This document shows positions 1-64,000 of a stretch of 64,000 nt of DNA, piece after piece. Origin of the DNA: an uncultured virus (IMG/VR IMGVR_UViG_3300027828_000031) (taxonomy: Duplodnaviria; Heunggongvirae; Uroviricota; Caudoviricetes); IMG/VR virus record IMGVR_UViG_3300027828_000031; one strand, given 5' to 3'. How positions within the stretch are numbered: position 1 is the first letter of the stretch; each line of letters starts with the position of its first letter. The notes under the pieces were generated by a model. That model was not told the DNA's origin. It worked only from the letters and a program-made list of their open reading frames with translations, and did not search any database. The position numbers and the translations under genes are program-made.

Positions 1-684
1 ACCTGCATGGCATTGTCTAGATGTAGTATGTGGGTAATTCAACCCATAGTTAATATCTAGGTCTGTACCTTGACTGCCCTCAATGATCACATCTGTGCCA
101 ATATCTAATGATGCGTTGATATGGTCCATATAGTCCTGTATTATTATATTTTCTAGTAATGCCCGACCCTGTTCTATAGACAATCCATATAGCCCATGCT
201 CTGGATCTTTCCTATATATGTGTAACTCTTCCATCATGTCTAGGAATAATATTGCTTGTCGCATAGCTTTCTCTGCCAATGCCGCACCACATCCTTTGAA
301 TGTAGATCCTGACTTCAATTTCTTTTTCTCATAATCGCGATGATGGTCAAGTATAACTGCCGCTCTAGGATGTATATGTACCTTACGGTCACCCAAGATA
401 TCTTTATACTTGATAATCTCATCTGCCAGAATTGATGGTGTAATTGCCGCCCCTGGACCAATTACCAATATTGCATTTGGATTGAGAATTGATGTAGGTA
501 GATGCTGTACCATTGTTGTCTCACCATCAACAACTGTGGTATGTCCTGCATTTGACATGAAATTATTGATTGCAATGAATGGTCGATTATATTGTGATGC
601 GAACCAATCTACTACCTTACCTTTCCCACATGATCCGGCTTGGGAATCCATTATTATACGCACTGTACCTAGTTTAGAAATCAT
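1..684 (-). CDS. purZ: Adenylosuccinate synthetase-family protein with PurZ-type P-loop, 3'-partial (runs off window edge; absent from ORF track)
   Basis: Manual translation from ATG at 684 (GGAGG RBS): MISKLGTVRIIMDSQAGSCGKGK...NAGHT...GSTFKGCGAA...EGSQGTDLDINYGLNYPHTTSR. Ser replaces the catalytic Asp of PurA GDEGKG. AdSS family is secure; PurZ function is less so. Confidence 0.7.
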   Translation of the reverse strand, partial: MISKLGTVRIIMDSQAGSCGKGKVVDWFASQYNRPFIAINNFMSNAGHTTVVDGETTMVQHLPTSILNPNAILVIGPGAAITPSILADEIIKYKDILGDRKVHIHPRAAVILDHHRDYEKKKLKSGSTFKGCGAALAEKAMRQAILFLDMMEELHIYRKDPEHGLYGLSIEQGRALLENIIIQDYMDHINASLDIGTDVIIEGSQGTDLDINYGLNYPHTTSRQCHAG

Positions 685-685
685 A

Positions 686-1426
686 TTATACCTCCAAGTG
701 TTTATCTAGATAATTTTTAACCGACGATTGTATTGACTCTGCATTAGTGTGATTACCCACCATTATGGTGCACCATTTAATATTGTCTAAGAAATTCAAT
801 TTGATTTCAGCTTGTCTCATGAGTCTCTCATACATATCTTGCTGTGCTATTGATGTCTCTACACCATATTTGACATCTTGATAGTCTGGTTTATTGCGTT
901 TTAAAGATTTTTCAAAGAAATCTTCTGTTCCTTTTAGATTAATAATAAGGATGTTAACATCTTGTCTTGTAGCGATATCTCCAAGTATTTGACAATAGTT
1001 CATTAGTCCATCAAATGGATTATAACCCTTATATAGTACTGCATAAACAGCTTCACTAAAATAACTGCGATCCATGATTACATTGAAACAACCCATTGCT
1101 ACTAAATTCTCGCATCGTTCTAGCGCACCTATATGATATTCAAGCCCAACTTTTTCATGTAGTTCTTTCGATATTGGTGCACTGCCAGTTAGTCTCATCA
1201 GTTCACAATATTTATAGTTATCACGCAACCAATTAGTAAGTGTCGTTTTGCCTACACCCTGAGGTCCCTCTACTATTATAATAAATGGTTTATGATCCAT
1301 ATTCATCATCTCCTTAAATTGTGCACTGCCTCCAATTCTTCGGCAGATCGGGCATTGTAATAAATTCATATTCAGGGCATTAATCCACATTGGCCTAGTG
1401 TCACAGGTACTACATATTAGATCCAT
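686..1426 (-). CDS. Deoxynucleoside monophosphate (thymidylate-like) kinase with N-terminal CxxC..CxxC
   Basis: IIVEGPQGVGKTT P-loop and IMDRSYFSEAVY motif. Confidence 0.8.
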   Translation of the reverse strand: MDLICSTCDTRPMWINALNMNLLQCPICRRIGGSAQFKEMMNMDHKPFIIIVEGPQGVGKTTLTNWLRDNYKYCELMRLTGSAPISKELHEKVGLEYHIGALERCENLVAMGCFNVIMDRSYFSEAVYAVLYKGYNPFDGLMNYCQILGDIATRQDVNILIINLKGTEDFFEKSLKRNKPDYQDVKYGVETSIAQQDMYERLMRQAEIKLNFLDNIKWCTIMVGNHTNAESIQSSVKNYLDKHLEV

Positions 1427-2114
1427 ATTCTGTCACCACCCACATTGGTAATTGATTGACAAGATCTAAGAAGATCTCTGGTAGATATTCATTAACTTCC
1501 AGTAGAGCAGGGATCATTACCTCTCTAATCTGTGGATGAGCAAATTCACTAACTGCTCGTTGGCTGAATATTTCTCGCCATTCACGCATATTGGCTGTAA
1601 TTACAATACTAGCTTTAGTTGCATTTGGTAATACCCCACGCGCATACTCTGGTGGTATACCATGATCTATCATCTTATTGTAAATGAGTTCACTCTGTTC
1701 CAGTGCTACATTTAATAGGTGTCTATAATGTTGCATGTCTGTCTCTGTTAATTTATTCATCTTAGGTGAGAGTTCAATTGATGTGCATGGGTCTATCACA
1801 TTGATTTCATTTCCAAATCTGTCACCACCATAGTTACAGAATCTAGTTGATTCCTGACTAAATGATGCTAATCTATGGCGTACCATTTCATGTGTGATAC
1901 CTCTGTCAACAATAAATTTAATACTCATGCTACAATGTTCAATTACTGAGTGATGACCCCTCTGCATAATCATTTGCACAAATCCAGATGCTGAACCATC
2001 CTTAACTAAATGTGTTGATTGATAACACTGTCTACCACAATTCTCAATGTGATTGAGTATCTTGTTACGATCTAACTCAGTTAATATCTCATGTGAAGCT
2101 GTGATTACTTTCAT
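1410..2114 (-). CDS. thyX: Flavin-dependent thymidylate synthase
   Basis: GHHSVIEH and HEMVRHRLASFSQESTR (RHRxxSxxxxSxR). Confidence 0.95.
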   Translation of the reverse strand: MKVITASHEILTELDRNKILNHIENCGRQCYQSTHLVKDGSASGFVQMIMQRGHHSVIEHCSMSIKFIVDRGITHEMVRHRLASFSQESTRFCNYGGDRFGNEINVIDPCTSIELSPKMNKLTETDMQHYRHLLNVALEQSELIYNKMIDHGIPPEYARGVLPNATKASIVITANMREWREIFSQRAVSEFAHPQIREVMIPALLEVNEYLPEIFLDLVNQLPMWVVTEYGSNM

Positions 2115-2115
2115 A

Positions 2116-2187
2116 TCAATTCCCTCCTATACAACATCCCAATAGTCCACCAAATACTACAATTCCAGCTATTACAATAAATAGCAT
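2116..2187 (-). CDS. 23-aa hydrophobic peptide (not in ORF track)
   Basis: AGGAGG 7 nt before ATG; MLFIVIAGIVVFGGLLGCCIGGN; fills the gap between neighbours. Confidence 0.55.
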   Translation of the reverse strand: MLFIVIAGIVVFGGLLGCCIGGN

Positions 2188-2199
2188 TCTATTTCCTCC

Positions 2200-2484
2200 T
2201 TATCTTCTCTCTACCTTGATTTTCAGACATTTAGTACATTTATATGTGTATTGTGTGTCTGTATTACCAGCATAATGATCTGGATTAAGCTGTTTATCGA
2301 TCATCACATAGTCATGATCTCCTTCACATATCTTCCATCTGAGTTCCTTTAAATCTCTCATAGCATTGTGTTGCCACATGTCAATTTTTGGTGACCTATA
2401 TCTACGTGTAACTAATAATATAGTCAAGAAACATATTAAGATTGTCATTAATGCTAATACAGATATGAATTTACTAATATCCAT
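2200..2484 (-). CDS. Hypothetical membrane protein with C-terminal CxxC
   Basis: N-terminal TM segment; packed in operon. Confidence 0.6.
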   Translation of the reverse strand: MDISKFISVLALMTILICFLTILLVTRRYRSPKIDMWQHNAMRDLKELRWKICEGDHDYVMIDKQLNPDHYAGNTDTQYTYKCTKCLKIKVERR

Positions 2485-2485
2485 T

Positions 2486-2896
2486 TTACTTCCTCCTTAT
2501 TATTATATCTAATTCATCTCTTAGAAACTTGAGATATGTTAGCTCATCTTGTGTTGGTTGATACCCTTTTGTATTTAGCTGTCTATAATGCCATACAAGT
2601 TCTGTTAGATCAGTATTGTTGTTAATTTTGTCGGCTGTTCTAAAATCTACCTTTATGCGCAGTAGTCTTGGTATTGCCATCGTTCTATTACGTGCTATTG
2701 ATTGCCGCGATACGTTCTGTTTAACTGCCGCCTCTGCACATGTCATTCCTTGTGTATAGTCAACAATATCGCGTCTCTCAGCTCTAGTAAATTGATCATA
2801 CTGCTGTTGTACAGACAGAGAGCCATAGGCTTTCGCCACATGACTCCTCTCTTTTGGGCTATCGAATCTCTCTTTGCGTCCAGGCTTCTTGCACAT
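2486..2896 (-). CDS. Sigma70 region-4-like HTH protein
   Basis: FTRAERR...GMTCAEAAVKQNVSRQSIARNRTMAIPRL resembles sigma r4 HTH. Confidence 0.6.
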   Translation of the reverse strand: MCKKPGRKERFDSPKERSHVAKAYGSLSVQQQYDQFTRAERRDIVDYTQGMTCAEAAVKQNVSRQSIARNRTMAIPRLLRIKVDFRTADKINNNTDLTELVWHYRQLNTKGYQPTQDELTYLKFLRDELDIIIRRK

Positions 2897-2905
2897 AATT
2901 ACCTC

Positions 2906-3565
2906 CTATAGCTCATAACATCCAAGGTCAATATCGTTCTCGGGATTATATCTACCCATAATATAATCTGGTCTGCGCTGATCAGGTTGCGGGCATACTG
3001 CCAATATACGCCATCCTTGATTCATTAATCCCTGTAAATCTTGGGTGCATACATCTGTTTTAAATCCTACTTGATTTATGTTTAACATACCGAAGTTCGG
3101 CACGTGTACTTCACATTTTTGATTGAATTCCACACTCTTATCAAATTTCCGCATAACCGATTGCATTTCGTCAAATTGGCTTTTTAATTTATCTGCAATA
3201 TCAGTGAATGCCGCAACTCGCATATCTATTGCTTTTTCGCTAGTCATTGGCAATCCTCGCATTGAGAATTTGATTTCTGGATATACTGTCATCAATACTT
3301 GTGGATCTGCGATATACTCATTTCCTGATTTAATTAGATATGAATCGCAGTATCGTGCTAATTTCTTATCCTTTTCAGGATCATTAGCAATAGCCTCATC
3401 TAACGTGGCACTCCAGCTGTAAAATTGTTGGGGTTTGCTCCATTCTCCATCTTCAAATACCTGTACTCGTTGTTCACTATCTATGCTTTCGCCTACTATT
3501 TTTGATAGCTCATCTAATTTCTCTTTACTAACTGATGTCTCACTAAATGTAATTCTTGCTAACAT
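2906..3565 (-). CDS. Hypothetical phage protein
   Basis: RBS GGAGGAG before ATG 3565; C-terminal GWRILAVCPQPDQRRPDY motif. Confidence 0.7.
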   Translation of the reverse strand: MLARITFSETSVSKEKLDELSKIVGESIDSEQRVQVFEDGEWSKPQQFYSWSATLDEAIANDPEKDKKLARYCDSYLIKSGNEYIADPQVLMTVYPEIKFSMRGLPMTSEKAIDMRVAAFTDIADKLKSQFDEMQSVMRKFDKSVEFNQKCEVHVPNFGMLNINQVGFKTDVCTQDLQGLMNQGWRILAVCPQPDQRRPDYIMGRYNPENDIDLGCYEL

Positions 3566-3620
3566 AATTCTCCTCCTCGATTTATAAGAATGACACACCC
3601 AATGTCATCTTATTTGTTAA

Positions 3621-4427
3621 TTATTGCTTAATCCAATTCATTTCATCTACTAGTAAATCATGATTTGATTCAAGTTGATAGAAGTAATGTGGATTATTGC
3701 CTAAATCATTTGGCGTCCCAATTTTTGAGTTAGTTGACAATCCAATCTTTGAATTCTGCATTGCTACCCACATTCCATCAAATGGTTCCATTCCTAAACT
3801 AACTGGTGCATACAGTATAGATACTGGATTTGATCCGAAGCCATCATATTCTTGTGCTCTTTTAAATGATGATCTAATTTCGTCCCAATCACCTTCTGCT
3901 GTAAATTGTCCAGTATACATTGCTACAAAATCAGGGGCTACTACCTCAAACATCGGAATAAATGCATCATTCTGGTATGGATGCGATGTTTCTACCATTA
4001 AGGCACCATCAAATAGTTCAGGATAAAACTCTTCATATGATTGAACTATAATACCGCCGATGCTGTGTGCAAAGAAATAATTCTCTTCAACACCAATCTC
4101 TAGTACTAATTTATGTAGTGCTCTTGCTTGTCTCTGACAAGTGAGTGGTTGATCACCCAATGTAGAATCACCAAGTCCACGTCTGTCATAGGTTACTACT
4201 ACAGTATCTGCTGTTACAAACTTGGCTGGTAATTCTCCTAATGCTTCATCAGCATCTCCATAGCCCGTTACCATGAAAATTGCTTTAGTCGCACTCTCAA
4301 GACTTCCATAGACCTTGTAGCTCAGCTCTGCATTGCCATACTCGAATGTTGACTCTGTGGCAAAGCTACCCATTGACATACTGAACATTAATACCATAAT
4401 CATTAATAATGCTAACTTTCTTTTCAT
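3621..4427 (-). CDS. Secreted alpha/beta hydrolase
   Basis: Signal peptide MKRKLALLMIMVLMFSMSMGSFA; YDRRGLGDS; nucleophile elbow AHSIGG; C-terminal His. Confidence 0.85.
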   Translation of the reverse strand: MKRKLALLMIMVLMFSMSMGSFATESTFEYGNAELSYKVYGSLESATKAIFMVTGYGDADEALGELPAKFVTADTVVVTYDRRGLGDSTLGDQPLTCQRQARALHKLVLEIGVEENYFFAHSIGGIIVQSYEEFYPELFDGALMVETSHPYQNDAFIPMFEVVAPDFVAMYTGQFTAEGDWDEIRSSFKRAQEYDGFGSNPVSILYAPVSLGMEPFDGMWVAMQNSKIGLSTNSKIGTPNDLGNNPHYFYQLESNHDLLVDEMNWIKQ

Positions 4428-4458
4428 AACTGCATCTCCTTTTGTTTTCAAGTTTAAT

Positions 4459-4737
4459 TTATTTGGGTGTGTCATTGTTATCCTCCTTCATAGTCCTAAA
4501 ATGCTTGCGCAATGCCATGCCCATTTGTGCTGGCCCAACTTTAGGTCTATAAATCTTACTAATAAGATCGACAAGTTCAATTGCTGTAACACCTGTAACA
4601 ATTGCTACGGGCATAATTGCTTTACATATACTTATTGCCTGATCTTCATCATACATCGATGAATTTATAATCAAATTCACGTCCGCATTGCTATATCCTA
4701 AATGTTCTGCATATTCATATAATTCTTCTCTAGTCAT
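4459..4737 (-). CDS. Hypothetical protein
   Basis: RBS GGAGGA; operon packing. Confidence 0.6.
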   Translation of the reverse strand: MTREELYEYAEHLGYSNADVNLIINSSMYDEDQAISICKAIMPVAIVTGVTAIELVDLISKIYRPKVGPAQMGMALRKHFRTMKEDNNDTPK

Positions 4738-4747
4738 TGTTATCCTC

Positions 4748-4966
4748 CTATAAATATATATTAAATTTAATAATTATTCCATATGCTAATATTCTATTAT
4801 CATTTATCCAATTTATAAACTCATTATAGTCAGTCTCTGACTTATATGATGCTAGGACAATCGTTACTATATGATTAACATAGTCTTCATGGGCTTCAAT
4901 GAATTCTATATCTAATTTTCTACATTTCTTCTTAATATTATCAAGTGTAATTGCATTCTTATTCAA
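4748..4966 (-). CDS. Hypothetical protein
   Basis: RBS GGAGG; overlaps neighbour. Confidence 0.55.
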   Translation of the reverse strand: MNKNAITLDNIKKKCRKLDIEFIEAHEDYVNHIVTIVLASYKSETDYNEFINWINDNRILAYGIIIKFNIYL

Positions 4967-5261
4967 TAATATATACCTCCATCTTATCGGACCAATACAT
5001 CTTTAATTGGTTGCCGCCTACGTAAACATCTATATCACTATTATCAATTGCACCGCCTCTATCATGACACTCGAATATGCCTGTTCCGTTTAGCCAAGCT
5101 AAGTTCGGTATCCATACCATTGTACCAAATGGAAAGGAAGGACCCATAGCGATAGTCCTTCCATCTTCTACATATCTACCGCTGGCGGTTATACCATATA
5201 CTGGGTGATCTGGATATTTTTCACACGATTCATATGATAGGTCGTACGCGGTGACATGCAT
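4959..5261 (-). CDS. 3D (Asp-Asp-Asp) domain peptidoglycan hydrolase-like protein, possibly made as a -1 frameshift fusion
   Basis: VTAY...GITASG...IAMGPSFPFGT...HDRGGAI...IDVY. Confidence 0.85.
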   Translation of the reverse strand: MHVTAYDLSYESCEKYPDHPVYGITASGRYVEDGRTIAMGPSFPFGTMVWIPNLAWLNGTGIFECHDRGGAIDNSDIDVYVGGNQLKMYWSDKMEVYIIE

Positions 5262-5767
5262 TACTTTTTTGTAGCATTTTTAAATAAATTTAATGTTTCA
5301 GTCCAGTCATTCATGATTTTCTGTTGTGTTTCAATTTTGGTTTCAGCCAATTTTAAATCTAGTTTTAGATCCTTTATTTGCTCCTGTGATTCTATAACCT
5401 CACCCTCATGTTGAGTGATCATTTGGTCAATTATATTCTGATAGGCAATTTCCTGAATTTCTATTCGCTGATCTTTTATATATACTGAGAATAACAATAA
5501 TATAATAATTAATGCCATCATAATCGTAATTGGGTCGATTATCCATCGCTTCTTTCTTTTGAATGGAATAGGTCTGATCCAGTCATGGAGTGTATCATAA
5601 TTGAAGTATACTTTGCCATCTGTACATTGCACAAATAACTTCCTACCAGCATCATCAAATCCAGTTATTTCGCCCTGTTCGCCAGCATAGTCACCCTGTA
5701 GAACCCATACTTTCTGAAATAGATTCAGATCACGACTTGCATTAATCTTCTTCGGCTTGCGTTTCAT
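5261..5767 (-). CDS. Membrane-anchored coiled-coil protein with KOW-like N-terminus
   Basis: KVWVLQGDYAGEQGEI, TM helix, coiled coil; RBS GGAGGA before ATG 5767. Confidence 0.65.
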   Translation of the reverse strand: MKRKPKKINASRDLNLFQKVWVLQGDYAGEQGEITGFDDAGRKLFVQCTDGKVYFNYDTLHDWIRPIPFKRKKRWIIDPITIMMALIIILLLFSVYIKDQRIEIQEIAYQNIIDQMITQHEGEVIESQEQIKDLKLDLKLAETKIETQQKIMNDWTETLNLFKNATKK

Positions 5768-5978
5768 AGTAATCCTCCTCATTGAGTTCACCCTCTGTAA
5801 TCTCCTCAATTATTCTAGTTGTCATCTCAGCGCAGTAGCTACCCTCACATAAATTATGAGGTCCAGTATTGAATTTAGTGTCGTAATGATTCTGACAGTA
5901 CTCGCATACTGCCTCATCTATTAGTATTTTAGCCATCCTTATTATGCCTCCTTCTATTAAACCCGACAATTCTATCAA
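5742..5978 (-). CDS. Hypothetical Cys-rich protein
   Basis: CEYC, LCEGSYC; true start probably the internal MAKIL. Confidence 0.55.
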   Translation of the reverse strand: MIELSGLIEGGIIRMAKILIDEAVCEYCQNHYDTKFNTGPHNLCEGSYCAEMTTRIIEEITEGELNEEDYYETQAEED

Positions 5979-6249
5979 TTATTGTCTCGATACTTAACTC
6001 AATTTTAAAGAAATGATCTTCCCTTAATAGCGAACCACATTTTGATGTCTGAGTTATATTAATACTAGATGGATGCATAAAAATAATCTCGAATTCTTCT
6101 GTATTTGGATATATTTTACACATTAACATTTGTCCATTGTCCATTATTCTACCCCAAGTTTCGGTGACATGATCTGCGCTGTAATTATACAAACTATAAT
6201 CTCTTGATTTCATTATGTCTTGAATATGGTGTAATTGTATCTCGGTCAT
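5929..6249 (-). CDS. Hypothetical protein
   Basis: RBS GGAGG; operon packing. Confidence 0.6.
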   Translation of the reverse strand: MTEIQLHHIQDIMKSRDYSLYNYSADHVTETWGRIMDNGQMLMCKIYPNTEEFEIIFMHPSSINITQTSKCGSLLREDHFFKIELSIETIIDRIVGFNRRRHNKDG

Positions 6250-6251
6250 AT

Positions 6252-7979
6252 CTACACCTCCCTAATTTGTGGTGCATTATATCGCTTCTTCTTAGCATGC
6301 ATTACATTAAATTTGAATTCAGGATTCTTATCAAGATATTGTTCTACTTTATTACGTTTTATTGTAACCATATTTTTCATCGCTGTTACTTCGCCAGCTA
6401 AGAAGAATGCATCAAATAATTTATATGAGTCATATCCATCTGTATGTGGTGATTCTAATATTAATTGCTTACCATCTTCTAGCACAGTTGGTTTTCCAGC
6501 TATCGTATTTTGCTCAATTGCCGCTCTAACTGCATCATTTGCCTGTTTTCTAATATCACCAGCAATTCTTTCGACTGTAGCCGCCATATTCTTTGCACTA
6601 TAGAGTGTGTCTATATCAGATGCATCTAAGTTTATTGATTGTAGATATAGTGTTGGATTTGCAAGTACGCTATTGTATTTTCTACATTTAGCCTTACCTG
6701 AGCACCACGGGCAAAGATTATTGAGTGTTGCTGGGAATGTCTGTGCATTTTTAATCATATGCCACATACTGCTTATATAATCTAACACATTCTGTATATC
6801 CACATCATCATTAACTCTGCAAGGTTGCCATCCAAATCTAAACATTTCATATCCTGTACGCCATTCATCAACCTCAGGATACCAAATTCTACATATCGCT
6901 TCATATGCTTTCATCTGTAATGAATTATCTAGTTGTGATCTGGTAAATGCCTGTCTGTTTGATTTATAATCCTTAATTAAACCAACGGTCTTACCATCGA
7001 TCTTTTCCTTATAAATGGCAATAAGGTCAATTTTGGCCCCAAAGTGTGCATCACCTAATTTTCCACGGAACTCAGGTTCAACTGCTATCACTCTGTATGG
7101 TCTATTTTGATTAATTGGATTACGTCTAAAGTGGTCTTTTACTAAATTTAGTCCTTCTTCATATTTTTCTAATCCTAGGTCGGTCTCAGGTGGGCAATAT
7201 TTAGCATATATCTCTTTATATGTTTTCTCAAGGCACATAATCATGCCAGTCTTCATGAACATATCTTCCATTGCTTCACAGGTATCATGACATATCGTAC
7301 CCAGCCAACTATATTGGTTGTCGTCGCCTTCTGATGGGTCAGTGACTAGCATATAATCATTAAGTAAAGCACTCAAACATTGATTTGCTTTTTTGATCTT
7401 AGATACTGATAGGTAATCTAGATCGAAATTTATCGGTTTCCACATTGCTGGTATTCGCTCAATTGTTCCAGTTGGTGTTATGATCGTAGCTTCAAGCTCT
7501 CCTCGGTTATACCTCAATGAAACCCGAACTGGATCGAAAGGGGCGGCACCGTCTGGTATTGCTAATATCGGCAAAAAGCGGTTCACATCGGGTTCGAAGC
7601 CATCAACAAATTCTTTTAGCTGTTTTATATGGTCATCTATAAGAATGTAATCTGACATGTCAATTTTTGGTTGCTCACCGCGATTAAGTAAAAACTTATC
7701 GTATTCATCATGTAATAGATCATCATCATGACTTATTGAATCTATCTTACTCCAATTATCTATAGCCTCTTGCCCAGTAGATGTTGATATTATCCCAGTC
7801 TGTGTATCTTCTGTTGTTATTCTTTTAATTTTAGCTGGTGAGATTTTAAGTCCTGGGTCTGCCTTCTTCTTACATTCTAAGCACATTTGATTATTGCCAG
7901 CATATGCTGATACTTCCATAACTGCGCCACAGGTATTACAGTTAATATTCTTCTTCTTACCCTTTACTGCTGTTCCCAT
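6252..7979 (-). CDS. PD-(D/E)XK nuclease, AddB/RecB/Cas4-like, with N-terminal Zn ribbon
   Basis: LSVSKIK..QC, GTICH, AVEPEF, KIDL, DYKS, QMKAY, CPWCSGKAKC (Fe-S staple pattern). Confidence 0.85.
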   Translation of the reverse strand: MGTAVKGKKKNINCNTCGAVMEVSAYAGNNQMCLECKKKADPGLKISPAKIKRITTEDTQTGIISTSTGQEAIDNWSKIDSISHDDDLLHDEYDKFLLNRGEQPKIDMSDYILIDDHIKQLKEFVDGFEPDVNRFLPILAIPDGAAPFDPVRVSLRYNRGELEATIITPTGTIERIPAMWKPINFDLDYLSVSKIKKANQCLSALLNDYMLVTDPSEGDDNQYSWLGTICHDTCEAMEDMFMKTGMIMCLEKTYKEIYAKYCPPETDLGLEKYEEGLNLVKDHFRRNPINQNRPYRVIAVEPEFRGKLGDAHFGAKIDLIAIYKEKIDGKTVGLIKDYKSNRQAFTRSQLDNSLQMKAYEAICRIWYPEVDEWRTGYEMFRFGWQPCRVNDDVDIQNVLDYISSMWHMIKNAQTFPATLNNLCPWCSGKAKCRKYNSVLANPTLYLQSINLDASDIDTLYSAKNMAATVERIAGDIRKQANDAVRAAIEQNTIAGKPTVLEDGKQLILESPHTDGYDSYKLFDAFFLAGEVTAMKNMVTIKRNKVEQYLDKNPEFKFNVMHAKKKRYNAPQIREV

Positions 7980-7992
7980 TATATTCCTCCTA

Positions 7993-8265
7993 TTATTCAA
8001 TAAATTGTATTAAGATGAATTTATCAATTGGTACATCAATTACTTGATTTATGTTATTATAAACTCTTATGATTCCATCAACTCTATATCGATCCGGTGT
8101 CTTAATAATCTTTGATATCTCAGATTTAATAAATGGCGATTCAGTAGGATCCTCAATAAACTCAAAATTTAACATAAAGTCTATTATTTTATATCCAATC
8201 ATTTTTGTTATACCTAATTGATCATCTGTGACATTTGCTACTGCCATTGATTTTGTACTATCCAT
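7993..8265 (-). CDS. Hypothetical protein
   Basis: RBS AGGAGG. Confidence 0.6.
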   Translation of the reverse strand: MDSTKSMAVANVTDDQLGITKMIGYKIIDFMLNFEFIEDPTESPFIKSEISKIIKTPDRYRVDGIIRVYNNINQVIDVPIDKFILIQFIE

Positions 8266-8274
8266 GTTTACCTC

Positions 8275-8520
8275 CTATATTGACATTATATCAAATAATG
8301 ATACTGTTAACCTAATCCTAGTACCACGGTCACATATTATTTCTATTGATTCTGGTATACTACCCACTCCATTAACGACCCCTGTCATATATCCAACACT
8401 ATTGATTATATTATTATAAATTGCAAAGATTGGATATGTCTCGTCCTTTGTAATACCCAATCGTAAATCTGTTGTCAATGCTACTGCAAATAATCCATCA
8501 ATTCTAGAATGTTGTGGCAT
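8275..8520 (-). CDS. Hypothetical protein
   Basis: Operon packing; RBS upstream. Confidence 0.5.
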   Translation of the reverse strand: MPQHSRIDGLFAVALTTDLRLGITKDETYPIFAIYNNIINSVGYMTGVVNGVGSIPESIEIICDRGTRIRLTVSLFDIMSI

Positions 8521-9391
8521 CTTTATGTGCCTCCTTTGTCTCCTGTAATTCTTCTTCTATATCTTTAATCTTTTGTTGTAATTCTAGATTGAGTGTTTGT
8601 TGATCAGTAATTCCTATATCCTCACCTTTTCTTTTAAGATGTAAGTCAAAATCTATTTTACGATACCACTTCGGAAGAACCGCCTCCGGTACTTCTATAT
8701 TGTTGTCATCTAATAAATCAAGTAGTATGCCTATACAATTTTCTTCGATCGTTTCCTTTTTATTGGAAATACCACGCATAGCTTCACCTGTATATGTGAA
8801 TGACAGATTAGCATTAGTAGGTTTAATTAAATGTTTGGTCTGTTCTGATAGACTCATAGTAATCAAACAATGAGGACATTGTAATTGCATTACACATCCA
8901 TACTTGTTTGTATCCATAATAGTAAGTGGTGTCATTTTCTTCTGACAGTTTGGACATTGAATATACTGCAGATTAGGATTTGCTATGATTACAGGATTGA
9001 TTGCAAAATCCTCAATTGGGATCATCTTTTTCGATAGTCTATTTATATCTACTTTGACTTTAATGCTGGAGGTCTTAGCTTCGCTTGTTGGTCTGCATTT
9101 AGGACATAATGCACCCTGTACCTTACCAAATCTATGTGTTAAGAACTTTTCTCCACACTCTGAGCATTCTACTTCCTTAGATCCACTAGTTGGATTAACT
9201 GGTGCTTTGGATCTTTTCTTCTTCTCAGATGCTTTCTTTTCTGCCTCAGCCAATCTCTCCGGGTCGGCTGGTATATCATGAGATTTACAATGATCACATC
9301 GTACTTTTAGACCTGACATAAATAGACTGACTGTTACCTCCTTGCCACATGATAAACAGGGTTCTATTTTTGTTTTCCCTTTAGTACTCAT
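8504..9391 (-). CDS. Multi-zinc-ribbon protein (three CxxC..CxxC pairs)
   Basis: CLSC/CDHC, CSEC/CPKC, CPNC/CPHC. Confidence 0.75.
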   Translation of the reverse strand: MSTKGKTKIEPCLSCGKEVTVSLFMSGLKVRCDHCKSHDIPADPERLAEAEKKASEKKKRSKAPVNPTSGSKEVECSECGEKFLTHRFGKVQGALCPKCRPTSEAKTSSIKVKVDINRLSKKMIPIEDFAINPVIIANPNLQYIQCPNCQKKMTPLTIMDTNKYGCVMQLQCPHCLITMSLSEQTKHLIKPTNANLSFTYTGEAMRGISNKKETIEENCIGILLDLLDDNNIEVPEAVLPKWYRKIDFDLHLKRKGEDIGITDQQTLNLELQQKIKDIEEELQETKEAHKDATTF

Positions 9392-9599
9392 TATTTGCCG
9401 CCTCCTGTATTTTGATATATTTCGTTATAGCCGCATCACAAGACCAATTATATAAATTAATATATTCACCACTTAGACATTTTCTTCCAGACAATGGACA
9501 TTCTGAGCATTTAAGTAATTGAGTTATTGAATTATTAAAATTATTCGACTTTATGCTGTATTGTAACATTTTCTTTAGCTCGTCTACTGTCTTTTTCAT
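9381..9599 (-). CDS. Hypothetical Cys-rich protein
   Basis: CSECPL...C...C; RBS GGAGG. Confidence 0.55.
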   Translation of the reverse strand: MKKTVDELKKMLQYSIKSNNFNNSITQLLKCSECPLSGRKCLSGEYINLYNWSCDAAITKYIKIQEAANNEY

Positions 9600-10432
9600 T
9601 TGCCGCCTCCTATTATATTATCTATGAAAGTAAATTTCTTGTCTGCTGAAATTGTTTTTGATATTAAAGTATCATCTATTTGTTCAATATCATCTAGATA
9701 TTTTCTAAATCTTTTTCGTAATTTAGTTAAATTGAAATTTACATTTACTGCAGATGTATCCCATTCCTTTGCAATTTGCTTCAAGTAATTCTCTACATCT
9801 GGGTTAGTCGTATTTATATCTCTGCGGATCATTGCATCAAATAATCTCGTTACGTTTGTTCCCTCTTTAAGTAAATCCTCAAATCCTACAATCAATGCCT
9901 CAACTGTATCATCAAGAATCATTGTGTTGAGATCATCATATTCATCTACTAAGTTATCAAATGTGATTTCATTCTTGTCTGAAACCATATCTGTAGCTAC
10001 ATCTGTACTACCGCATTTCTTACATACATAATTATTATCTACTATGTTTAATCTTGATTTATTTCCACATGTTCTACATGTTTGCATTGTACCTTGATTA
10101 ATATGTTTCTTTACATATCTTTGCGTTTGCCATGTACCAGATTGCAAAATAAACAGGAATGGTTCTCCGACATCTAATTTTGCTTTGGTAAGTCCAATTG
10201 CACAGCCAATCATGAATTCTTGTCTGATATCATCGTCTTCTAATAGACAATTCTTACTAGTAAATCTACTAATTCTACGTCTCATATGGTGTTGCTTTAT
10301 TTCTTCTAATAGAATATCTGTTGCGATCGTGTTATCATTCTGCGCATTAAATATTAATACATTTAATAATTCACTATATTTTGCTTTATCTGTTGTTCTG
10401 AACTCATCCAATTGTTTTCTCGTATTTGTCAC
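9596..10432 (-). CDS. Sigma70-family-like factor with internal Zn ribbon
   Basis: Region-2-like DDIRQEFMIG...GEPF...W; CRTC..CKKC insert; C-terminal HTH LKQIAKEWDTSAVNV. Confidence 0.65.
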   Translation of the reverse strand: MTNTRKQLDEFRTTDKAKYSELLNVLIFNAQNDNTIATDILLEEIKQHHMRRRISRFTSKNCLLEDDDIRQEFMIGCAIGLTKAKLDVGEPFLFILQSGTWQTQRYVKKHINQGTMQTCRTCGNKSRLNIVDNNYVCKKCGSTDVATDMVSDKNEITFDNLVDEYDDLNTMILDDTVEALIVGFEDLLKEGTNVTRLFDAMIRRDINTTNPDVENYLKQIAKEWDTSAVNVNFNLTKLRKRFRKYLDDIEQIDDTLISKTISADKKFTFIDNIIGGGK

Positions 10433-10436
10433 TTAA

Positions 10437-10997
10437 TTATACCTCCAGTATCTTATTAAAGTTTGTCTTATTGAATTTTCTAACTCCACTGTCAGTTCGT
10501 ATTTCCTTTAAATTGGTCATCTGTGAGGATCTAATAAAAGCGACTAATGTAATTTGTCCTGTAATTCTTACTCGACATTCAGCAGATTTAATACTTCCGT
10601 TTTTCGCGGCTGATTGTACATCAACTATCTTATATTCAATTTTCAAGTCGTCTCTGTCTTTTATCAATTCTTCTACTAATGCCACTGTGTGTTCTTCAAA
10701 CACTTGCGATGTCTTCTTCTGTGTTGGTTTCTTTTTACCATCTGAACTACCATCAAATTCAAGCTCTAATCCATCATCTGATGTTACTAGTTTATCTATT
10801 AATGCTACTCTAGCTACAGACTTGCAGTACTCACAATATTGACTGCTAGTCAGTTCTGTTGTTAAACAATCTAGATTGCTAATACCTAATTCTTTATTAG
10901 TAATTGTTGTTACTCTCACTGCTGATCTATAGAATGATATGTAACATGTATTGTCTTCAACTCTTCCTGTTATCTTGTTTACTATAATAGAATCCAT
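10437..10997 (-). CDS. Hypothetical protein, SGQxxKP paralog family (divergent member)
   Basis: NGSIKSAECRV...ITLVAFIRSSQM. Confidence 0.65.
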   Translation of the reverse strand: MDSIIVNKITGRVEDNTCYISFYRSAVRVTTITNKELGISNLDCLTTELTSSQYCEYCKSVARVALIDKLVTSDDGLELEFDGSSDGKKKPTQKKTSQVFEEHTVALVEELIKDRDDLKIEYKIVDVQSAAKNGSIKSAECRVRITGQITLVAFIRSSQMTNLKEIRTDSGVRKFNKTNFNKILEV

Positions 10998-11071
10998 TGC
11001 ATCTCCAATCTCTTAATTCAACCTTATTGTAATATCTAAAAGTTTAACTTGTAAATCTACGGAAATCAATT

Positions 11072-11103
11072 TTTTGGGCACACACTAGGTGCACCCAAAT
11101 TTA
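11072..11103 (-). terminator. Stem-loop downstream of 11120-11926
   Basis: TTTGGGTGCAC-CTAGT-GTGTGCCCAAA on minus strand, with G-U pairs. Confidence 0.5.
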
Positions 11104-11119
11104 ATGGTTATTGACTTAC

Positions 11120-11926
11120 TTATTCTGTTACTGGTGCCTCAGCAGTTCCAACTTCTGGATCTGTAGCTTCAACAGCTTCATCTTCCTTAACAGGCTTAAC
11201 TTTTACAGGTTTCTTTGGAAGTACTTCAAGATGAGTCATTTCTTTAAGAAGTTCTGTAGCTGTGAATGCAATGTCTTCACGTAATTTTCTTGGTTTAGAC
11301 ATTTGACCCGATTTTAATGCCACTTCAATTACTAAATCTGCCATCTTGTCGCCAACACCTACTGAGAATTGAACCTTGGCTGTAGCCGCTTTGATATTAC
11401 CATTACCATAATTTTCGATAATATCAACAACAACCTGATCTTCTTCGCAAATTGAATAAACAATCTCTGAACCTTCTGGCAATAATTCTTTTGAAACGTA
11501 ACTAGCCGATTCTTTTTCAAATCTTTCATCAAATGAATGTAACTTTTGACGTAACATTGTAATAGCAGTACCTGCTACTAATGCAACTGAGTCGTATTTT
11601 GCAGGAAATTTATTTTCTTCCTTGCGGCGATCAGTTGGATCAAATACATAACCAAATTTAGCGATATTAATGATCATGAAACTTTTAAATGCTTCTTTGC
11701 GATCTGTCGCTGAGTATGATTTTGCTTCAATACCCTTTTCTTCGTCCTTCTTGATGTCTATTGGCATTGCGAATCCCAATTCTACAACCATTTCATCATC
11801 AGATTGAACCTCAAGTAATTTTGTGTTTGTACGGAATAAACTTGCAATAGCAACGCCATCGCCAATCATTCTAACTGTGACTTTGTTACAACGTGCTAAA
11901 TCTTTCATTGCGTCATTTGCGTTCAT
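11120..11926 (-). CDS. Hypothetical protein, SGQxxKP paralog family
   Basis: RBS AAGGAGG before ATG 11926; NGNIKAATAKV...VALKSGQMSKP; acidic tail. Confidence 0.8.
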   Translation of the reverse strand: MNANDAMKDLARCNKVTVRMIGDGVAIASLFRTNTKLLEVQSDDEMVVELGFAMPIDIKKDEEKGIEAKSYSATDRKEAFKSFMIINIAKFGYVFDPTDRRKEENKFPAKYDSVALVAGTAITMLRQKLHSFDERFEKESASYVSKELLPEGSEIVYSICEEDQVVVDIIENYGNGNIKAATAKVQFSVGVGDKMADLVIEVALKSGQMSKPRKLREDIAFTATELLKEMTHLEVLPKKPVKVKPVKEDEAVEATDPEVGTAEAPVTE

Positions 11927-11959
11927 GGTGATTCCTCCTTTTATTTTTAAGACCATTTG

Positions 11960-12620
11960 CCTTATCAGGACCCACTACCACACGACTAGTAATGAGTCCG
12001 GTAAAACAAATCGACGAGAAGAACTCCTGGATCTAAGAGTTCATCGAAATTCAAGAAATAGCGTTTCGGCAACCTGCCAGTAAGAGCGTTATTTCTTGAA
12101 TTTTATCAAATCTTAGAATATTGGGTTTGTGTGATCTGTCAGAAGAAAATATAGTCAGTCGGTACTAATTCAAAAGTACTCCAAACGAAGCTTGTTTGGC
12201 ACTTTAAAATATACCATAGGCTAAACCCTAAGCCGATATAAGTTAAATCTGTGCAAATATTAATCCGTGTAATTGTAGCGTTTAATGGTAATCCTAGTAT
12301 AGCTACGACTAATAACAGAACAAAAATCCGTTTAATGACATCACCTCCTAACTGCTCGTTTGTGTGTTAACATGTTTTTTATAATGAGGCTCCGTCCGTA
12401 GATAAATCCAGTATTATCAGGACTACCTCGATTATGTCTTTTAATAAATGCCGAAGCCAAAATTATGATTTCACAACCATTGTCGTTTTGTGTTTTCTGA
12501 GGCAACCAAGAAGCCACTAATTTAGGCTATACTTGTTATTGCCTTGATGCGGTCTTCCGCTTTGTCTACCGATCTTGGCGACCGTTCCATCATTAACTTA
12601 ACACTGATAAGTATCATGAC
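11960..12620 (-). ncRNA. Candidate structured RNA or long 5' leader
   Basis: No ATG ORF over 60 aa on minus; tandem hairpins at 11968-11999, 12021-12042, 12047-12103, ~12173-12206 and ~12381-12435. Confidence 0.4.
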
Positions 12621-12754
12621 CAATTAATATAGCAAGCGCATCTTTCTTCGTTTTCTGAGCGTCTATCATTGAACAGGGTCGAGAATGAAAGAGCGGTTGA
12701 ACTATTGAGCAACCAATTTAATGATCTGGTGTTCTGCCAGTTGGCTTTAAACAT

Positions 12755-12870
12755 AAGATCAAGGTCAAGGGAACCCACGCCAGATCAATTGCAACGACAA
12801 GTCGTTACAGATCTAGGCCACCTTCGGTGAAATAGGAAACAAGAGCCACAAGATCAAATCAAGATCTTGA
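12755..12870 (-). repeat. Hairpin/TTGAYCTT element, copy A
   Basis: TTTGATCTT...TT-loop palindrome AACGAC-TT-GTCGTT...GTTCCCTTGACCTT (12761-12774). Confidence 0.6.
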
Positions 12871-12972
12871 AAATAACATTCCTTACATTCTTCAAAACAA
12901 AGGCAAGAACTATCTATTAATTTAAACTATTTAATCTAGTCATTTTCTTCAATAATATGTCTTACCTAGAGG

Positions 12973-13179
12973 CTACTTCTTCCAAAGCTTGGTTGCTTCG
13001 GAACCCTTACGGCCTAGCATTCCAAATAGTATTGTTACTATTATAAGTACACTAATATCATGGAGTATCATTTTAAGAATCCCATAAGTTACCCAAAGTA
13101 CAGCACCAATAGCAATTCCTCCCAGAACTCGGGTGGCTGATACGTTGAATACCCCTATTCGTCTTTTCATATCTGTCAC
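12973..13179 (-). CDS. Small membrane protein (two TM)
   Basis: Two hydrophobic segments. Confidence 0.55.
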   Translation of the reverse strand: MTDMKRRIGVFNVSATRVLGGIAIGAVLWVTYGILKMILHDISVLIIVTILFGMLGRKGSEATKLWKK

Positions 13180-13200
13180 CCTCTCTTTTTGTTAATACGT

Positions 13201-13521
13201 CTACAGTAGCATCATTACTAGTAGGCTATTTAGGATAATAGCAAACACTATATAACCCAGTGAAGGTATACCTTCTTGGAATCTGTCGCCCTTTATAGCC
13301 GATCTCATTCCAAAAAGGATCACTCCCATGATTATCGCCGTTAATGTTGGCGCTAGGATTAAGACTCCCATAATCATTAAGTGTAATATCTGAGCTGGGT
13401 TATCGTGTTTCACTTTAATCCTCTGATCTTTGACAGTCGCCGCATCCTTGACACGGTCGACTTGGTGTACATTTACATCTTCGTTTTGTGTCGACTGGAT
13501 AGAGCGGTTTGGTAATTTCAT
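13201..13521 (-). CDS. Membrane protein
   Basis: Hydrophobic C-terminal half; RBS GGAGG. Confidence 0.6.
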   Translation of the reverse strand: MKLPNRSIQSTQNEDVNVHQVDRVKDAATVKDQRIKVKHDNPAQILHLMIMGVLILAPTLTAIIMGVILFGMRSAIKGDRFQEGIPSLGYIVFAIILNSLLVMMLL

Positions 13522-13540
13522 ACATTATATCCCTCCTTCC

Positions 13541-13795
13541 CTAGACCAAGGTCTTACCAGTCATTACCGCGTAACAATATTCACAAACGATATGCTCATG
13601 AGTATCCTTGTCAGGATCGGTGACTGTAATCTTGGCGAATGCTGGTTCCTGTTCCGAATGAGTTGCTTGCGACATCGCAATCAATTGATCATCCGTTTGT
13701 TCCTCCGAGTTCTCAAAACTCCTTGAGCTGTACGGGCCGCATGCCGCTAAGTGCATACTACATTTCAGTGTTGCATTTCTGGTTATTCCTAACAT
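13541..13795 (-). CDS. Hypothetical protein
   Basis: RBS GGAGG; Cys motifs. Confidence 0.55.
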   Translation of the reverse strand: MLGITRNATLKCSMHLAACGPYSSRSFENSEEQTDDQLIAMSQATHSEQEPAFAKITVTDPDKDTHEHIVCEYCYAVMTGKTLV

Positions 13796-13838
13796 TGGTT
13801 GTGTACCTCCACTTTAATATTTATAGAAATCGCTCCTC

Positions 13839-14063
13839 TTACAGACGATTGCTATTTGATTTAAGAAATTCTAGATTTGCTTTCGACTTCTTGTCTTTAA
13901 AAATATGAGCCGCACAAATAGGGCAAATATAGAATTTAATTTTTGTACCATCACGATACTCAACTGTTGATTTAATCCAATCTTTCGGTTCCGACATTGT
14001 AAATGTTTTATTACTGCATCTCAGACACTTCACCTGATTCATCTTTGTTGTCGCTGTCTTCAC
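13839..14063 (-). CDS. Small Zn-ribbon protein
   Basis: CLRC...CPIC. Confidence 0.55.
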   Translation of the reverse strand: MKTATTKMNQVKCLRCSNKTFTMSEPKDWIKSTVEYRDGTKIKFYICPICAAHIFKDKKSKANLEFLKSNSNRL

Positions 14064-14943
14064 CTTTTCTCAACTCCTGTTCGTCTTTTAAAATATTAGT
14101 TAGACCGCTGTATGTGAATGATTGTTTACCATTCATCATACTTGGTTTCTTAAATTGACCTGAGACTATTTGTGTCACAATTCTTAATTCAACTTCTGAG
14201 TTATCTACCCCAACTTCTGATAGAATTACCTTAACTGGACACTGAGCATATGCCCAATTACCACTCTTGTATTTTGGATTGACTGCACCACCATTACGTT
14301 CGGTTACTGGTAATACCTCGATCGGGATGATGTCACCCAGTATTAACTTAATCTGTTTCTTTTCTTCGACTCGTTCTATCCAGTCAATAATCTGCGTTTC
14401 AATGTAGTTAACAGATGCTTCCATTACATCCGAGTCTCCCGTGAATTTGCTTGGGATTGCAGATGCTTGTCGATTAATTGGATCGTAATTGATGTTATGA
14501 GTATTAGCAATACTACAAATATATTGTCTGAACTGCTCACGATCAAGGAGAGCTGTTGCTCCTTCTGGTTTTTCATAGCTGGTCTCACTTTCATGAATAC
14601 GCTTTATGAATTTATGTGTTCTATAGAAGTTGGCGAACCAACCCGATCGGTCTTTATTGATTGTTACACGGTTTGCTCTAACTAGCTTATTCTTCTTTGC
14701 TTCTGGTTTCGGTTCGTTGTCTATTACGACTGTCTCTGATGTGTCTGATGTCGCCTCCGGTGCTTCAAAGGTTAATTTGCCAATTTCAATATAACCTGCT
14801 TTGAGTAACTCTTGCTTACATTCTAAACGGAAATCCATCATATCATCAATTTCGTCCATCTTCTCAGTATATAATCCAAGATCTGTCATAATTGTTGTTA
14901 CTGCTGGCCTACGTTTTCTTTGAATATTAATTGTCATCATCAT
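14011..14943 (-). CDS. Hypothetical protein, SGQxxKP paralog family
   Basis: SGNWAYAQCPV...LRIVTQIVSGQFKKP. Confidence 0.8.
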   Translation of the reverse strand: MMMTINIQRKRRPAVTTIMTDLGLYTEKMDEIDDMMDFRLECKQELLKAGYIEIGKLTFEAPEATSDTSETVVIDNEPKPEAKKNKLVRANRVTINKDRSGWFANFYRTHKFIKRIHESETSYEKPEGATALLDREQFRQYICSIANTHNINYDPINRQASAIPSKFTGDSDVMEASVNYIETQIIDWIERVEEKKQIKLILGDIIPIEVLPVTERNGGAVNPKYKSGNWAYAQCPVKVILSEVGVDNSEVELRIVTQIVSGQFKKPSMMNGKQSFTYSGLTNILKDEQELRKGEDSDNKDESGEVSEMQ

Positions 14944-15169
14944 TATTCTCCTCTCGTTCCTGTCTACGTTCTTCTCGTAGTCGTGCTTTAGCTTCGGCTT
15001 TTAAATATCGTTTGTGTTGATATTCGAGTTCATTTCGCATGAAGATCAAGATTAGGGTGCCAGCGACTACAAGCACTGGACCCCATATTGACACTATCTT
15101 GACTGCGAACTTCCATAATAGATATACCATACTATTCTTCCTCTTCTGTAGCTGTACGCTCATTCTCAT
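14927..15169 (-). CDS. Small membrane protein
   Basis: TM segment then charged tail; start probably internal MVYLL. Confidence 0.55.
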   Translation of the reverse strand: MRMSVQLQKRKNSMVYLLWKFAVKIVSIWGPVLVVAGTLILIFMRNELEYQHKRYLKAEAKARLREERRQEREENNDDDN

Positions 15170-15512
15170 ATATCTTATCTAACCACTGATCTTCGACTCT
15201 ATTAGCTATCTCCTCAGCAATCTCTATTGCGGCTCTGAGAGTTTGTTGCTTACAATATGCCGCATCAGCTACTATACAATCATCGGTTCCACAAACTCCA
15301 GGACTATCATAAGATTCTTGGATGTATTGCTTTATATCGTCTATTCTTGCTTTCTCTCTTCGCAATTCTGCCATCTTGCGGCGGACTGCGTTTATATCGC
15401 CAGTTTCTTCTGCATTCATCATTCCTTTAATAAACCATGTGCCACCTGATACGTGTGAAATCACTTGGATCATCTGCATGTGTGTTCTACCTGAATAATC
15501 TTGTTTTTTCAT
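15132..15512 (-). CDS. Hypothetical early protein
   Basis: RBS AAGGAG; first gene after promoter cassette P1. Confidence 0.7.
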   Translation of the reverse strand: MKKQDYSGRTHMQMIQVISHVSGGTWFIKGMMNAEETGDINAVRRKMAELRREKARIDDIKQYIQESYDSPGVCGTDDCIVADAAYCKQQTLRAAIEIAEEIANRVEDQWLDKIYENERTATEEEE

Positions 15513-15615
15513 GTGTTGCTCCTTTCATCGTGTGTTCTTCATCGTCTTGGTGGACAGCCCACCAGCCAGTCGACCGCAAGGGAGTAGCGATCAACTCGAG
15601 CTAGGCTATCTCAGA

Positions 15616-15700
15616 CAGCGACCGCGCCGCTCTCTAAAACCATTATACCACATCGCGTGGCGTTTGTCAATACTCTAAACACTTTAGCCTGTGAAAGTGT
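15616..15700 (-). promoter_or_regulatory. Early promoter cassette P1 (sigmaA consensus)
   Basis: TTGACA (15665-15670), 17 bp, TATAAT (15642-15647) with extended -10 TG; upstream CACTTT-N8-AAAGTG repeat. Confidence 0.9.
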
Positions 15701-15764
15701 GGCTTATTTTTAAAGAAAGAACAACCAAGAAAGAAATTAGTGTATTAAATTGTTGGTTGTTCAT
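15684..15764 (-). CDS. 26-aa hydrophobic peptide (not in ORF track)
   Basis: GGAGG 7 nt before ATG; MNNQQFNTLISFLVVLSLKISHTFTG. Confidence 0.4.
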   Translation of the reverse strand: MNNQQFNTLISFLVVLSLKISHTFTG

Positions 15765-15819
15765 AATATGCCTCCATAAAAGAAAGGATGGGCGATCGGC
15801 GGTGACCGCCCTATTTATG

Positions 15820-16197
15820 CTAGATTTCTAGCTTGTCAAGCGTTATGAAAATTTCTGGTAGTGTTGCTCTTAGTGATCTGCGCCCACCTAATTTGATCAT
15901 AAGATGCTTGGTTGGCATTTGTTCAGACCTGAGGATGATCATTTTTACTGCCAGTGCAACTTCCGCTCCAATCAATAGGACTGCGATTGGTGCTGATTTG
16001 TTTGCGATGAAGTATCCATTGGTTGCTCTATAGAGCGCTCGTAAATGTGAATCGCCCATATTATCTCGCAGGTGATTCTCTGCTTCGGCTTGCATACCTA
16101 TTATCTGTGCTCTTAGGTTAGCCTTGTCGAGTCCAGCGAACTTGGCTGTGATTTCTTTGTATTCATTCTGGAGTTGTGCTCTCTTTTGCTCAGTCAC
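15820..16197 (-). CDS. Hypothetical early protein
   Basis: GTG start coupled to upstream stop; RBS GAGGAG. Confidence 0.65.
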   Translation of the reverse strand: MTEQKRAQLQNEYKEITAKFAGLDKANLRAQIIGMQAEAENHLRDNMGDSHLRALYRATNGYFIANKSAPIAVLLIGAEVALAVKMIILRSEQMPTKHLMIKLGGRRSLRATLPEIFITLDKLEI

Positions 16198-16628
16198 TAT
16201 AAGATCACTCCTCTACCTTGTGCATCATATATGTGTAGTGATACCTGCGTGATTCCTATTGCTCCTAGTGTGTTCTGCGATATGAATGGCAGTAGTCCTA
16301 GGTCCTCAATGATTACCAGCTTCTCTGATGGAGTGAAACTATCAGTATCTAGCATGTCACTACAGTAAATCGTCTTCCTGATTGGCCCAGTGATTACTCC
16401 ATTGGTTACCGCATCAATAAACATCTCTGCTTCATCCTTGGCTTCCTGTTCCCATTCTTTCTTGAGATCGTGGTTCATTACTGACCCAGCAATCTTATTC
16501 ATTAGTACTGCACAATCTGCCATGAAGAATTTTGTTAGTGGTTTCATTTCCTTTGGTCCTGATTTCTCAAGTACTAGTATTGCATGTTCTCGCGTGTGTT
16601 TGTTCATTTTAATTCTCCTTCTCGTCAT
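16197..16628 (-). CDS. Hypothetical early protein
   Basis: RBS AAGGAG before internal MNKH. Confidence 0.65.
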   Translation of the reverse strand: MTRRRIKMNKHTREHAILVLEKSGPKEMKPLTKFFMADCAVLMNKIAGSVMNHDLKKEWEQEAKDEAEMFIDAVTNGVITGPIRKTIYCSDMLDTDSFTPSEKLVIIEDLGLLPFISQNTLGAIGITQVSLHIYDAQGRGVIL

Positions 16629-16688
16629 TATTGTGGACTATCGTCCTTTCTAGACCTACCATTGGTAGACCCACAAAGGGCGGGCGGA

Positions 16689-16946
16689 TTATTCCGCCAA
16701 AGCCGCCATAAGTGATATCTTTGCTATCTGCATTTCCTGTCCTGTTTCTTCATTCGTGATGAATATTGTCACATCCATATCTTCTAAATCGACTGCTACT
16801 CTACCTACTACCTCTGCATCACTGCGGTCGTCTTCACCCAAGAATGTTGCTGTAACCCCACATTCGCCATGGCTCATTGATTGGTATGTCCATGTGCCGC
16901 CTACTGCATTCGTGAATATCTCTGTCATCTTCGCTGTGTTCATCAT
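16689..16946 (-). CDS. Hypothetical acidic early protein
   Basis: RBS GAGGAGG; first gene after P2. Confidence 0.7.
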   Translation of the reverse strand: MMNTAKMTEIFTNAVGGTWTYQSMSHGECGVTATFLGEDDRSDAEVVGRVAVDLEDMDVTIFITNEETGQEMQIAKISLMAALAE

Positions 16947-16965
16947 CGTGTAACCTCCTCGTCGT

Positions 16966-17053
16966 GGAGCGACACCGCGCCGCTCCTCTAATTAAATTAA
17001 ACCATACCGCGCCGCGTCTGTCAATAATTCCTTCACTTTAGCCTGCGAAAGTG
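16966..17053 (-). promoter_or_regulatory. Early promoter cassette P2
   Basis: TTGACA (17019-17024), 17 bp, TTTAAT (16996-17001); CACTTT..AAAGTG repeat at 17034-17053. Confidence 0.85.
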
Positions 17054-17055
17054 GA

Positions 17056-17715
17056 CTATTGAGCTTTTGCAGTCTTTTCAATGTCAACTTCAACGATATT
17101 GAGTTGCTTCTTACCTTCGATCATCCAGCATGTATAAACTGCTGATGTATGATTGTGTGATACAACTGCCGAGCAATGGCTTAATTCCACGACTATGCAT
17201 TCATCCATTTCAAATTCTTCATTGATTGCCGCTAGTAATTCTGGTGATGAAATGTGTTGTTTCTTTGATGTTCTACTCTTTACTGGTATTTTAACATCGT
17301 CCCAGTCAAGTACCATCTCTTCCATTAGTAGGTCTCTCAGTGATGTCATACACTTAACATTGATCGGTTTTGTTAATTGTCCTGATTTTAACATCGGTAG
17401 CATCACGATATCTGCTATTCCGCTTGGTCCATCTTCATCTTCGCTGTTGATTGCTATCGTTACTAGTACCTCAATGTTTGCCCATAGCATCTTATCATCT
17501 TTCGTCTTTGCAAGTACTGGCTTATCATTGTATTCATCGATTAGGTTGATTTCTTTGAATTCTACATTCGTTACAAATACCGAAGTGCCTTCTCGCATTT
17601 TGGCTGAAAGCTTGTCTGTCCAATCAATCACCAAATCTTTCACTAGTAAAACTGAGTTTTCTGCCAATTCTTTGCCGCCTGCCTCTGTTCCCATAAAATT
17701 AGTCTTCTTGATCAT
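17056..17715 (-). CDS. Hypothetical protein, SGQxxKP paralog family
   Basis: RBS AAAGGAG before ATG 17715; DKMLWANIEV...IVMLPMLKSGQLTKP. Confidence 0.75.
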   Translation of the reverse strand: MIKKTNFMGTEAGGKELAENSVLLVKDLVIDWTDKLSAKMREGTSVFVTNVEFKEINLIDEYNDKPVLAKTKDDKMLWANIEVLVTIAINSEDEDGPSGIADIVMLPMLKSGQLTKPINVKCMTSLRDLLMEEMVLDWDDVKIPVKSRTSKKQHISSPELLAAINEEFEMDECIVVELSHCSAVVSHNHTSAVYTCWMIEGKKQLNIVEVDIEKTAKAQ

Positions 17716-17974
17716 TGTAATTCTCCTTTCGTTCTTATAGTCGATTTGTAGTTGTGATGGTTTGGCCCACCATCCAATACCCAACTGATTAGGTACTCGA
17801 TGGGTTGCCAACCCGCGTTGTCCGTCACCGCAATCTCAATCGGCATTCGCTCCAGTGGTCCCAGTTTCGGTTTCACGATCGTTGCGTATTGAGTGCTCTG
17901 GCTCTGCACGCTCATTCTTTTGCGTGTCTTTTCATTGTCTGCGATTCAGTTGCCAATGTACGATCAACCAAGTC

Positions 17975-18061
17975 GACGACGCCGCGCCGCTTGATCTAAT
18001 TAAATTATACCACATCGCGCCGCGTCTGTCAATATTTCCTTCACTTTAGCCTGTGAAAGTG
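17975..18061 (-). promoter_or_regulatory. Early promoter cassette P3
   Basis: TTGACA (18027-18032), 17 bp, TATAAT (18004-18009); repeat at 18042-18061. Confidence 0.9.
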
Positions 18062-18485
18062 TGGCTTAACGATGTCGGACGAACTGTCCACGCAACGACC
18101 GTATTGATTGCAGTCGCTCCATGGGCGGCTCATTACCGCCTATTTCTGGTTTGTCTTTCTCTACGTCATCAAGTTGGTTGCTTGAACCAACGATGTATGA
18201 CGTTAGAGGCTATTTTAGGTTATATTCATTGATGGTTCATTCGTTTGTCATTTGTTCATATTTTCTTATTCATCGTCTATTTCATAGTGAACGCCCATTT
18301 CCGCGACTATTTTAGTCTAATTTAGCAACCAACAGGGTCCGTCTTGAACTTTGCTTATGCTCTATTGTCTATTGGTTGCGAAATTGATGAAGACCATCTT
18401 TCATTTCAGTTCACTATACTGTCTATTGGTTGATAGTGGATGGGTTTGGGGTACCGGCTTAAAATTGCGATTCATGTCACCTTGT

Positions 18486-18821
18486 TTATTGTATTTCGTT
18501 GACGTTGATGACCTCTTCCCCGACTAGTAGTCTATAGTCTTCGAGACCAATTGGCAATTCGTCATTGACTGCCGCCCAGACCGCCCAGAGCTGAATGATC
18601 ATCCCAGTTGTTGCTATTTGACCAGTATGTGCTTCCACTATATCAACTGCTGATTGTGCTAGTCCCACTGTTATTGCGGCTGACATTGCCTTGGTTGTTG
18701 CATCCAATAAAGTCTCTATGTTGCTGTATTCCAATGTTGCGTCTATTAGGTACCCGTATTGTTCAACTACTGATGATATTTCGTCATTGCCTAGTAACCG
18801 CTTCATTTCGCTTATTTTCAT
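18486..18821 (-). CDS. Hypothetical early protein
   Basis: RBS AAGGAG. Confidence 0.65.
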   Translation of the reverse strand: MKISEMKRLLGNDEISSVVEQYGYLIDATLEYSNIETLLDATTKAMSAAITVGLAQSAVDIVEAHTGQIATTGMIIQLWAVWAAVNDELPIGLEDYRLLVGEEVINVNEIQ

Positions 18822-18886
18822 GGCTATTCTCCTTCGTGTTTTGTTCTAGTCGATTTGTTGGTTGCCGATATGTCCCGCTTCTGTTC

Positions 18887-19120
18887 TTAGTGCATATGAT
18901 CAATCACTGCTGTTACTAGCTCGAGATTTTGAATTGGTCTGACACCACGGTTCATTGCGTGCTCATCTGCCAGTTCCAGTGCCTCTGCTATTGCATCTAC
19001 CATTGCATCTCTTTCATCGTACTCACCTGACTCGATCATCGCTTGGTGAATTGTCTCAGCTGTTAGTCTTGCATTTTCAATTATCGCGTCTCTTATTTCG
19101 CTGTTGTTTGCTCTGGTCAT
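18887..19120 (-). CDS. Hypothetical early protein
   Basis: RBS AGGAGG; first gene after P4. Confidence 0.7.
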   Translation of the reverse strand: MTRANNSEIRDAIIENARLTAETIHQAMIESGEYDERDAMVDAIAEALELADEHAMNRGVRPIQNLELVTAVIDHMH

Positions 19121-19176
19121 TTGTCCTCCTGTAATCCAGCGGCTCTGCCAGCTGAACTGTCGTGTCCGTCGTCGAC

Positions 19177-19247
19177 GATCATCAGCGGCAACAACGCCGC
19201 GTCATCTGATCTAATTACATTATACCACGCGCGTCGCGTCCTTTCAA
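19177..19247 (-). promoter_or_regulatory. Early promoter cassette P4 (divergent from terminase operon)
   Basis: TTGAAA (19242-19247), 17 bp GC-rich spacer, TATAAT (19219-19224). Confidence 0.8.
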
Positions 19248-19392
19248 GCCTTTGTGGTGATATACCCACTTCTACAGGTTTTTGGAGTCTTTAACGTAAG
19301 ATTTCATCATCCATGACAATTTATTTGAACTATATTTAATCTATCATTCTATTCAAACGATACTTAATGCGGAAGAAAGGAGTGACCAAATA

Positions 19393-20103
19393 ATGAATAA
19401 TGTACCAGTACCTAAGGACGTACAAGATAGCACGGGTCGGAAGAATACCGGGGTAGCCCAGAATCAAGTAGCAGGTAGACACCATAATAGTATAGAAATA
19501 TCAGATAATTTAGAAATATCGGTCAAAAGAGGTAAATATGCATTAGCTTGCGAGAAATCTCCATATAAAGTAGACATTGATACTTGGCTGAACGAAGGGA
19601 AATCTTATTCTTGGATTTCTAAACAACTAGAATTACTAGGAGATCCTATTTCGCCTAATTCTGTTTCTAAATACGCCAAACATAGACAAGCAATGGTCTC
19701 TAAGAAATTAATGGAAGATCCAACATATCAAGATGCAGTAAACCATATTAAGTCTAACATCCAGGATGGAATAACTCAGGTAAAGCAACTAGACCTTATG
19801 GGACAGTTAGATGATGTAATATCTTCTAATTCTTCATTGATTGCTAGATATGCCCATGATGTTGTAATTGAAACAGCTCAAGACCTGCGTTATGTCAGTC
19901 AATCTGTAATACAGGCTATAGAGGCAAAAGGTAAGCTTGCGTTAATGTCACAGAAACACCAATCTAATGCGAAAGAAATGGAGGAAAATAACGGTAAGCT
20001 AAGTGCAGGTGGACAAATGAAATCTGTATTGTCAGATATACTTGCGGCGATGACTCCAGAAGAAAGAACTTCATTAATTGATAAAATGAGAAATGGACTA
20101 TAA
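19393..20103 (+). CDS. Probable terminase small subunit (HTH)
   Basis: HTH-like GKSYSWISKQL...ISPNSVSKY; position upstream of TerL. Confidence 0.55.
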   Translation: MNNVPVPKDVQDSTGRKNTGVAQNQVAGRHHNSIEISDNLEISVKRGKYALACEKSPYKVDIDTWLNEGKSYSWISKQLELLGDPISPNSVSKYAKHRQAMVSKKLMEDPTYQDAVNHIKSNIQDGITQVKQLDLMGQLDDVISSNSSLIARYAHDVVIETAQDLRYVSQSVIQAIEAKGKLALMSQKHQSNAKEMEENNGKLSAGGQMKSVLSDILAAMTPEERTSLIDKMRNGL

Positions 20104-20118
20104 ATAAAGGAGGCAAAT

Positions 20119-20316
20119 ATGAGAAACTGGCTATTAAAGAAATTGTTAGAATGGAAGAAGAAACATTATGCGTATCAAATATTATCAATTGAACTCGAAA
20201 TAAAATTTAACCATGAAGATGAAGATGATGTATTAATTGATAAATTCAATGATTATCTGAATATCTGTAAAGCAATTGATACTATGATTATAGATATGGA
20301 GGCAAATAATGGATAA
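20119..20316 (+). CDS. Hypothetical protein
   Basis: RBS AAGGAGG. Confidence 0.55.
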   Translation: MRNWLLKKLLEWKKKHYAYQILSIELEIKFNHEDEDDVLIDKFNDYLNICKAIDTMIIDMEANNG

Positions 20317-22297
20317 TAATGAAATTGTGGAAGTTGAATCGGAAGATACAATAGAAGCAACCGAAACAGAATCTGAAGTGCAAGAAGACCAAAATTATAA
20401 TGAAATACTTGAAGCAGAATTGAAGGATAATGGAGAAATGATCAAATGGGAAGATATGTCCATGGAAGACATATTCCTAGAGGGACTCAGTTCATTGGGT
20501 GAAGCAGATTATAAAGAAGTTATTTCTGAATTTGACTCAATAGCTTGGATAGAAACTAACCGTACAATTAAGGGTAGACCATTTAGTTTTGATAAGAGAA
20601 ATTATCTACTTGATATCTATAGAGATGAATCTAGACACTTGATAATTTATAAGGGTCGACAAGTTGAAATGACTGAGTTTGCAATCAATTGGTGTTTATG
20701 GAAATTATGGAAACACCCATATACTGCCGCACTTCATACGTTCCCACGTGACAAACAGGTGTTGCGCGTTAGTAAACAAAGGATACAGCCTGCAATTAAA
20801 GATAGTAAAAAATTGACTGCATGGAAGTCACCTGAAAGTGATCAAAGAATGATCAAATTTGAGAAAATGGCTAATCCAGATACAGGACTTATTCCTTACA
20901 ACTTCTTGGTTATGGGAGGTACATGGGAGGGTGCTGGTGGTGAAGCTGGGGATGCCGCTCGTGGACTTACTATAGATTTCACAGTATATGATGAACGTCA
21001 GGATCATCCCAATGATGTTGAGGCAGTAGTTGGTGAAGCTATGTCCCATAGTGAATTCAAAAAGTCATTAACATTAGGAACCCCTAAATTGCCAGGCACC
21101 CAATTTGATGAGGAATGGGAATCTAGTACGAAACAATTCTGGATGAATACTTGTGAACATTGTGGCATGGTACAGACCATGACAATGGAAAATATACTTA
21201 AATGTGATGAACATAAAATAGAATTAATTATTGCAGGTGAGGATCAAGAATACTATTATGGATGTCGTAGATGTTTCAAACCTATTAATAGAGTAGATGG
21301 ATTTTGGAAAGAAACTAATCCTCAACGTAGAGCACCATATAGTGGATATCATATTAGTCAACTTATAGTATCATGGATCAGCGCTCAAGAGATAATGGAT
21401 AAATACATATCTGTTAAATATACTAAGCGTAAATTCTTTAATGAGGTTCTTGGGCTTGCATATGGTGGAGATGATATACCTATTACGCAAGAAGCCATGA
21501 ATAAACTATACAAGAATGATTATGGATTGTATGATCATGAGAATGAAAAACTCTATGTCGGTATTGACTGGGGTAAAACTTCATGGATTTGGGTACAGAA
21601 AAAGACTGAAAATGGTATACAGCCAATAATGATTGATTACTGTGATGATAAGAGAACTAATAAACATGCATCTATCTTTGCACAGAAATTGAAACCATAT
21701 GCTCAATACATCAAGTGCGTTGTAAACGATGCTGGACCGGACATTACGAGACATCAAACGTTGGGCGAAGAGCTGGTTAAAATTGGGATTCACGCACCTG
21801 TATACGCCTGTTACTACGCCCAGCCACCTGCTAAGGTTGATACGAAATTCAACGACAAGGAAGGTATTGTATCTGCAGGTAGATCTGAGTATATTGAAAT
21901 GGTATCGAAAGAAATTGAAACGGAACAATTAATACTTCCAGGTAAATTGAAAGATACTCCTATTATGACATTGGTTGATACTCACTTTACTTGCCTAAGT
22001 TCAGAACGTATTAAAAGAGACAATGGACAAGAATTTATTATTTATCATAACTCCGGAGATGATCATTTACTACATGCTAAGATATATTGTAATGTAGCTA
22101 TGATGTCAGATGTGGATTTACAGCATGTCGGTAGTAGTGCTTCTAATTTCCAGAATAATAACAAAGCTAATATTCAAAGTACATCAAATAGATCGAAAGA
22201 TTTATATGGATTATTGAAAACAACTATAAAACCTAAGAAACAGGCCGCAAATTCAGTACAATTTGGCAGGTCTAATAGAAGGAGGGGTCTACGTTAA
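20309..22297 (+). CDS. terL: Terminase large subunit (GpA-like)
   Basis: KGRQVEMTE Walker A-like, VYDE, GTP coupling motif, CxxC pairs, GYHISQL, GIDWG, DHLLHA. Confidence 0.9.
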   Translation: MDNNEIVEVESEDTIEATETESEVQEDQNYNEILEAELKDNGEMIKWEDMSMEDIFLEGLSSLGEADYKEVISEFDSIAWIETNRTIKGRPFSFDKRNYLLDIYRDESRHLIIYKGRQVEMTEFAINWCLWKLWKHPYTAALHTFPRDKQVLRVSKQRIQPAIKDSKKLTAWKSPESDQRMIKFEKMANPDTGLIPYNFLVMGGTWEGAGGEAGDAARGLTIDFTVYDERQDHPNDVEAVVGEAMSHSEFKKSLTLGTPKLPGTQFDEEWESSTKQFWMNTCEHCGMVQTMTMENILKCDEHKIELIIAGEDQEYYYGCRRCFKPINRVDGFWKETNPQRRAPYSGYHISQLIVSWISAQEIMDKYISVKYTKRKFFNEVLGLAYGGDDIPITQEAMNKLYKNDYGLYDHENEKLYVGIDWGKTSWIWVQKKTENGIQPIMIDYCDDKRTNKHASIFAQKLKPYAQYIKCVVNDAGPDITRHQTLGEELVKIGIHAPVYACYYAQPPAKVDTKFNDKEGIVSAGRSEYIEMVSKEIETEQLILPGKLKDTPIMTLVDTHFTCLSSERIKRDNGQEFIIYHNSGDDHLLHAKIYCNVAMMSDVDLQHVGSSASNFQNNNKANIQSTSNRSKDLYGLLKTTIKPKKQAANSVQFGRSNRRRGLR

Positions 22298-23829
22298 TGG
22301 GACATCATGTTGAACTTAATGGAACATCGGTCGGGGTATTCGATCCAAGTACAGGAAAGGTCCAATACCACAATGAAATATTTGAAGAAAAGGTAAGTGA
22401 GATCATAGCAGGCCAGAGTGCTGGTCAAGATTTCACTCAAGCATTCGCACGTGTACGTGTAGTATATAAGTGGGATAGAAACAGGGCTAGAAACAATGAT
22501 ACAATATTTGCTGAATGGAAGGGAAATCCACTTATGGCAAATAGAGTACGCATTCTGAATTCTATGATATTTGGTCGAGGATTTTCATACACATATGATA
22601 AGACCACAAAGGAAACTATAGATAGGTTCTGGCGAATCAACAAACTATCGAAGAAACTCAACAAATTAGGAGCGGATTCTCAGCTATATGGTGAAGTATT
22701 TATGGCACTTACTCCACAGCGTTCTGGAGATGTTTTAGTTACCATCTATGAATCTGGAAATGTCGAAATAGATACTCACCCATCATCTGTTGATCTTATA
22801 AACTTCTATGGAGTAGCTTACAGAGATGAAGAAAAATCAGAAGATGTTTATTTGAAATTCAAACCACTCGACACATATCTTATGGAATATGAGATGCAAC
22901 AATCAGTGGTCGGAAATGCAGTCAGAAAAGTTCGAAGTGCATTAGGATTAGGTTCCGTAAGACTTTCGGGATTTGATGGAATAATGGTACACCTTCCATT
23001 TAATAATTCAAGTGCAGAAGCACATGGTACAAGTGATTTCAGACAAGCTTATCCATATTTAAATGATTATTCAGAATTCTTAAGTGATCGCTTAGATATT
23101 CATCATAGATATGCTAGTCCAGCTTATGATATCACAATAGATACAGAAGATCCTCAGAAAATACAAGATCGTATCAGCGAATTAGTGAATTTTAATCATG
23201 GAGATAATCCAGTACACAATAATAAGGAAACATGGAAGATGTTAGAATGGTCTGGTAATACTCCAGATTCACAAGAGGATGCTGGAGAATTAAAGGGCAT
23301 GATTTGCGCTGGTATGAGTATGCCAGAACATATTCTCTTTTGTAGAAGTGATGGTGATAATGATGATGCAACAGATTATGCACTCAATAAGCTGGCAGAG
23401 GATAGACAAGATAGCTATGGTGATATGTTTACTGATATCCACAAATTCGTGGGAATTGTTGGAGGAATTGAGCCATCTGCTATAGATGCAGGTAGATTGA
23501 TATTCCCAGAAGTATCAACAATGTCTGAGAAAGTTAAAGCAGAAACTTATGTACTTAAAGTTGGCGCTAAGATTGTATCACGTGAAACAGCGGCATATAA
23601 TTGTGGTCATGATTGGGATCTTGAAAGTGAACGAATACTCGAAGAAATTAGGGTTTTAGGAGATCCGCGTGAGAGTTCAAGCGTACAGGGTACTCAAGAT
23701 GGACGTGATAATACGAGACTTAATTCAGGTCAAGATGGTGCCAATACAGATAGTACACCCAACCCAAACACAGTTCAAACAGATTCAGTAGCTCAGGGAT
23801 CTGATCGTAGGCAGTCAAGAAGTGAATAG
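22297..23829 (+). CDS. Portal protein
   Basis: Follows TerL; 510 aa; YGEVF and HGTSDF portal-like motifs. Confidence 0.8.
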   Translation: MGHHVELNGTSVGVFDPSTGKVQYHNEIFEEKVSEIIAGQSAGQDFTQAFARVRVVYKWDRNRARNNDTIFAEWKGNPLMANRVRILNSMIFGRGFSYTYDKTTKETIDRFWRINKLSKKLNKLGADSQLYGEVFMALTPQRSGDVLVTIYESGNVEIDTHPSSVDLINFYGVAYRDEEKSEDVYLKFKPLDTYLMEYEMQQSVVGNAVRKVRSALGLGSVRLSGFDGIMVHLPFNNSSAEAHGTSDFRQAYPYLNDYSEFLSDRLDIHHRYASPAYDITIDTEDPQKIQDRISELVNFNHGDNPVHNNKETWKMLEWSGNTPDSQEDAGELKGMICAGMSMPEHILFCRSDGDNDDATDYALNKLAEDRQDSYGDMFTDIHKFVGIVGGIEPSAIDAGRLIFPEVSTMSEKVKAETYVLKVGAKIVSRETAAYNCGHDWDLESERILEEIRVLGDPRESSSVQGTQDGRDNTRLNSGQDGANTDSTPNPNTVQTDSVAQGSDRRQSRSE

Positions 23830-24064
23830 GAGGCATGGAATGGGAGAACAAGATGGTAAACCGAATATTGAAATTATTGCAGATGATCCACAGTTAACAT
23901 CGTATGTAGTTAAGTCATCAATCAAGTTTCAAGTAGGTGTGACAGTAGCTATTGCAATCGTTGCGGCGATTCTCACCTATAAAACTGGATCTGCGGACAA
24001 TGTTGCAGTAGGTTCACTAATCACACTAGCAACTGGACTTGGGATGGAATATAAAACTAAATAG
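23822..24064 (+). CDS. Small membrane protein
   Basis: Two hydrophobic segments. Confidence 0.55.
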   Translation: MNRRHGMGEQDGKPNIEIIADDPQLTSYVVKSSIKFQVGVTVAIAIVAAILTYKTGSADNVAVGSLITLATGLGMEYKTK

Positions 24065-24079
24065 CACCGAACATAGAAA

Positions 24080-24106
24080 GAGCACCCTCAATTAAGATGG
24101 GTGCTC
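24080..24106 (+). terminator. Stem-loop after portal operon
   Basis: GAGCACCC-N11-GGGTGCTC. Confidence 0.55.
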
Positions 24107-24248
24107 AATCTGTATTTATATGAAGATGCAGAACGGGCGCGATAATATTGTTACTCTGGTAACCACCATTCCCTAAGGTAATGTGACTATTGGTCCTTTG
24201 TGATATTTCTTCTTCTTTTTTTATTTAAGTTACTTGAATTTATTTGGT

Positions 24249-24373
24249 TTTGATCTTCTTCTGTTGATTAGTCTGTTGCAAGCTTGCTTGCGAAACAGCG
24301 GCGAAAATTTGATTTTCGTTCGACTTTCCCTGTTCCCTTGACCTTATCCTTTGACCCCGTTGCCTTTGACCTT
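24249..24373 (+). repeat. Hairpin/TTGAYCTT element, copy B
   Basis: TTTGATCTT (24249), GCAAGC-TT-GCTTGC (24278-24291), GTTCCCTTGACCTT (24332-24345), further TTTGACC copies. Confidence 0.6.
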
Positions 24374-24558
24374 CATGCTTCAAATCGATTCTTTATTGTT
24401 TGCTTATTCGTTTGAGGGACTGTTAATAATAGGCGATTCGAGAGGCAAGAAAACTGCCGATATTTCTATCATTTTATTGTGTTGGTTGCGATTACTATAA
24501 TCTTCGCGTATATTCGCACACATGGTGCGTATGAAAATAAAAAGGAGGGAGGCAACTT

Positions 24559-25761
24559 ATGCCAGATGATATTAAAGATCTATTAAGAATTTCAGAACAA
24601 CTGGGCATCACGGGTTCAGTTATTGGTATTGAAGATGAACAATCAATAAATATACCAATTGATGAGCGATTAGACATAGACCAAATTGTTGTAGATGGTG
24701 ACACTAAGCCAGTATTTGTTATCGTAGAAACAGTAAGATCGGATACAGCATCACGTAACGGTCGATTATTTACTGAACGTTCGGTAATGGATATACACAA
24801 TCAGACTCCTGGAACAATGGGGTATCTTGGACATCCTGATCCATCTAGGGTCGGATTTGAATTTCGTGATCCACAATCTATCTTTGTAGGTTCGATCTTA
24901 GAGACAGAGGGTGGAATTTTACGTGCAATATCTAAGGCCTACATTTTCCCTGAATCGCCGCTGAGGCAATGGGTACCAGCATCAATCGCCGCTGGAAATC
25001 CAATTGGAGTTTCAGTTTTCGGAGATGGTCAAGGTAGACCTGATCCAATCTCGGGTAATGTTATCATTGAGAGGATGCATAACCTAGAATCAATAGATTG
25101 GACCAACCCTGGCACTCAAGGAATGCTAAATTCCGAATCACTAAATGTCGTAAATGAAATGGACCAAAATGGTCAAAATAATCAAGGAGGTAGTAAGGAT
25201 ATGGAAGTTGGAGTAAAACTCGACACTATTACAATTGCTGAATTAAAGCAAGCTAATCCTACAATCGTTGACAACATTATTGCTAATATCTCGATTGCAG
25301 AATTACAGCAACACAATCCAAAAGTTGTAGAGAAAATCCAAGATGAAGTTAAAGTTTCTGAGATTTCACTTACACTTAATGGTGAAGAAAAGAAAGTATC
25401 ATTGAAAGATGTACAATCTCATATCGACGCAAGAGATATCGTAATCAAAGAAATGACAAATGATAAGATTGCAACTGAAATGGCAGGTCTTGTTGAAACT
25501 AAGATTACTGAGCTAGTTGAAGAAGATTATCGTGATGCTGTTAAAAATCGCGTAACAAAGAACAATTATGCTGATGAAGCATCTTTAGTTGCGGCTATTA
25601 ATGAAGAAGTGACATTTATTGCTGAATTAGCTGGTAATATGGGTCCTGACTTTAAGAAGCCAAAAGGTAATCCACAACGTAAAAATACTGGCGACGATGC
25701 ATCTGCGATTGCTAATGGCATTTTAGCAGGTCTTGGCGTTAAAACAGGTAAGGAGGCATAA
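24559..25761 (+). CDS. Prohead protease/scaffold protein
   Basis: SRNGRLF, GYLGHP, IGVSVFG, SIDWTNPG; coiled-coil C-terminus; upstream of capsid genes. Confidence 0.75.
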   Translation: MPDDIKDLLRISEQLGITGSVIGIEDEQSINIPIDERLDIDQIVVDGDTKPVFVIVETVRSDTASRNGRLFTERSVMDIHNQTPGTMGYLGHPDPSRVGFEFRDPQSIFVGSILETEGGILRAISKAYIFPESPLRQWVPASIAAGNPIGVSVFGDGQGRPDPISGNVIIERMHNLESIDWTNPGTQGMLNSESLNVVNEMDQNGQNNQGGSKDMEVGVKLDTITIAELKQANPTIVDNIIANISIAELQQHNPKVVEKIQDEVKVSEISLTLNGEEKKVSLKDVQSHIDARDIVIKEMTNDKIATEMAGLVETKITELVEEDYRDAVKNRVTKNNYADEASLVAAINEEVTFIAELAGNMGPDFKKPKGNPQRKNTGDDASAIANGILAGLGVKTGKEA

Positions 25762-25764
25762 TTT

Positions 25765-26166
25765 ATGGACAACTATAGATTAGGTGAAGGTAATTTAGTA
25801 TCATCAGGTGAGCCAACATTCAACCCAGATGACCAATTCTTTCTAATTGCTAATGGAGCAATCAGTAAAGGAACATTTATCCAACTAGAAGGTTCAGCAG
25901 ATGGTGAAGTTGAAACTGCGGCAGACAATGCGGCGGCTCCAATTGGTATTGCATTCTCTGATTATGCAGATAATGAGAGAGTTACTGCTGATACTAGAGC
26001 ATATGCTTCTGTTACAGCTGTTGGAGCAGTAACACGTGGTGCTAAATTAGGTGTTGCGGCTGGTGGTCTTGTTAAGACTTATGCATCAGGTGCATCAGTT
26101 GGTACTGCATTAAATACAGCGGCAGACACAGAAGAAGTACGTTTTGTAGTTAACATTCAAGTCTAA
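25765..26166 (+). CDS. Capsid decoration/cement protein (DUF2190-like)
   Basis: Ala/Gly-rich, PIGIA, VGTALNTA; sits between scaffold and MCP. Confidence 0.7.
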   Translation: MDNYRLGEGNLVSSGEPTFNPDDQFFLIANGAISKGTFIQLEGSADGEVETAADNAAAPIGIAFSDYADNERVTADTRAYASVTAVGAVTRGAKLGVAAGGLVKTYASGASVGTALNTAADTEEVRFVVNIQV

Positions 26167-26179
26167 TTAATGGAGGTAT

Positions 26180-27052
26180 ATGAGCATGGGTAATCAAGCA
26201 ATCGATTATAAGAACTTAAGAATTTCTGAATTACACACTCGAGCTGATTTTGCATCTATCATGACTCAAGTAATTAATCCATTACTTTTGTCTGGTGTAA
26301 CTGAGGAACCATCGCTTTTTGAGCAAATATTCAGAACATTCCAAGTAGGTAAATCTACTATTCAATTCCCATTCCTAGACGGTTTGGTAGTTGGTAAAAT
26401 TACAGAAGGTGAAGAAATTCCATTCACTTATATTGGTTATGGAATCAAGACTATTACTGTAGAAGATTATGGTATTAGAGTTGGTTTTACACGTCAACAA
26501 ATCCGTGAGGATGAACTTGATTTAATGAGATATACAGCCGAAGAGGTTGGTCGTGCTCATACTAGAACTAAAAATATGGTTGCATTCGCGGCTCTTGAAG
26601 CTGGTGCAGGTAACTCTGCGGCGGCGGCAACTCCTGGCACATTAGCTCTTGTTGACATTCGTGCGGCTAAATTGGCTGGCTCAAAATTCGTAGAAGCTAA
26701 CACAGGTATCTTCCGTCCAGTACAATTTACACATCTGATTGTAAATCAAGAACAACATGATGATCTATTACCAGTTGACAATAATACTATTCCACCAGGA
26801 ATTGTGTTAAATTTCGAAACTGGTGAAATCAGTGGTGTATTAGGTTTACGTTTAGTAATAACTAACTGGATTACTGCTGGTGTTGCATTAATTTTGCGTG
26901 CACAGGAGAGACTGTTATATCTTGTACGTGAATCGATCTCAATTGACAATGCTGAAGTTTTTGCAACGGCGGCCGAAGAAATTCGTACGATCGAAGCATT
27001 TGGTTTTGCAATTCTTGACTCGAATCACGTATATAAAATTACGGGAGCATAG
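26180..27052 (+). CDS. Major capsid protein (HK97 fold)
   Basis: ITEGEEIP, YGIRVGFTRQQIRED, LGLRLVI; position. Confidence 0.85.
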   Translation: MSMGNQAIDYKNLRISELHTRADFASIMTQVINPLLLSGVTEEPSLFEQIFRTFQVGKSTIQFPFLDGLVVGKITEGEEIPFTYIGYGIKTITVEDYGIRVGFTRQQIREDELDLMRYTAEEVGRAHTRTKNMVAFAALEAGAGNSAAAATPGTLALVDIRAAKLAGSKFVEANTGIFRPVQFTHLIVNQEQHDDLLPVDNNTIPPGIVLNFETGEISGVLGLRLVITNWITAGVALILRAQERLLYLVRESISIDNAEVFATAAEEIRTIEAFGFAILDSNHVYKITGA

Positions 27053-27064
27053 GAGGAATAGAAG

Positions 27065-27436
27065 ATGCCAGAAACTAATAAAGAAAAAGCAACTACTCCA
27101 GCTGAAAAGCCGGAAGTTAAGCCAACTGCTAAACCTACTGCTAAAAATCCAATGGATGAAAAGCAATATTGTCATCTGATTACAATGGTACGTAGAGGCA
27201 CATTCACAGACCGTAAAGGTCGTGTATGGCGTGGAGGTTCAAAACCAAAACATGTGCCAGCAATTTACAAAGGCGCACTCAGTGAACGCCAAATCCATAC
27301 GGATTTAAACCAAGAAGCATATCTTGAAAAGAATGATGACATCAGATGGATGGTAGATAACAATGAAATGACAATTTCTACTATCGATAAGCAAAAAGGT
27401 GAAAAATTCGAGCAACCAAATATCGAAGTTGAGTAA
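27065..27436 (+). CDS. Hypothetical virion-module protein
   Basis: RBS AGGAGG; after MCP. Confidence 0.6.
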   Translation: MPETNKEKATTPAEKPEVKPTAKPTAKNPMDEKQYCHLITMVRRGTFTDRKGRVWRGGSKPKHVPAIYKGALSERQIHTDLNQEAYLEKNDDIRWMVDNNEMTISTIDKQKGEKFEQPNIEVE

Positions 27437-27446
27437 GGAGTGATGA

Positions 27447-27872
27447 TTGATGGCTGTTTCATTGGAAGATATTAAAGCCAGAGTACAGCATTTAGTCGAT
27501 CGCATGAACAATCTCATAGCCGATGATCAAACAATTGATATCGATATCTGCGTATCACGTGCAATTGCTGATGCGCAGGTCGATATATCATCATTAGACC
27601 CTGATAGCAAGTTATTTTTAGCACTTGAGATCAGGGTCATGTACTATGTAGTATACGAAGCACGATTTACTATCATGCTAGATTTCCGCATAGATACAGG
27701 TAATGAAGGTCGTGAAATCGATAAGACTAAGAGACTGGATAATCTTAAAAAGACGATGGATGATTTAGATCGTCAGTATAAAGTAGCAATTAATGCCGCT
27801 AGATCAGTATCTGGTATAGTGTCACTTAGTGGGCGTGATACTGTAGATCTAGGAGATATTAGTACAGGATGA
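27447..27872 (+). CDS. Putative head-tail adaptor
   Basis: Position and size. Confidence 0.5.
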   Translation: MMAVSLEDIKARVQHLVDRMNNLIADDQTIDIDICVSRAIADAQVDISSLDPDSKLFLALEIRVMYYVVYEARFTIMLDFRIDTGNEGREIDKTKRLDNLKKTMDDLDRQYKVAINAARSVSGIVSLSGRDTVDLGDISTG

Positions 27873-28342
27873 TTCTTAGTACTGCGGAACGTACTCAACT
27901 GGATAGAGATATCAGAGAATCAATCGTTAGTTATGGATATGAAGTCATATTAGTTGATAAAGTTAAACCAACTGATACATCAGCTTCATGGAATCCTGTA
28001 TTTAATGAGGTAATTGGCGATTATCAGTTTAACATACGACAGAATATTCCTGCAGGTCTTTATAATGACACTTATAGAGATCAAACACGTGATGTCGAGG
28101 TATCTGGATTTGAAAATATGGGTAGGACATTATGTAGTATACCATATAAATACATGTTAAATGATGTACTAACTGATATTCCAGTTGAATTAACAACTAT
28201 TGTAATCTTTGAACATGATTTGACAACCCACTATCAGATTACTGATTATAGATTTAACAATGGTGAACATCGTACTAGATTATTAAGAACAGACGGTGAT
28301 GACAAGATCATTGATGCTGTAAAGGTGGCGTTAGGGATATGA
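27869..28342 (+). CDS. Putative head closure protein
   Basis: Position and size. Confidence 0.45.
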   Translation: MILSTAERTQLDRDIRESIVSYGYEVILVDKVKPTDTSASWNPVFNEVIGDYQFNIRQNIPAGLYNDTYRDQTRDVEVSGFENMGRTLCSIPYKYMLNDVLTDIPVELTTIVIFEHDLTTHYQITDYRFNNGEHRTRLLRTDGDDKIIDAVKVALGI

Positions 28343-28818
28343 GAATAAACTTTAATACAGGTAGGGTACAATCCCGGGTCCATGGTGTCGATCGTACTAT
28401 CCGAAATTTAGCATACAATAATCAGAATGTACTACGCGCGGCACAAGAAGGTTGTGTCATGGCGGCGAGACATTTAAAATTCAAAATACAAGCAAAATTC
28501 GGTAAGTATCAACAAGGATGGGCACCACTATCAATAGCTTATAGATTTAGGAAATTAGCCAAATATGGTACCACTGGTAAACCTCTAATCGCAGAAGGTA
28601 AGATGCAGTCTTCATTTTATATTAGAGAGCCACAGAACAAGCGGATCACTGCATCAGTTGCGTCTGATGATCCAAAACTTAGATTTCATGTTAGTCCAGG
28701 TACTGGGTCTCCAGTTCCTAAACGTGATCCTGTATTTCCAACAGTTGAGGAAGAAGAAGATGCAATGCATAAGATCATACGGCGTAGAGTTGGACGCGCT
28801 GTGAATGGGAGGGGATAG
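28339..28818 (+). CDS. Neck/virion morphogenesis protein (Mu gpG or HK97 gp10-like)
   Basis: GWAPLS...RK...KPLIAEGKMQSS...VPKRD. Confidence 0.7.
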   Translation: MRINFNTGRVQSRVHGVDRTIRNLAYNNQNVLRAAQEGCVMAARHLKFKIQAKFGKYQQGWAPLSIAYRFRKLAKYGTTGKPLIAEGKMQSSFYIREPQNKRITASVASDDPKLRFHVSPGTGSPVPKRDPVFPTVEEEEDAMHKIIRRRVGRAVNGRG

Positions 28819-28820
28819 AT

Positions 28821-29453
28821 ATGGGAATCGCAGATAAACCTATATTGCCAGCAATTGATTTTAATTTTGAGATGTCTATACTCAAACAATTGGGTGACAG
28901 ATTAAATGATAGTGCGATTGAGGCTCTATATCCTATTCTAGACAGAGATAATCTTGTAATAGCAATTGCATATCCGGAAGATTTTACAAAATTCCAAAAA
29001 CCATCTATCATTCTGCAGAAAATGAATTGCATGATAGATAAAATAGCTCTCGGCAACTTCTTAGGTGTTAGAACAAATGCTAATGAGGAAGTCGAAGATG
29101 TTCACGGTGTGGCCTATAAGATGAATTATCAATTTATAATTAATACACGTAATAATACAGATAAATGTTTATTACATGCACTGGTTCTCGACCACTTCTT
29201 AACGAAGAATAGAATTGATAATACAGGTGATTTTACATTATATGATTTCACTGGAGATGTACATACACCAGTCGAAATAGGTACTATCCAATTATTGTCT
29301 GGATTTGATGGAGTTTCACTTGCGAGCAATAATAACAATGATTACGCAGGAACGATTTCATTCGATTCTCATGTAATACAAACCGATGTTCCCACACAAA
29401 GTTTCGTTGATCTTGCGTTGGGGTATGACATCAATTATACTATAACGTTATAA
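28821..29453 (+). CDS. Putative tail terminator
   Basis: Directly upstream of the sheath gene. Confidence 0.45.
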   Translation: MGIADKPILPAIDFNFEMSILKQLGDRLNDSAIEALYPILDRDNLVIAIAYPEDFTKFQKPSIILQKMNCMIDKIALGNFLGVRTNANEEVEDVHGVAYKMNYQFIINTRNNTDKCLLHALVLDHFLTKNRIDNTGDFTLYDFTGDVHTPVEIGTIQLLSGFDGVSLASNNNNDYAGTISFDSHVIQTDVPTQSFVDLALGYDINYTITL

Positions 29454-29465
29454 AGGAGGTAAACA

Positions 29466-30527
29466 ATGCCAAATAAAATTATTGGTTCGAGTGAGATAGT
29501 CTCCGGCGTCATTCAGCCAAGTCCTGGTATTAAAAGAGTTTATATTATTGGTGCCAAAGGTACGGCTGGTTCTATGACAGATCTACAGTCAGAGCTTACA
29601 ATCAGCAAGGATGATGCCGAAGCAAAAATCGGTACTGGTACAACGATACCTGATCTCGTGGAAGCTGTTATAAATAATGGTGGTCGTGAGATATATCTAA
29701 CCACTATCGACACAGTTGAGGTAGAATTAGATGATAAGTACAATGCGGCACTAGACTTAATCTCAAATGATGATGCTAGACAATCAATTATTATACTTGA
29801 TATTGCGGCTGAGGCTACAGTTACGGTAGCTATTAAAGCATGGCTGTCATTAATGGAGACAGCAAATAGACATCGTTATTATATTCCAGGAATTGTGGCA
29901 GGAGACGATACAATCCCAGAGCACAAGACTGCGGCATTAGCATTTGCTGATAAACGTATTATTTATCCAGGTACTACCACTCTTGAGGCTGGTGGCGGTG
30001 ATACATCAGGTACAATTCAAGCCGCTCGATTTGCGGGTATATTCGCATCAGAAACTGCAGATCCAGCATTGCCACTTAATAGTGTAGTAGTTCAAGGTCC
30101 AATTGGTCTCAAGGATGTAATTACTACAGTTGTAGCAGATGATTTGGTTGATAATCAGGTCACAGCGATGATAGCCAATGGTGGTAACATTGAAATATAC
30201 CGTACGGTTACAACATCTACAGATGCTAATTACGAGGCATTCACTACTGTATTGACTGAGGATTATACACTCGATAGAGTATTAACTAGACTTAAGACTG
30301 ATTTCAAACGAAATAAGAAATCTGATAGAATACTTAATGCTATTAGAGATTCTGTTATTGATGAACTATTGACTGTTGAAAGCTTAGAGATAATTGAAGA
30401 CTTTGATCAAGATTCAGTTGTAGTTAGGGCAGATCCTCAGGATAGCTTCGGCGCACTTGTTGATTATGCAATCAATATTGTTACACCACTCTATACGCTT
30501 ACTGTTAAGCAGAATCTTACAATTTAA
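29466..30527 (+). CDS. Contractile tail sheath protein
   Basis: DPALPL, IYRTVTT, C-terminal VDYAINIVTPLY. Confidence 0.8.
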   Translation: MPNKIIGSSEIVSGVIQPSPGIKRVYIIGAKGTAGSMTDLQSELTISKDDAEAKIGTGTTIPDLVEAVINNGGREIYLTTIDTVEVELDDKYNAALDLISNDDARQSIIILDIAAEATVTVAIKAWLSLMETANRHRYYIPGIVAGDDTIPEHKTAALAFADKRIIYPGTTTLEAGGGDTSGTIQAARFAGIFASETADPALPLNSVVVQGPIGLKDVITTVVADDLVDNQVTAMIANGGNIEIYRTVTTSTDANYEAFTTVLTEDYTLDRVLTRLKTDFKRNKKSDRILNAIRDSVIDELLTVESLEIIEDFDQDSVVVRADPQDSFGALVDYAINIVTPLYTLTVKQNLTI

Positions 30528-30538
30528 GGAGGTCCAGC

Positions 30539-30967
30539 ATGAAGAAACTTAATATGAATCTCCAGCTATTTGCTGGACAAGGTGTTAAATTAACAACATC
30601 GGATGACATATTTATCGAGGTAAATAACGTCCGAGTTGCTGGTGTACAAAACTACAATGTTGATTTTACATCTAATAATAAACGCCATGATGCATTTGGT
30701 CAACGCGATGGTATTGGTTGGTCAGAATCTGAGCAAGAATATACTATTACATTGACTAGACTTTATCTAGAAGATACAGCCATCAATGATGGTCTTGACT
30801 TCTATGATATCGTTAATGAACAATTTAATATTGTTATCGACAAAAATGGCAAACGTACAACTTACTCAACATGTTCAATACAAGGCATTAGAGAAGTTGG
30901 CGATCTTAAACAATCAGTTATGGAAACATTGACTGTACAAGCACTTACTCGAACAAAAACTAGCTAA
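30539..30967 (+). CDS. Tail tube protein with N-terminal NLQLFA motif
   Basis: 142 aa after sheath; MKKLNMNLQLFAG. Confidence 0.75.
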   Translation: MKKLNMNLQLFAGQGVKLTTSDDIFIEVNNVRVAGVQNYNVDFTSNNKRHDAFGQRDGIGWSESEQEYTITLTRLYLEDTAINDGLDFYDIVNEQFNIVIDKNGKRTTYSTCSIQGIREVGDLKQSVMETLTVQALTRTKTS

Positions 30968-30989
30968 TTAAAATGAAGGAGGTACTGTT

Positions 30990-31478
30990 GTGATTAAACT
31001 ATCAAGTTTGAGACGTGACGTGCCTCCTCACTCTATGCACGAATTCAAGGATGGGAACGGGAAACCAATTTTTGAATTTGCTATCGTTCTATTAAATATG
31101 GAACAGATTCGTAGATGTGGGGAGCAGGTCGTATTATTTAACAAGAATAATGAGGTTGATGATCCAAATTATAGTGAGGTAATATTTAATATTAACCTAG
31201 TATATCATTGCATGAGACAGCCAGATAATTTAGACATGCATATAGCAAATGGGATTGATGAGATCCAAGAATTCCTTAGTGAAGGTCGTATGAATTATAT
31301 AGTAGAGCAATACTATCTACTTGAGGCCGTTCATTCTCCAAAATCACTAGAACTATTGACAAATGAGGAGATGGAAGAGCTAAAAAAGCTTATCGGGCAG
31401 ATCCAATTGAGCAATTTAAGTACCATATCGCAAGCACATTTAAAGTCCTTCCTTCATCTACAGAATTTAAAAGGATGA
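30990..31478 (+). CDS. Tail assembly chaperone (G)
   Basis: Between tube and TMP; A AAA AAG slippery site at 31382-31388. Confidence 0.75.
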   Translation: MIKLSSLRRDVPPHSMHEFKDGNGKPIFEFAIVLLNMEQIRRCGEQVVLFNKNNEVDDPNYSEVIFNINLVYHCMRQPDNLDMHIANGIDEIQEFLSEGRMNYIVEQYYLLEAVHSPKSLELLTNEEMEELKKLIGQIQLSNLSTISQAHLKSFLHLQNLKG

Positions 31479-31714
31479 CAGACGAAGATTGGCTATGGCT
31501 ATTCATTTGTCAACAAGTCAAGCACGATATGGAAGAAGAGCGAACATGTGGAGTCTGCCTGAGCAAATCAGAAGATGACGATAGATGTATCAAATGTGGA
31601 GGATTGATTGGTAATACAGGCAAGAATCCAAATTTTGATCAAAACAGATTTGACAAATTAAAGGAAGGTGGTGACATAGATGCCACAGAGAGAGCGGATA
31701 GAGATAGCAATTGA
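31382..31714 (+). CDS. Tail assembly chaperone frameshift extension (T part of GT)
   Basis: -1 frame is open from the heptamer (AYRADPIEQF...) into the 31475-31714 ORF. Confidence 0.7.
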   Translation, partial: KKAYRADPIEQFKYHIASTFKVLPSSTEFKRMTDEDWLWLFICQQVKHDMEEERTCGVCLSKSEDDDRCIKCGGLIGNTGKNPNFDQNRFDKLKEGGDIDATERADRDSN

Positions 31715-33824
31715 GGCATATGACCAAGCAAGTGCGGTATATAATCAAGTAATTCATAATACTCAAACTATGGCTGGTAGAATGAATCAGTCATTTATGA
31801 GCATGTCGAACTCGTTGGGTAGATATAATCAGAGTATGAGATGGTTTAACCGTACTGCAATTGTGGCAGTATCAAAATTCGCCTATGAAACTGGTAGGTA
31901 TATCAATTCAGCAATCAAAGACTATGCGGATTTAGAGAGACAACATGCAAAGACAATGGGTGCACTTGCATCTAAGTTCGACAAAACTAATGAAGCACAG
32001 AAAAGATTCATACAAGGCTCAAAGGAACTTCGTGAGAGTGCTATACAACAAGCATTTACTGGACCAACTGGACAAGGATCACTGTATACACCTGCCCAAA
32101 TTTCACAAGCTCATACAGCACTTGCAAAAGCAGGTGTAGAAGACCCAGCGGCAATTGCTAGAATAACACCTAATATTCTTAAATTTGCTGGCGGTAATGA
32201 TATATCTCCAGAAAAAGGTGCAGAATATGCAATTAATCTAAGTAAGATGTGGAATATACCATTAGAGGATATTGGTACATCATTAGATATGGTTACCAAG
32301 TCGGCTGATATGTCAACCATTAATATTGATCAACTTTTCCAATCAATGAAATATGCAGGTCCTATAGCTAATTCACTTAATCGTGATCTAGAAGAAACTC
32401 TAGCATTGATTGTAGAACTTGGTAATAAAGGTATTAAGGGCTCAATGGCTGGTACTGGCATACAGGCTATGATTACAAAGATTATGTCTCCTATTGGCAA
32501 AGGTGAGTCTGGCATGGCATCAGCACCATCTGATTATTCTAGAGAAATATTCCAAGCATTCAGTCAGGAGATCTTGACACCAGAGGGTAATTTGAAGCCT
32601 CTAGAAGAAGTTATGAATATGTTCAATGAAGTAGCTATGACTCTTAATGACCAAGAAACTGCATGGTTTGCACACAAGCTAATTGGTTTACGCCAAATGA
32701 AGGCAATATTGTCATTGTCTACAGGAGGTAGTGAATTAGGTGTTACGGCAGAACAAATTGTAGATTCTCAGGGTGCGGTTGATCTAAAATGGGATCAAAT
32801 GATTAATTCGGCATTTGGTAGAGGTAGAGCATACGATGTAGTCAAGGAAGCAGTGCGAACTGATATTGGCGCTAGACTTGAGCCAGCTACAAATGCTATG
32901 TTTGATGAATTAATTGCGTTCTTACAAAATCCACAAACATATACAATTGATTATACTAAGCTTAGAACAAAATTTAAGGAAGCTGGTGGAAATATAGCAG
33001 AAAGGTATGGAGATGATGCAGGTGCAATGGCAGAAGAAATATTTGACCTACGAGCTAAAGCAACAGTTGGCGGAATTGCCAATCTCCCTCTTATTGGTGG
33101 AATTGGCGGTGGTGTTGTTGATCTATTGGAGGGTGACTTCATTGGTGCTGTTCAATCAGTAAGAGATGGTTTTGATAAGACAACAGAAAATATTAATCAA
33201 TTAGATCCAGAATTACAAGAGATGGCAACAGGTATTAGAAACGTTGTAACAGCTCTAACAGTATTGGCAACACTCAATATAGGAACCAAAATCCTTGAAA
33301 TGGTAACACGTGCATTAGGAACTATTACTGGTGTTGCAAATATGAATGTTGCGGCAGGTAATGTTATAGTTGGTGGTGCTGGTGGTGGTCTTGGTCCTTA
33401 TGGCAATACAGGTACAGGTGCTCTTGCGGCATCAGGCGCATTGGGTGGATCGTCATCTTGGGCTACAATGGGCCTAAGTGGTGCACTTGCTATTGGCGGT
33501 ACTGGAGCATTGATGTATGGCCTTAATAGAATGCAAGAAAATAATCCAATGGCTACGCGTCATTTTAATCGTATGGCTTATGATGTTAGAAATAATGCTG
33601 GTCTTGCAGATTTCAATGCAGGTATGGCTAATAGTATGGCTAAGGTATTAAATGATAAAGTGACACTCCAACCACCAAATGTGAAAGTTGAAGTAAATGT
33701 TGACCAAAATGGTAAATATTCAACTACTACATTTATTGGTGACCAAAGTATGATTAATAGTGCAGAACAACGGTATGATATGATAAGTTCACGATATGGC
33801 GATGGTGCCAGACAATTAGAATAG
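31680..33824 (+). CDS. Tape measure protein (TP901-like core)
   Basis: YTPAQISQA...LAKAG, MKYAGP, GIKGSMAGT. Confidence 0.9.
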   Translation: MPQRERIEIAIEAYDQASAVYNQVIHNTQTMAGRMNQSFMSMSNSLGRYNQSMRWFNRTAIVAVSKFAYETGRYINSAIKDYADLERQHAKTMGALASKFDKTNEAQKRFIQGSKELRESAIQQAFTGPTGQGSLYTPAQISQAHTALAKAGVEDPAAIARITPNILKFAGGNDISPEKGAEYAINLSKMWNIPLEDIGTSLDMVTKSADMSTINIDQLFQSMKYAGPIANSLNRDLEETLALIVELGNKGIKGSMAGTGIQAMITKIMSPIGKGESGMASAPSDYSREIFQAFSQEILTPEGNLKPLEEVMNMFNEVAMTLNDQETAWFAHKLIGLRQMKAILSLSTGGSELGVTAEQIVDSQGAVDLKWDQMINSAFGRGRAYDVVKEAVRTDIGARLEPATNAMFDELIAFLQNPQTYTIDYTKLRTKFKEAGGNIAERYGDDAGAMAEEIFDLRAKATVGGIANLPLIGGIGGGVVDLLEGDFIGAVQSVRDGFDKTTENINQLDPELQEMATGIRNVVTALTVLATLNIGTKILEMVTRALGTITGVANMNVAAGNVIVGGAGGGLGPYGNTGTGALAASGALGGSSSWATMGLSGALAIGGTGALMYGLNRMQENNPMATRHFNRMAYDVRNNAGLADFNAGMANSMAKVLNDKVTLQPPNVKVEVNVDQNGKYSTTTFIGDQSMINSAEQRYDMISSRYGDGARQLE

Positions 33825-33834
33825 GAGGTATAAT

Positions 33835-34650
33835 ATGACTTTACAGCTCGTTCGGATTGGCGATTATACCTTTCCACATAATCCAAGAACATCAATGGGT
33901 AAATTAGAACGTAAATATGTTCGACATGCATATCCAGGTACTACCTATGAAGAATATGAAGATCTAGGACTTGGTAAGAGACAAATCACATTAACTGGTG
34001 AATTTTTCGGTGAAACTTATTTGACTGATTATCATAAGCTAGAAACATTTTTTAGTCTTGGCGGTGTTAGTACCTTTTATCATCCAATACATTTTAATGT
34101 TCAGCATGTGTGTTGTTTAAGTCTGGATGCAAGTGTATCTAATACTGGACAAGAAGTAGTATATACTCTAGTACTTGGAGAACATAGACAAATACAGGCA
34201 TTAACAGAGATCACTGCATCTGAGCCTGCTATTGATCCCGAAGATGCGGCAATTAGACAATTAGGTACACTCAGAAATGGAGATACTGGTTCTGCTGTCG
34301 TAGAACTCCAAAATGCACTTATTAATAATGGATTTACATTACCATTATTTGGTGCTGATGGAATTTTCGGATCTGAAACTGAAAATGCGGTACGTCAATA
34401 TCAATCAGCCAATTCATTATCTATAGATGGTATCGCTGGTCCAATTACATTGACTGCTCTAGGTGTTGAATACTATGGTGGCGCTGGCAGAAATGGCGAA
34501 GAAAAACAAACATATATAGTCAGATCGGGCGATACTCTAGTACGGATTGCTTCTAAATTTGATTTAACATGGCAACAAATAGCTGAGATTAACAATATAG
34601 CTGATCCTAGAGCCTTACAGGTCGGGTCGACATTGGTGGTGGAAATCTAA
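33835..34650 (+). CDS. Tail tube initiator/baseplate protein with PG-binding and LysM domains
   Basis: DGIFGSETENAVRQYQ...DGIAGP (PG_binding_1); YIVRSGDTL..IA (LysM). Confidence 0.85.
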   Translation: MTLQLVRIGDYTFPHNPRTSMGKLERKYVRHAYPGTTYEEYEDLGLGKRQITLTGEFFGETYLTDYHKLETFFSLGGVSTFYHPIHFNVQHVCCLSLDASVSNTGQEVVYTLVLGEHRQIQALTEITASEPAIDPEDAAIRQLGTLRNGDTGSAVVELQNALINNGFTLPLFGADGIFGSETENAVRQYQSANSLSIDGIAGPITLTALGVEYYGGAGRNGEEKQTYIVRSGDTLVRIASKFDLTWQQIAEINNIADPRALQVGSTLVVEI

Positions 34651-35726
34651 TGGATGTAAGAATAACAACTTCGGACAACAAAATATATCAGGTTAATAGA
34701 GCTGAGGAATGGTATATAGAGAATGATGTTATGACCGATGCATCAGAATTTAATGTAGTATTATCCAATCATGATGGTGCATATTCCGGACTAATCAGGC
34801 GATTTGATCGTATTGAGATTATTATTAATGAAGAGGTTATAATATCTGGACTAATTGATCAAGTTGCCTATGATAGTTCTCAGGGCGGATCTAAAATGAG
34901 ACTTAGTGGTCGTGATGATATTGGAATATTGATTGATAATGACGCATTGCCAATTACCACATCAAGTTTTAATACAAATAAGTATATTACTGACAAATGT
35001 GATGAATATGGTATACGAAGTAGTATACCTACTTCATTGCCTTCAACACCTAGACTAATAGTCGGAACTGGAGAATCTGAGATATCAGTTATTAACAATT
35101 TAGCATTGTTTCATGAGAAATCAGTTATATTTGATAATGATACATTAATTGTAGATGATCTTGATATGAATGCCGATCCAACTTATTTGTTTTCATATGC
35201 TACAGGAATCGGTATCAAAGATGCTATACCACTAAAACGTACAGAAATTGTAGAAGATGGCTTACAGCTTGCTAGTGAAATTATCATACATGGGTCTATT
35301 AATGGTGGTAAAACAAAAGCACAGGGTACAGCAACAAATCCAGCACTTACTAGTATTAATATCAAGAAGCGTAAAACCATTAGATCTTCCAATAACGATT
35401 CTGTATCTAAATATTCTGCTAGTGCATTAGATCAAGTTCAACGTAAGTTTAGAGAAGGTATAAAAATTACATCATATATATTTGACACAGAATATGCAAT
35501 CAAGCCCAACCGTACTGCTAGACTTATAGACTTAACTCATAAGATTAATTCTGTATTCTATATTAGTTCTGTTAGATATCAGAAATCTATTAATGAAGGT
35601 TCAATAATTATAATAAATATGATCCCAGCAGATGTTTCATTTAATGTTATGTGGTCAAGCAATAATACGAGTGTTGTACAGCCCGAGACTAAATCATTAG
35701 AAGAATTATTGGCGACGAGGAAGTGA
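34650..35726 (+). CDS. Baseplate hub (XkdQ or Mu gpP-like)
   Basis: SGLID, LSGRD; size and position. Confidence 0.75.
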   Translation: MDVRITTSDNKIYQVNRAEEWYIENDVMTDASEFNVVLSNHDGAYSGLIRRFDRIEIIINEEVIISGLIDQVAYDSSQGGSKMRLSGRDDIGILIDNDALPITTSSFNTNKYITDKCDEYGIRSSIPTSLPSTPRLIVGTGESEISVINNLALFHEKSVIFDNDTLIVDDLDMNADPTYLFSYATGIGIKDAIPLKRTEIVEDGLQLASEIIIHGSINGGKTKAQGTATNPALTSINIKKRKTIRSSNNDSVSKYSASALDQVQRKFREGIKITSYIFDTEYAIKPNRTARLIDLTHKINSVFYISSVRYQKSINEGSIIIINMIPADVSFNVMWSSNNTSVVQPETKSLEELLATRK

Positions 35727-35730
35727 TGTT

Positions 35731-36228
35731 ATGAATAATACCATACTTAAGCGACAAGCAGAAAGAAATAGGGATATCGTCCAAAACCAAAATACCCAAT
35801 ATAAACGCAATCAAATTGCAACTGCAGAGGGTGCCTCAAGCGATGGGAAAACTGTTTCCATCGCTAATAATTTTGTAGGAGACTATGATGCAACCAATTT
35901 TGAACCATATGGATTAGCATCTGGATTATTAAGCGGCTTATTAGTAGCATTGACAACCATTAATGAACAGCGTAGTGGAATAGTCGGTGTAGATCCGAAT
36001 CATCCAGATCGTCCAGATGTAAATCCTGGTGAGGTTATTATTTATTGCAATGGAGATCAGCGTATTAGTCTCCTAGTAGATGGAACATTGATTGTTGAAG
36101 ATGGTAATCATACAATTACTATGGGTTCTACAACATTTAGTTTGGTGTCATCATGGGGTACAACCATTAAATTTAACTCTGATAATACTGCATCTATTAT
36201 TGACAAAGATGGGACAAGGAGGCTCTAA
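35731..36228 (+). CDS. Baseplate spike (Mu gp45-like)
   Basis: EPYGLAS...RP..PGEVIIY. Confidence 0.7.
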   Translation: MNNTILKRQAERNRDIVQNQNTQYKRNQIATAEGASSDGKTVSIANNFVGDYDATNFEPYGLASGLLSGLLVALTTINEQRSGIVGVDPNHPDRPDVNPGEVIIYCNGDQRISLLVDGTLIVEDGNHTITMGSTTFSLVSSWGTTIKFNSDNTASIIDKDGTRRL

Positions 36229-36229
36229 T

Positions 36230-36592
36230 ATGGCAGATATGCGACTTGACAATGATGATGACCTTGCCGTAACAGCGGCAGGTGATATTAGATTAGTTAG
36301 CAGTGAACAAGAAATAATCCAAATGGTCAACTTGGCTGTACGAACACGTATTAATGATGTTGAGTTTGACTTAGAATATGGAAATGAATTATTCAGCAAG
36401 AAATTGAAATATGTTGATACTAGCATACCAACAGTTAGTCAAGATTCAAAAGATGCAATAAATAAACTTGATATTATTGATTCAATTGAGAATGTAGATG
36501 CTATTAGGGATGGTGCAGGTGTATTCCGTATCATATATGCTGTAACTACAACTTCGGGATTGATTGTCAATAGTACTATACCATTACCATAG
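36230..36592 (+). CDS. Baseplate wedge protein (gp25/gp46/XkdS-like)
   Basis: RBS AGGAGG before ATG 36230; MADMRLD...GDI...EYG. Confidence 0.7.
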   Translation: MADMRLDNDDDLAVTAAGDIRLVSSEQEIIQMVNLAVRTRINDVEFDLEYGNELFSKKLKYVDTSIPTVSQDSKDAINKLDIIDSIENVDAIRDGAGVFRIIYAVTTTSGLIVNSTIPLP

Positions 36593-36606
36593 AAAGGAGG
36601 AATTAG

Positions 36607-37683
36607 ATGCCCTTATTAATAAGAGATTATGAAACAATGGTCACTGCTGTACTTGAAAGAATTATTACAGCAGATGTTGGTATTACTAATACATCACGTG
36701 GTACCATCACCAGAGCTTTTGTTGAGTCTGTAATATCAGAAGTAGACATGGGCTATTATCAATTAAATTATGTTAATCTAGCAAATAGAATTGATACTGC
36801 TATTGGAGATGATCTAGATGCAGTCGTTGCGATCCTGAATGTTATTAGAGATAGTGCAACTACAGGTAAGACTACTGTTAAGCTATCACGTGGAGACGCG
36901 GCCTCTCAAAACTATCCAATCAATGCTGGTTCTCTTGTATCAACTAGACAAGATTCTGAGGGAAATGTAATTGAATTTGAAGTAGCAAATGATTATGTCC
37001 TAAATATTGGCGAATCAGAAATTGATGTAGAAGTATCATCTGTAGTGGCAGGTCAGGTAAATTTACCAATAGGAGCTATTAGCGTAATTGTTACACCAAT
37101 TAATGGTATAACTACCGTAACCAATGAAGCGATTGTCAGTTTGGGTTCAGATAGGCAGACCGACGATTCACTAAGAGATGAAGCCAAAAATGCATTTGAA
37201 GCCGCAGGAAACGCGACCTATGAGGCTGTACGAAGCGCTCTTCTTGCTGTTGATGGTGTTTCGGCTGTTACAATAACCGATCTACACGCTGGCGTAGGTA
37301 CAGCACAGGGATCTATTACTACTGAGCAGACACCAGCACCATCTGATGTGGTTGATGCTATTGACGCTGTAGTATTTGATAAAGTATCACTAGGAATTGA
37401 TTTTACTGTGGTATATCCAACTACGCAAGATCAAGATATCACAATGACAGTTAGTGATATTACACAAAACTCTGTAATAGTTGATGCAGTAAATGAACAT
37501 TTCCTAACATTGGCTGGTGGACAAACTCTCATAGTCAGTCAATTAGAATCAAAGATTATATTAGCATTCAATGATCCTATATTCGATATCAGTATAACCG
37601 TACCAGCCGCAAATGTAACTCCTGGCGATGTAAATATTGTTTTAAGAGCTGGTGTAATCACCATAAATGGGGTGATTCAGTAA
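36607..37683 (+). CDS. Baseplate J-like protein
   Basis: DTAIGDDLD, GSDRQTDDSLR, AVDGV, GTA. Confidence 0.9.
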   Translation: MPLLIRDYETMVTAVLERIITADVGITNTSRGTITRAFVESVISEVDMGYYQLNYVNLANRIDTAIGDDLDAVVAILNVIRDSATTGKTTVKLSRGDAASQNYPINAGSLVSTRQDSEGNVIEFEVANDYVLNIGESEIDVEVSSVVAGQVNLPIGAISVIVTPINGITTVTNEAIVSLGSDRQTDDSLRDEAKNAFEAAGNATYEAVRSALLAVDGVSAVTITDLHAGVGTAQGSITTEQTPAPSDVVDAIDAVVFDKVSLGIDFTVVYPTTQDQDITMTVSDITQNSVIVDAVNEHFLTLAGGQTLIVSQLESKIILAFNDPIFDISITVPAANVTPGDVNIVLRAGVITINGVIQ

Positions 37684-38318
37684 TGGCTAATACTAATCCA
37701 GCACAACAAATAATCGAACGAATGTCTGAGGTATTAAATGGCGGTGAAACAACTACTGCCATTATGGAGGCATTAGGTGAAGAAATAAAGCTATTTAACG
37801 ATAATGTTGATTATGTTTATTCTACGCGTGGGGTACTTACCTGTGAGAGTGCTGATTTAGATAGTAAATTCGGTACACTTACAAATATACCAAGAGAAGT
37901 TGGTGAATCTGATACTGATTATATCGAACGTATGGTCGGTACTCTAAATACTGCATCTGGTGGTACTCATGAGGCTATTAGGATAGCGGCGGCAATTGCA
38001 CTTGGTGTAGATGCATCTAGTCAATTCGCTAGAGACAGAATTATACCAATCAATTCATGGCTATATACTGGAACATTACCAAATTCTGGTCCAGGATATG
38101 CTGTTTGTTATATTGAGTGGGATAGTACAGTATTAGGTGAATTTGATGGTGAGTCTACTAGATTAGCAATAGAAGATTCATTAACTAGAGCAAAAGCACT
38201 TGGTGTTAGATTATATGTTGTTATTGATTTTAAGATTGTGACCTATACAGATCTTGAAACATTAACATATACTGAATTAGAAAATCTAGCATACACAGAA
38301 TTAGGGAGGTTGATTTAG
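37683..38318 (+). CDS. Baseplate/tail protein (XkdU or gpI-like)
   Basis: LD..G....R..GESD..Y..R...GGT. Confidence 0.7.
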   Translation: MANTNPAQQIIERMSEVLNGGETTTAIMEALGEEIKLFNDNVDYVYSTRGVLTCESADLDSKFGTLTNIPREVGESDTDYIERMVGTLNTASGGTHEAIRIAAAIALGVDASSQFARDRIIPINSWLYTGTLPNSGPGYAVCYIEWDSTVLGEFDGESTRLAIEDSLTRAKALGVRLYVVIDFKIVTYTDLETLTYTELENLAYTELGRLI

Positions 38319-40043
38319 ATGTCTGATATACATGTTGGTACCACCAATCGGGAGCTACAAAGACCGCAAGATCTATTACAAACAATTAGTTCGCAAAAGA
38401 TGTTCATCGACAATATTGAACTACTTGATGATATATTGGGTGATGAAAATAATTCTGGACTACCGATTGGGGCAGAGGGTAAAACATCATTAATTGAAAC
38501 TATTATAGCAACATATGAACGTATTAAAAATGCACAATTCTCATCGGATTTAGTAGCTTATTATGGTAACACTAAACTTGTTGACGATGGACAGGATGAA
38601 ACGCTATGGGTAGGGTCTGCTACGACAGTGTCAGCAGACACTTCTGACAAAGTATTAGGAAAACAAAGCGTTACATTCCCGACTATTATAGGTTCTGTGT
38701 CTGCTTCGCTTAATAATATATCATTAGATTTAACAAAATTAAACAATGGTGAAGATTCTCCGCTTACTGATTACATTGTGAATGAGCTGGGATTTGATGA
38801 TTTCAGTGTGATTACTGTTTTGTCATTAAGGCTATCGAGTGCGACCACATTCGATTTTGCAAATCATTTAACCGCTAATTTAACACCAACGAAAAACGGA
38901 TTCCAACAACTTAATGTAGAAAAAACGAACCTTGCGGCTGTGGGATCTGGTGCTGACTTGGCAGATATACAGTCGATTAATATTTTAGTTACCGCAACGG
39001 CCGTAACAAATGTAAATGTTCAATATATCCAACTAGTAAAAAAAGATCCTACACTATCTATACCTAACCCGTTACAGCGATTTGGGGTTGTTGATTTCGA
39101 CATTAATAGTGGTGATTGGTTTGTGGGCAAAGAGTTTGGTAAAATTAAACTCAAGTTATTAAACATTGACACTACGAAAACTAATGTGCTACAAAGCCTA
39201 AATACTTATAACGATTTTAAAGGGTCTATAAGTTCGACATCTCCTGGGGTTACAAGTGATACTGCTTATATTACATTAATAAACGATGACGATAATCAAG
39301 TGTATGCAGTTATAATAAATGACACGTTAAGATTAACTGTTATAGAGAGCGCTATAACTGTACAAAAAACAATCGCATTCCCTATATCAGATGGGGATAA
39401 GGTTATTTTATCTCTGGAAAAATCAGGACAAGACCTTGTTGCTACCGCGTACAAAAATGGCGATATAAATAATTCGGTTTCCATCAAGAATACTACAATT
39501 TTAAATGGTCTTAACTACGCCATAGGTGCGAATAGTACAATAGACGGCGTAGACATAGAATTTTCATCTATAGCAGAAATACCATTCGTGGCTAGAGCAG
39601 GACGAGCCGATATCGCTGATAGTTTAGTGGAACAACCGTATCTAAGAGTTACAAATTCAGGAGCTCAAAGCATTCCTGACATTACATTGACACCTTTGAT
39701 ACTAGATACGGCAATAGTTGATAATAGAGGTCAGCTTGATTCCTCTAGGGTTTATATAAGAGAAACCGGCAAATATCACTTAAACGCCCACATCGGCTTT
39801 GTTGCTAATGTCACAGGGTATAGAAGAGTTGCGATAAGGTTGAACGGTACCACTATCATAGTGCTTGATACAAGACTAGCAGTAAGCGGAACCACAACGG
39901 ATTGTAATGTCTCCAGAACTATCCGATTGAGTGCAGGTGATTATTTAGAGTTACTTGCGGGCCAAACTAGCGGCGCACCTCTAAATACCGCAGTAAATGC
40001 AAATTTAAATCCTGAGTTTACAGTGGAAAGGACGGGTGGGTAA
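38319..40043 (+). CDS. Tail fibre/receptor-binding protein with C1q-like C-terminal domain
   Basis: Beta-rich; IRETGKY...LSAGDYLEL; followed by a chaperone-like gene. Confidence 0.7.
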   Translation: MSDIHVGTTNRELQRPQDLLQTISSQKMFIDNIELLDDILGDENNSGLPIGAEGKTSLIETIIATYERIKNAQFSSDLVAYYGNTKLVDDGQDETLWVGSATTVSADTSDKVLGKQSVTFPTIIGSVSASLNNISLDLTKLNNGEDSPLTDYIVNELGFDDFSVITVLSLRLSSATTFDFANHLTANLTPTKNGFQQLNVEKTNLAAVGSGADLADIQSINILVTATAVTNVNVQYIQLVKKDPTLSIPNPLQRFGVVDFDINSGDWFVGKEFGKIKLKLLNIDTTKTNVLQSLNTYNDFKGSISSTSPGVTSDTAYITLINDDDNQVYAVIINDTLRLTVIESAITVQKTIAFPISDGDKVILSLEKSGQDLVATAYKNGDINNSVSIKNTTILNGLNYAIGANSTIDGVDIEFSSIAEIPFVARAGRADIADSLVEQPYLRVTNSGAQSIPDITLTPLILDTAIVDNRGQLDSSRVYIRETGKYHLNAHIGFVANVTGYRRVAIRLNGTTIIVLDTRLAVSGTTTDCNVSRTIRLSAGDYLELLAGQTSGAPLNTAVNANLNPEFTVERTGG

Positions 40044-40698
40044 TGTGATTAAAATCCCATATCAAAACGTAAATGTCAATAAGTTTCACCAAGAGTTGAT
40101 TAATTTGGGAATAACGCCAGATGCAGTATTGCCTATTTCAGAGTCAACATGTAAGATAAGATTCAATGATATTTTTGAATATGAACTCAAAGACGAGGAA
40201 GGAAATATAACAGGCTGTAAGTACAAAGAACGTATAGAAGTTATAGTCGATAAAGGTCTAGAAACAGAACACACAGAAACCAAAGATATCGACTTTGATT
40301 ATGGCAAATTTATAGCCGATATACAGGTAGTTGTGGACGCGCATGATCAATTGTCAATTATCAAATCAGAACAGATTAGATTGATCAAAGATTCTTGTAA
40401 TCAAGCAATATATGATGGCTTTGAGTACGAAGGACACTGGTACACATATGACTTAAAGGATCAATCAAGATTTGGATTAATTAAATCAGATATCGATGAC
40501 CTACCACCAGATTCAGTTGTTGGTTGGGGAGTCAAAGACCAAGAAGAAGAAATAGTACATGATATAGAATCATTCAAAGCACTATATAGACATGCACTAT
40601 ATGTCCATATGAAATTAATGATTGATAGGTCCAGAGAGCTAGAAGATCAAATTAAAGCATCTAATAGTCTTGACGAAATAAGGTCAATAGTATGGTAA
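40036..40698 (+). CDS. Tail fibre assembly-like protein (DUF4376-like)
   Basis: CNQAIYDGF...YDLKDQ...SLDEIRSIVW. Confidence 0.65.
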   Translation: MGNVIKIPYQNVNVNKFHQELINLGITPDAVLPISESTCKIRFNDIFEYELKDEEGNITGCKYKERIEVIVDKGLETEHTETKDIDFDYGKFIADIQVVVDAHDQLSIIKSEQIRLIKDSCNQAIYDGFEYEGHWYTYDLKDQSRFGLIKSDIDDLPPDSVVGWGVKDQEEEIVHDIESFKALYRHALYVHMKLMIDRSRELEDQIKASNSLDEIRSIVW

Positions 40699-41141
40699 AA
40701 TTCTATATCATAGCTTACAAAGGAGGCGATGTCGTAGGAGACATCGTCAAATCCTTTGATGGAGAATATAGCCATGTTGGCCTATTATATCCAGATATGA
40801 TCCATATTGCTGATGTAAACTATAACCAAAGGTTTAAGCGTAGGCATTTCAATGCTAAATTTGGTACATATGACATCATCCCAGTGTGGCTCGATGAACA
40901 TGCGGCAAACAACTATATTAGACTTAAGTTGGGTTCATGGTATGATATAACAGGTATTGCATCATTCTTCTCTGATAAATTTAAGCAGGATGAAAGTAAA
41001 TATTACTGTTCAGAGATTTTACGTGATCTTATATTGTTTGCTGGAGACTATCCTATACTTAATGTTTATCGTGACAAACCTATAAAACCAAGTGAATTGG
41101 TCATAGCTGTTAAAGGAGGTAATTATGATAAGCAAATTTGA
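40692..41141 (+). CDS. Permuted papain-like NlpC/P60 (YiiX-like) protein
   Basis: YSHVG...GSWYD...YYCSEI...P (His before Cys). Confidence 0.75.
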   Translation: MVKFYIIAYKGGDVVGDIVKSFDGEYSHVGLLYPDMIHIADVNYNQRFKRRHFNAKFGTYDIIPVWLDEHAANNYIRLKLGSWYDITGIASFFSDKFKQDESKYYCSEILRDLILFAGDYPILNVYRDKPIKPSELVIAVKGGNYDKQI

Positions 41142-42177
41142 GCTACCACGGGTAACTGGTAAGACTGATGGATTTCAGTATGATTATCCATTCTGTCCAT
41201 ATGTTGGATTAGCACAAAACAGAGAGATCCAGGAAGTCAATGATTCCCAAGGTGAATTCTCGGCACTCTTCATTCGTGAGATGATGATAGAACATTATGG
41301 TTCTAATGGAATGGGTGAATGCGATCTCACACAATGCGCAGAAATTGTTAAAAATATTGGTGTATGTGAAGAAGAGATGTTACCATATTCATTAGCAGAT
41401 GAACCATTTATTCCAGTGACTAACAGTATGATGGAAAATGCATCAAATTATAAAGTCAAGGATTATTTAACATTTACAAATTGGCGTGATGCATTTCAAG
41501 CAATGGCAATATATAATAGTGCACTCTATATTGGACACCTTGTTACATCTCAACATTATAATTGCAGGAATATAGGATATCTAGACGGACCAACTGGTGC
41601 ACTTGATTTACTTGGGGCACATGCCGCTAATATCACTGGATTTGACTTGATTGCTAATGAAATGACTTATAAGAGTTCATGGAAAGGTCAGGGCGATGAA
41701 CATGGATATTTAACAATGTCGTTAGATTGGATGAAATGGAAAACAGCTGATTTTGGTATGACATGGTGGAGTGAACTGGTTATCTTTCTTGATGAGAGAA
41801 ATACATCAAAGATCGTCAAATTGCAAATTGGTAACCCTGAGATCAGCATTGATGGTGAAGTAGGCATAATGGATACACAACCAACAATCAAGAATGGACG
41901 GACGTTTGTTCCAATCAGATTCATCTCACAGGCATTAGATGCTGAGATATCATGGGATCCAGAAGAGCGGAAGGCTCAAATAATCTATGGTGAGGATGTT
42001 GTAACACTCATTGATGGGTCAGCAACAACATTTGTAAACAATAACATAGTTATGTTGGATGCACCTACATTCATTCAAGATGGTCGATTAATGGTTCCAT
42101 TACGGATGTTAGCAGATACATTTGGTGCTAATACACATTGGGATTATCACAGTAGAATAATTACAATTACAAAATAA
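41125..42177 (+). CDS. C1 (papain-like) peptidase fused to copper-amine-oxidase N-terminal domains
   Basis: Q-x5-C (QYDYPFC), GAHAANITGFD, SSW; PTIKNGRTFVPIRFIS and GRLMVPLR repeats. Confidence 0.75.
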   Translation: MISKFELPRVTGKTDGFQYDYPFCPYVGLAQNREIQEVNDSQGEFSALFIREMMIEHYGSNGMGECDLTQCAEIVKNIGVCEEEMLPYSLADEPFIPVTNSMMENASNYKVKDYLTFTNWRDAFQAMAIYNSALYIGHLVTSQHYNCRNIGYLDGPTGALDLLGAHAANITGFDLIANEMTYKSSWKGQGDEHGYLTMSLDWMKWKTADFGMTWWSELVIFLDERNTSKIVKLQIGNPEISIDGEVGIMDTQPTIKNGRTFVPIRFISQALDAEISWDPEERKAQIIYGEDVVTLIDGSATTFVNNNIVMLDAPTFIQDGRLMVPLRMLADTFGANTHWDYHSRIITITK

Positions 42178-42186
42178 ATCACTAAT

Positions 42187-42217
42187 GACACCCAGCTAAA
42201 GTTAATCGTTGGGTGTC
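42187..42217 (+). terminator. Stem-loop before lysis genes
   Basis: GACACCCA-N15-TGGGTGTC. Confidence 0.5.
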
Positions 42218-42252
42218 TTACTCTATTATTAAAGTAAATTTATTGTTGGCAG

Positions 42253-42654
42253 GTGATAAAGTTGTATAAATTGGTGGAAATTACAAAGAGTCCGATGTTA
42301 GAACATCTGACTAATATGTCGGTTGTGGCAATGGCATCCTCACCCTCTGAAATGTTAGAATTATCAGAGCAATATGGTTTACCAGCTGTCGCATTTTGTA
42401 TACTATTATATTATGTACTTAAAAGTCAAGAGAAGCGTGATTCCTTCTATAGAGATCAGACAGCTGTACATAATGAGTTCGTGCAAAGTATTACTGTACA
42501 ACTCACCAAACTCGCAGAGTCGGTTGAAAAATCGACTCAAAATTGTACCGAGTGTCATGGACATATGATGCAAGTTAAGCAAGATATGGCTATAATTAAA
42601 GATCGTGATCTATATAATCATATCAATACTAAAAAGAAGGAGGATGCATCTTGA
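42253..42654 (+). CDS. Holin (BhlA-like)
   Basis: QYGLPAVAFCILLYYVLKSQEKRD; directly upstream of endolysin. Confidence 0.7.
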   Translation: MIKLYKLVEITKSPMLEHLTNMSVVAMASSPSEMLELSEQYGLPAVAFCILLYYVLKSQEKRDSFYRDQTAVHNEFVQSITVQLTKLAESVEKSTQNCTECHGHMMQVKQDMAIIKDRDLYNHINTKKKEDAS

Positions 42655-43328
42655 ATAAGATAAAGAACGGGATTATACAGGGCGATGAGATATTTGGGAT
42701 ACCATTTAGGACAGACTTAATTCCTAAGAGTAATAAAACATCTAGGCCAGGTATTAAGATAACTCCATCTAGTGGTACCGCACATAATACAGGCAATCGT
42801 AAACGTGGGGCCAATGCTAAGATGCATACCGAATATGTTGATCATACATCGCAGTATGTGTCATGGCACATCACAATCGACGATAAGGAAATCATCCAAG
42901 AACTACCATTAGATGAGATGGCATTTCATGCTGGTGATGGCAGAAATGGTCCAGGCAATAGAACATCTATTGCAGTTGAGATCTGTGAGCATGAGGGCAT
43001 TGATTGGGAATTAGCCAAAGAGAATGCCGCAAAATTCTTCCACTTCTTATTTGTGGTAGGAATAATAGATTCAGTAGTGCCACATCAGAAATGGTCTGGT
43101 AAATATTGTCCACATCGTATATTAGATGAGGGGTGGGACAAATTTACAGCATTAATTAAACATATTGAAAAGACATTTGCCCCATTGGATGATATATCAC
43201 CATGGGCAATTGATGGTCGTGAATATGTTATGTTGCATGGTATATCAGATGGCACTAGACCAAAGGACCTGCCAACACGTGAGGAAATATGGTCTATGTT
43301 ATATAATCATTATAATACACATAAATAA
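42651..43328 (+). CDS. Endolysin, N-acetylmuramoyl-L-alanine amidase (Amidase_2)
   Basis: HNT, SWHITID, FHAGDG, GNRTSIAVEIC, HQKWSGKYCP. Confidence 0.92.
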   Translation: MNKIKNGIIQGDEIFGIPFRTDLIPKSNKTSRPGIKITPSSGTAHNTGNRKRGANAKMHTEYVDHTSQYVSWHITIDDKEIIQELPLDEMAFHAGDGRNGPGNRTSIAVEICEHEGIDWELAKENAAKFFHFLFVVGIIDSVVPHQKWSGKYCPHRILDEGWDKFTALIKHIEKTFAPLDDISPWAIDGREYVMLHGISDGTRPKDLPTREEIWSMLYNHYNTHK

Positions 43329-43341
43329 TAGGAGGTAAGTT

Positions 43342-43626
43342 ATGGTAGATGGAAATATAAAACATCGTGTTATATTAAGTAATGGAGTAGCAGAGGTAAT
43401 AAATTTTCAATATAACATCAATGAAATAAATATTGTTCAAGATGGAACAGCTAATATTGCAGTTAAACTTGATACGGCACCATCAGCAGTAGATGATGAT
43501 GAATCACTTTTATTATCGACTGGTATTGTATCAATATCAATGCGTAAAGTTGCTGGATTTAAACAGGTGCATCTATTATCTGATGCAACAACAACAATTA
43601 TATGGGATGCACCAACAATAAGATAG
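43342..43626 (+). CDS. Hypothetical beta-rich protein
   Basis: RBS AGGAGG. Confidence 0.6.
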   Translation: MVDGNIKHRVILSNGVAEVINFQYNINEINIVQDGTANIAVKLDTAPSAVDDDESLLLSTGIVSISMRKVAGFKQVHLLSDATTTIIWDAPTIR

Positions 43627-43636
43627 GAGGTATTAT

Positions 43637-44392
43637 ATGCTTCAAGCTAGCGGTTTGTCAGATTATTTTGAACAGCTTGCACAGGGTAAGGTTGCTAATA
43701 GATCAAGCATATATAAATTTGGTAGGGTTATATGCCTTGGTGCATCAATTAGAATTCCAATGTGGGATGGAAATGCAAATTATATATTTCCTGTAACTGC
43801 TAATACAGTAACGGTAACGTCTGATGACATTGCAGATGCTCCAGCAGGAATAGGAGCAAGAAGTGTTCATATATATGGACTTGATGAAAATTGGGAAGAA
43901 ATAAATGAGATAATCACATTGGGTGCCACAAGTACAAAAACATTTATTAGAGTTTATAGGGCACACGTTGAAGAATCTGGTACGAGTGATTTTCCATATG
44001 ATTCAACAAAGATAGGTAATAATAAAGGAACGATTACCATAACTCATAATGGGACCACATCACCAATTGCAGTAATTCTGCCAGGACTTGGTCAGACTCT
44101 TATGGCTATATTTACTATACCTGTAGGCTATAAAGCATTAATGTGGGCTGCTGGTACCAACAATGGTAAAAATAATGATGCAATTGGACATTTATATAGC
44201 AGAGATAATACTATTGTAAATGCTCCATGGAGATGTCGTGGTATTCGTGACATGTATAGAAATCTAGTTAATAAAACATGGCGTATACCTAGAGTCTACA
44301 CAGAGAAGACAGATATATTATTTGCAATATCAAGTACAAATGGAGACACTGTATCTGGTACATTTGAACTAGAAATGGTTAAATTAACTTAA
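43637..44392 (+). CDS. Hypothetical protein (possibly virion-associated)
   Basis: RBS AGGAGG; GARSVHIYGLD motif. Confidence 0.7.
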   Translation: MLQASGLSDYFEQLAQGKVANRSSIYKFGRVICLGASIRIPMWDGNANYIFPVTANTVTVTSDDIADAPAGIGARSVHIYGLDENWEEINEIITLGATSTKTFIRVYRAHVEESGTSDFPYDSTKIGNNKGTITITHNGTTSPIAVILPGLGQTLMAIFTIPVGYKALMWAAGTNNGKNNDAIGHLYSRDNTIVNAPWRCRGIRDMYRNLVNKTWRIPRVYTEKTDILFAISSTNGDTVSGTFELEMVKLT

Positions 44393-44424
44393 TCTATATT
44401 AATCATCTACGACTATAGACCAAC

Positions 44425-44466
44425 AAAGAAAGAGCCAGCTCATAATAAACGGGCTGGCTTTCTTTC
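44425..44466. terminator. Bidirectional rho-independent terminator between convergent arms
   Basis: AAAGAAAGAGCCAGCTC-N9-GGGCTGGCTTTCTTTC. Confidence 0.8.
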
Positions 44467-44524
44467 TATTTAAATCGACTTTCATTGATGTGTGCCGATG
44501 TTGATAAAGCAACCAAGGTCGAAC

Positions 44525-45697
44525 CTAGATTAACAGCATATCAAGACAAGGTGCAAATTGATCATAGCGTTCGAAGATACATTCATTAGCTGATTTATCA
44601 TCTCTAAATTTTATGAAACGCGCGGATCGAAACATTCCTTTTTTGGTCGCTTCCATGGCTGTAATTTCGATGACTTTGCCGATCTGACAATCCATTGAAG
44701 CAAACATCTGCTGTCTGAGTCCATCGGAGATACCACTATTGACTGTACCCATTTCAATTAGCTCACCATCCTCATACATTCCAACCTTGATCGATCGGAA
44801 TAGATTTTCATTCTTACCAGTACCATTCATGTCAAATCCGGTAATAACTACATCTGCAGTGATTCCTTCTTGGCTTTTACCCAATTGGTTAGCTGGTTTT
44901 TTGCCTGGAATATATTTACCTAATGTGTCTTTTAACATAAGTCCTTCGCCACCAGTTGATACCACCTGACTAAATTTTTGCCTTGGGTCACCAGTAAATA
45001 CTTGTGATATTCTAATATGATCACTTGGGTGATTACGATTTTCACGACTAATTGTTATTTTTGGATCTACTCTCATATAGGTATTGATACGATTGCAAGC
45101 ATCATGTCCTAATAACATAATAATCTCTAATATTGCACGTCTGAAATACCAAGGTTGATCACAGATATTGATCCCATTCACTGAGCGTAGGTCATATACT
45201 AGATAATCCAACCAACCCATCTCTTGTTGTCTTGCAATTGCCTTATCTACGGTACATCCCATAATCTTTGTTACATCGTCTGATGTCTTATTTGGATAAT
45301 ACAGCTCTCCATGTATATCTACTGAAATATCATGTACATCCTTCAATTGCTTGAAGAATAGTGTAATATGTGGCACATGTGTTGATTTCTCAACAGGTTG
45401 TCCCTTAGTCTCCTTTGCTGTTGATAATGATCTAGAATACATATGTTGGTCGTCACAAATATAGCTAAATCCATCTTCCTTAATCTCGGCAATCCAATAT
45501 AAATTATAGTACATTGTTTGCATTATAGCTTCAACCTGATATTGTAGATGTGTCGGTATAGATACACCTAGTTGAAATAATACATCATAGTTCAATATAT
45601 TTGTTGGTGTACTAGTATGAATTGTTGTTTGCATCTGCTGTACTATTTCTTTTAATTTCTTTTCTTTAGTATGTGTTGCTCCCATTGCTAAAATCAT
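44525..45697 (-). CDS. ATP-dependent DNA ligase
   Basis: EIKEDG (KxDG), HGEL, VYDL, EGLMLK, DVVI, OB-fold RSARFIKFRDDK. Confidence 0.9.
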   Translation of the reverse strand: MILAMGATHTKEKKLKEIVQQMQTTIHTSTPTNILNYDVLFQLGVSIPTHLQYQVEAIMQTMYYNLYWIAEIKEDGFSYICDDQHMYSRSLSTAKETKGQPVEKSTHVPHITLFFKQLKDVHDISVDIHGELYYPNKTSDDVTKIMGCTVDKAIARQQEMGWLDYLVYDLRSVNGINICDQPWYFRRAILEIIMLLGHDACNRINTYMRVDPKITISRENRNHPSDHIRISQVFTGDPRQKFSQVVSTGGEGLMLKDTLGKYIPGKKPANQLGKSQEGITADVVITGFDMNGTGKNENLFRSIKVGMYEDGELIEMGTVNSGISDGLRQQMFASMDCQIGKVIEITAMEATKKGMFRSARFIKFRDDKSANECIFERYDQFAPCLDMLLI

Positions 45698-46266
45698 TAA
45701 AATCCATCCTCCAGTCTTAATAAATTGTCCATTGCTAACGGACTAATTCTGATATCCAATTTAGTACATGCCGCTATTAGCCAAGAAATTTTGAAGAATT
45801 CATCTCTGCGCTTGTAATTACAAAGCATATCAGCCAATTCATTGTATTTATTATGTGGATTACCAGCATCCTTGCTATGACCACGAACATGTTCCCATTG
45901 AATATTGTAAAGATCCATTTGCTTGACCATAAGAAAATCTTCCCATAAATCTCGATTAGGTACGGGTTCCTTTTTACTGTTTTTCCAGCCTTTTGTTACC
46001 CATTTGTCGAGATATGATGGATGAGTATATCCATTATAAACATATCCACTATCAGTTACAACATAAAGTCCAGACCCTATAACACAACTATTGATTGCCG
46101 CCAGTACTGCTGTCATCTCCATTCGATTATTGGTCGTATCATCAGCGAAGCCAAAATCGATATCTACAATAGAGCCGAAAGGCTGGTCAAGTTCAATGAA
46201 CGCCCAGCCTCCCAATCTATTTTGTGAATTTGCAGAACCATCTGTATAGAATATTCTCTGACTCAT
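45697..46266 (-). CDS. rnhA: Ribonuclease HI
   Basis: YTDGS, TNNRME, TDSGY, NRDLW, HVRGH, NELAD. Confidence 0.93.
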   Translation of the reverse strand: MSQRIFYTDGSANSQNRLGGWAFIELDQPFGSIVDIDFGFADDTTNNRMEMTAVLAAINSCVIGSGLYVVTDSGYVYNGYTHPSYLDKWVTKGWKNSKKEPVPNRDLWEDFLMVKQMDLYNIQWEHVRGHSKDAGNPHNKYNELADMLCNYKRRDEFFKISWLIAACTKLDIRISPLAMDNLLRLEDGF

Positions 46267-46772
46267 TATTCTACAAGCACCGCATCATCTGCGACCATAT
46301 GTTCTACTACATTGATGATACGTCCTTCAGCAAGCTCATTTCTAATATGAAATGCGATTGTAGTTGGAGCATGTAGTAATTTAACCATTATTTGTACCGC
46401 TACATCCAATAGTATATCATCATATTCTTCCCATCCATATGCTCTATCGTCAACATACATATGAGCGTAGATTTTGCGTGAATCATAATCCCACGGTGCA
46501 ATATTTTCATTGATTGCCGCAAATTCATCGAAGATATCATTTTCCCTTAAAAATTGTATTGCATTATCTAGACCTTCATTCTCTCGACAAGTATTTAAAA
46601 CAATGTCAAGGTTATTTGCCTTCAAGAACCTAATGAAATTGACTAAGTGTTTGCGAATTGGTCCACATTTTGGGTAACATTGATTTCCATCATCATTGAA
46701 TATCAATGAGCAAGGACCATCAAAGTCCATTGCTATTATTGGATTTACTGCATTATCATTAATTTGTAACAT
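46266..46772 (-). CDS. HAD-superfamily hydrolase
   Basis: IAMDFDG, NTCR, YVDDRA. Confidence 0.75.
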   Translation of the reverse strand: MLQINDNAVNPIIAMDFDGPCSLIFNDDGNQCYPKCGPIRKHLVNFIRFLKANNLDIVLNTCRENEGLDNAIQFLRENDIFDEFAAINENIAPWDYDSRKIYAHMYVDDRAYGWEEYDDILLDVAVQIMVKLLHAPTTIAFHIRNELAEGRIINVVEHMVADDAVLVE

Positions 46773-46894
46773 TATTGCTTCCTCCTAATAGTAGTTTTGC
46801 TTCCTGCTCTTCTTATATTTGTTATCTTGGCACCGAATACGTTCTGTATCATAATAATGTTCATTTCTTGCCAAGGCTGTTTCGAACTACTCAT
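46772..46894 (-). CDS. 40-aa hypothetical protein (not in ORF track)
   Basis: Fills the gap; TAATG coupling to the next gene. Confidence 0.35.
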   Translation of the reverse strand: MSSSKQPWQEMNIIMIQNVFGAKITNIRRAGSKTTIRRKQ

Positions 46895-47276
46895 TTGGTG
46901 CCACCTGATTAATTGCTATATGGCAATATGGTCTATTTTTATGTAGTCCAATTTTGAACTTGTCATTTTCATATCTTATGCATGCTGTAAATTCAACTCC
47001 AGAATCCATCATTGGTGCTAGAATCTCAGCATAATCCTTGCCAATATAACCGATCTGTTTTAATTGATTGTCCTGATCTTCCATGTCATAGTGCATTACC
47101 ATAACCGCATTAACATCATATTTGTTAGTTGGCTCACGTTTCAATATAATTGCTGGTGGGAAACCATTGGCTTGAATTTTGTCTATCATCTCACTGATAT
47201 ATTCCCTTCTACTAGTACCATTTTCATTCTTGAAAGTTACACCTACTACGTTTACCGCTAAATCTTTTACTGACAT
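46887..47276 (-). CDS. HIRAN domain protein
   Basis: VVGVTF, LKREPTNKYDVNAV, IGYI. Confidence 0.85.
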   Translation of the reverse strand: MSVKDLAVNVVGVTFKNENGTSRREYISEMIDKIQANGFPPAIILKREPTNKYDVNAVMVMHYDMEDQDNQLKQIGYIGKDYAEILAPMMDSGVEFTACIRYENDKFKIGLHKNRPYCHIAINQVAPNE

Positions 47277-47290
47277 CTTGTTTCCTCCTT

Positions 47291-50263
47291 TTAATAGTTA
47301 AATTCTTTATATTTTAGGTCGCCTCCGATTAATTTTACGAAGTCGATTATCCTATTATTTAGCCCGATCGTTTGTGGGCACTTCATTTCGATTACTGTTC
47401 CACGTACAATACATGTAAATATTACCTCAGTCAATCCTTGATGTTCATAGAACATCTTATTTAATTCTAGTATATCTTCATAATTTATTGAATTTGGTAA
47501 GTAGATGTGACATTCTGGACAATCTCTAATACCATCATTTGTCATTGGTCTAATATATAAGCCCTCAAGCGATGGTTTACCATGATAGGGCTTGCCAACC
47601 CTACATTTCATTGCTACTGGTACATTTAAGTCACTAATATATTGATGAAATGTCTTCCATAGATCCGGAAATACCGTACAACTATATTGCATAAACTCTG
47701 TTTCTACTGTAATAAAGCCCATCTTCTTGCCTTTGTTGCGACCATCCTTTGTAATAGTATGCTCATGTTTATCTACCAGATATCCTGCAATATAAACCTC
47801 AGTTCCTACTTGGAAATCAGCAATATCTTCATCTTCAAGTGAATTCCATCGATACATCTCATCACGATACCTGTCAATTGGATGCGCCGATATAAAGAAA
47901 CTAAGTACTTCATTTTCCCATTCTGCATATGTGATTGGATCTTCTTCAATCTCTTCTAAAGATGCTAGTGGTGCGTTTATCCGTATTAACTGCATTACAT
48001 CATCATATGTCGGATAATAATCACCAGCTACACGCTTCTTTTTGCGCTTCCACTTATTAATTTTATCATTAATCTCTCTACATCCAGCCGCCATGGTCAT
48101 TCTATTTGGGAATTTGTGTACTCCAGCTTGCAATAAGTCATCAAATGCGCCACACTTAACCAGCGCTTCTACTGCAGTTCCATTAACCGCGCCGCCAGCG
48201 ACCCTTAATCTAAAGTCTTCAAATGAGATATATGGTCCATTCAAGTCTATATCTTTCAGGATTGCCTCAACTGTCTTAGGTCCGATACCAGATATAGCTT
48301 GCATACCAAATCTAATAATATTCTTATCTGTCATAGTAAACTTGGTTGCACCTGATGATACCAATGGTGATAATAGATTAATCTGTTCATTATTTCTGGT
48401 CATATCTTTAATAACAAGCATCTGTTTCTTTGGTTTATTGCCAACAATCAATGAATTTAATTCTGCTGTATAAAAACAATCTGCATATTTAGATTTAGCT
48501 ATTGCACCACGTCTCATATTTTCTGCATATTCAACAGCATGAGCGCGGTTGAATCCATATCTACCAAACGTTCTGATTTGATCCTTTGCAATTTGAATAA
48601 TTGAATCTTTTTGCTGTGGAGTTAGACTCTTGGTTGTGAAATTATGTTCCCTAGCCGCATCTCCTAACCATTCTAATTCACTGTCGATTAGAGCCATATT
48701 CTTTTTACCAACTGCCTTACGTAGAATATCTGCACGCCCAAGTGAACATCCTGTCATTTGTCTAACACGATAAATAATTTGTTCTTGGAATACCATAATA
48801 CCAAATGTATCTTCTAGATATTCAGCTTCCTCAGGAAAGAGATATACTACCTTATCTTTACCAGATTTACGGTCGATCAGATGCTGTACCATAGTCTTAC
48901 CATCAATTTCTGCATCCAAAGGTCCTGGCCTATATAATGCATTTCCCATTATTATATTCAATTGTGATTGCATACCTATTTCTGGTAATAAATCATAATC
49001 AACCATTTGTGGTATAAAGCCCATCGATTCTGCTATACTATCTGCATCATAAAGATCTTTCATTAGTTGCGTAAATCCACCAGATTCGCACTGAAATATT
49101 GATTTTGTATTTCCATCTCTAAATAACTGTTTTACATCATGATCTCCTAGAGGTGTTGATTTATATGCAAATTCAGGATCATACCAGTGCTGTACTAGCT
49201 TCTCTGCGTCAAAATTAACATCTACAGTTCTAAGGCCTAATGCATCCAATTTAAGGTATCCAAAATCTTCTGCACGCATCATATCAAATTGCATCGCGGT
49301 CACATATTTACCACTACTATCTTTATAATAGATTAATGGCACATTTTCGCTCAACACCTTAGGTGATATAATAACACCAGCGGCATGGACTGATGGACTC
49401 TTCTTGAGACCATATAGTCTCTTGATAACATTTATTACTCTATCGCCATCCCACTTTGATAGGAAAGTGAATCTTACTGAACATAAAGGATTAGGATCAG
49501 TCTTGATTGCGGCAAATTTCTCCATCTGTTCATCGTTTAACATATCAATGAATTTGTCATTATCAAATAATTGACCATATGTTTGCTTATCTGCTATAAC
49601 CTCAATATCTGGATACGATATATTATGTACCGCATTTATAAAATCTTCATTGTCTAGTAATTCTTCAAGGTCACAGCCTTCACCAAATGTATCTTTGACT
49701 TCATCTATGACCACTTCTGCGACTCTGGCTGATTTTAATACGTCACTTACTACTGAATTAGCACCAAAAGTCTGAAATGTGATTATCTGGGAAACCTTAT
49801 CTGCACCATTCTTCCATGCAATATAATCTACTACAATATGGCGATAGCGTTGGGATATATCAAAATCAATGTCTGGAGGGGCTATTCGTTCTGAGTTTAA
49901 GAATCTCTCGAAAATTAGCTTATATTCAATTGGACAAAATTCATGGATACCAATGGCATAACATGCTATAGACCCACCCACAGATCCACGGCCTGGTCCT
50001 AATGGGATTACTCCATATTCGGGCAATTCATGACCGCGCAACTCACAGAATTCCTTAACACGTTTCTCATCTCTACAGAAGTCATGAATGTCCCATACAT
50101 TTAATATATAATCTTGAAAATTGTTTTCCTCTATAATTACACGTTTTTCGACTTCATATCTCTTAACTACTTCATCATTCTGTTGCCAATTCGGTCCGTA
50201 TTTCTCAACGAATCCCTTCTCGACTATGTGCATCAGGAATCTGCCTTGTTTGTTTATTTCCAT
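47291..50263 (-). CDS. dnaE: DNA polymerase III alpha (DnaE), catalytic/HhH/OB part, lacking the PHP domain
   Basis: GPGRGSVGGS, FERFL, PDIDFD, HAAG, KLDALGL, YGFNRAHA, HP, OB fold. Confidence 0.93.
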   Translation of the reverse strand: MEINKQGRFLMHIVEKGFVEKYGPNWQQNDEVVKRYEVEKRVIIEENNFQDYILNVWDIHDFCRDEKRVKEFCELRGHELPEYGVIPLGPGRGSVGGSIACYAIGIHEFCPIEYKLIFERFLNSERIAPPDIDFDISQRYRHIVVDYIAWKNGADKVSQIITFQTFGANSVVSDVLKSARVAEVVIDEVKDTFGEGCDLEELLDNEDFINAVHNISYPDIEVIADKQTYGQLFDNDKFIDMLNDEQMEKFAAIKTDPNPLCSVRFTFLSKWDGDRVINVIKRLYGLKKSPSVHAAGVIISPKVLSENVPLIYYKDSSGKYVTAMQFDMMRAEDFGYLKLDALGLRTVDVNFDAEKLVQHWYDPEFAYKSTPLGDHDVKQLFRDGNTKSIFQCESGGFTQLMKDLYDADSIAESMGFIPQMVDYDLLPEIGMQSQLNIIMGNALYRPGPLDAEIDGKTMVQHLIDRKSGKDKVVYLFPEEAEYLEDTFGIMVFQEQIIYRVRQMTGCSLGRADILRKAVGKKNMALIDSELEWLGDAAREHNFTTKSLTPQQKDSIIQIAKDQIRTFGRYGFNRAHAVEYAENMRRGAIAKSKYADCFYTAELNSLIVGNKPKKQMLVIKDMTRNNEQINLLSPLVSSGATKFTMTDKNIIRFGMQAISGIGPKTVEAILKDIDLNGPYISFEDFRLRVAGGAVNGTAVEALVKCGAFDDLLQAGVHKFPNRMTMAAGCREINDKINKWKRKKKRVAGDYYPTYDDVMQLIRINAPLASLEEIEEDPITYAEWENEVLSFFISAHPIDRYRDEMYRWNSLEDEDIADFQVGTEVYIAGYLVDKHEHTITKDGRNKGKKMGFITVETEFMQYSCTVFPDLWKTFHQYISDLNVPVAMKCRVGKPYHGKPSLEGLYIRPMTNDGIRDCPECHIYLPNSINYEDILELNKMFYEHQGLTEVIFTCIVRGTVIEMKCPQTIGLNNRIIDFVKLIGGDLKYKEFNY

Positions 50264-50864
50264 TCAATTGTCCTCCGAGTTTGTTAAATATATCATCAAT
50301 TTTACTGCCAGTACCATCCAATGATGGTTGAATAACTATTGACAAGACATCATCCCCACCTAGCTTTTCCCATATCGGCTGTAAATGATCAGGCCTGTTG
50401 TTATACATTTTCTCCAGCACAACTGTTCGATATCTCTCATGGCTTTGTGCCTGTTTAGTACAATCTGTGCTAATAGACATATAACCCATAGTCTTTATTG
50501 CGAATTCTGAATATTTGATACGCCATTGGTCTAAATCAACCACATCATTATTCTTAACATTCATAATCTGATTAATCTTGCCACATACCTCACTATATAC
50601 CTCTTTGGTTGTACACTGAATATGCAAGATCTTGTTTGTTAGGTGTTGCTTCCGTTCTCCGATCTGAAAGACATTAACGAGTAGGTCTTGTTTGATTGGA
50701 ACGCCATTTCGCGCTATTGGTGTCGATGGTCGACGCGGTTCTGGTGTTTCAATGTCTGATTCAACCAATTGATTTGTCGAGGGTTCTTCTGGTAATTTAA
50801 TATCTCTAAGATTCACTGTTGGCCTCCGTTTCTTTTTGAACAAACCTGACATTATGTTCATCAT
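50205..50864 (-). CDS. Hypothetical protein between the dnaE halves
   Basis: RBS AAGGAG; operon packing. Confidence 0.65.
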   Translation of the reverse strand: MMNIMSGLFKKKRRPTVNLRDIKLPEEPSTNQLVESDIETPEPRRPSTPIARNGVPIKQDLLVNVFQIGERKQHLTNKILHIQCTTKEVYSEVCGKINQIMNVKNNDVVDLDQWRIKYSEFAIKTMGYMSISTDCTKQAQSHERYRTVVLEKMYNNRPDHLQPIWEKLGGDDVLSIVIQPSLDGTGSKIDDIFNKLGGQLNGNKQTRQIPDAHSREGIR

Positions 50865-51105
50865 TATTTCTCTCCTTATATGGTATTATATCATGTGTTA
50901 CACCTGTATTGTCAGTAATAGTCAAATATATATCATCAATACTAAATGTTTCACTAGTATCGTCAACGATTGCTTCGATTGATTCTCTTAAGCATTTAAT
51001 ATTATTGTCGTTTATTGCCTTACCCTTATATTGCTGTAGCACCGTTCTGATTTCTCCCTCTATATCTCTATCGTCCGTTGGTGCTATGGTTATATTTAAT
51101 CCCAT
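50806..51105 (-). CDS. Hypothetical protein between the dnaE halves
   Basis: RBS GGAGGAG. Confidence 0.6.
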   Translation of the reverse strand: MGLNITIAPTDDRDIEGEIRTVLQQYKGKAINDNNIKCLRESIEAIVDDTSETFSIDDIYLTITDNTGVTHDIIPYKERNNDEHNVRFVQKETEANSES

Positions 51106-52097
51106 TGTTCCACTCCTCCATTCTCAAACCACTCTGGCACACTGAATTTTGGTGTAAAGATTTCCTTTGATGGTTTTAACACATTGCCATCACATCTGTT
51201 GGCTATAATCATGGTATTTTTAATATATTCATCTTTAAACGATGTTCTCAACTCATTTGCAGACAATATATGATATCCTTTCCCTTTAAAGCCAAATGTA
51301 TTAGGGTGGTCAGTTTCCTTATTAAAATTGATTGCTAGGAGATTTGCATGTGCATCCATATCATCTTTATATCTATAGTGCGCGTCTGTAGCCGCAATAA
51401 TCGTAATACCCATTGATTCTGCTATGCCTACCTTCTGGTCGTTAACAGTATTCTCATCAGGTATGTCATGATTATGATATTCTAATATAAAATCATCACC
51501 AAATCTAGACTGGAACCAGTTTAACATTGCCATGGTACCGCCAAAATCTTCCTTGAGTATCATTTGGTCAACTGGTCCACCAATACAGGCTCCACTCCAG
51601 ATAATGTCGTCTCCATATTTGTCAATCAATTCCAAATCAATACGTGGCTCATGATAGAATCCTTCATAATATGAGTACCACATCAATGAACATAGATTCT
51701 GGTAGCCCTTCCAATTCTTCGCCCATGCATTAAGATGATAATATGCCTCACCACGCCTCTCAAATGATTTATAATGTCTGGAATTAATCATGAGACCATT
51801 GTTCCATACCCAATCATCCTGATTATAATCTTGTTTTGGCTGTGCCGCCATATAGAATTCACATCCTATAATATGCTTCATCCCAAATGCATAAGCCGCC
51901 AGTGCTAAATCACCATGTGCCGACATAACGCCATGATCTGTGGCAGTTATGATGCCATGTCCCCGTTCTTCTGCTATTTGAATAATATCTTCTTTAACTT
52001 TCTTGGGTTCATCATGATCCAGTGTTCTGATCATACCGTCTTTATTAGAATATTCCGTATGTAGATGCATATCCACGAAATCAATCTTATTCTCCAT
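51096..52097 (-). CDS. dnaE: Stand-alone PHP domain of DNA polymerase III alpha
   Basis: HLHTEYS..DG, TDHG, GCEFY, HLNAWAKN..GYQNL, ACIGG, TDAHY. Confidence 0.9.
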   Translation of the reverse strand: MENKIDFVDMHLHTEYSNKDGMIRTLDHDEPKKVKEDIIQIAEERGHGIITATDHGVMSAHGDLALAAYAFGMKHIIGCEFYMAAQPKQDYNQDDWVWNNGLMINSRHYKSFERRGEAYYHLNAWAKNWKGYQNLCSLMWYSYYEGFYHEPRIDLELIDKYGDDIIWSGACIGGPVDQMILKEDFGGTMAMLNWFQSRFGDDFILEYHNHDIPDENTVNDQKVGIAESMGITIIAATDAHYRYKDDMDAHANLLAINFNKETDHPNTFGFKGKGYHILSANELRTSFKDEYIKNTMIIANRCDGNVLKPSKEIFTPKFSVPEWFENGGVEQWD

Positions 52098-52839
52098 ATA
52101 TTACATCCTCCCAATCTGGCACCGTGTTGTCGATATGGTCATATAACCTTGCTTTCAGTTTCTTCGTGAGTTGTATTATCCTTTGCTTAGAAATGTCAAG
52201 TTCTCTGGCAGTAGTAGTCTGAGCTTTGCCTTCAATAATAGATTTTAGAATATATTCATCTCTTTCACTTAAATCCATATTATTTACCGCCAGCTTCACT
52301 GCTAATAGTACACCCTCAATATGTTTGTCACGCTCATTGTTAATTATTTCTTCTTCTGCTGTAGGATATGCTGATTGGTTGTTTACATTTGGATGCCTTC
52401 TTGTATATGTTTCGAATGTCTCTTCATTAGACATGTCATCATATTCCTTCATTAATTGGTATCTCTTATTATCTTTAACTTTACTTTGATAAATATATCT
52501 GACTCTACTGTCCAAGTGTGATTGAATGAAATTATTATATGTGGCTTGTCCATCAATCTCATATTTAAATTTAGTATAATGCCACATCCAATATCTAATG
52601 TCTGCTAGTATATCATTCCAGCCAATAATCACTGTGCCGTTGTTATACTTAATAGACCATTTCTTGCAGATCGTCAATAATAGTGGCTTAAATATATCGA
52701 GGAGGAAGGTCATTCCCTCCTCCTCCAAGACAGCATCTCCAGACTGAACCTTGACTACCGCATCATTAATATTATCAATTTTTTCGCATTCGCCTCGTTT
52801 CAGTCTAGTCATATTAGTTACCCGTACTTCCGAAGCCAC
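52087..52839 (-). CDS. Sigma70-family RNA polymerase sigma factor
   Basis: Region-2-like N-half; region 4 LSERDEYIL...TARELDISKQRIIQ. Confidence 0.75.
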   Translation of the reverse strand: MASEVRVTNMTRLKRGECEKIDNINDAVVKVQSGDAVLEEEGMTFLLDIFKPLLLTICKKWSIKYNNGTVIIGWNDILADIRYWMWHYTKFKYEIDGQATYNNFIQSHLDSRVRYIYQSKVKDNKRYQLMKEYDDMSNEETFETYTRRHPNVNNQSAYPTAEEEIINNERDKHIEGVLLAVKLAVNNMDLSERDEYILKSIIEGKAQTTTARELDISKQRIIQLTKKLKARLYDHIDNTVPDWEDVIYGE

Positions 52840-53332
52840 TGCAATTTCGCTGTGTAATGCCTAAATTATCATGGCAATTAACTTCTATTATATTTGGTGT
52901 ACACTTTTTATGAATTACTAATTGTACTAATCTATCACCATGTTTTATCATAATCTTTTTATCACTTAAATTTGCAATACAAGCAATCAATTCACCTGTA
53001 TATCCTTCATCGATTATTGAATCACCAGATATCATTAATTTCTGATTGGTTGATGATCTACATTCTAATCTACCATAATAGCCCATAGGCATCCTAACAA
53101 ATATACCAGTTGGAATGTTGACCATTTGTTTCTTTGGTAACCAGAAGTACGGCATTGTGTCCATACTTGGTGAAGGCATGATCCCTAATGCAAAACCATC
53201 TGCTTGATGGATTCCAATATGCTCTTGTACTATAGATGGCAGATCATAGCCCACATCACCTTGTTTCTTGACATGTATTAAATCAAATTCTCTAGCCTCT
53301 TCCGTTCTGAACACCTTCAAATCTTGCATCAT
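52814..53332 (-). CDS. dut: Trimeric dUTPase
   Basis: GYDL, RSS, IIDEGYTGE, GDRLVQ, GFGSTG. Confidence 0.88.
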   Translation of the reverse strand: MMQDLKVFRTEEAREFDLIHVKKQGDVGYDLPSIVQEHIGIHQADGFALGIMPSPSMDTMPYFWLPKKQMVNIPTGIFVRMPMGYYGRLECRSSTNQKLMISGDSIIDEGYTGELIACIANLSDKKIMIKHGDRLVQLVIHKKCTPNIIEVNCHDNLGITQRNCSGFGSTGN

Positions 53333-55270
53333 CTATTCCTCCTCATGCCAATCTTTACAGACTCTTAATTCTGCATCATAATTTCGTCTAGTTGGGTTCC
53401 AACATTCTTCAAATGAATAATACCCTATCACTCGATTCATTGCTGTTTTAATTGGTGCTCCACAATCAGGGCATTCTCTAGACTGTCCGATTATGTTTGT
53501 GTGTCCATTTATACATTTACCTGTTCTAAAACAGATCCCAACATGATTAACACCAGATTGAGCACACAATTTAAATAGTTGATACATCATTTTTGCTGAA
53601 TGCAGTCTATCTTCAAAGTTCAAATGAACAATACCACCACCTGAAATTATGCTCATGAATCTACCTGCGATATCAATTCTATCGAAGATATCAACATCAG
53701 CAATTAATGGAACATATTGATTACTATAAAGATTGGTTGCTATGTCATATCCAAATGTTCTATCTTTCTTAACTAGTGTAACACAAGTTTGTTCACCTGG
53801 AATTTCTTCAATGTTATAAGCCCAACCATCTTCTTTGCGATATTCCTTTGTCTTTTCACGCATGAATGAGAATATATCTTGAGCAATCTCGGTGCCGTTA
53901 TCATCTATGATATCATATCCAAGATATTCTACCATTTCCTTAGCACCCGTAATACCAAATGTTGAGAACATCGTATCCAATGAGAACCAGCCCGTACCGC
54001 CGCCTTCACGATCTCCGAAGAACTTGAGATATTTAGGTGTACGATCAATTCTCTTTTGTAAGACATCTATTCTATGAATCTTTAATAATCTTCGTGCTGT
54101 ATCCATTCTGTGTGTTAATAGCTCTTCTATAGACCCCTGACCTGCATTTGAGTCTAATGCTAATCTAGGTAGATTGATTGTTACTACTCTATGAGATCCA
54201 ATATTAACCCCGCCATTTCCAAAGCTATCTGGTGACATATCCATATCATCTAGATCATTCTCATATCTACAACACATTGCCAACTTGGATTTCTTGCCAA
54301 AATGGATATTGAAATTACCCAAATTCATATTGGTTTCTGCCGCCCACTGTGCGAACTCTTCATCGATGAATTCTTTCTTATCGCCGATCGTGATGTTCAT
54401 TGTTACTACTGGAAATCTGTATGGGAATCCAGTAATTGGATCACCATTTTTGAACCACTCACAGAATATCTTCTGTAATTCCATGATATAGTCTATATCT
54501 GGCTTGCTACCATCAGGATAGAATACGTGACCAAATAGGCTATTTAGGCCAGATTCATCATAAATACCGAGATTGACGAATGGAGATTCTCCTTCAGATC
54601 TTGATGCGTCATTGAAAAGGACAACCAATGATTGATAATCTTGGATGATTTCTTTCCTATGGGCTGGATTTCTAGGGTCGAGGTTCTCTTTTTGACAGAA
54701 ATGTGCATACCACATGAAGAAGTCTGATGGTGCTGTTGCTCCTGCAAATTGTCTTGACATATCTCCAATGAGCTTGTCGACCTGTGAGATAAATGATCGT
54801 CTGTGCTTCGCTGGTGTATTAATTGATGGTCCATAAGGTCTCCCTTCCACTACCATGCTTGTTAAACTGAATGCATAGCAATACGGTAGTTGTAATTTCT
54901 TGCCGTGTGCGTCATGGAAGTATAATTCTCCGTCCCAAATCGCCGCAATGTCTCTGTTTGCTTGGTCAATACCATATCTCTTCACACCATAATACCATAA
55001 TGTATGATATCCCAATAACTTCATAGGTCCATTCATAAGATGTGCAGAGTATGTTGTTGGATCTTGTATTTCTGTAATATTGCTGTTCTGATCTTGATAG
55101 ACATCTGATAGTCTATTTTGAAAAAATTCTTTACTTGAATTACCGATATCTAATTGATTGGGTGCAATCCCTGTTAATTTTAGTAGATCTAATCCTTTAC
55201 TACTTTGTGTATATGAATCATATAATAATTTAAATTCTCTCTCTACAGTAATACCAGCTATTCTTGACAT
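53333..55270 (-). CDS. nrdD: Anaerobic (class III) ribonucleoside-triphosphate reductase
   Basis: YFHD, PYC, FPVVT, MCCR, TINLPR, CxxGH..CPDCG, RVIGY; RBS AAGGAG before ATG 55270. Confidence 0.93.
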   Translation of the reverse strand: MSRIAGITVEREFKLLYDSYTQSSKGLDLLKLTGIAPNQLDIGNSSKEFFQNRLSDVYQDQNSNITEIQDPTTYSAHLMNGPMKLLGYHTLWYYGVKRYGIDQANRDIAAIWDGELYFHDAHGKKLQLPYCYAFSLTSMVVEGRPYGPSINTPAKHRRSFISQVDKLIGDMSRQFAGATAPSDFFMWYAHFCQKENLDPRNPAHRKEIIQDYQSLVVLFNDASRSEGESPFVNLGIYDESGLNSLFGHVFYPDGSKPDIDYIMELQKIFCEWFKNGDPITGFPYRFPVVTMNITIGDKKEFIDEEFAQWAAETNMNLGNFNIHFGKKSKLAMCCRYENDLDDMDMSPDSFGNGGVNIGSHRVVTINLPRLALDSNAGQGSIEELLTHRMDTARRLLKIHRIDVLQKRIDRTPKYLKFFGDREGGGTGWFSLDTMFSTFGITGAKEMVEYLGYDIIDDNGTEIAQDIFSFMREKTKEYRKEDGWAYNIEEIPGEQTCVTLVKKDRTFGYDIATNLYSNQYVPLIADVDIFDRIDIAGRFMSIISGGGIVHLNFEDRLHSAKMMYQLFKLCAQSGVNHVGICFRTGKCINGHTNIIGQSRECPDCGAPIKTAMNRVIGYYSFEECWNPTRRNYDAELRVCKDWHEEE

Positions 55271-55280
55271 ATTTTCTCCT

Positions 55281-55751
55281 TTAATAACGGATCTCATATA
55301 GTCCACCGTCACGACCTCTCCTCTTAAAGGCCTTTTGGTTTTCTGATGATGGAAATCCGTCTCTTTTTTGATTGTGTCTATACATACCATATTTAATAAA
55401 ATCACATATATTTTCAAGATTTGTTCCAATTGATATACGTGTATATCCAGTATATAATGCTATGTTTCTTTTATAGATATTTCTGAGTTCTGATGCTAGC
55501 AGAAATAGATCAGCATATGATTGGTCAAGTGGTTCTCCGCCTAGAAATACTATCCAATCATTATCGGCAATATTTACAGTCTTTACAATATCATCTATTG
55601 ACATCTCAATGCCATCAAATGATTGTAGTTCTGGATTTTGGCAATCTTTACATCCAATATTGCATCCCTGAAACCATATTGTAGTTACTGCTTCATCCGT
55701 GAATGGTTTACCGTTAGTTATATCGAATTTATCTATTCTCGCTATCTTCAT
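55281..55751 (-). CDS. nrdG: Class III RNR activase (radical SAM)
   Basis: FQGCNIGCKDCQNP, LGGEP, YTGY. Confidence 0.92.
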   Translation of the reverse strand: MKIARIDKFDITNGKPFTDEAVTTIWFQGCNIGCKDCQNPELQSFDGIEMSIDDIVKTVNIADNDWIVFLGGEPLDQSYADLFLLASELRNIYKRNIALYTGYTRISIGTNLENICDFIKYGMYRHNQKRDGFPSSENQKAFKRRGRDGGLYEIRY

Positions 55752-56275
55752 TGGATTGCCTTCTTTATATCAAATACAACATCTTGTAATGCCTGATTTC
55801 CATTGACTACGATCTTTGGTGAGATTTGTCTGATCATCGGCAATGTGACTTCATTATATTTCTCAAATCTGTTAACAATGATTGATAGTATATCATCATT
55901 TCTTTTTCTTTGTGATAGTCGATATCCGCAGACCTCCAGATCTGTGTCAACCAAGATAATAATTGGCTCTGAATTTGTAATGCTCTTTAAGAACAGATAT
56001 TGATCATAGAATCTTGGAAATCCATCTAATACTATCATATTAGCTGTATTGGATGCCGCCACTATTTTAGTCTGTATCTGTGTTCTCATCGCCATTTCAT
56101 TTGCTAGTCCGCCTCTAGCAAGACTATCCGCTGTATTTGTGTCGATTTTTGCTAATTCTCTTGCAATATCACCTGATGATATGTAAATTCCTCCAAGGTC
56201 TGTTGAGAGTTGTCTGCCTATGGCTGATTTACCTGATCCAGGTGGTCCTACAATTACTAAAACTTGTGTATTCAT
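55748..56275 (-). CDS. adk: Adenylate/nucleoside monophosphate kinase
   Basis: GPPGSGKS, ISSGDIAR, LDGFPR, RNDD. Confidence 0.85.
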   Translation of the reverse strand: MNTQVLVIVGPPGSGKSAIGRQLSTDLGGIYISSGDIARELAKIDTNTADSLARGGLANEMAMRTQIQTKIVAASNTANMIVLDGFPRFYDQYLFLKSITNSEPIIILVDTDLEVCGYRLSQRKRNDDILSIIVNRFEKYNEVTLPMIRQISPKIVVNGNQALQDVVFDIKKAIQ

Positions 56276-56357
56276 AATTACTTGCTCCTTTCAAAATCGC
56301 CGCATAGTTGTTATAGTGTTTGAGCCAGCCATCGTAAAGTGATGACCGGCCCGTAAA

Positions 56358-59033
56358 CTATTGTTCATTGAACATAAACTTCGTTTCTCCAATTCTTTGT
56401 GTGGGACCGTCCAAATATAAGCTAAATGGTATATCACGTTCACCATGTCTATTCTTATCAATTAATCCCTTAATATTCCCTACTACAGGTAGTGTGCCCT
56501 CATTAATCTCATCTTCTGTTCTACGCTTTAATGTAATATAGTTATCTGCATCTTGTGCTATTTCATATGATCCTGCACCATGTTCGGCACGTGCATCATC
56601 TTCGATCAGTGCTTGTTTGCTTAACTGCGACACCAATACGACAGCCACCTTGAACTCATTCGCTAATTGCTTCCATGCCTTTGAGATCAGTCCAAGCTCC
56701 TGATATCGCTGTTTCTTAGTGCCAGATATCATTTGCAATTGAACGTAATCGATAAAGATAACTTTAGCTTTGTATTTCATTATATGTCTACGAGCTATTG
56801 ACAATGCCTTTGATAAATCATGACCCTGATCTGCAATGTGTAATTTTGATTGTGCTAGTAATGCCGCCGCACCCTCTACTGATCTAAGTTCTTCCTGATC
56901 TACATGACCAGTACGTAACTTCTCTGATTCTACACCTGAGAGCATCGACATAAATCTAGTCGTACATTGTTCCTTAGTCATCTCAAGCGATAGCCATAAT
57001 GAATCTTCCAATTCAGTTTCTGGCGCTGTTATTGAAATATATTCTGCCCAGTTTTGGCATGTTACAGTCTTACCAACTGTTTGATTTCCAGCCACTACAG
57101 TGAGTGTAGCATCATCTAGTCCTAGTAGTGCTTTAGACATCCCATAGAATTTTGGTCCTAAATGTACTCCAACAAACTCAACAGGATTCTGTACTTTGTC
57201 ATAGAATTTCTCCATCCAATCCTGAGCTAACTTGAGTCCATCATCAGATTCTCTGTCTATATTGTTTTTATAGACTGTACTATAGATATCTGTAATACCT
57301 TGGTCTAATGTCATACGTGGATCTTTAGTTAGATCATTAAGTGACATTTCCATCATATTGATCTGTTGTTTTGCCGCTCTACGTATTAGCTTGTCTTCGA
57401 TATCGTCTACGAAAAATTCTACATCTCCATGTTTATCTAATAATTCTTTAATCCATTCATCAGTCAATATTTGATCCATACTTAAATTCTTAATAATTGT
57501 CCGTAGTTCTAGCACATCTTTATGACCATATTTTTGTAGTATGTCAAATAAATTACGATGTCTTGATAAATACCAATCTTGAGGATCAAATTGCTGTGAC
57601 ATATCAAGACAGAAGTCTTCATCTCTTAACATCTCACCAAGTACAATCTCTTCACCTTCGGGTGATGCCAATGATATATCATTAGTACATGCCACAGCCA
57701 AGTAATAATCCTCAACTTCATCGGTTGATATGCCTATCTTCGATGCCACATGTTGAATCATAATCTTCTTCATGAACGGATCATTGACTGCATTTATTAA
57801 CTCTTGAGCATCCCACATGAAATCAATATTCATAGTCTGCTTATTTAGTTCAGTGTATCTATCTGACATCTCCTCGTATAGAATATCAATTAGATATTGT
57901 GTTACATATACTGATGAGTCTAGTACTTCTTTGATTGCATCAAATCCATGCTGTCCAATATAGTCATCTGGGTCATAGCCCATAGGCAATAATGCTATTT
58001 TCAATCGGACATCTGTTTCGAATTTAAGATAATCTCGTGCTATCTTTTTAGTTCTAATACGACCAGCACTGTCACCATCAAATAATAATATAAGTGTATG
58101 GATTCTATACTTATCACACATATCATAAGTACGTTTATTAATTGTAGTTCCTAATGCACCAAATGTTGGAAATCCTGCTTGACTGACTTTCATAGTATCA
58201 GGTGCACCCTCAACTACAACCGCTTGGTTATTGTAATTATGCAACTTTCTGCGCATTATATCAAAGCCAAAGAATCTGTCTTCCTTACTATAGAGTGGGT
58301 GATCATCATCTGCGCCAATATATCTCTGCCCTTTCGTAGCGGCTTCAAATGGTCTCGATTGAAAATACCTCATCGCACCCCATGGTGTTGTTACTGGGAA
58401 TAGAATTGCATTATCAAATTGTTTCTTGGCTGTTGATCTGGTCTCTACTAAATGAAGTTCATTTTTGAATTGTGCTATACACCCATCCCAAGTTGTTACA
58501 CGTCCCATATTCATTCGGTCTGCATATCCAATTTTGTATTCCATGAGTGTATCTATTGTAAAACCACGACCTAGCATATAATCCATCGCTTGTGGATTTG
58601 AAAATAACTTCTGATGTGCAAATTCTCTAGCCATTCCATTATTTGCATATAGTTCGTTTTCGTATTTCTCTTCTTCTGTTAATTCTGCCATATATGGTTG
58701 TAGATCAAACCCCATAATATCAGCCGCAATAAACATAGCTTCAATATGTGATACTTTTTTAACTTCCTCAACATATTGGATATGATCACCACTTGCTCCA
58801 CACCCAAAACAGTAATAGAATCCTTTCTGTGGTTGCACAGTGAAGGATGGTGTTGTATCTTTCTCACCATCATCTCCTGTAGGATGTATATCCATATTAC
58901 ATCGCTTCTTATAGAGTTCATCACTGACACGTATCATAGCTGATTTATCTACGGCTTCTATAAATCTGTTTAATGGCATGAAGCTACATAATTGGTCACG
59001 CAAGCCCTGTATGTCTCTTAATTTACCCTGCAA
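56358..59033 (-). CDS. Fused DnaG primase-DnaB helicase
   Basis: TPSF..YCFGCG Zn finger, VEG/FDGDSAG/DPD TOPRIM; GKT, SLEM, IDYVQL, SQL, QDAD, KNRHG. Confidence 0.92.
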   Translation of the reverse strand: MQGKLRDIQGLRDQLCSFMPLNRFIEAVDKSAMIRVSDELYKKRCNMDIHPTGDDGEKDTTPSFTVQPQKGFYYCFGCGASGDHIQYVEEVKKVSHIEAMFIAADIMGFDLQPYMAELTEEEKYENELYANNGMAREFAHQKLFSNPQAMDYMLGRGFTIDTLMEYKIGYADRMNMGRVTTWDGCIAQFKNELHLVETRSTAKKQFDNAILFPVTTPWGAMRYFQSRPFEAATKGQRYIGADDDHPLYSKEDRFFGFDIMRRKLHNYNNQAVVVEGAPDTMKVSQAGFPTFGALGTTINKRTYDMCDKYRIHTLILLFDGDSAGRIRTKKIARDYLKFETDVRLKIALLPMGYDPDDYIGQHGFDAIKEVLDSSVYVTQYLIDILYEEMSDRYTELNKQTMNIDFMWDAQELINAVNDPFMKKIMIQHVASKIGISTDEVEDYYLAVACTNDISLASPEGEEIVLGEMLRDEDFCLDMSQQFDPQDWYLSRHRNLFDILQKYGHKDVLELRTIIKNLSMDQILTDEWIKELLDKHGDVEFFVDDIEDKLIRRAAKQQINMMEMSLNDLTKDPRMTLDQGITDIYSTVYKNNIDRESDDGLKLAQDWMEKFYDKVQNPVEFVGVHLGPKFYGMSKALLGLDDATLTVVAGNQTVGKTVTCQNWAEYISITAPETELEDSLWLSLEMTKEQCTTRFMSMLSGVESEKLRTGHVDQEELRSVEGAAALLAQSKLHIADQGHDLSKALSIARRHIMKYKAKVIFIDYVQLQMISGTKKQRYQELGLISKAWKQLANEFKVAVVLVSQLSKQALIEDDARAEHGAGSYEIAQDADNYITLKRRTEDEINEGTLPVVGNIKGLIDKNRHGERDIPFSLYLDGPTQRIGETKFMFNEQ

Positions 59034-59035
59034 AT

Positions 59036-59728
59036 CTATCGCCCCTTAATGTTTCTGATGTCTCGTTTCAATCTGGCATTCCCTATAAGTTCATTAAACC
59101 GACTCTTAGATGTATCTAATGTTTGCTGATCATGACCAGATGATTCATTGTTTTTATAGAACTTCTCATTATATGTTTCAGATATGAGCCTCTGTTTTAC
59201 TTTTTGAGCATCCAATTCAATGCCAATCTGTGTTGATTTGATGACTTCATACATATAGGCGAAATTGCGTTGTCCATCTGCCAAACATCTGTCTACTGCT
59301 TTCATGACCATCCTATATGAATATTTCTTAGTAGTGATCTCAAACATCTTATGTAGTGTATTATATGTCATGTCATCGTTCAATACCTTATCACATATGA
59401 TTTGATACATCATTATATTGGTTGCATAATCACCCTTCTCAGGATCTGGATTCTTAAATATTAACTTATCAAAAATTGGATTAACCGCGCCGCAGTTCGT
59501 AAGTTTCATCATGTCGCCATAAGTAAATAAATCACGTGCGCGTACTATATTACCCTTGGCAATGCATTTGTCTATAGCTTTTTCGATATGTTCTGCTCTA
59601 AGTTTAAGAACTAACTCATCCATTGTTAATGCTTCATTTGCATCGATTTCATATCTAAATCCATTGTTTATATTATATGAGGAGATCACATTAAGCAATC
59701 TCCTCGACTCTCTAGCCATATAAACCAT
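59036..59728 (-). CDS. Hypothetical replication-module protein
   Basis: Directly upstream of primase-helicase. Confidence 0.65.
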   Translation of the reverse strand: MVYMARESRRLLNVISSYNINNGFRYEIDANEALTMDELVLKLRAEHIEKAIDKCIAKGNIVRARDLFTYGDMMKLTNCGAVNPIFDKLIFKNPDPEKGDYATNIMMYQIICDKVLNDDMTYNTLHKMFEITTKKYSYRMVMKAVDRCLADGQRNFAYMYEVIKSTQIGIELDAQKVKQRLISETYNEKFYKNNESSGHDQQTLDTSKSRFNELIGNARLKRDIRNIKGR

Positions 59729-59731
59729 AAT

Positions 59732-60220
59732 CTAGCTCTTTCCTGAGGACTTCGCTTTTTCATTATGCTCATCAATCAATTGTTTTGCAAGATCCTCTAC
59801 TCTAGTAAAATCATCTATACCAACCAATTGTGCAATTGCACGCATGTAAAAATCTACCATAGTCATGCGCTGATTTAACATATTGTTTACTAAGTCCGCG
59901 GCTAATTGTCCTGTAATTGGACTAGTGAATTCTTCATATGCCTGTTTACCAGCTTGCACCATCACGTTCCAGTTGGTTGCTAATCCATTTTGAACTTTAC
60001 TTCTAATATCTGCTTTCAATGCTTTGTCTAATTTCTTCCATAGACGATATATGACTTTATTATTGTGATTAGTTTGTAGATCTATGATCATCTGGTATCC
60101 GATTACTGGACCTTGCTTATCCATAAATTTCAGCATTTCGAGTGGTGTTAAATCCACCATCTGATCAAATAATTCATCGTACTTCTTTCTTTGATTTTTA
60201 TCCATTACTACGTGTCCCAT
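59732..60220 (-). CDS. Hypothetical protein
   Basis: RBS AGGAGG. Confidence 0.65.
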   Translation of the reverse strand: MGHVVMDKNQRKKYDELFDQMVDLTPLEMLKFMDKQGPVIGYQMIIDLQTNHNNKVIYRLWKKLDKALKADIRSKVQNGLATNWNVMVQAGKQAYEEFTSPITGQLAADLVNNMLNQRMTMVDFYMRAIAQLVGIDDFTRVEDLAKQLIDEHNEKAKSSGKS

Positions 60221-60229
60221 AATAGCCTC

Positions 60230-61297
60230 CTATAGATATTGATTCCTAAGTTCTAGTGCATCTGTGATATTCTTCAATGAATTGTCAATTGATTGCATCG
60301 TTTTATTTAGTTCTTCAATCATTTGGAATAAGTTAATATTTGTGCCAATATTACCACCACCGCCACGTGCTCCGCGTCTCTTAATCTCAGCATCAACTGA
60401 TTCCTGTAATATCTGCGGTGGTCCTGAATAGTCTAACCCAGCCAATTTCCTCATCCATAGTGTATCTCTAGACGACCTAATTCCATCCTCTTTAGCTTTC
60501 TGGCTGTAATAGATATACTTATATTCAGTATATAGATGCTCAGGTATTGGATATTCTTCGATATTACCATTGAGTGTCATGAAGTAATCGCATGGCAATG
60601 ATTCAATAGACTCAAATAAATAAAGCCAGAATGTGTCCGCACTATCATCGCCGTAATACCATGTACTATTCATATATGGCGGATCCAAGAATACTAGATC
60701 ACCACCCTCGATATTATGCATTTGTAGAAATAAAAATTTGCTAACCTCATCATTATAGATAGATATTCTATCTTTAAATGGCTCAAGTGCATTATGCCAT
60801 GCCATTATATTAGATTCTACTGTGGATGGTGTTGCCATTCTTTTACCCCATGATGATACAAACTTGCCATCTTTATATTTAACCTCACCACGCATGGAAC
60901 CGCGAATTAAGGCATATAATAGATGATGTTTGTTGATATTATTGAGATTTATGATCTCGTCATCAGAGTCTGATACATCATTGTTATATTCAGCCTTTAC
61001 AGCTTCATAGAATAGTCCGCTCATATTGATAATATTATATAATCGTTCATAGTTATCTATGATCTCACTAGGTCTATATACTAGATCTCTCCATAATGCC
61101 ATCAGATCTTGGTTGATGTCATTGATTATAATATTGCCATTTATTTTGACTCTAGATAATATCTCTCGTAATTCTCCACCTGACCCGATAAATGGAATAA
61201 TCAGATTGTTGACTTCTGCTGGGAAATTATCTACGATATCTGCCGCCTGTTTCCGTTTAGATCCTGCCCATGGGATCCATCCTTTATATGCCATCAT
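60230..61297 (-). CDS. Dam-like (D12 class) DNA adenine methyltransferase
   Basis: PWAGSK, PFIGSG, INDIN, FLDPPY. Confidence 0.85.
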   Translation of the reverse strand: MMAYKGWIPWAGSKRKQAADIVDNFPAEVNNLIIPFIGSGGELREILSRVKINGNIIINDINQDLMALWRDLVYRPSEIIDNYERLYNIINMSGLFYEAVKAEYNNDVSDSDDEIINLNNINKHHLLYALIRGSMRGEVKYKDGKFVSSWGKRMATPSTVESNIMAWHNALEPFKDRISIYNDEVSKFLFLQMHNIEGGDLVFLDPPYMNSTWYYGDDSADTFWLYLFESIESLPCDYFMTLNGNIEEYPIPEHLYTEYKYIYYSQKAKEDGIRSSRDTLWMRKLAGLDYSGPPQILQESVDAEIKRRGARGGGGNIGTNINLFQMIEELNKTMQSIDNSLKNITDALELRNQYL

Positions 61298-61303
61298 ATC
61301 CTC

Positions 61304-61612
61304 CTATAATTTTGCAAATTCGTCTTCACGAGCCTCATAGATCTCACCAAGTACATCACCTACTGCACGCAATATTCGCTTCTGCTCATCTTTGGTGAAT
61401 ACTAAATGTGATGAATTGTCCCCATGATATTGATCACATAGTGTATATGTTGGATTCTTGCTGACAATTCTTAATGCTATACCACTACTGTCCATTGATG
61501 TTTCACATTCAATGAGTTTTTCAGTCATGGTCTTAATCTTCTCCATGTCATTAAATAATTGCTTTGATGCTTTTACCCTAGTCTCCATATATTCTAATGT
61601 TTTGATATCCAT
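61304..61612 (-). CDS. Hypothetical protein
   Basis: RBS AGGAGG. Confidence 0.6.
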   Translation of the reverse strand: MDIKTLEYMETRVKASKQLFNDMEKIKTMTEKLIECETSMDSSGIALRIVSKNPTYTLCDQYHGDNSSHLVFTKDEQKRILRAVGDVLGEIYEAREDEFAKL

Positions 61613-61869
61613 TACTTTTCCTCCTTATAACATTTATTACATATATGTTGTTTTAGTTTAGTATGATAGCATTTAGTTGGTTGATCGCATATATAACATG
61701 GATAAAATAATCTCTGTTGCATAATCACACTACCATCAAAACCCTTGCAATATCCAGATTTACGTAATGTGAACCCAAGCTGGCACTTCAAATCTGGCCT
61801 ATGGTGCCTCATAATCTGTAATGCATTTGTACATCTAGCACACTTAGAACACCATATCATATCATACAT
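61612..61869 (-). CDS. Small Cys-rich (Zn-binding) protein
   Basis: Ten Cys in CxxC arrays. Confidence 0.55.
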   Translation of the reverse strand: MYDMIWCSKCARCTNALQIMRHHRPDLKCQLGFTLRKSGYCKGFDGSVIMQQRLFYPCYICDQPTKCYHTKLKQHICNKCYKEEK

Positions 61870-63329
61870 TATTTTACCTCCTCAAATTTGAACTCGGGTT
61901 CCGTCTTCCAAATCTTAATCTTATTATTGATATGTTTATTAATAAATGGTGCATTGTCTCTGAACGTTGAAAATATCGCCTCTGTCTTGTCATCATGCAG
62001 TCTCATAATACGACCAATCCTTTGCAATGCTGTTGTCGACGATTTTCCAGCACCAGCTTCAACCACTGCCTCAAGTCTAGGTACATCCAATCCAACATCC
62101 GCTATTGACGATGCAATAACCAATGGTGCTTTACCATCTCTCATATCTTGGATTGTTTGCTCACGATGTTTCTTCCCTGATTTACCAGATATCATAAGTG
62201 CATCTATACCAAATGCTTTAAACATCTTCTGCAGAATTTCTCCATGTTTTATTTGAGTAATCAGCACCAATGTATTTAGACCATTTGCATGATGTCTTAA
62301 TGCTTCATTAACAACCTGCATATTTCTAGAATTGTTTTCAACAATTGCTGATTTATAAACTTGAGCATATGTTCTACCACTCCATATATTGTCTATTACA
62401 TCTATGATTTTAATTGTTGGTTGCATAAGCCATCCATCCCTAATTAAATCGGATGCAGTATTAAAAACTATGATCTCACCAAATGCGGCCCTGATCATCA
62501 TTGATCCTCCATCATCGCGCCAAGGACTAGCACTCAAGCCATATGCTCTACTTGCATTTTTAAACATTTGACGTGCGCCAAATGCTGTAGAACTACCAAC
62601 ACGCTGTGTTTCATCAAACAATACTAATCCAACTGTATGTGACCAATTGAGTATGTCTTTTTTATGTTGTTTAATATCCATTTTATCTTCATATCCATGA
62701 CCTTCTTCATCAAAGGCATATTTCTCATAGAATGACTTAGATAAGCACTGCGATAGAGTTTGTACAGTAGCAACAGTGATATCTTGTAGATTAACAATGC
62801 CACCGCCAATCTGTCCAATTTCAATCCCAAATGCGGCATGCAGTGTATCCATTACCTGCTTAAGTAAATCTAATGTATGAACTATAACTACGGCTCTACA
62901 GCCAATAGATTCTATAATACCAGCCATCATTACGGTCTTGCCCGAGCCAGTAGCAGATTGAATTATTCCACTTTTAGCAAATGTTGCCTTAATAATTGTT
63001 TCATTTTGATAGTCTCTAAATTGGAAGTTACATCTAGGATAAGATACTGGAGTACCATTTGAATATTGAAATACATACTCGTATTTATACTCATATCTAG
63101 TCAATAAACCAGATACTATATCCAATATGCCAGTTGGGAATGATTTTGTGTTAATATTAAATAGATGCTTACGACCATCCCATTTACCACATTTGCCACC
63201 CTTCTTCATAAAATGTTGTCCTTGAATCTCATATGAACATACTTCTTGAATTTTACTTAATGTGGCAGGGTCTATATGGCCTTCAATTATACAAACTGTA
63301 TTACTTACATTAATCTTGACTAATTGCAT
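61869..63329 (-). CDS. Superfamily 2 DNA helicase
   Basis: RDYQ, ATGSGKT, FDETQ, GLSASP, GLDVP, QRIGR. Confidence 0.9.
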   Translation of the reverse strand: MQLVKINVSNTVCIIEGHIDPATLSKIQEVCSYEIQGQHFMKKGGKCGKWDGRKHLFNINTKSFPTGILDIVSGLLTRYEYKYEYVFQYSNGTPVSYPRCNFQFRDYQNETIIKATFAKSGIIQSATGSGKTVMMAGIIESIGCRAVVIVHTLDLLKQVMDTLHAAFGIEIGQIGGGIVNLQDITVATVQTLSQCLSKSFYEKYAFDEEGHGYEDKMDIKQHKKDILNWSHTVGLVLFDETQRVGSSTAFGARQMFKNASRAYGLSASPWRDDGGSMMIRAAFGEIIVFNTASDLIRDGWLMQPTIKIIDVIDNIWSGRTYAQVYKSAIVENNSRNMQVVNEALRHHANGLNTLVLITQIKHGEILQKMFKAFGIDALMISGKSGKKHREQTIQDMRDGKAPLVIASSIADVGLDVPRLEAVVEAGAGKSSTTALQRIGRIMRLHDDKTEAIFSTFRDNAPFINKHINNKIKIWKTEPEFKFEEVK

Positions 63330-63939
63330 TCTCTTTCACTTCCTTCCATCTATCCTTATTGATACTATGGATAGCGGTAGTGAATTGCTTAAGTGTCATA
63401 ATGACATAAACTTTGCCTTTGAATTTAAAATAGACACAACATTTTGGTTGCTTATAAAAATTCTTGATGTTTAGTCTATCAGCCATTTCGATTTCTGAAA
63501 TATAAAGGTTCTTTATCTTGTTATTCATCTGGATTTCTAACATCAATGGCAGTGTTGCGTCTGCATGGATCATCTTGAGCATAGTTGTATTATTAATCAT
63601 AACAAATCCAAATGGTACCTTTGGTCTAGAGAATGCAAAGAACCATTCTGCTCCATAGATTTCACATTCATCTTCAATTTGTTCTATATCTTCGATTGGT
63701 ATTTTGTGTCTAGGTTTAAGCTCTGATGGAACAATTCTCTTTTTTGCCTCACCTAGCCAATTACAGGGACCAGTGCCCTCATTGTCTCTAATATCTCCCC
63801 ATCCAAACCTTGAATTTGAACCGGAATATGGTACTACATACATATTAAGGGACTTAGCTATCTTCTTTTCGAAAGCCTTGCCCCTCTTGCGATTATTGGC
63901 ATTTTTCCGTGCCAATGGACTCTTTTTCTTCTTTGCCAT
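63310..63939 (-). CDS. PD-(D/E)XK Holliday junction resolvase-like nuclease
   Basis: RGKAFE, GDI, GEAK. Confidence 0.7.
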   Translation of the reverse strand: MAKKKKSPLARKNANNRKRGKAFEKKIAKSLNMYVVPYSGSNSRFGWGDIRDNEGTGPCNWLGEAKKRIVPSELKPRHKIPIEDIEQIEDECEIYGAEWFFAFSRPKVPFGFVMINNTTMLKMIHADATLPLMLEIQMNNKIKNLYISEIEMADRLNIKNFYKQPKCCVYFKFKGKVYVIMTLKQFTTAIHSINKDRWKEVKENAISQD

Positions 63940-64000
63940 TTTATTGCCTCCTAGATAAGGAGGGTGCCACTAGGGCACCCATTAGATTATTCAATACCTA

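Follow-up and report, generated by a model that had tools for sequence, protein, structure and literature searches.

Our analysis of a 64,000-nucleotide stretch of DNA from an uncultured virus of the Caudoviricetes (IMG/VR IMGVR_UViG_3300027828_000031), referred to below as the window, suggests that the phage probably encodes an adenylosuccinate synthetase (AdSS) of the PurZ kind and carries a genome in which adenine would be largely replaced by 2-aminoadenine (Z). This reading draws on gene content, sequence motifs, phylogeny and conservation, from which every chemical step is inferred.

The characterised Z-genome phages in the literature consulted are copied by family A DpoZ or by PrimPol, and their dATP is controlled by DatZ or by DutZ/DmtZ. 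Within that literature, a search for PurZ together with DnaE yielded one unrelated paper, and the two most recent surveys mention neither DnaE nor Pol III or polymerase III. If true, the present reading would bring Z-DNA into a host phylum (Bacillota), virion types and a polymerase family in which it is new. How adenine is excluded without DatZ would then become a question, and a family C replicase that tolerates or prefers Z would be of interest to synthetic genetics.

Synthetase Gene and Its Surroundings

The ORF that starts with the ATG at 684-682, called as 228 amino acids with its left end open in the window, reads MISKLGTVRIIMDSQAGSCGKGK...NAGHT...SGSTFKGCG...EGSQGTDLDINYGLNYPHTTSRQCHAG and represents the N-terminal part of an adenylosuccinate synthetase homologue of 386 amino acids. 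Residues 229-386 lie just past the window edge on the circular map, and an identical full-length ORF on a second viral contig (L005:10001-11161) shows that the gene is intact. Residues 11-228 align with positions 2-240 of the 416 in the Pfam adenylosuccinate synthetase profile PF00709 (E 3.9e-32; 112 bits against a cut-off of 27), and the ORF also matches PHROG 1211, annotated as "2-aminooxy adenylosuccinate synthetase" (8.3e-44). A GGAGG Shine-Dalgarno sequence is located 6 nt 5' of the ATG, within the end of the upstream gene.

The original prediction placed this gene in a run with a dNMP kinase gene and thyX, and such a run is present (Table 1). The kinase-like ORF, for which Pfam and NCBIfam kinase matches are weak, has no match in the relatives G007 or G008, and thyX is kept in both. 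Four runs, all of them marine-sediment metagenomes, contain 80% or more of the words sampled from the sequence; they are stored as assembled contigs, which carry no trace of base modification and so were set aside as evidence for Z. Megablast of positions 1-3000 against named phages gave no match. A full circular map of about 67.25 kb (67,253 bp) was recovered from overlapping viral contigs; the 3,253 bases that the window does not cover carry an SSB-like gene and the synthetase C-terminus, plus three ORFs (60, 350 and 75 aa) whose function is unknown, and the adjoining RusA-like gene lies almost wholly within the window.

Table 1. Genes of the window discussed in the text
Position	Strand	Feature	Evidence
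1..684	-	Ser-type (PurZ-type) adenylosuccinate synthetase homologue, first 228 of 386 codons	PF00709, PHROG 1211, motifs, trees
686..1426	-	P-loop dNMP/thymidylate-kinase-like protein, N-terminal Cys-rich segment, translationally coupled to synthetase	PHROG 761 "thymidylate kinase" 1.3e-15
1410..2114	-	ThyX, flavin-dependent thymidylate synthase	PF02511 8.1e-42
47291..50263	-	DnaE-type family C DNA polymerase catalytic subunit	PF07733 6e-53, PF17657, PF14579
51096..52097	-	Stand-alone PHP-domain protein, split N-terminal part of family C polymerase	PF02811 1.5e-27
52814..53332	-	Dut-like trimeric dUTPase-family enzyme related to DutZ	PF00692 5.5e-18, five dUTPase motifs
53333..55429	-	NrdD, anaerobic ribonucleoside-triphosphate reductase	PF13597 4.4e-80; conserved in relatives
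55748..56275	-	Adenylate-kinase-like NMP kinase	PF00406 9.7e-15
56358..59033	-	DnaG-type primase fused to DnaB-type helicase	Conserved in relatives
60230..61297	-	Dam-like D12-class N6-adenine DNA methyltransferase	PF02086 5e-19

Diagnostic Residues and Profile Scores

The Ser-for-Asp signature on which the original prediction was built is confirmed: Ser18, within DSQAGSCGKG, occupies the position of the catalytic Asp13 of PurA, and it is unchanged in all 79 aligned relatives and in 122 of 124 length-filtered representatives. Beyond the window edge the protein carries TTVT (298-301) and NFAQ (330-333), the latter the same as in S-2L PurZ. When referred to N305, F306 and Q308 of S-2L and to F295 and Y298 of phiVC8, the base pocket N330-F331-A-Q333, together with Y334, is of the ATP type and replaces the guanine-binding Asp, so that the C-terminal specificity residues, which it had been proposed to inspect, are those of PurZ and not of the GTP-type PurZ0 or PurA.

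Alignment to S-2L PurZ revealed the PurZ-specific loop insertion, and 24 of the 30 substrate-contact sites of the S-2L enzyme, as listed in PMC8342488 (cited here and below from excerpts), are identical in the window-family synthetase. Of the sites compared, the seven that distinguish PurZ from PurA all carry the PurZ residue (S23, S131, T273, V275, N305, F306 and Q308), and further differences from S-2L occur at H219, T220, I256 and A372. Twelve residues marking PurZ on experimentally dZ-enriched contigs have been described in bioRxiv 10.1101/2025.10.22.683976, again known to us from excerpts; eight are in the PurZ state, none in the PurA state, and four in another state (A16, A144, K283 and E309). 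At position 16 PurZ carries Phe or Tyr, an aromatic residue near the 2-amino group.

That the enzyme is an ordinary PurA, present as an auxiliary to raise AMP synthesis from IMP during infection, is very improbable on these residues. Many phage AdSS do not belong to the PurZ group, which takes in 151 homologues against 481 that fall elsewhere (according to the excerpts of PMC12884076 used here and below), and the jumbo DnaE phages that were examined carry a short Asp-type AdSS. Against it, the features of canonical PurA are absent, with Ser in place of the catalytic Asp and NFAQ in place of the GTP-binding (N/T)KxD with its Asp, none of the 12 markers is in the PurA state, and the protein falls outside the canonical and Asp-type clades at 100/100.

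The best NCBIfam model is that for PurZ, NF038379, with a score of 183.4 bits that is below the curated cut-off of 300, which the controls phiVC8 (397 bits) and Ghobes (346 bits) exceed, and the archaeal-type short AdSS model NF003295 is nearly level at 168 bits against its cut-off of 368. When a family profile was compared with the PDB, the best match was phiVC8 PurZ (315 bits).

Phylogeny and Predicted Fold

Maximum likelihood trees were built without named archaeal short PurAs; P0155, the single Asp-type representative, proved to be a variant belonging to this very subfamily. Four archaeal Ser/Gly sequences are mentioned in PMC12884076. In the tree of 71 rows, a Ser-type clade of 64 rows (100/100) includes all verified PurZ and PurZ0 enzymes together with the window synthetase, with canonical PurA and the short Asp-type phage AdSS outside, and it bears out the expected separation from canonical PurA. 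Within it, a group of 57 rows (100/97) unites the window family with the PurZ of phiVC8, S-2L, SH-Ab 15497 and PMBT28, and the PurZ0 group is separate. An AU test did not reject an alternative in which the clade of the window (26 rows) branches outside every other Ser-type enzyme (delta lnL 26.3, p 0.13), and the bracketing of this clade by verified enzymes is therefore not secure.

An AlphaFold model of the synthetase (pLDDT 93.3, pTM 0.92) was compared by Foldseek with 6TNH, 7ODX and 5K7X, yielding TM values of 0.84-0.88 by target. The predicted fold is equally close to Pyrococcus horikoshii PurA and to PurZ, and fold comparison was dropped as a means of discriminating between them.

Phage Family and Bacterial Paralogues

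The phage belongs to a family with contractile tails and genomes of 63-69 kb, in which the synthetase is a core gene, being present in all six genomes that are at least 93% complete. A myovirus of a Firmicute had been anticipated; the virion type agrees with the sheath and baseplate J genes, and a Bacillota host is supported by a BhlA holin, by Cu_amine_oxidN1 and by the nearest named phage being a Bacillus phage. The hosts of the family are probably anaerobic Bacillota.

Ser-type paralogues, about 50% identical, occur in bacterial chromosomes where they adjoin or are fused to NUDIX hydrolases amid ordinary metabolic genes, and these chromosomal genes form the sister group of the phage-family synthetases (joint clade 100/94). 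This relationship would accord with another substrate or role common to the NUDIX-linked paralogues, for example one acting on another (deoxy)purine monophosphate supplied by the pyrophosphohydrolase; the phage genome would then contain no Z. We consider this distinctly unlikely, although the subfamily score below the curated PurZ cut-off, the Ala at position 16 and the deep placement left open by the AU test all speak for it. All Ser-type members whose biochemistry has been tested act on dGMP (PMC8342488, PMC12884076), and a NUDIX hydrolase converting NTP to NMP provides what MazZ, DUF550 or DutZ give PurZ, so that the fusion fits the PurZ reaction. Moreover, the one bacterial genome with the Ser type that allows judgement also carries a canonical PurA, and among 301 Bacillota genomes sampled the Ser type was found in the centre genome alone, suggesting that the gene was acquired horizontally. 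On the more tentative reading set out under the proposed pathway, the NUDIX-PurZ modules and fusions hint that some bacteria may make dZ nucleotides themselves.

Avoidance of restriction sites was considered as a proxy for Z and dropped because controls do not separate. In three genomes the most depleted 4-mer palindromes are GC-only, with CCGG 21/52 and GGCC 35/84 for the window genome, CCGG 0/53 and GGCC 1/73 for G007, and CCGG 0/30, GGCC 0/33 and CGCG 0/24 for the Bacillus phage vB_BpsS-140, and A/T-containing 4-mer palindromes are near neutral in all three. GATC is avoided in the verified Z phage phiVC8 (0.03) and in the family members G310 (0.22) and G008 (0.41), and GCGC is eliminated (0/152) in G328, a DnaE phage lacking AdSS.

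Replication Genes and Helper Enzymes

DnaE, noted originally as the sole polymerase of the window, proved to be the only DNA polymerase of the complete genome as well. The gene is kept in G007, G008 and vB_BpsS-140, and the split PHP/DnaE arrangement also recurs in vB_BpsS-140. It had been suggested that datZ and mazZ lay beyond position 1, and the outside bases carry neither. DatZ, MazZ, DUF550, DmtZ, DpoZ and PrimPol were all undetected in the complete genome, both by Pfam searches of 93 ORFs and by tblastn at E<=10, and home-made HMMs for Z accessory proteins found nothing among 595 six-frame ORFs (best E 0.073). Thus, of the predicted Z-DNA setup with a family C polymerase, the Ser-type gene, DnaE and the operon stand and the datZ/mazZ complement falls, and removal of dATP would rest on the candidate Dut-like enzyme.

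Two conserved ORFs, 11120-11956 and 9596-10432, were also considered as hidden hydrolases and rejected, the outcome being no usable Atlas match and a likeness to sigma-70 region 2. The latter was seen for ORF 9596-10432 (Atlas score 0.95) and serves as a lead only.

The Dut-like protein is a candidate dATP/dGTP (and dUTP) diphosphohydrolase. A Dut tree splits nine Duts of Ser-AdSS phages, including the characterised DutZ of Ghobes, from 18 others at 100/95; the tree holds only two Duts of non-Z phages and the grouping was named after sight of the first tree. The best matches of the protein in 50,697 phage records are likewise Duts of AdSS-carrying phages. A dATPase/dGTPase partner, whose absence from the full genome would have spoken against the original prediction, therefore has a candidate in this gene, because it groups with characterised DutZ. 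The excerpts of PMC12884076 do not give the sequence determinants of dATP/dGTP hydrolysis by DutZ. An insertion of 8-35 aa after Dut motif 1 was rejected as a Z marker since its length varies in the family and it is missing from Ghobes DutZ.

The adenylate-kinase-like protein scores 79 bits against TIGR01351, below the cut-off of 168, and is a candidate dZMP kinase. Its gene is kept in G007, G008, G310, G317 and vB_BpsS-140, and a search of the 50,697 phage records gave just two matches at E<=1e-6. In vB_BpsS-140, a distant phage, it again accompanies a PurZ-like gene, and outside these genomes it is very rare among phages; the second, weak match (E 3e-7) is to a 635-kb uncultured phage without AdSS.

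The Dam-like methyltransferase was not found in G007 or G008, and the PF02086 family is absent from all five known PurZ/PurZ0 phage records. It is an accessory gene and counts against complete replacement of A by Z. Together with a complete genome lacking DatZ, DmtZ, DpoZ and PrimPol, it bears on an alternative that we regard as unlikely, namely that the synthase works as a PurZ and Z is only partial or conditional, or purine dNTP pools are merely reshaped, given no dedicated dATPase, no Z-selective polymerase and adenine that is still methylated. E. coli carrying Z genes was, in the excerpts of PMC12944874, only partly substituted, at 14-44% in plasmids. Conservation argues the other way, with the synthetase a core gene of the family and the Dam-like gene not conserved in relatives; the DutZ-related enzyme could clear dATP, and S-2L is fully substituted despite a non-selective polymerase (PMC8342488).

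Proposed Pathway

For a largely Z-substituted genome, we envisage that the synthetase would join aspartate to dGMP, with ATP or dATP, to form N6-succino-2-amino-2'-deoxyadenylate, which host PurB would convert to dZMP. The phage adenylate-kinase-like enzyme, together with host kinases, would then raise dZMP to dZTP, and the DutZ-related enzyme may both supply dGMP from dGTP and lower dATP. Finally, the phage PHP/DnaE family C replicase would write Z opposite T, producing a genome with adenine largely replaced by 2-aminoadenine. In such a system a PurZ-type synthetase would work alongside a Dut helper of the PurZ0 kind, and the polymerase would belong to a family that has not so far been connected with Z-DNA.

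Chromosomal replication in E. coli depends on a DnaE-type polymerase. Since expression of a Z cluster in E. coli led to Z in chromosomal DNA (PMC8342488), a family C replicase can use dZTP.

More tentatively, and with some doubt, the data may be read as a third, independently assembled Z-DNA architecture in contractile-tailed and siphoviral phages of Bacillota, comprising an ATP-type PurZ, a DutZ-like hydrolase, an adk-like dZMP kinase and a family C PHP/DnaE replicase. Its synthetase subfamily is large and environmentally widespread (hundreds of 50%-identity clusters), and would also have been captured by bacterial chromosomes as NUDIX-PurZ modules or fusions.

Comparison with Known Systems

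With the PurZ (DgsS; succino-amino-deoxyadenylate synthase) of Vibrio phage phiVC8, cyanophage S-2L, Acinetobacter phage SH-Ab 15497 and Salmonella phage PMBT28, the window enzyme shares the short AdSS fold, Ser for the catalytic Asp, an ATP-type pocket N-F-x-N/Q, the TTVT aspartate loop, the loop insertion after the R-V/I motif and membership of the same major clade. Identity is only 30-32%, and the window enzyme differs in scoring below the NCBIfam cut-off and in carrying Ala16 for the aromatic residue. Unlike the classical Z-cluster phages, the window phage has no DatZ, MazZ/DUF550 or DpoZ/PrimPol and replicates with DnaE.

The PurZ0 systems of actinophages, such as Gordonia phage Ghobes and Arthrobacter phages Wayne and Pumancara, consist of PurZ0 and DutZ, with or without DmtZ and DUF5664, and DpoZ-1; dutZ is present in all 98 PurZ0 genomes of PMC12884076. 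They resemble the window phage in lacking DatZ and MazZ and in a Dut-family enzyme of the DutZ grouping. They differ in the guanine-binding Asp (S/T-F/M-x-D in Ghobes, Pumancara and Hiyaa), which NFAQ replaces in the window protein, in clade, in DmtZ and DUF5664, both missing from the window phage, and in family A DpoZ where the window phage has DnaE.

The PurA of P. horikoshii (PDB 5K7X; NF003295) is the best single-sequence PDB match (8.9e-32) and the best Foldseek match (E 8e-30, TM 0.88 by target), and it shows the same deletions relative to long PurA. In contrast to the window protein, it has the catalytic Asp, a GTP-type motif and the aspartate loop GTVTGRRRRVG.

The nearest named relative of the synthetase is that of Bacillus phage vB_BpsS-140 (MH884512), with an identity of 39.6% by tblastn and 41.5% by alignment. 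This siphovirus, isolated from Lake Elmenteita and available in culture, infects Bacillus pseudalcaliphilus and was sequenced on PacBio (PMC6375668). No ThyX or NrdD homologue was detected there using the window's proteins, its structural genes are different, and its synthetase, with NFAN, falls in a neighbouring sub-branch. The phage may already be among the PurZ phages in Fig. 5/Table S3 of PMC12884076. The two phages share a replication module of UvsW helicase, primase, adk and dut followed by the split PHP and DnaE, with a sigma-factor gene between dut and PHP in vB_BpsS-140 and a 250-aa ORF of no detectable similarity at that place in the window. Over the 30 kb of vB_BpsS-140 that were examined, the classic Z accessory genes are missing, as they are from the window phage. 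Being cultured, vB_BpsS-140 offers an accessible place to check the Z prediction.

The synthetase gene and closure of the genome

The minus-strand reading frame that the original prediction placed at the left end of the window was borne out, comprising 228 codons from an ATG start, with a GGAGG lying 6 nt upstream, and leaving the window at its end. The predicted Ser signature is also present, as DSQAGSCGKG, with Ser at the position of the PurA catalytic Asp, and the frame matches both Pfam PF00709 (E 3.9e-32) and PHROG 1211, "2-aminooxy adenylosuccinate synthetase" (8.3e-44).

Bases 1-44122 of the viral genome record G001 correspond to window positions 19879-64000 (99.995%) and its last 123 bases to positions 1-123 (100%). 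Since G001 matches both window ends, the map closes on itself at 67,253 bp, of which the window lacks only 3,253 bases. The genes for ThyX, the kinase-like protein, the synthetase, RusA and UvsW, together with the gap genes, all lie on an independent contig, L005, which encodes the synthetase as an identical, intact 386-aa ORF. The gap past the synthetase C-terminus contains an SSB-like gene together with three ORFs without known function (60, 350 and 75 aa), and no nucleotide hydrolase; the expectation that datZ or mazZ might lie beyond position 1 was therefore not upheld.

Locations of features in the window genome and in related sequences
Feature	Location	Strand	Remarks
Synthetase, residues 1-228	window 1-684	-	
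Alpha/beta-hydrolase	window 3621-4475	-	early/nucleotide gene block
278-aa ORF	window 9596-10432	-	
First ORF of unknown function	window 11120-11956	-	
Second ORF of unknown function	window 14011-14943	-	
168-aa protein	window 46266-46772	-	flanked by RNase H and HIRAN
Dam-like D12 N6-adenine methyltransferase	window 60230-61297	-	between UvsW and primase-helicase
RusA-like gene	63310-63939		after gap genes, almost all within window
Bacterial paralogue	L020:9537-11062		small MAG
Bacterial paralogue	L022:5353-6894		small MAG
Bacterial paralogue	L021:9989-11065		small MAG
Featureless stretch in public record of vB_BpsS-140	L012:1892-5496 (MH884512 48891-52495)		3.6 kb
Short Asp-type AdSS, jumbo phage G337	L141 + L164 (about 177066-178460)		

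Gene content and host

Pfam was run on 93 ORFs and PHROGs on 56. They revealed a contractile-tail module (sheath C-terminal domain, baseplate J and Mu gpP-like proteins), a gpA-type terminase, a BhlA holin, an Amidase_2 lysin and a Cu_amine_oxidN1 protein. The replication and nucleotide module comprises DNA ligase, RNase H, HIRAN, DnaE, a separate PHP protein, a Dut-like enzyme, NrdD, an adenylate-kinase (ADK)-like protein, a primase-helicase, a Dam-like methyltransferase, UvsW, ThyX and a dNMP-kinase-like protein. A tRNA search of the window phage found none. The lysis and surface domains, together with the nearest named phage, the cultured Bacillus siphovirus vB_BpsS-140, suggest a probable host among the Bacillota. 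Four marine-sediment metagenome runs, covered as contigs only, contain at least 80% of the words sampled from a 9-kb stretch.

Several other genes merit mention. The 168-aa protein, which is kept in the related genomes G007 and G008, weakly matches BT0820-family HAD-type phosphatases (45.9 bits, cut-off 165; PHROG 1238) and could be a DNA-end or nucleotide phosphatase. The two ORFs of unknown function are probably paralogues because both match the same region of G008; family and Atlas searches with the first yielded no matches. The alpha/beta-hydrolase (esterase/lipase-like), with its hydrophobic, signal-like N-terminus, is probably a moron gene. For the conserved 278-aa ORF the nearest Atlas cluster carries Sigma70_r2 (score 0.95, taken as a lead only), which suggests a phage sigma factor.

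Identity of the enzyme

A word-indexed search yielded 449 proteins related to the synthetase at E<=1e-10, and an exhaustive search of 50%-identity representatives yielded 5,026 at E<=1e-3 and 222 at E<=1e-30. Against the PDB, the single sequence ranked Pyrococcus horikoshii PurA first (8.9e-32), followed by the PurZ enzymes of phiVC8 (2.3e-28) and S-2L (2.5e-26), E. coli PurA (~1e-21) and PurZ0 (1.9e-16), while a profile of 79 family sequences ranked phiVC8 PurZ first (315 bits), ahead of P. horikoshii PurA (290), S-2L PurZ (275) and PurZ0 (196). Among NCBIfam models the PurZ model NF038379 was best, scoring 183 bits where the cut-off is 300, such that the curated threshold was missed; the short-AdSS model NF003295 gave 168 bits, and the controls phiVC8 (397 bits) and Ghobes (346 bits) passed NF038379. 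An AlphaFold model (pLDDT 93.3) matched P. horikoshii PurA, phiVC8 and S-2L PurZ and PurZ0 to about the same degree (TM by target 0.82-0.88) and the long PurAs less well (0.68-0.74); the predicted fold thus confirms a short-type AdSS, without discriminating further between PurZ and archaeal PurA.

At the catalytic position the window synthetase shares G-S with the PurZ and PurZ0 references, in contrast to G-D in PurA. The C-terminal NTP-specificity residues were checked and read NFAQ, the S-2L motif, as against S/T-F/M-x-D in PurZ0, NF[AC]N in other PurZ references and T-K/L-L-D in PurA, and the aspartate loop TTVTKK.RRV is common to phiVC8 PurZ. The available text of PMC8342488 lists 30 contact sites for S-2L PurZ; 24 of them are identical in the window synthetase, the differences being A16, H219, T220, I256, S259 and A372. 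The seven sites that tell PurZ and PurA apart all carry the PurZ state, and the synthetase also has the inserted loop that shifts Val/Ile towards C2'. A 2025 preprint (bioRxiv 10.1101/2025.10.22.683976), in the portion available, describes 12 residues differentially conserved between AdSS on dZ-enriched and unmodified contigs; eight are in the PurZ state in the window synthetase and none in the PurA state.

Phylogeny and bacterial paralogues

The PurA/PurZ/PurZ0 tree was run both as a quick version of 80 rows and as a careful version (71 rows, LG+G4, rooted on three canonical PurAs) built from every third of 124 length-filtered representatives plus all references, among which were no named archaeal short PurAs. 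The two agree. The Ser-type enzymes form a clade of 64 rows (100/100) on a long stem, with the window family inside (12 rows, 100/96 in the careful tree). PurZ0 references fall within a 7-row group (98/92), and a 57-row group (100/97) unites four verified PurZ enzymes with vB_BpsS-140 and the window family. Counting against this PurZ placement, an AU test did not reject a topology in which the remaining Ser-type enzymes all exclude the window's 26-row clade (delta lnL 26.3, p 0.13).

Four short Asp-type AdSS from jumbo DnaE phages lie outside the Ser-type clade. Such enzymes (~330 aa, motif GDEGKG or GDCGKG), which occur in G337 and on contigs L138-L140 and L142, form a separate, non-Ser phage lineage; in G337 the gene directly adjoins a Dut gene.

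Four relatives, 48-52% identical to the synthetase, occur on Bacilli and Clostridia MAG contigs, and the three with enough flank lie in ordinary bacterial chromosomal surroundings. They carry A-G-S, NFAQ and the insertion, as in the window synthetase, and are sister to the phage family. One of these genomes has a canonical PurA (469 bits) in addition to the Ser type, and the search of the other three returned the Ser type alone. Among 301 sampled Bacillota genomes the Ser type occurred in the centre genome only, and 54 others matched with canonical long PurAs. A NUDIX hydrolase adjoins the paralogue in L020 and is fused to it in L022 (513 aa). We read this link as compatible with a PurZ reaction, since NUDIX, like MazZ, would yield NMP from NTP, but the window's enzyme subfamily may have a different role. 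The vicinity in L022 also holds an NT5C-like fragment and a second NUDIX, and L021 carries a PurB gene 4.5 kb upstream.

Helper genes and conservation in the phage family

DatZ, MazZ, DUF550, DmtZ, DpoZ and PrimPol were not detected in the complete window genome by Pfam or tblastn (E<=10), nor by HMMs over its 595 six-frame ORFs (best E 0.073), nor by tblastn in G007, G008 and 30 kb of vB_BpsS-140. According to the available text of PMC12884076, the Dut-like DutZ of PurZ0 phages hydrolyses dATP and dGTP and occurs in 98 of 98 PurZ0 genomes. The window Dut-like protein retains the five dUTPase motifs. In a tree of 27 rows, with few non-Z phage Duts, long branches and a grouping defined once a first tree had been seen, nine Duts of Ser-type-AdSS phages (Ghobes DutZ, Pumancara, Typher and six DnaE phages including the window's) fall on one side of a branch (100/95; 99/93 in an earlier tree), opposite 16 Bacillota Duts and two from phages without the Ser-type enzyme. 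When the window Dut was compared with 50,697 phage records, the best E-values went to vB_BpsS-140 (2e-25) and to Microbacterium phages (~1e-20); two of these also occur in the PurZ match list and a third, Typher, carries a pol I/PurA-like/dUTPase cluster. The window protein is predicted to be a DutZ-related helper.

The ADK-like gene is kept in the window family and vB_BpsS-140, is lacking in three complete but distant DnaE phages, and at E<=1e-6 matched only two of 50,697 phage records, the second being a 635-kb phage with no AdSS. The dNMP-kinase-like gene adjoining the synthetase is not conserved in G007 or G008.

The window genome's 100 ORFs include 37 common to G007 and 40 to G008. The Ser-type gene occurs in each of the six family genomes with a completeness of 93% or more, and the members that lack it are fragments (32-66% complete). 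Both complete relatives tested encode DnaE, as does vB_BpsS-140, where the featureless 3.6 kb codes for the PHP and DnaE proteins (tblastn with window proteins as queries, 7.5e-49 and 1.75e-98, respectively). Some GC-only 4-mer palindromes are almost entirely eliminated in G007 (L037-L040; CCGG 0/53, GGCC 1/73), and also in vB_BpsS-140 (L009, L012; CCGG 0/30, GGCC 0/33, CGCG 0/24) and the viral genome G328 (L174-L180; GCGC 0/152).

Relation to known Z-DNA systems

The Dam-like gene, absent at the equivalent place in G007 and G008 and not conserved, belongs to a family found in none of five known PurZ/PurZ0 phage records, and it argues against complete adenine loss in the window phage. We consider the presence of Z in its DNA somewhat probable.

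Literature searches joining PurZ and DnaE found nothing relevant, and those joining PurZ with Nudix, or 2-aminoadenine with Bacillus phage, gave only papers that were unrelated by their listings. The terms "DnaE", "Pol III" and "polymerase III" are absent from the available texts of PMC12884076 and the 2025 preprint, and PMC6375668, in its available part, notes dnaE_1, dnaE_2 and adk in vB_BpsS-140 without remarking on the significance of the purA gene. Taken together, the window gene encodes an intact, conserved PurZ-type (ATP-pocket) enzyme of a DnaE-replicating phage family, accompanied by a DutZ-related helper and a rare kinase, and the system would constitute a variant of the known Z-DNA pathway.
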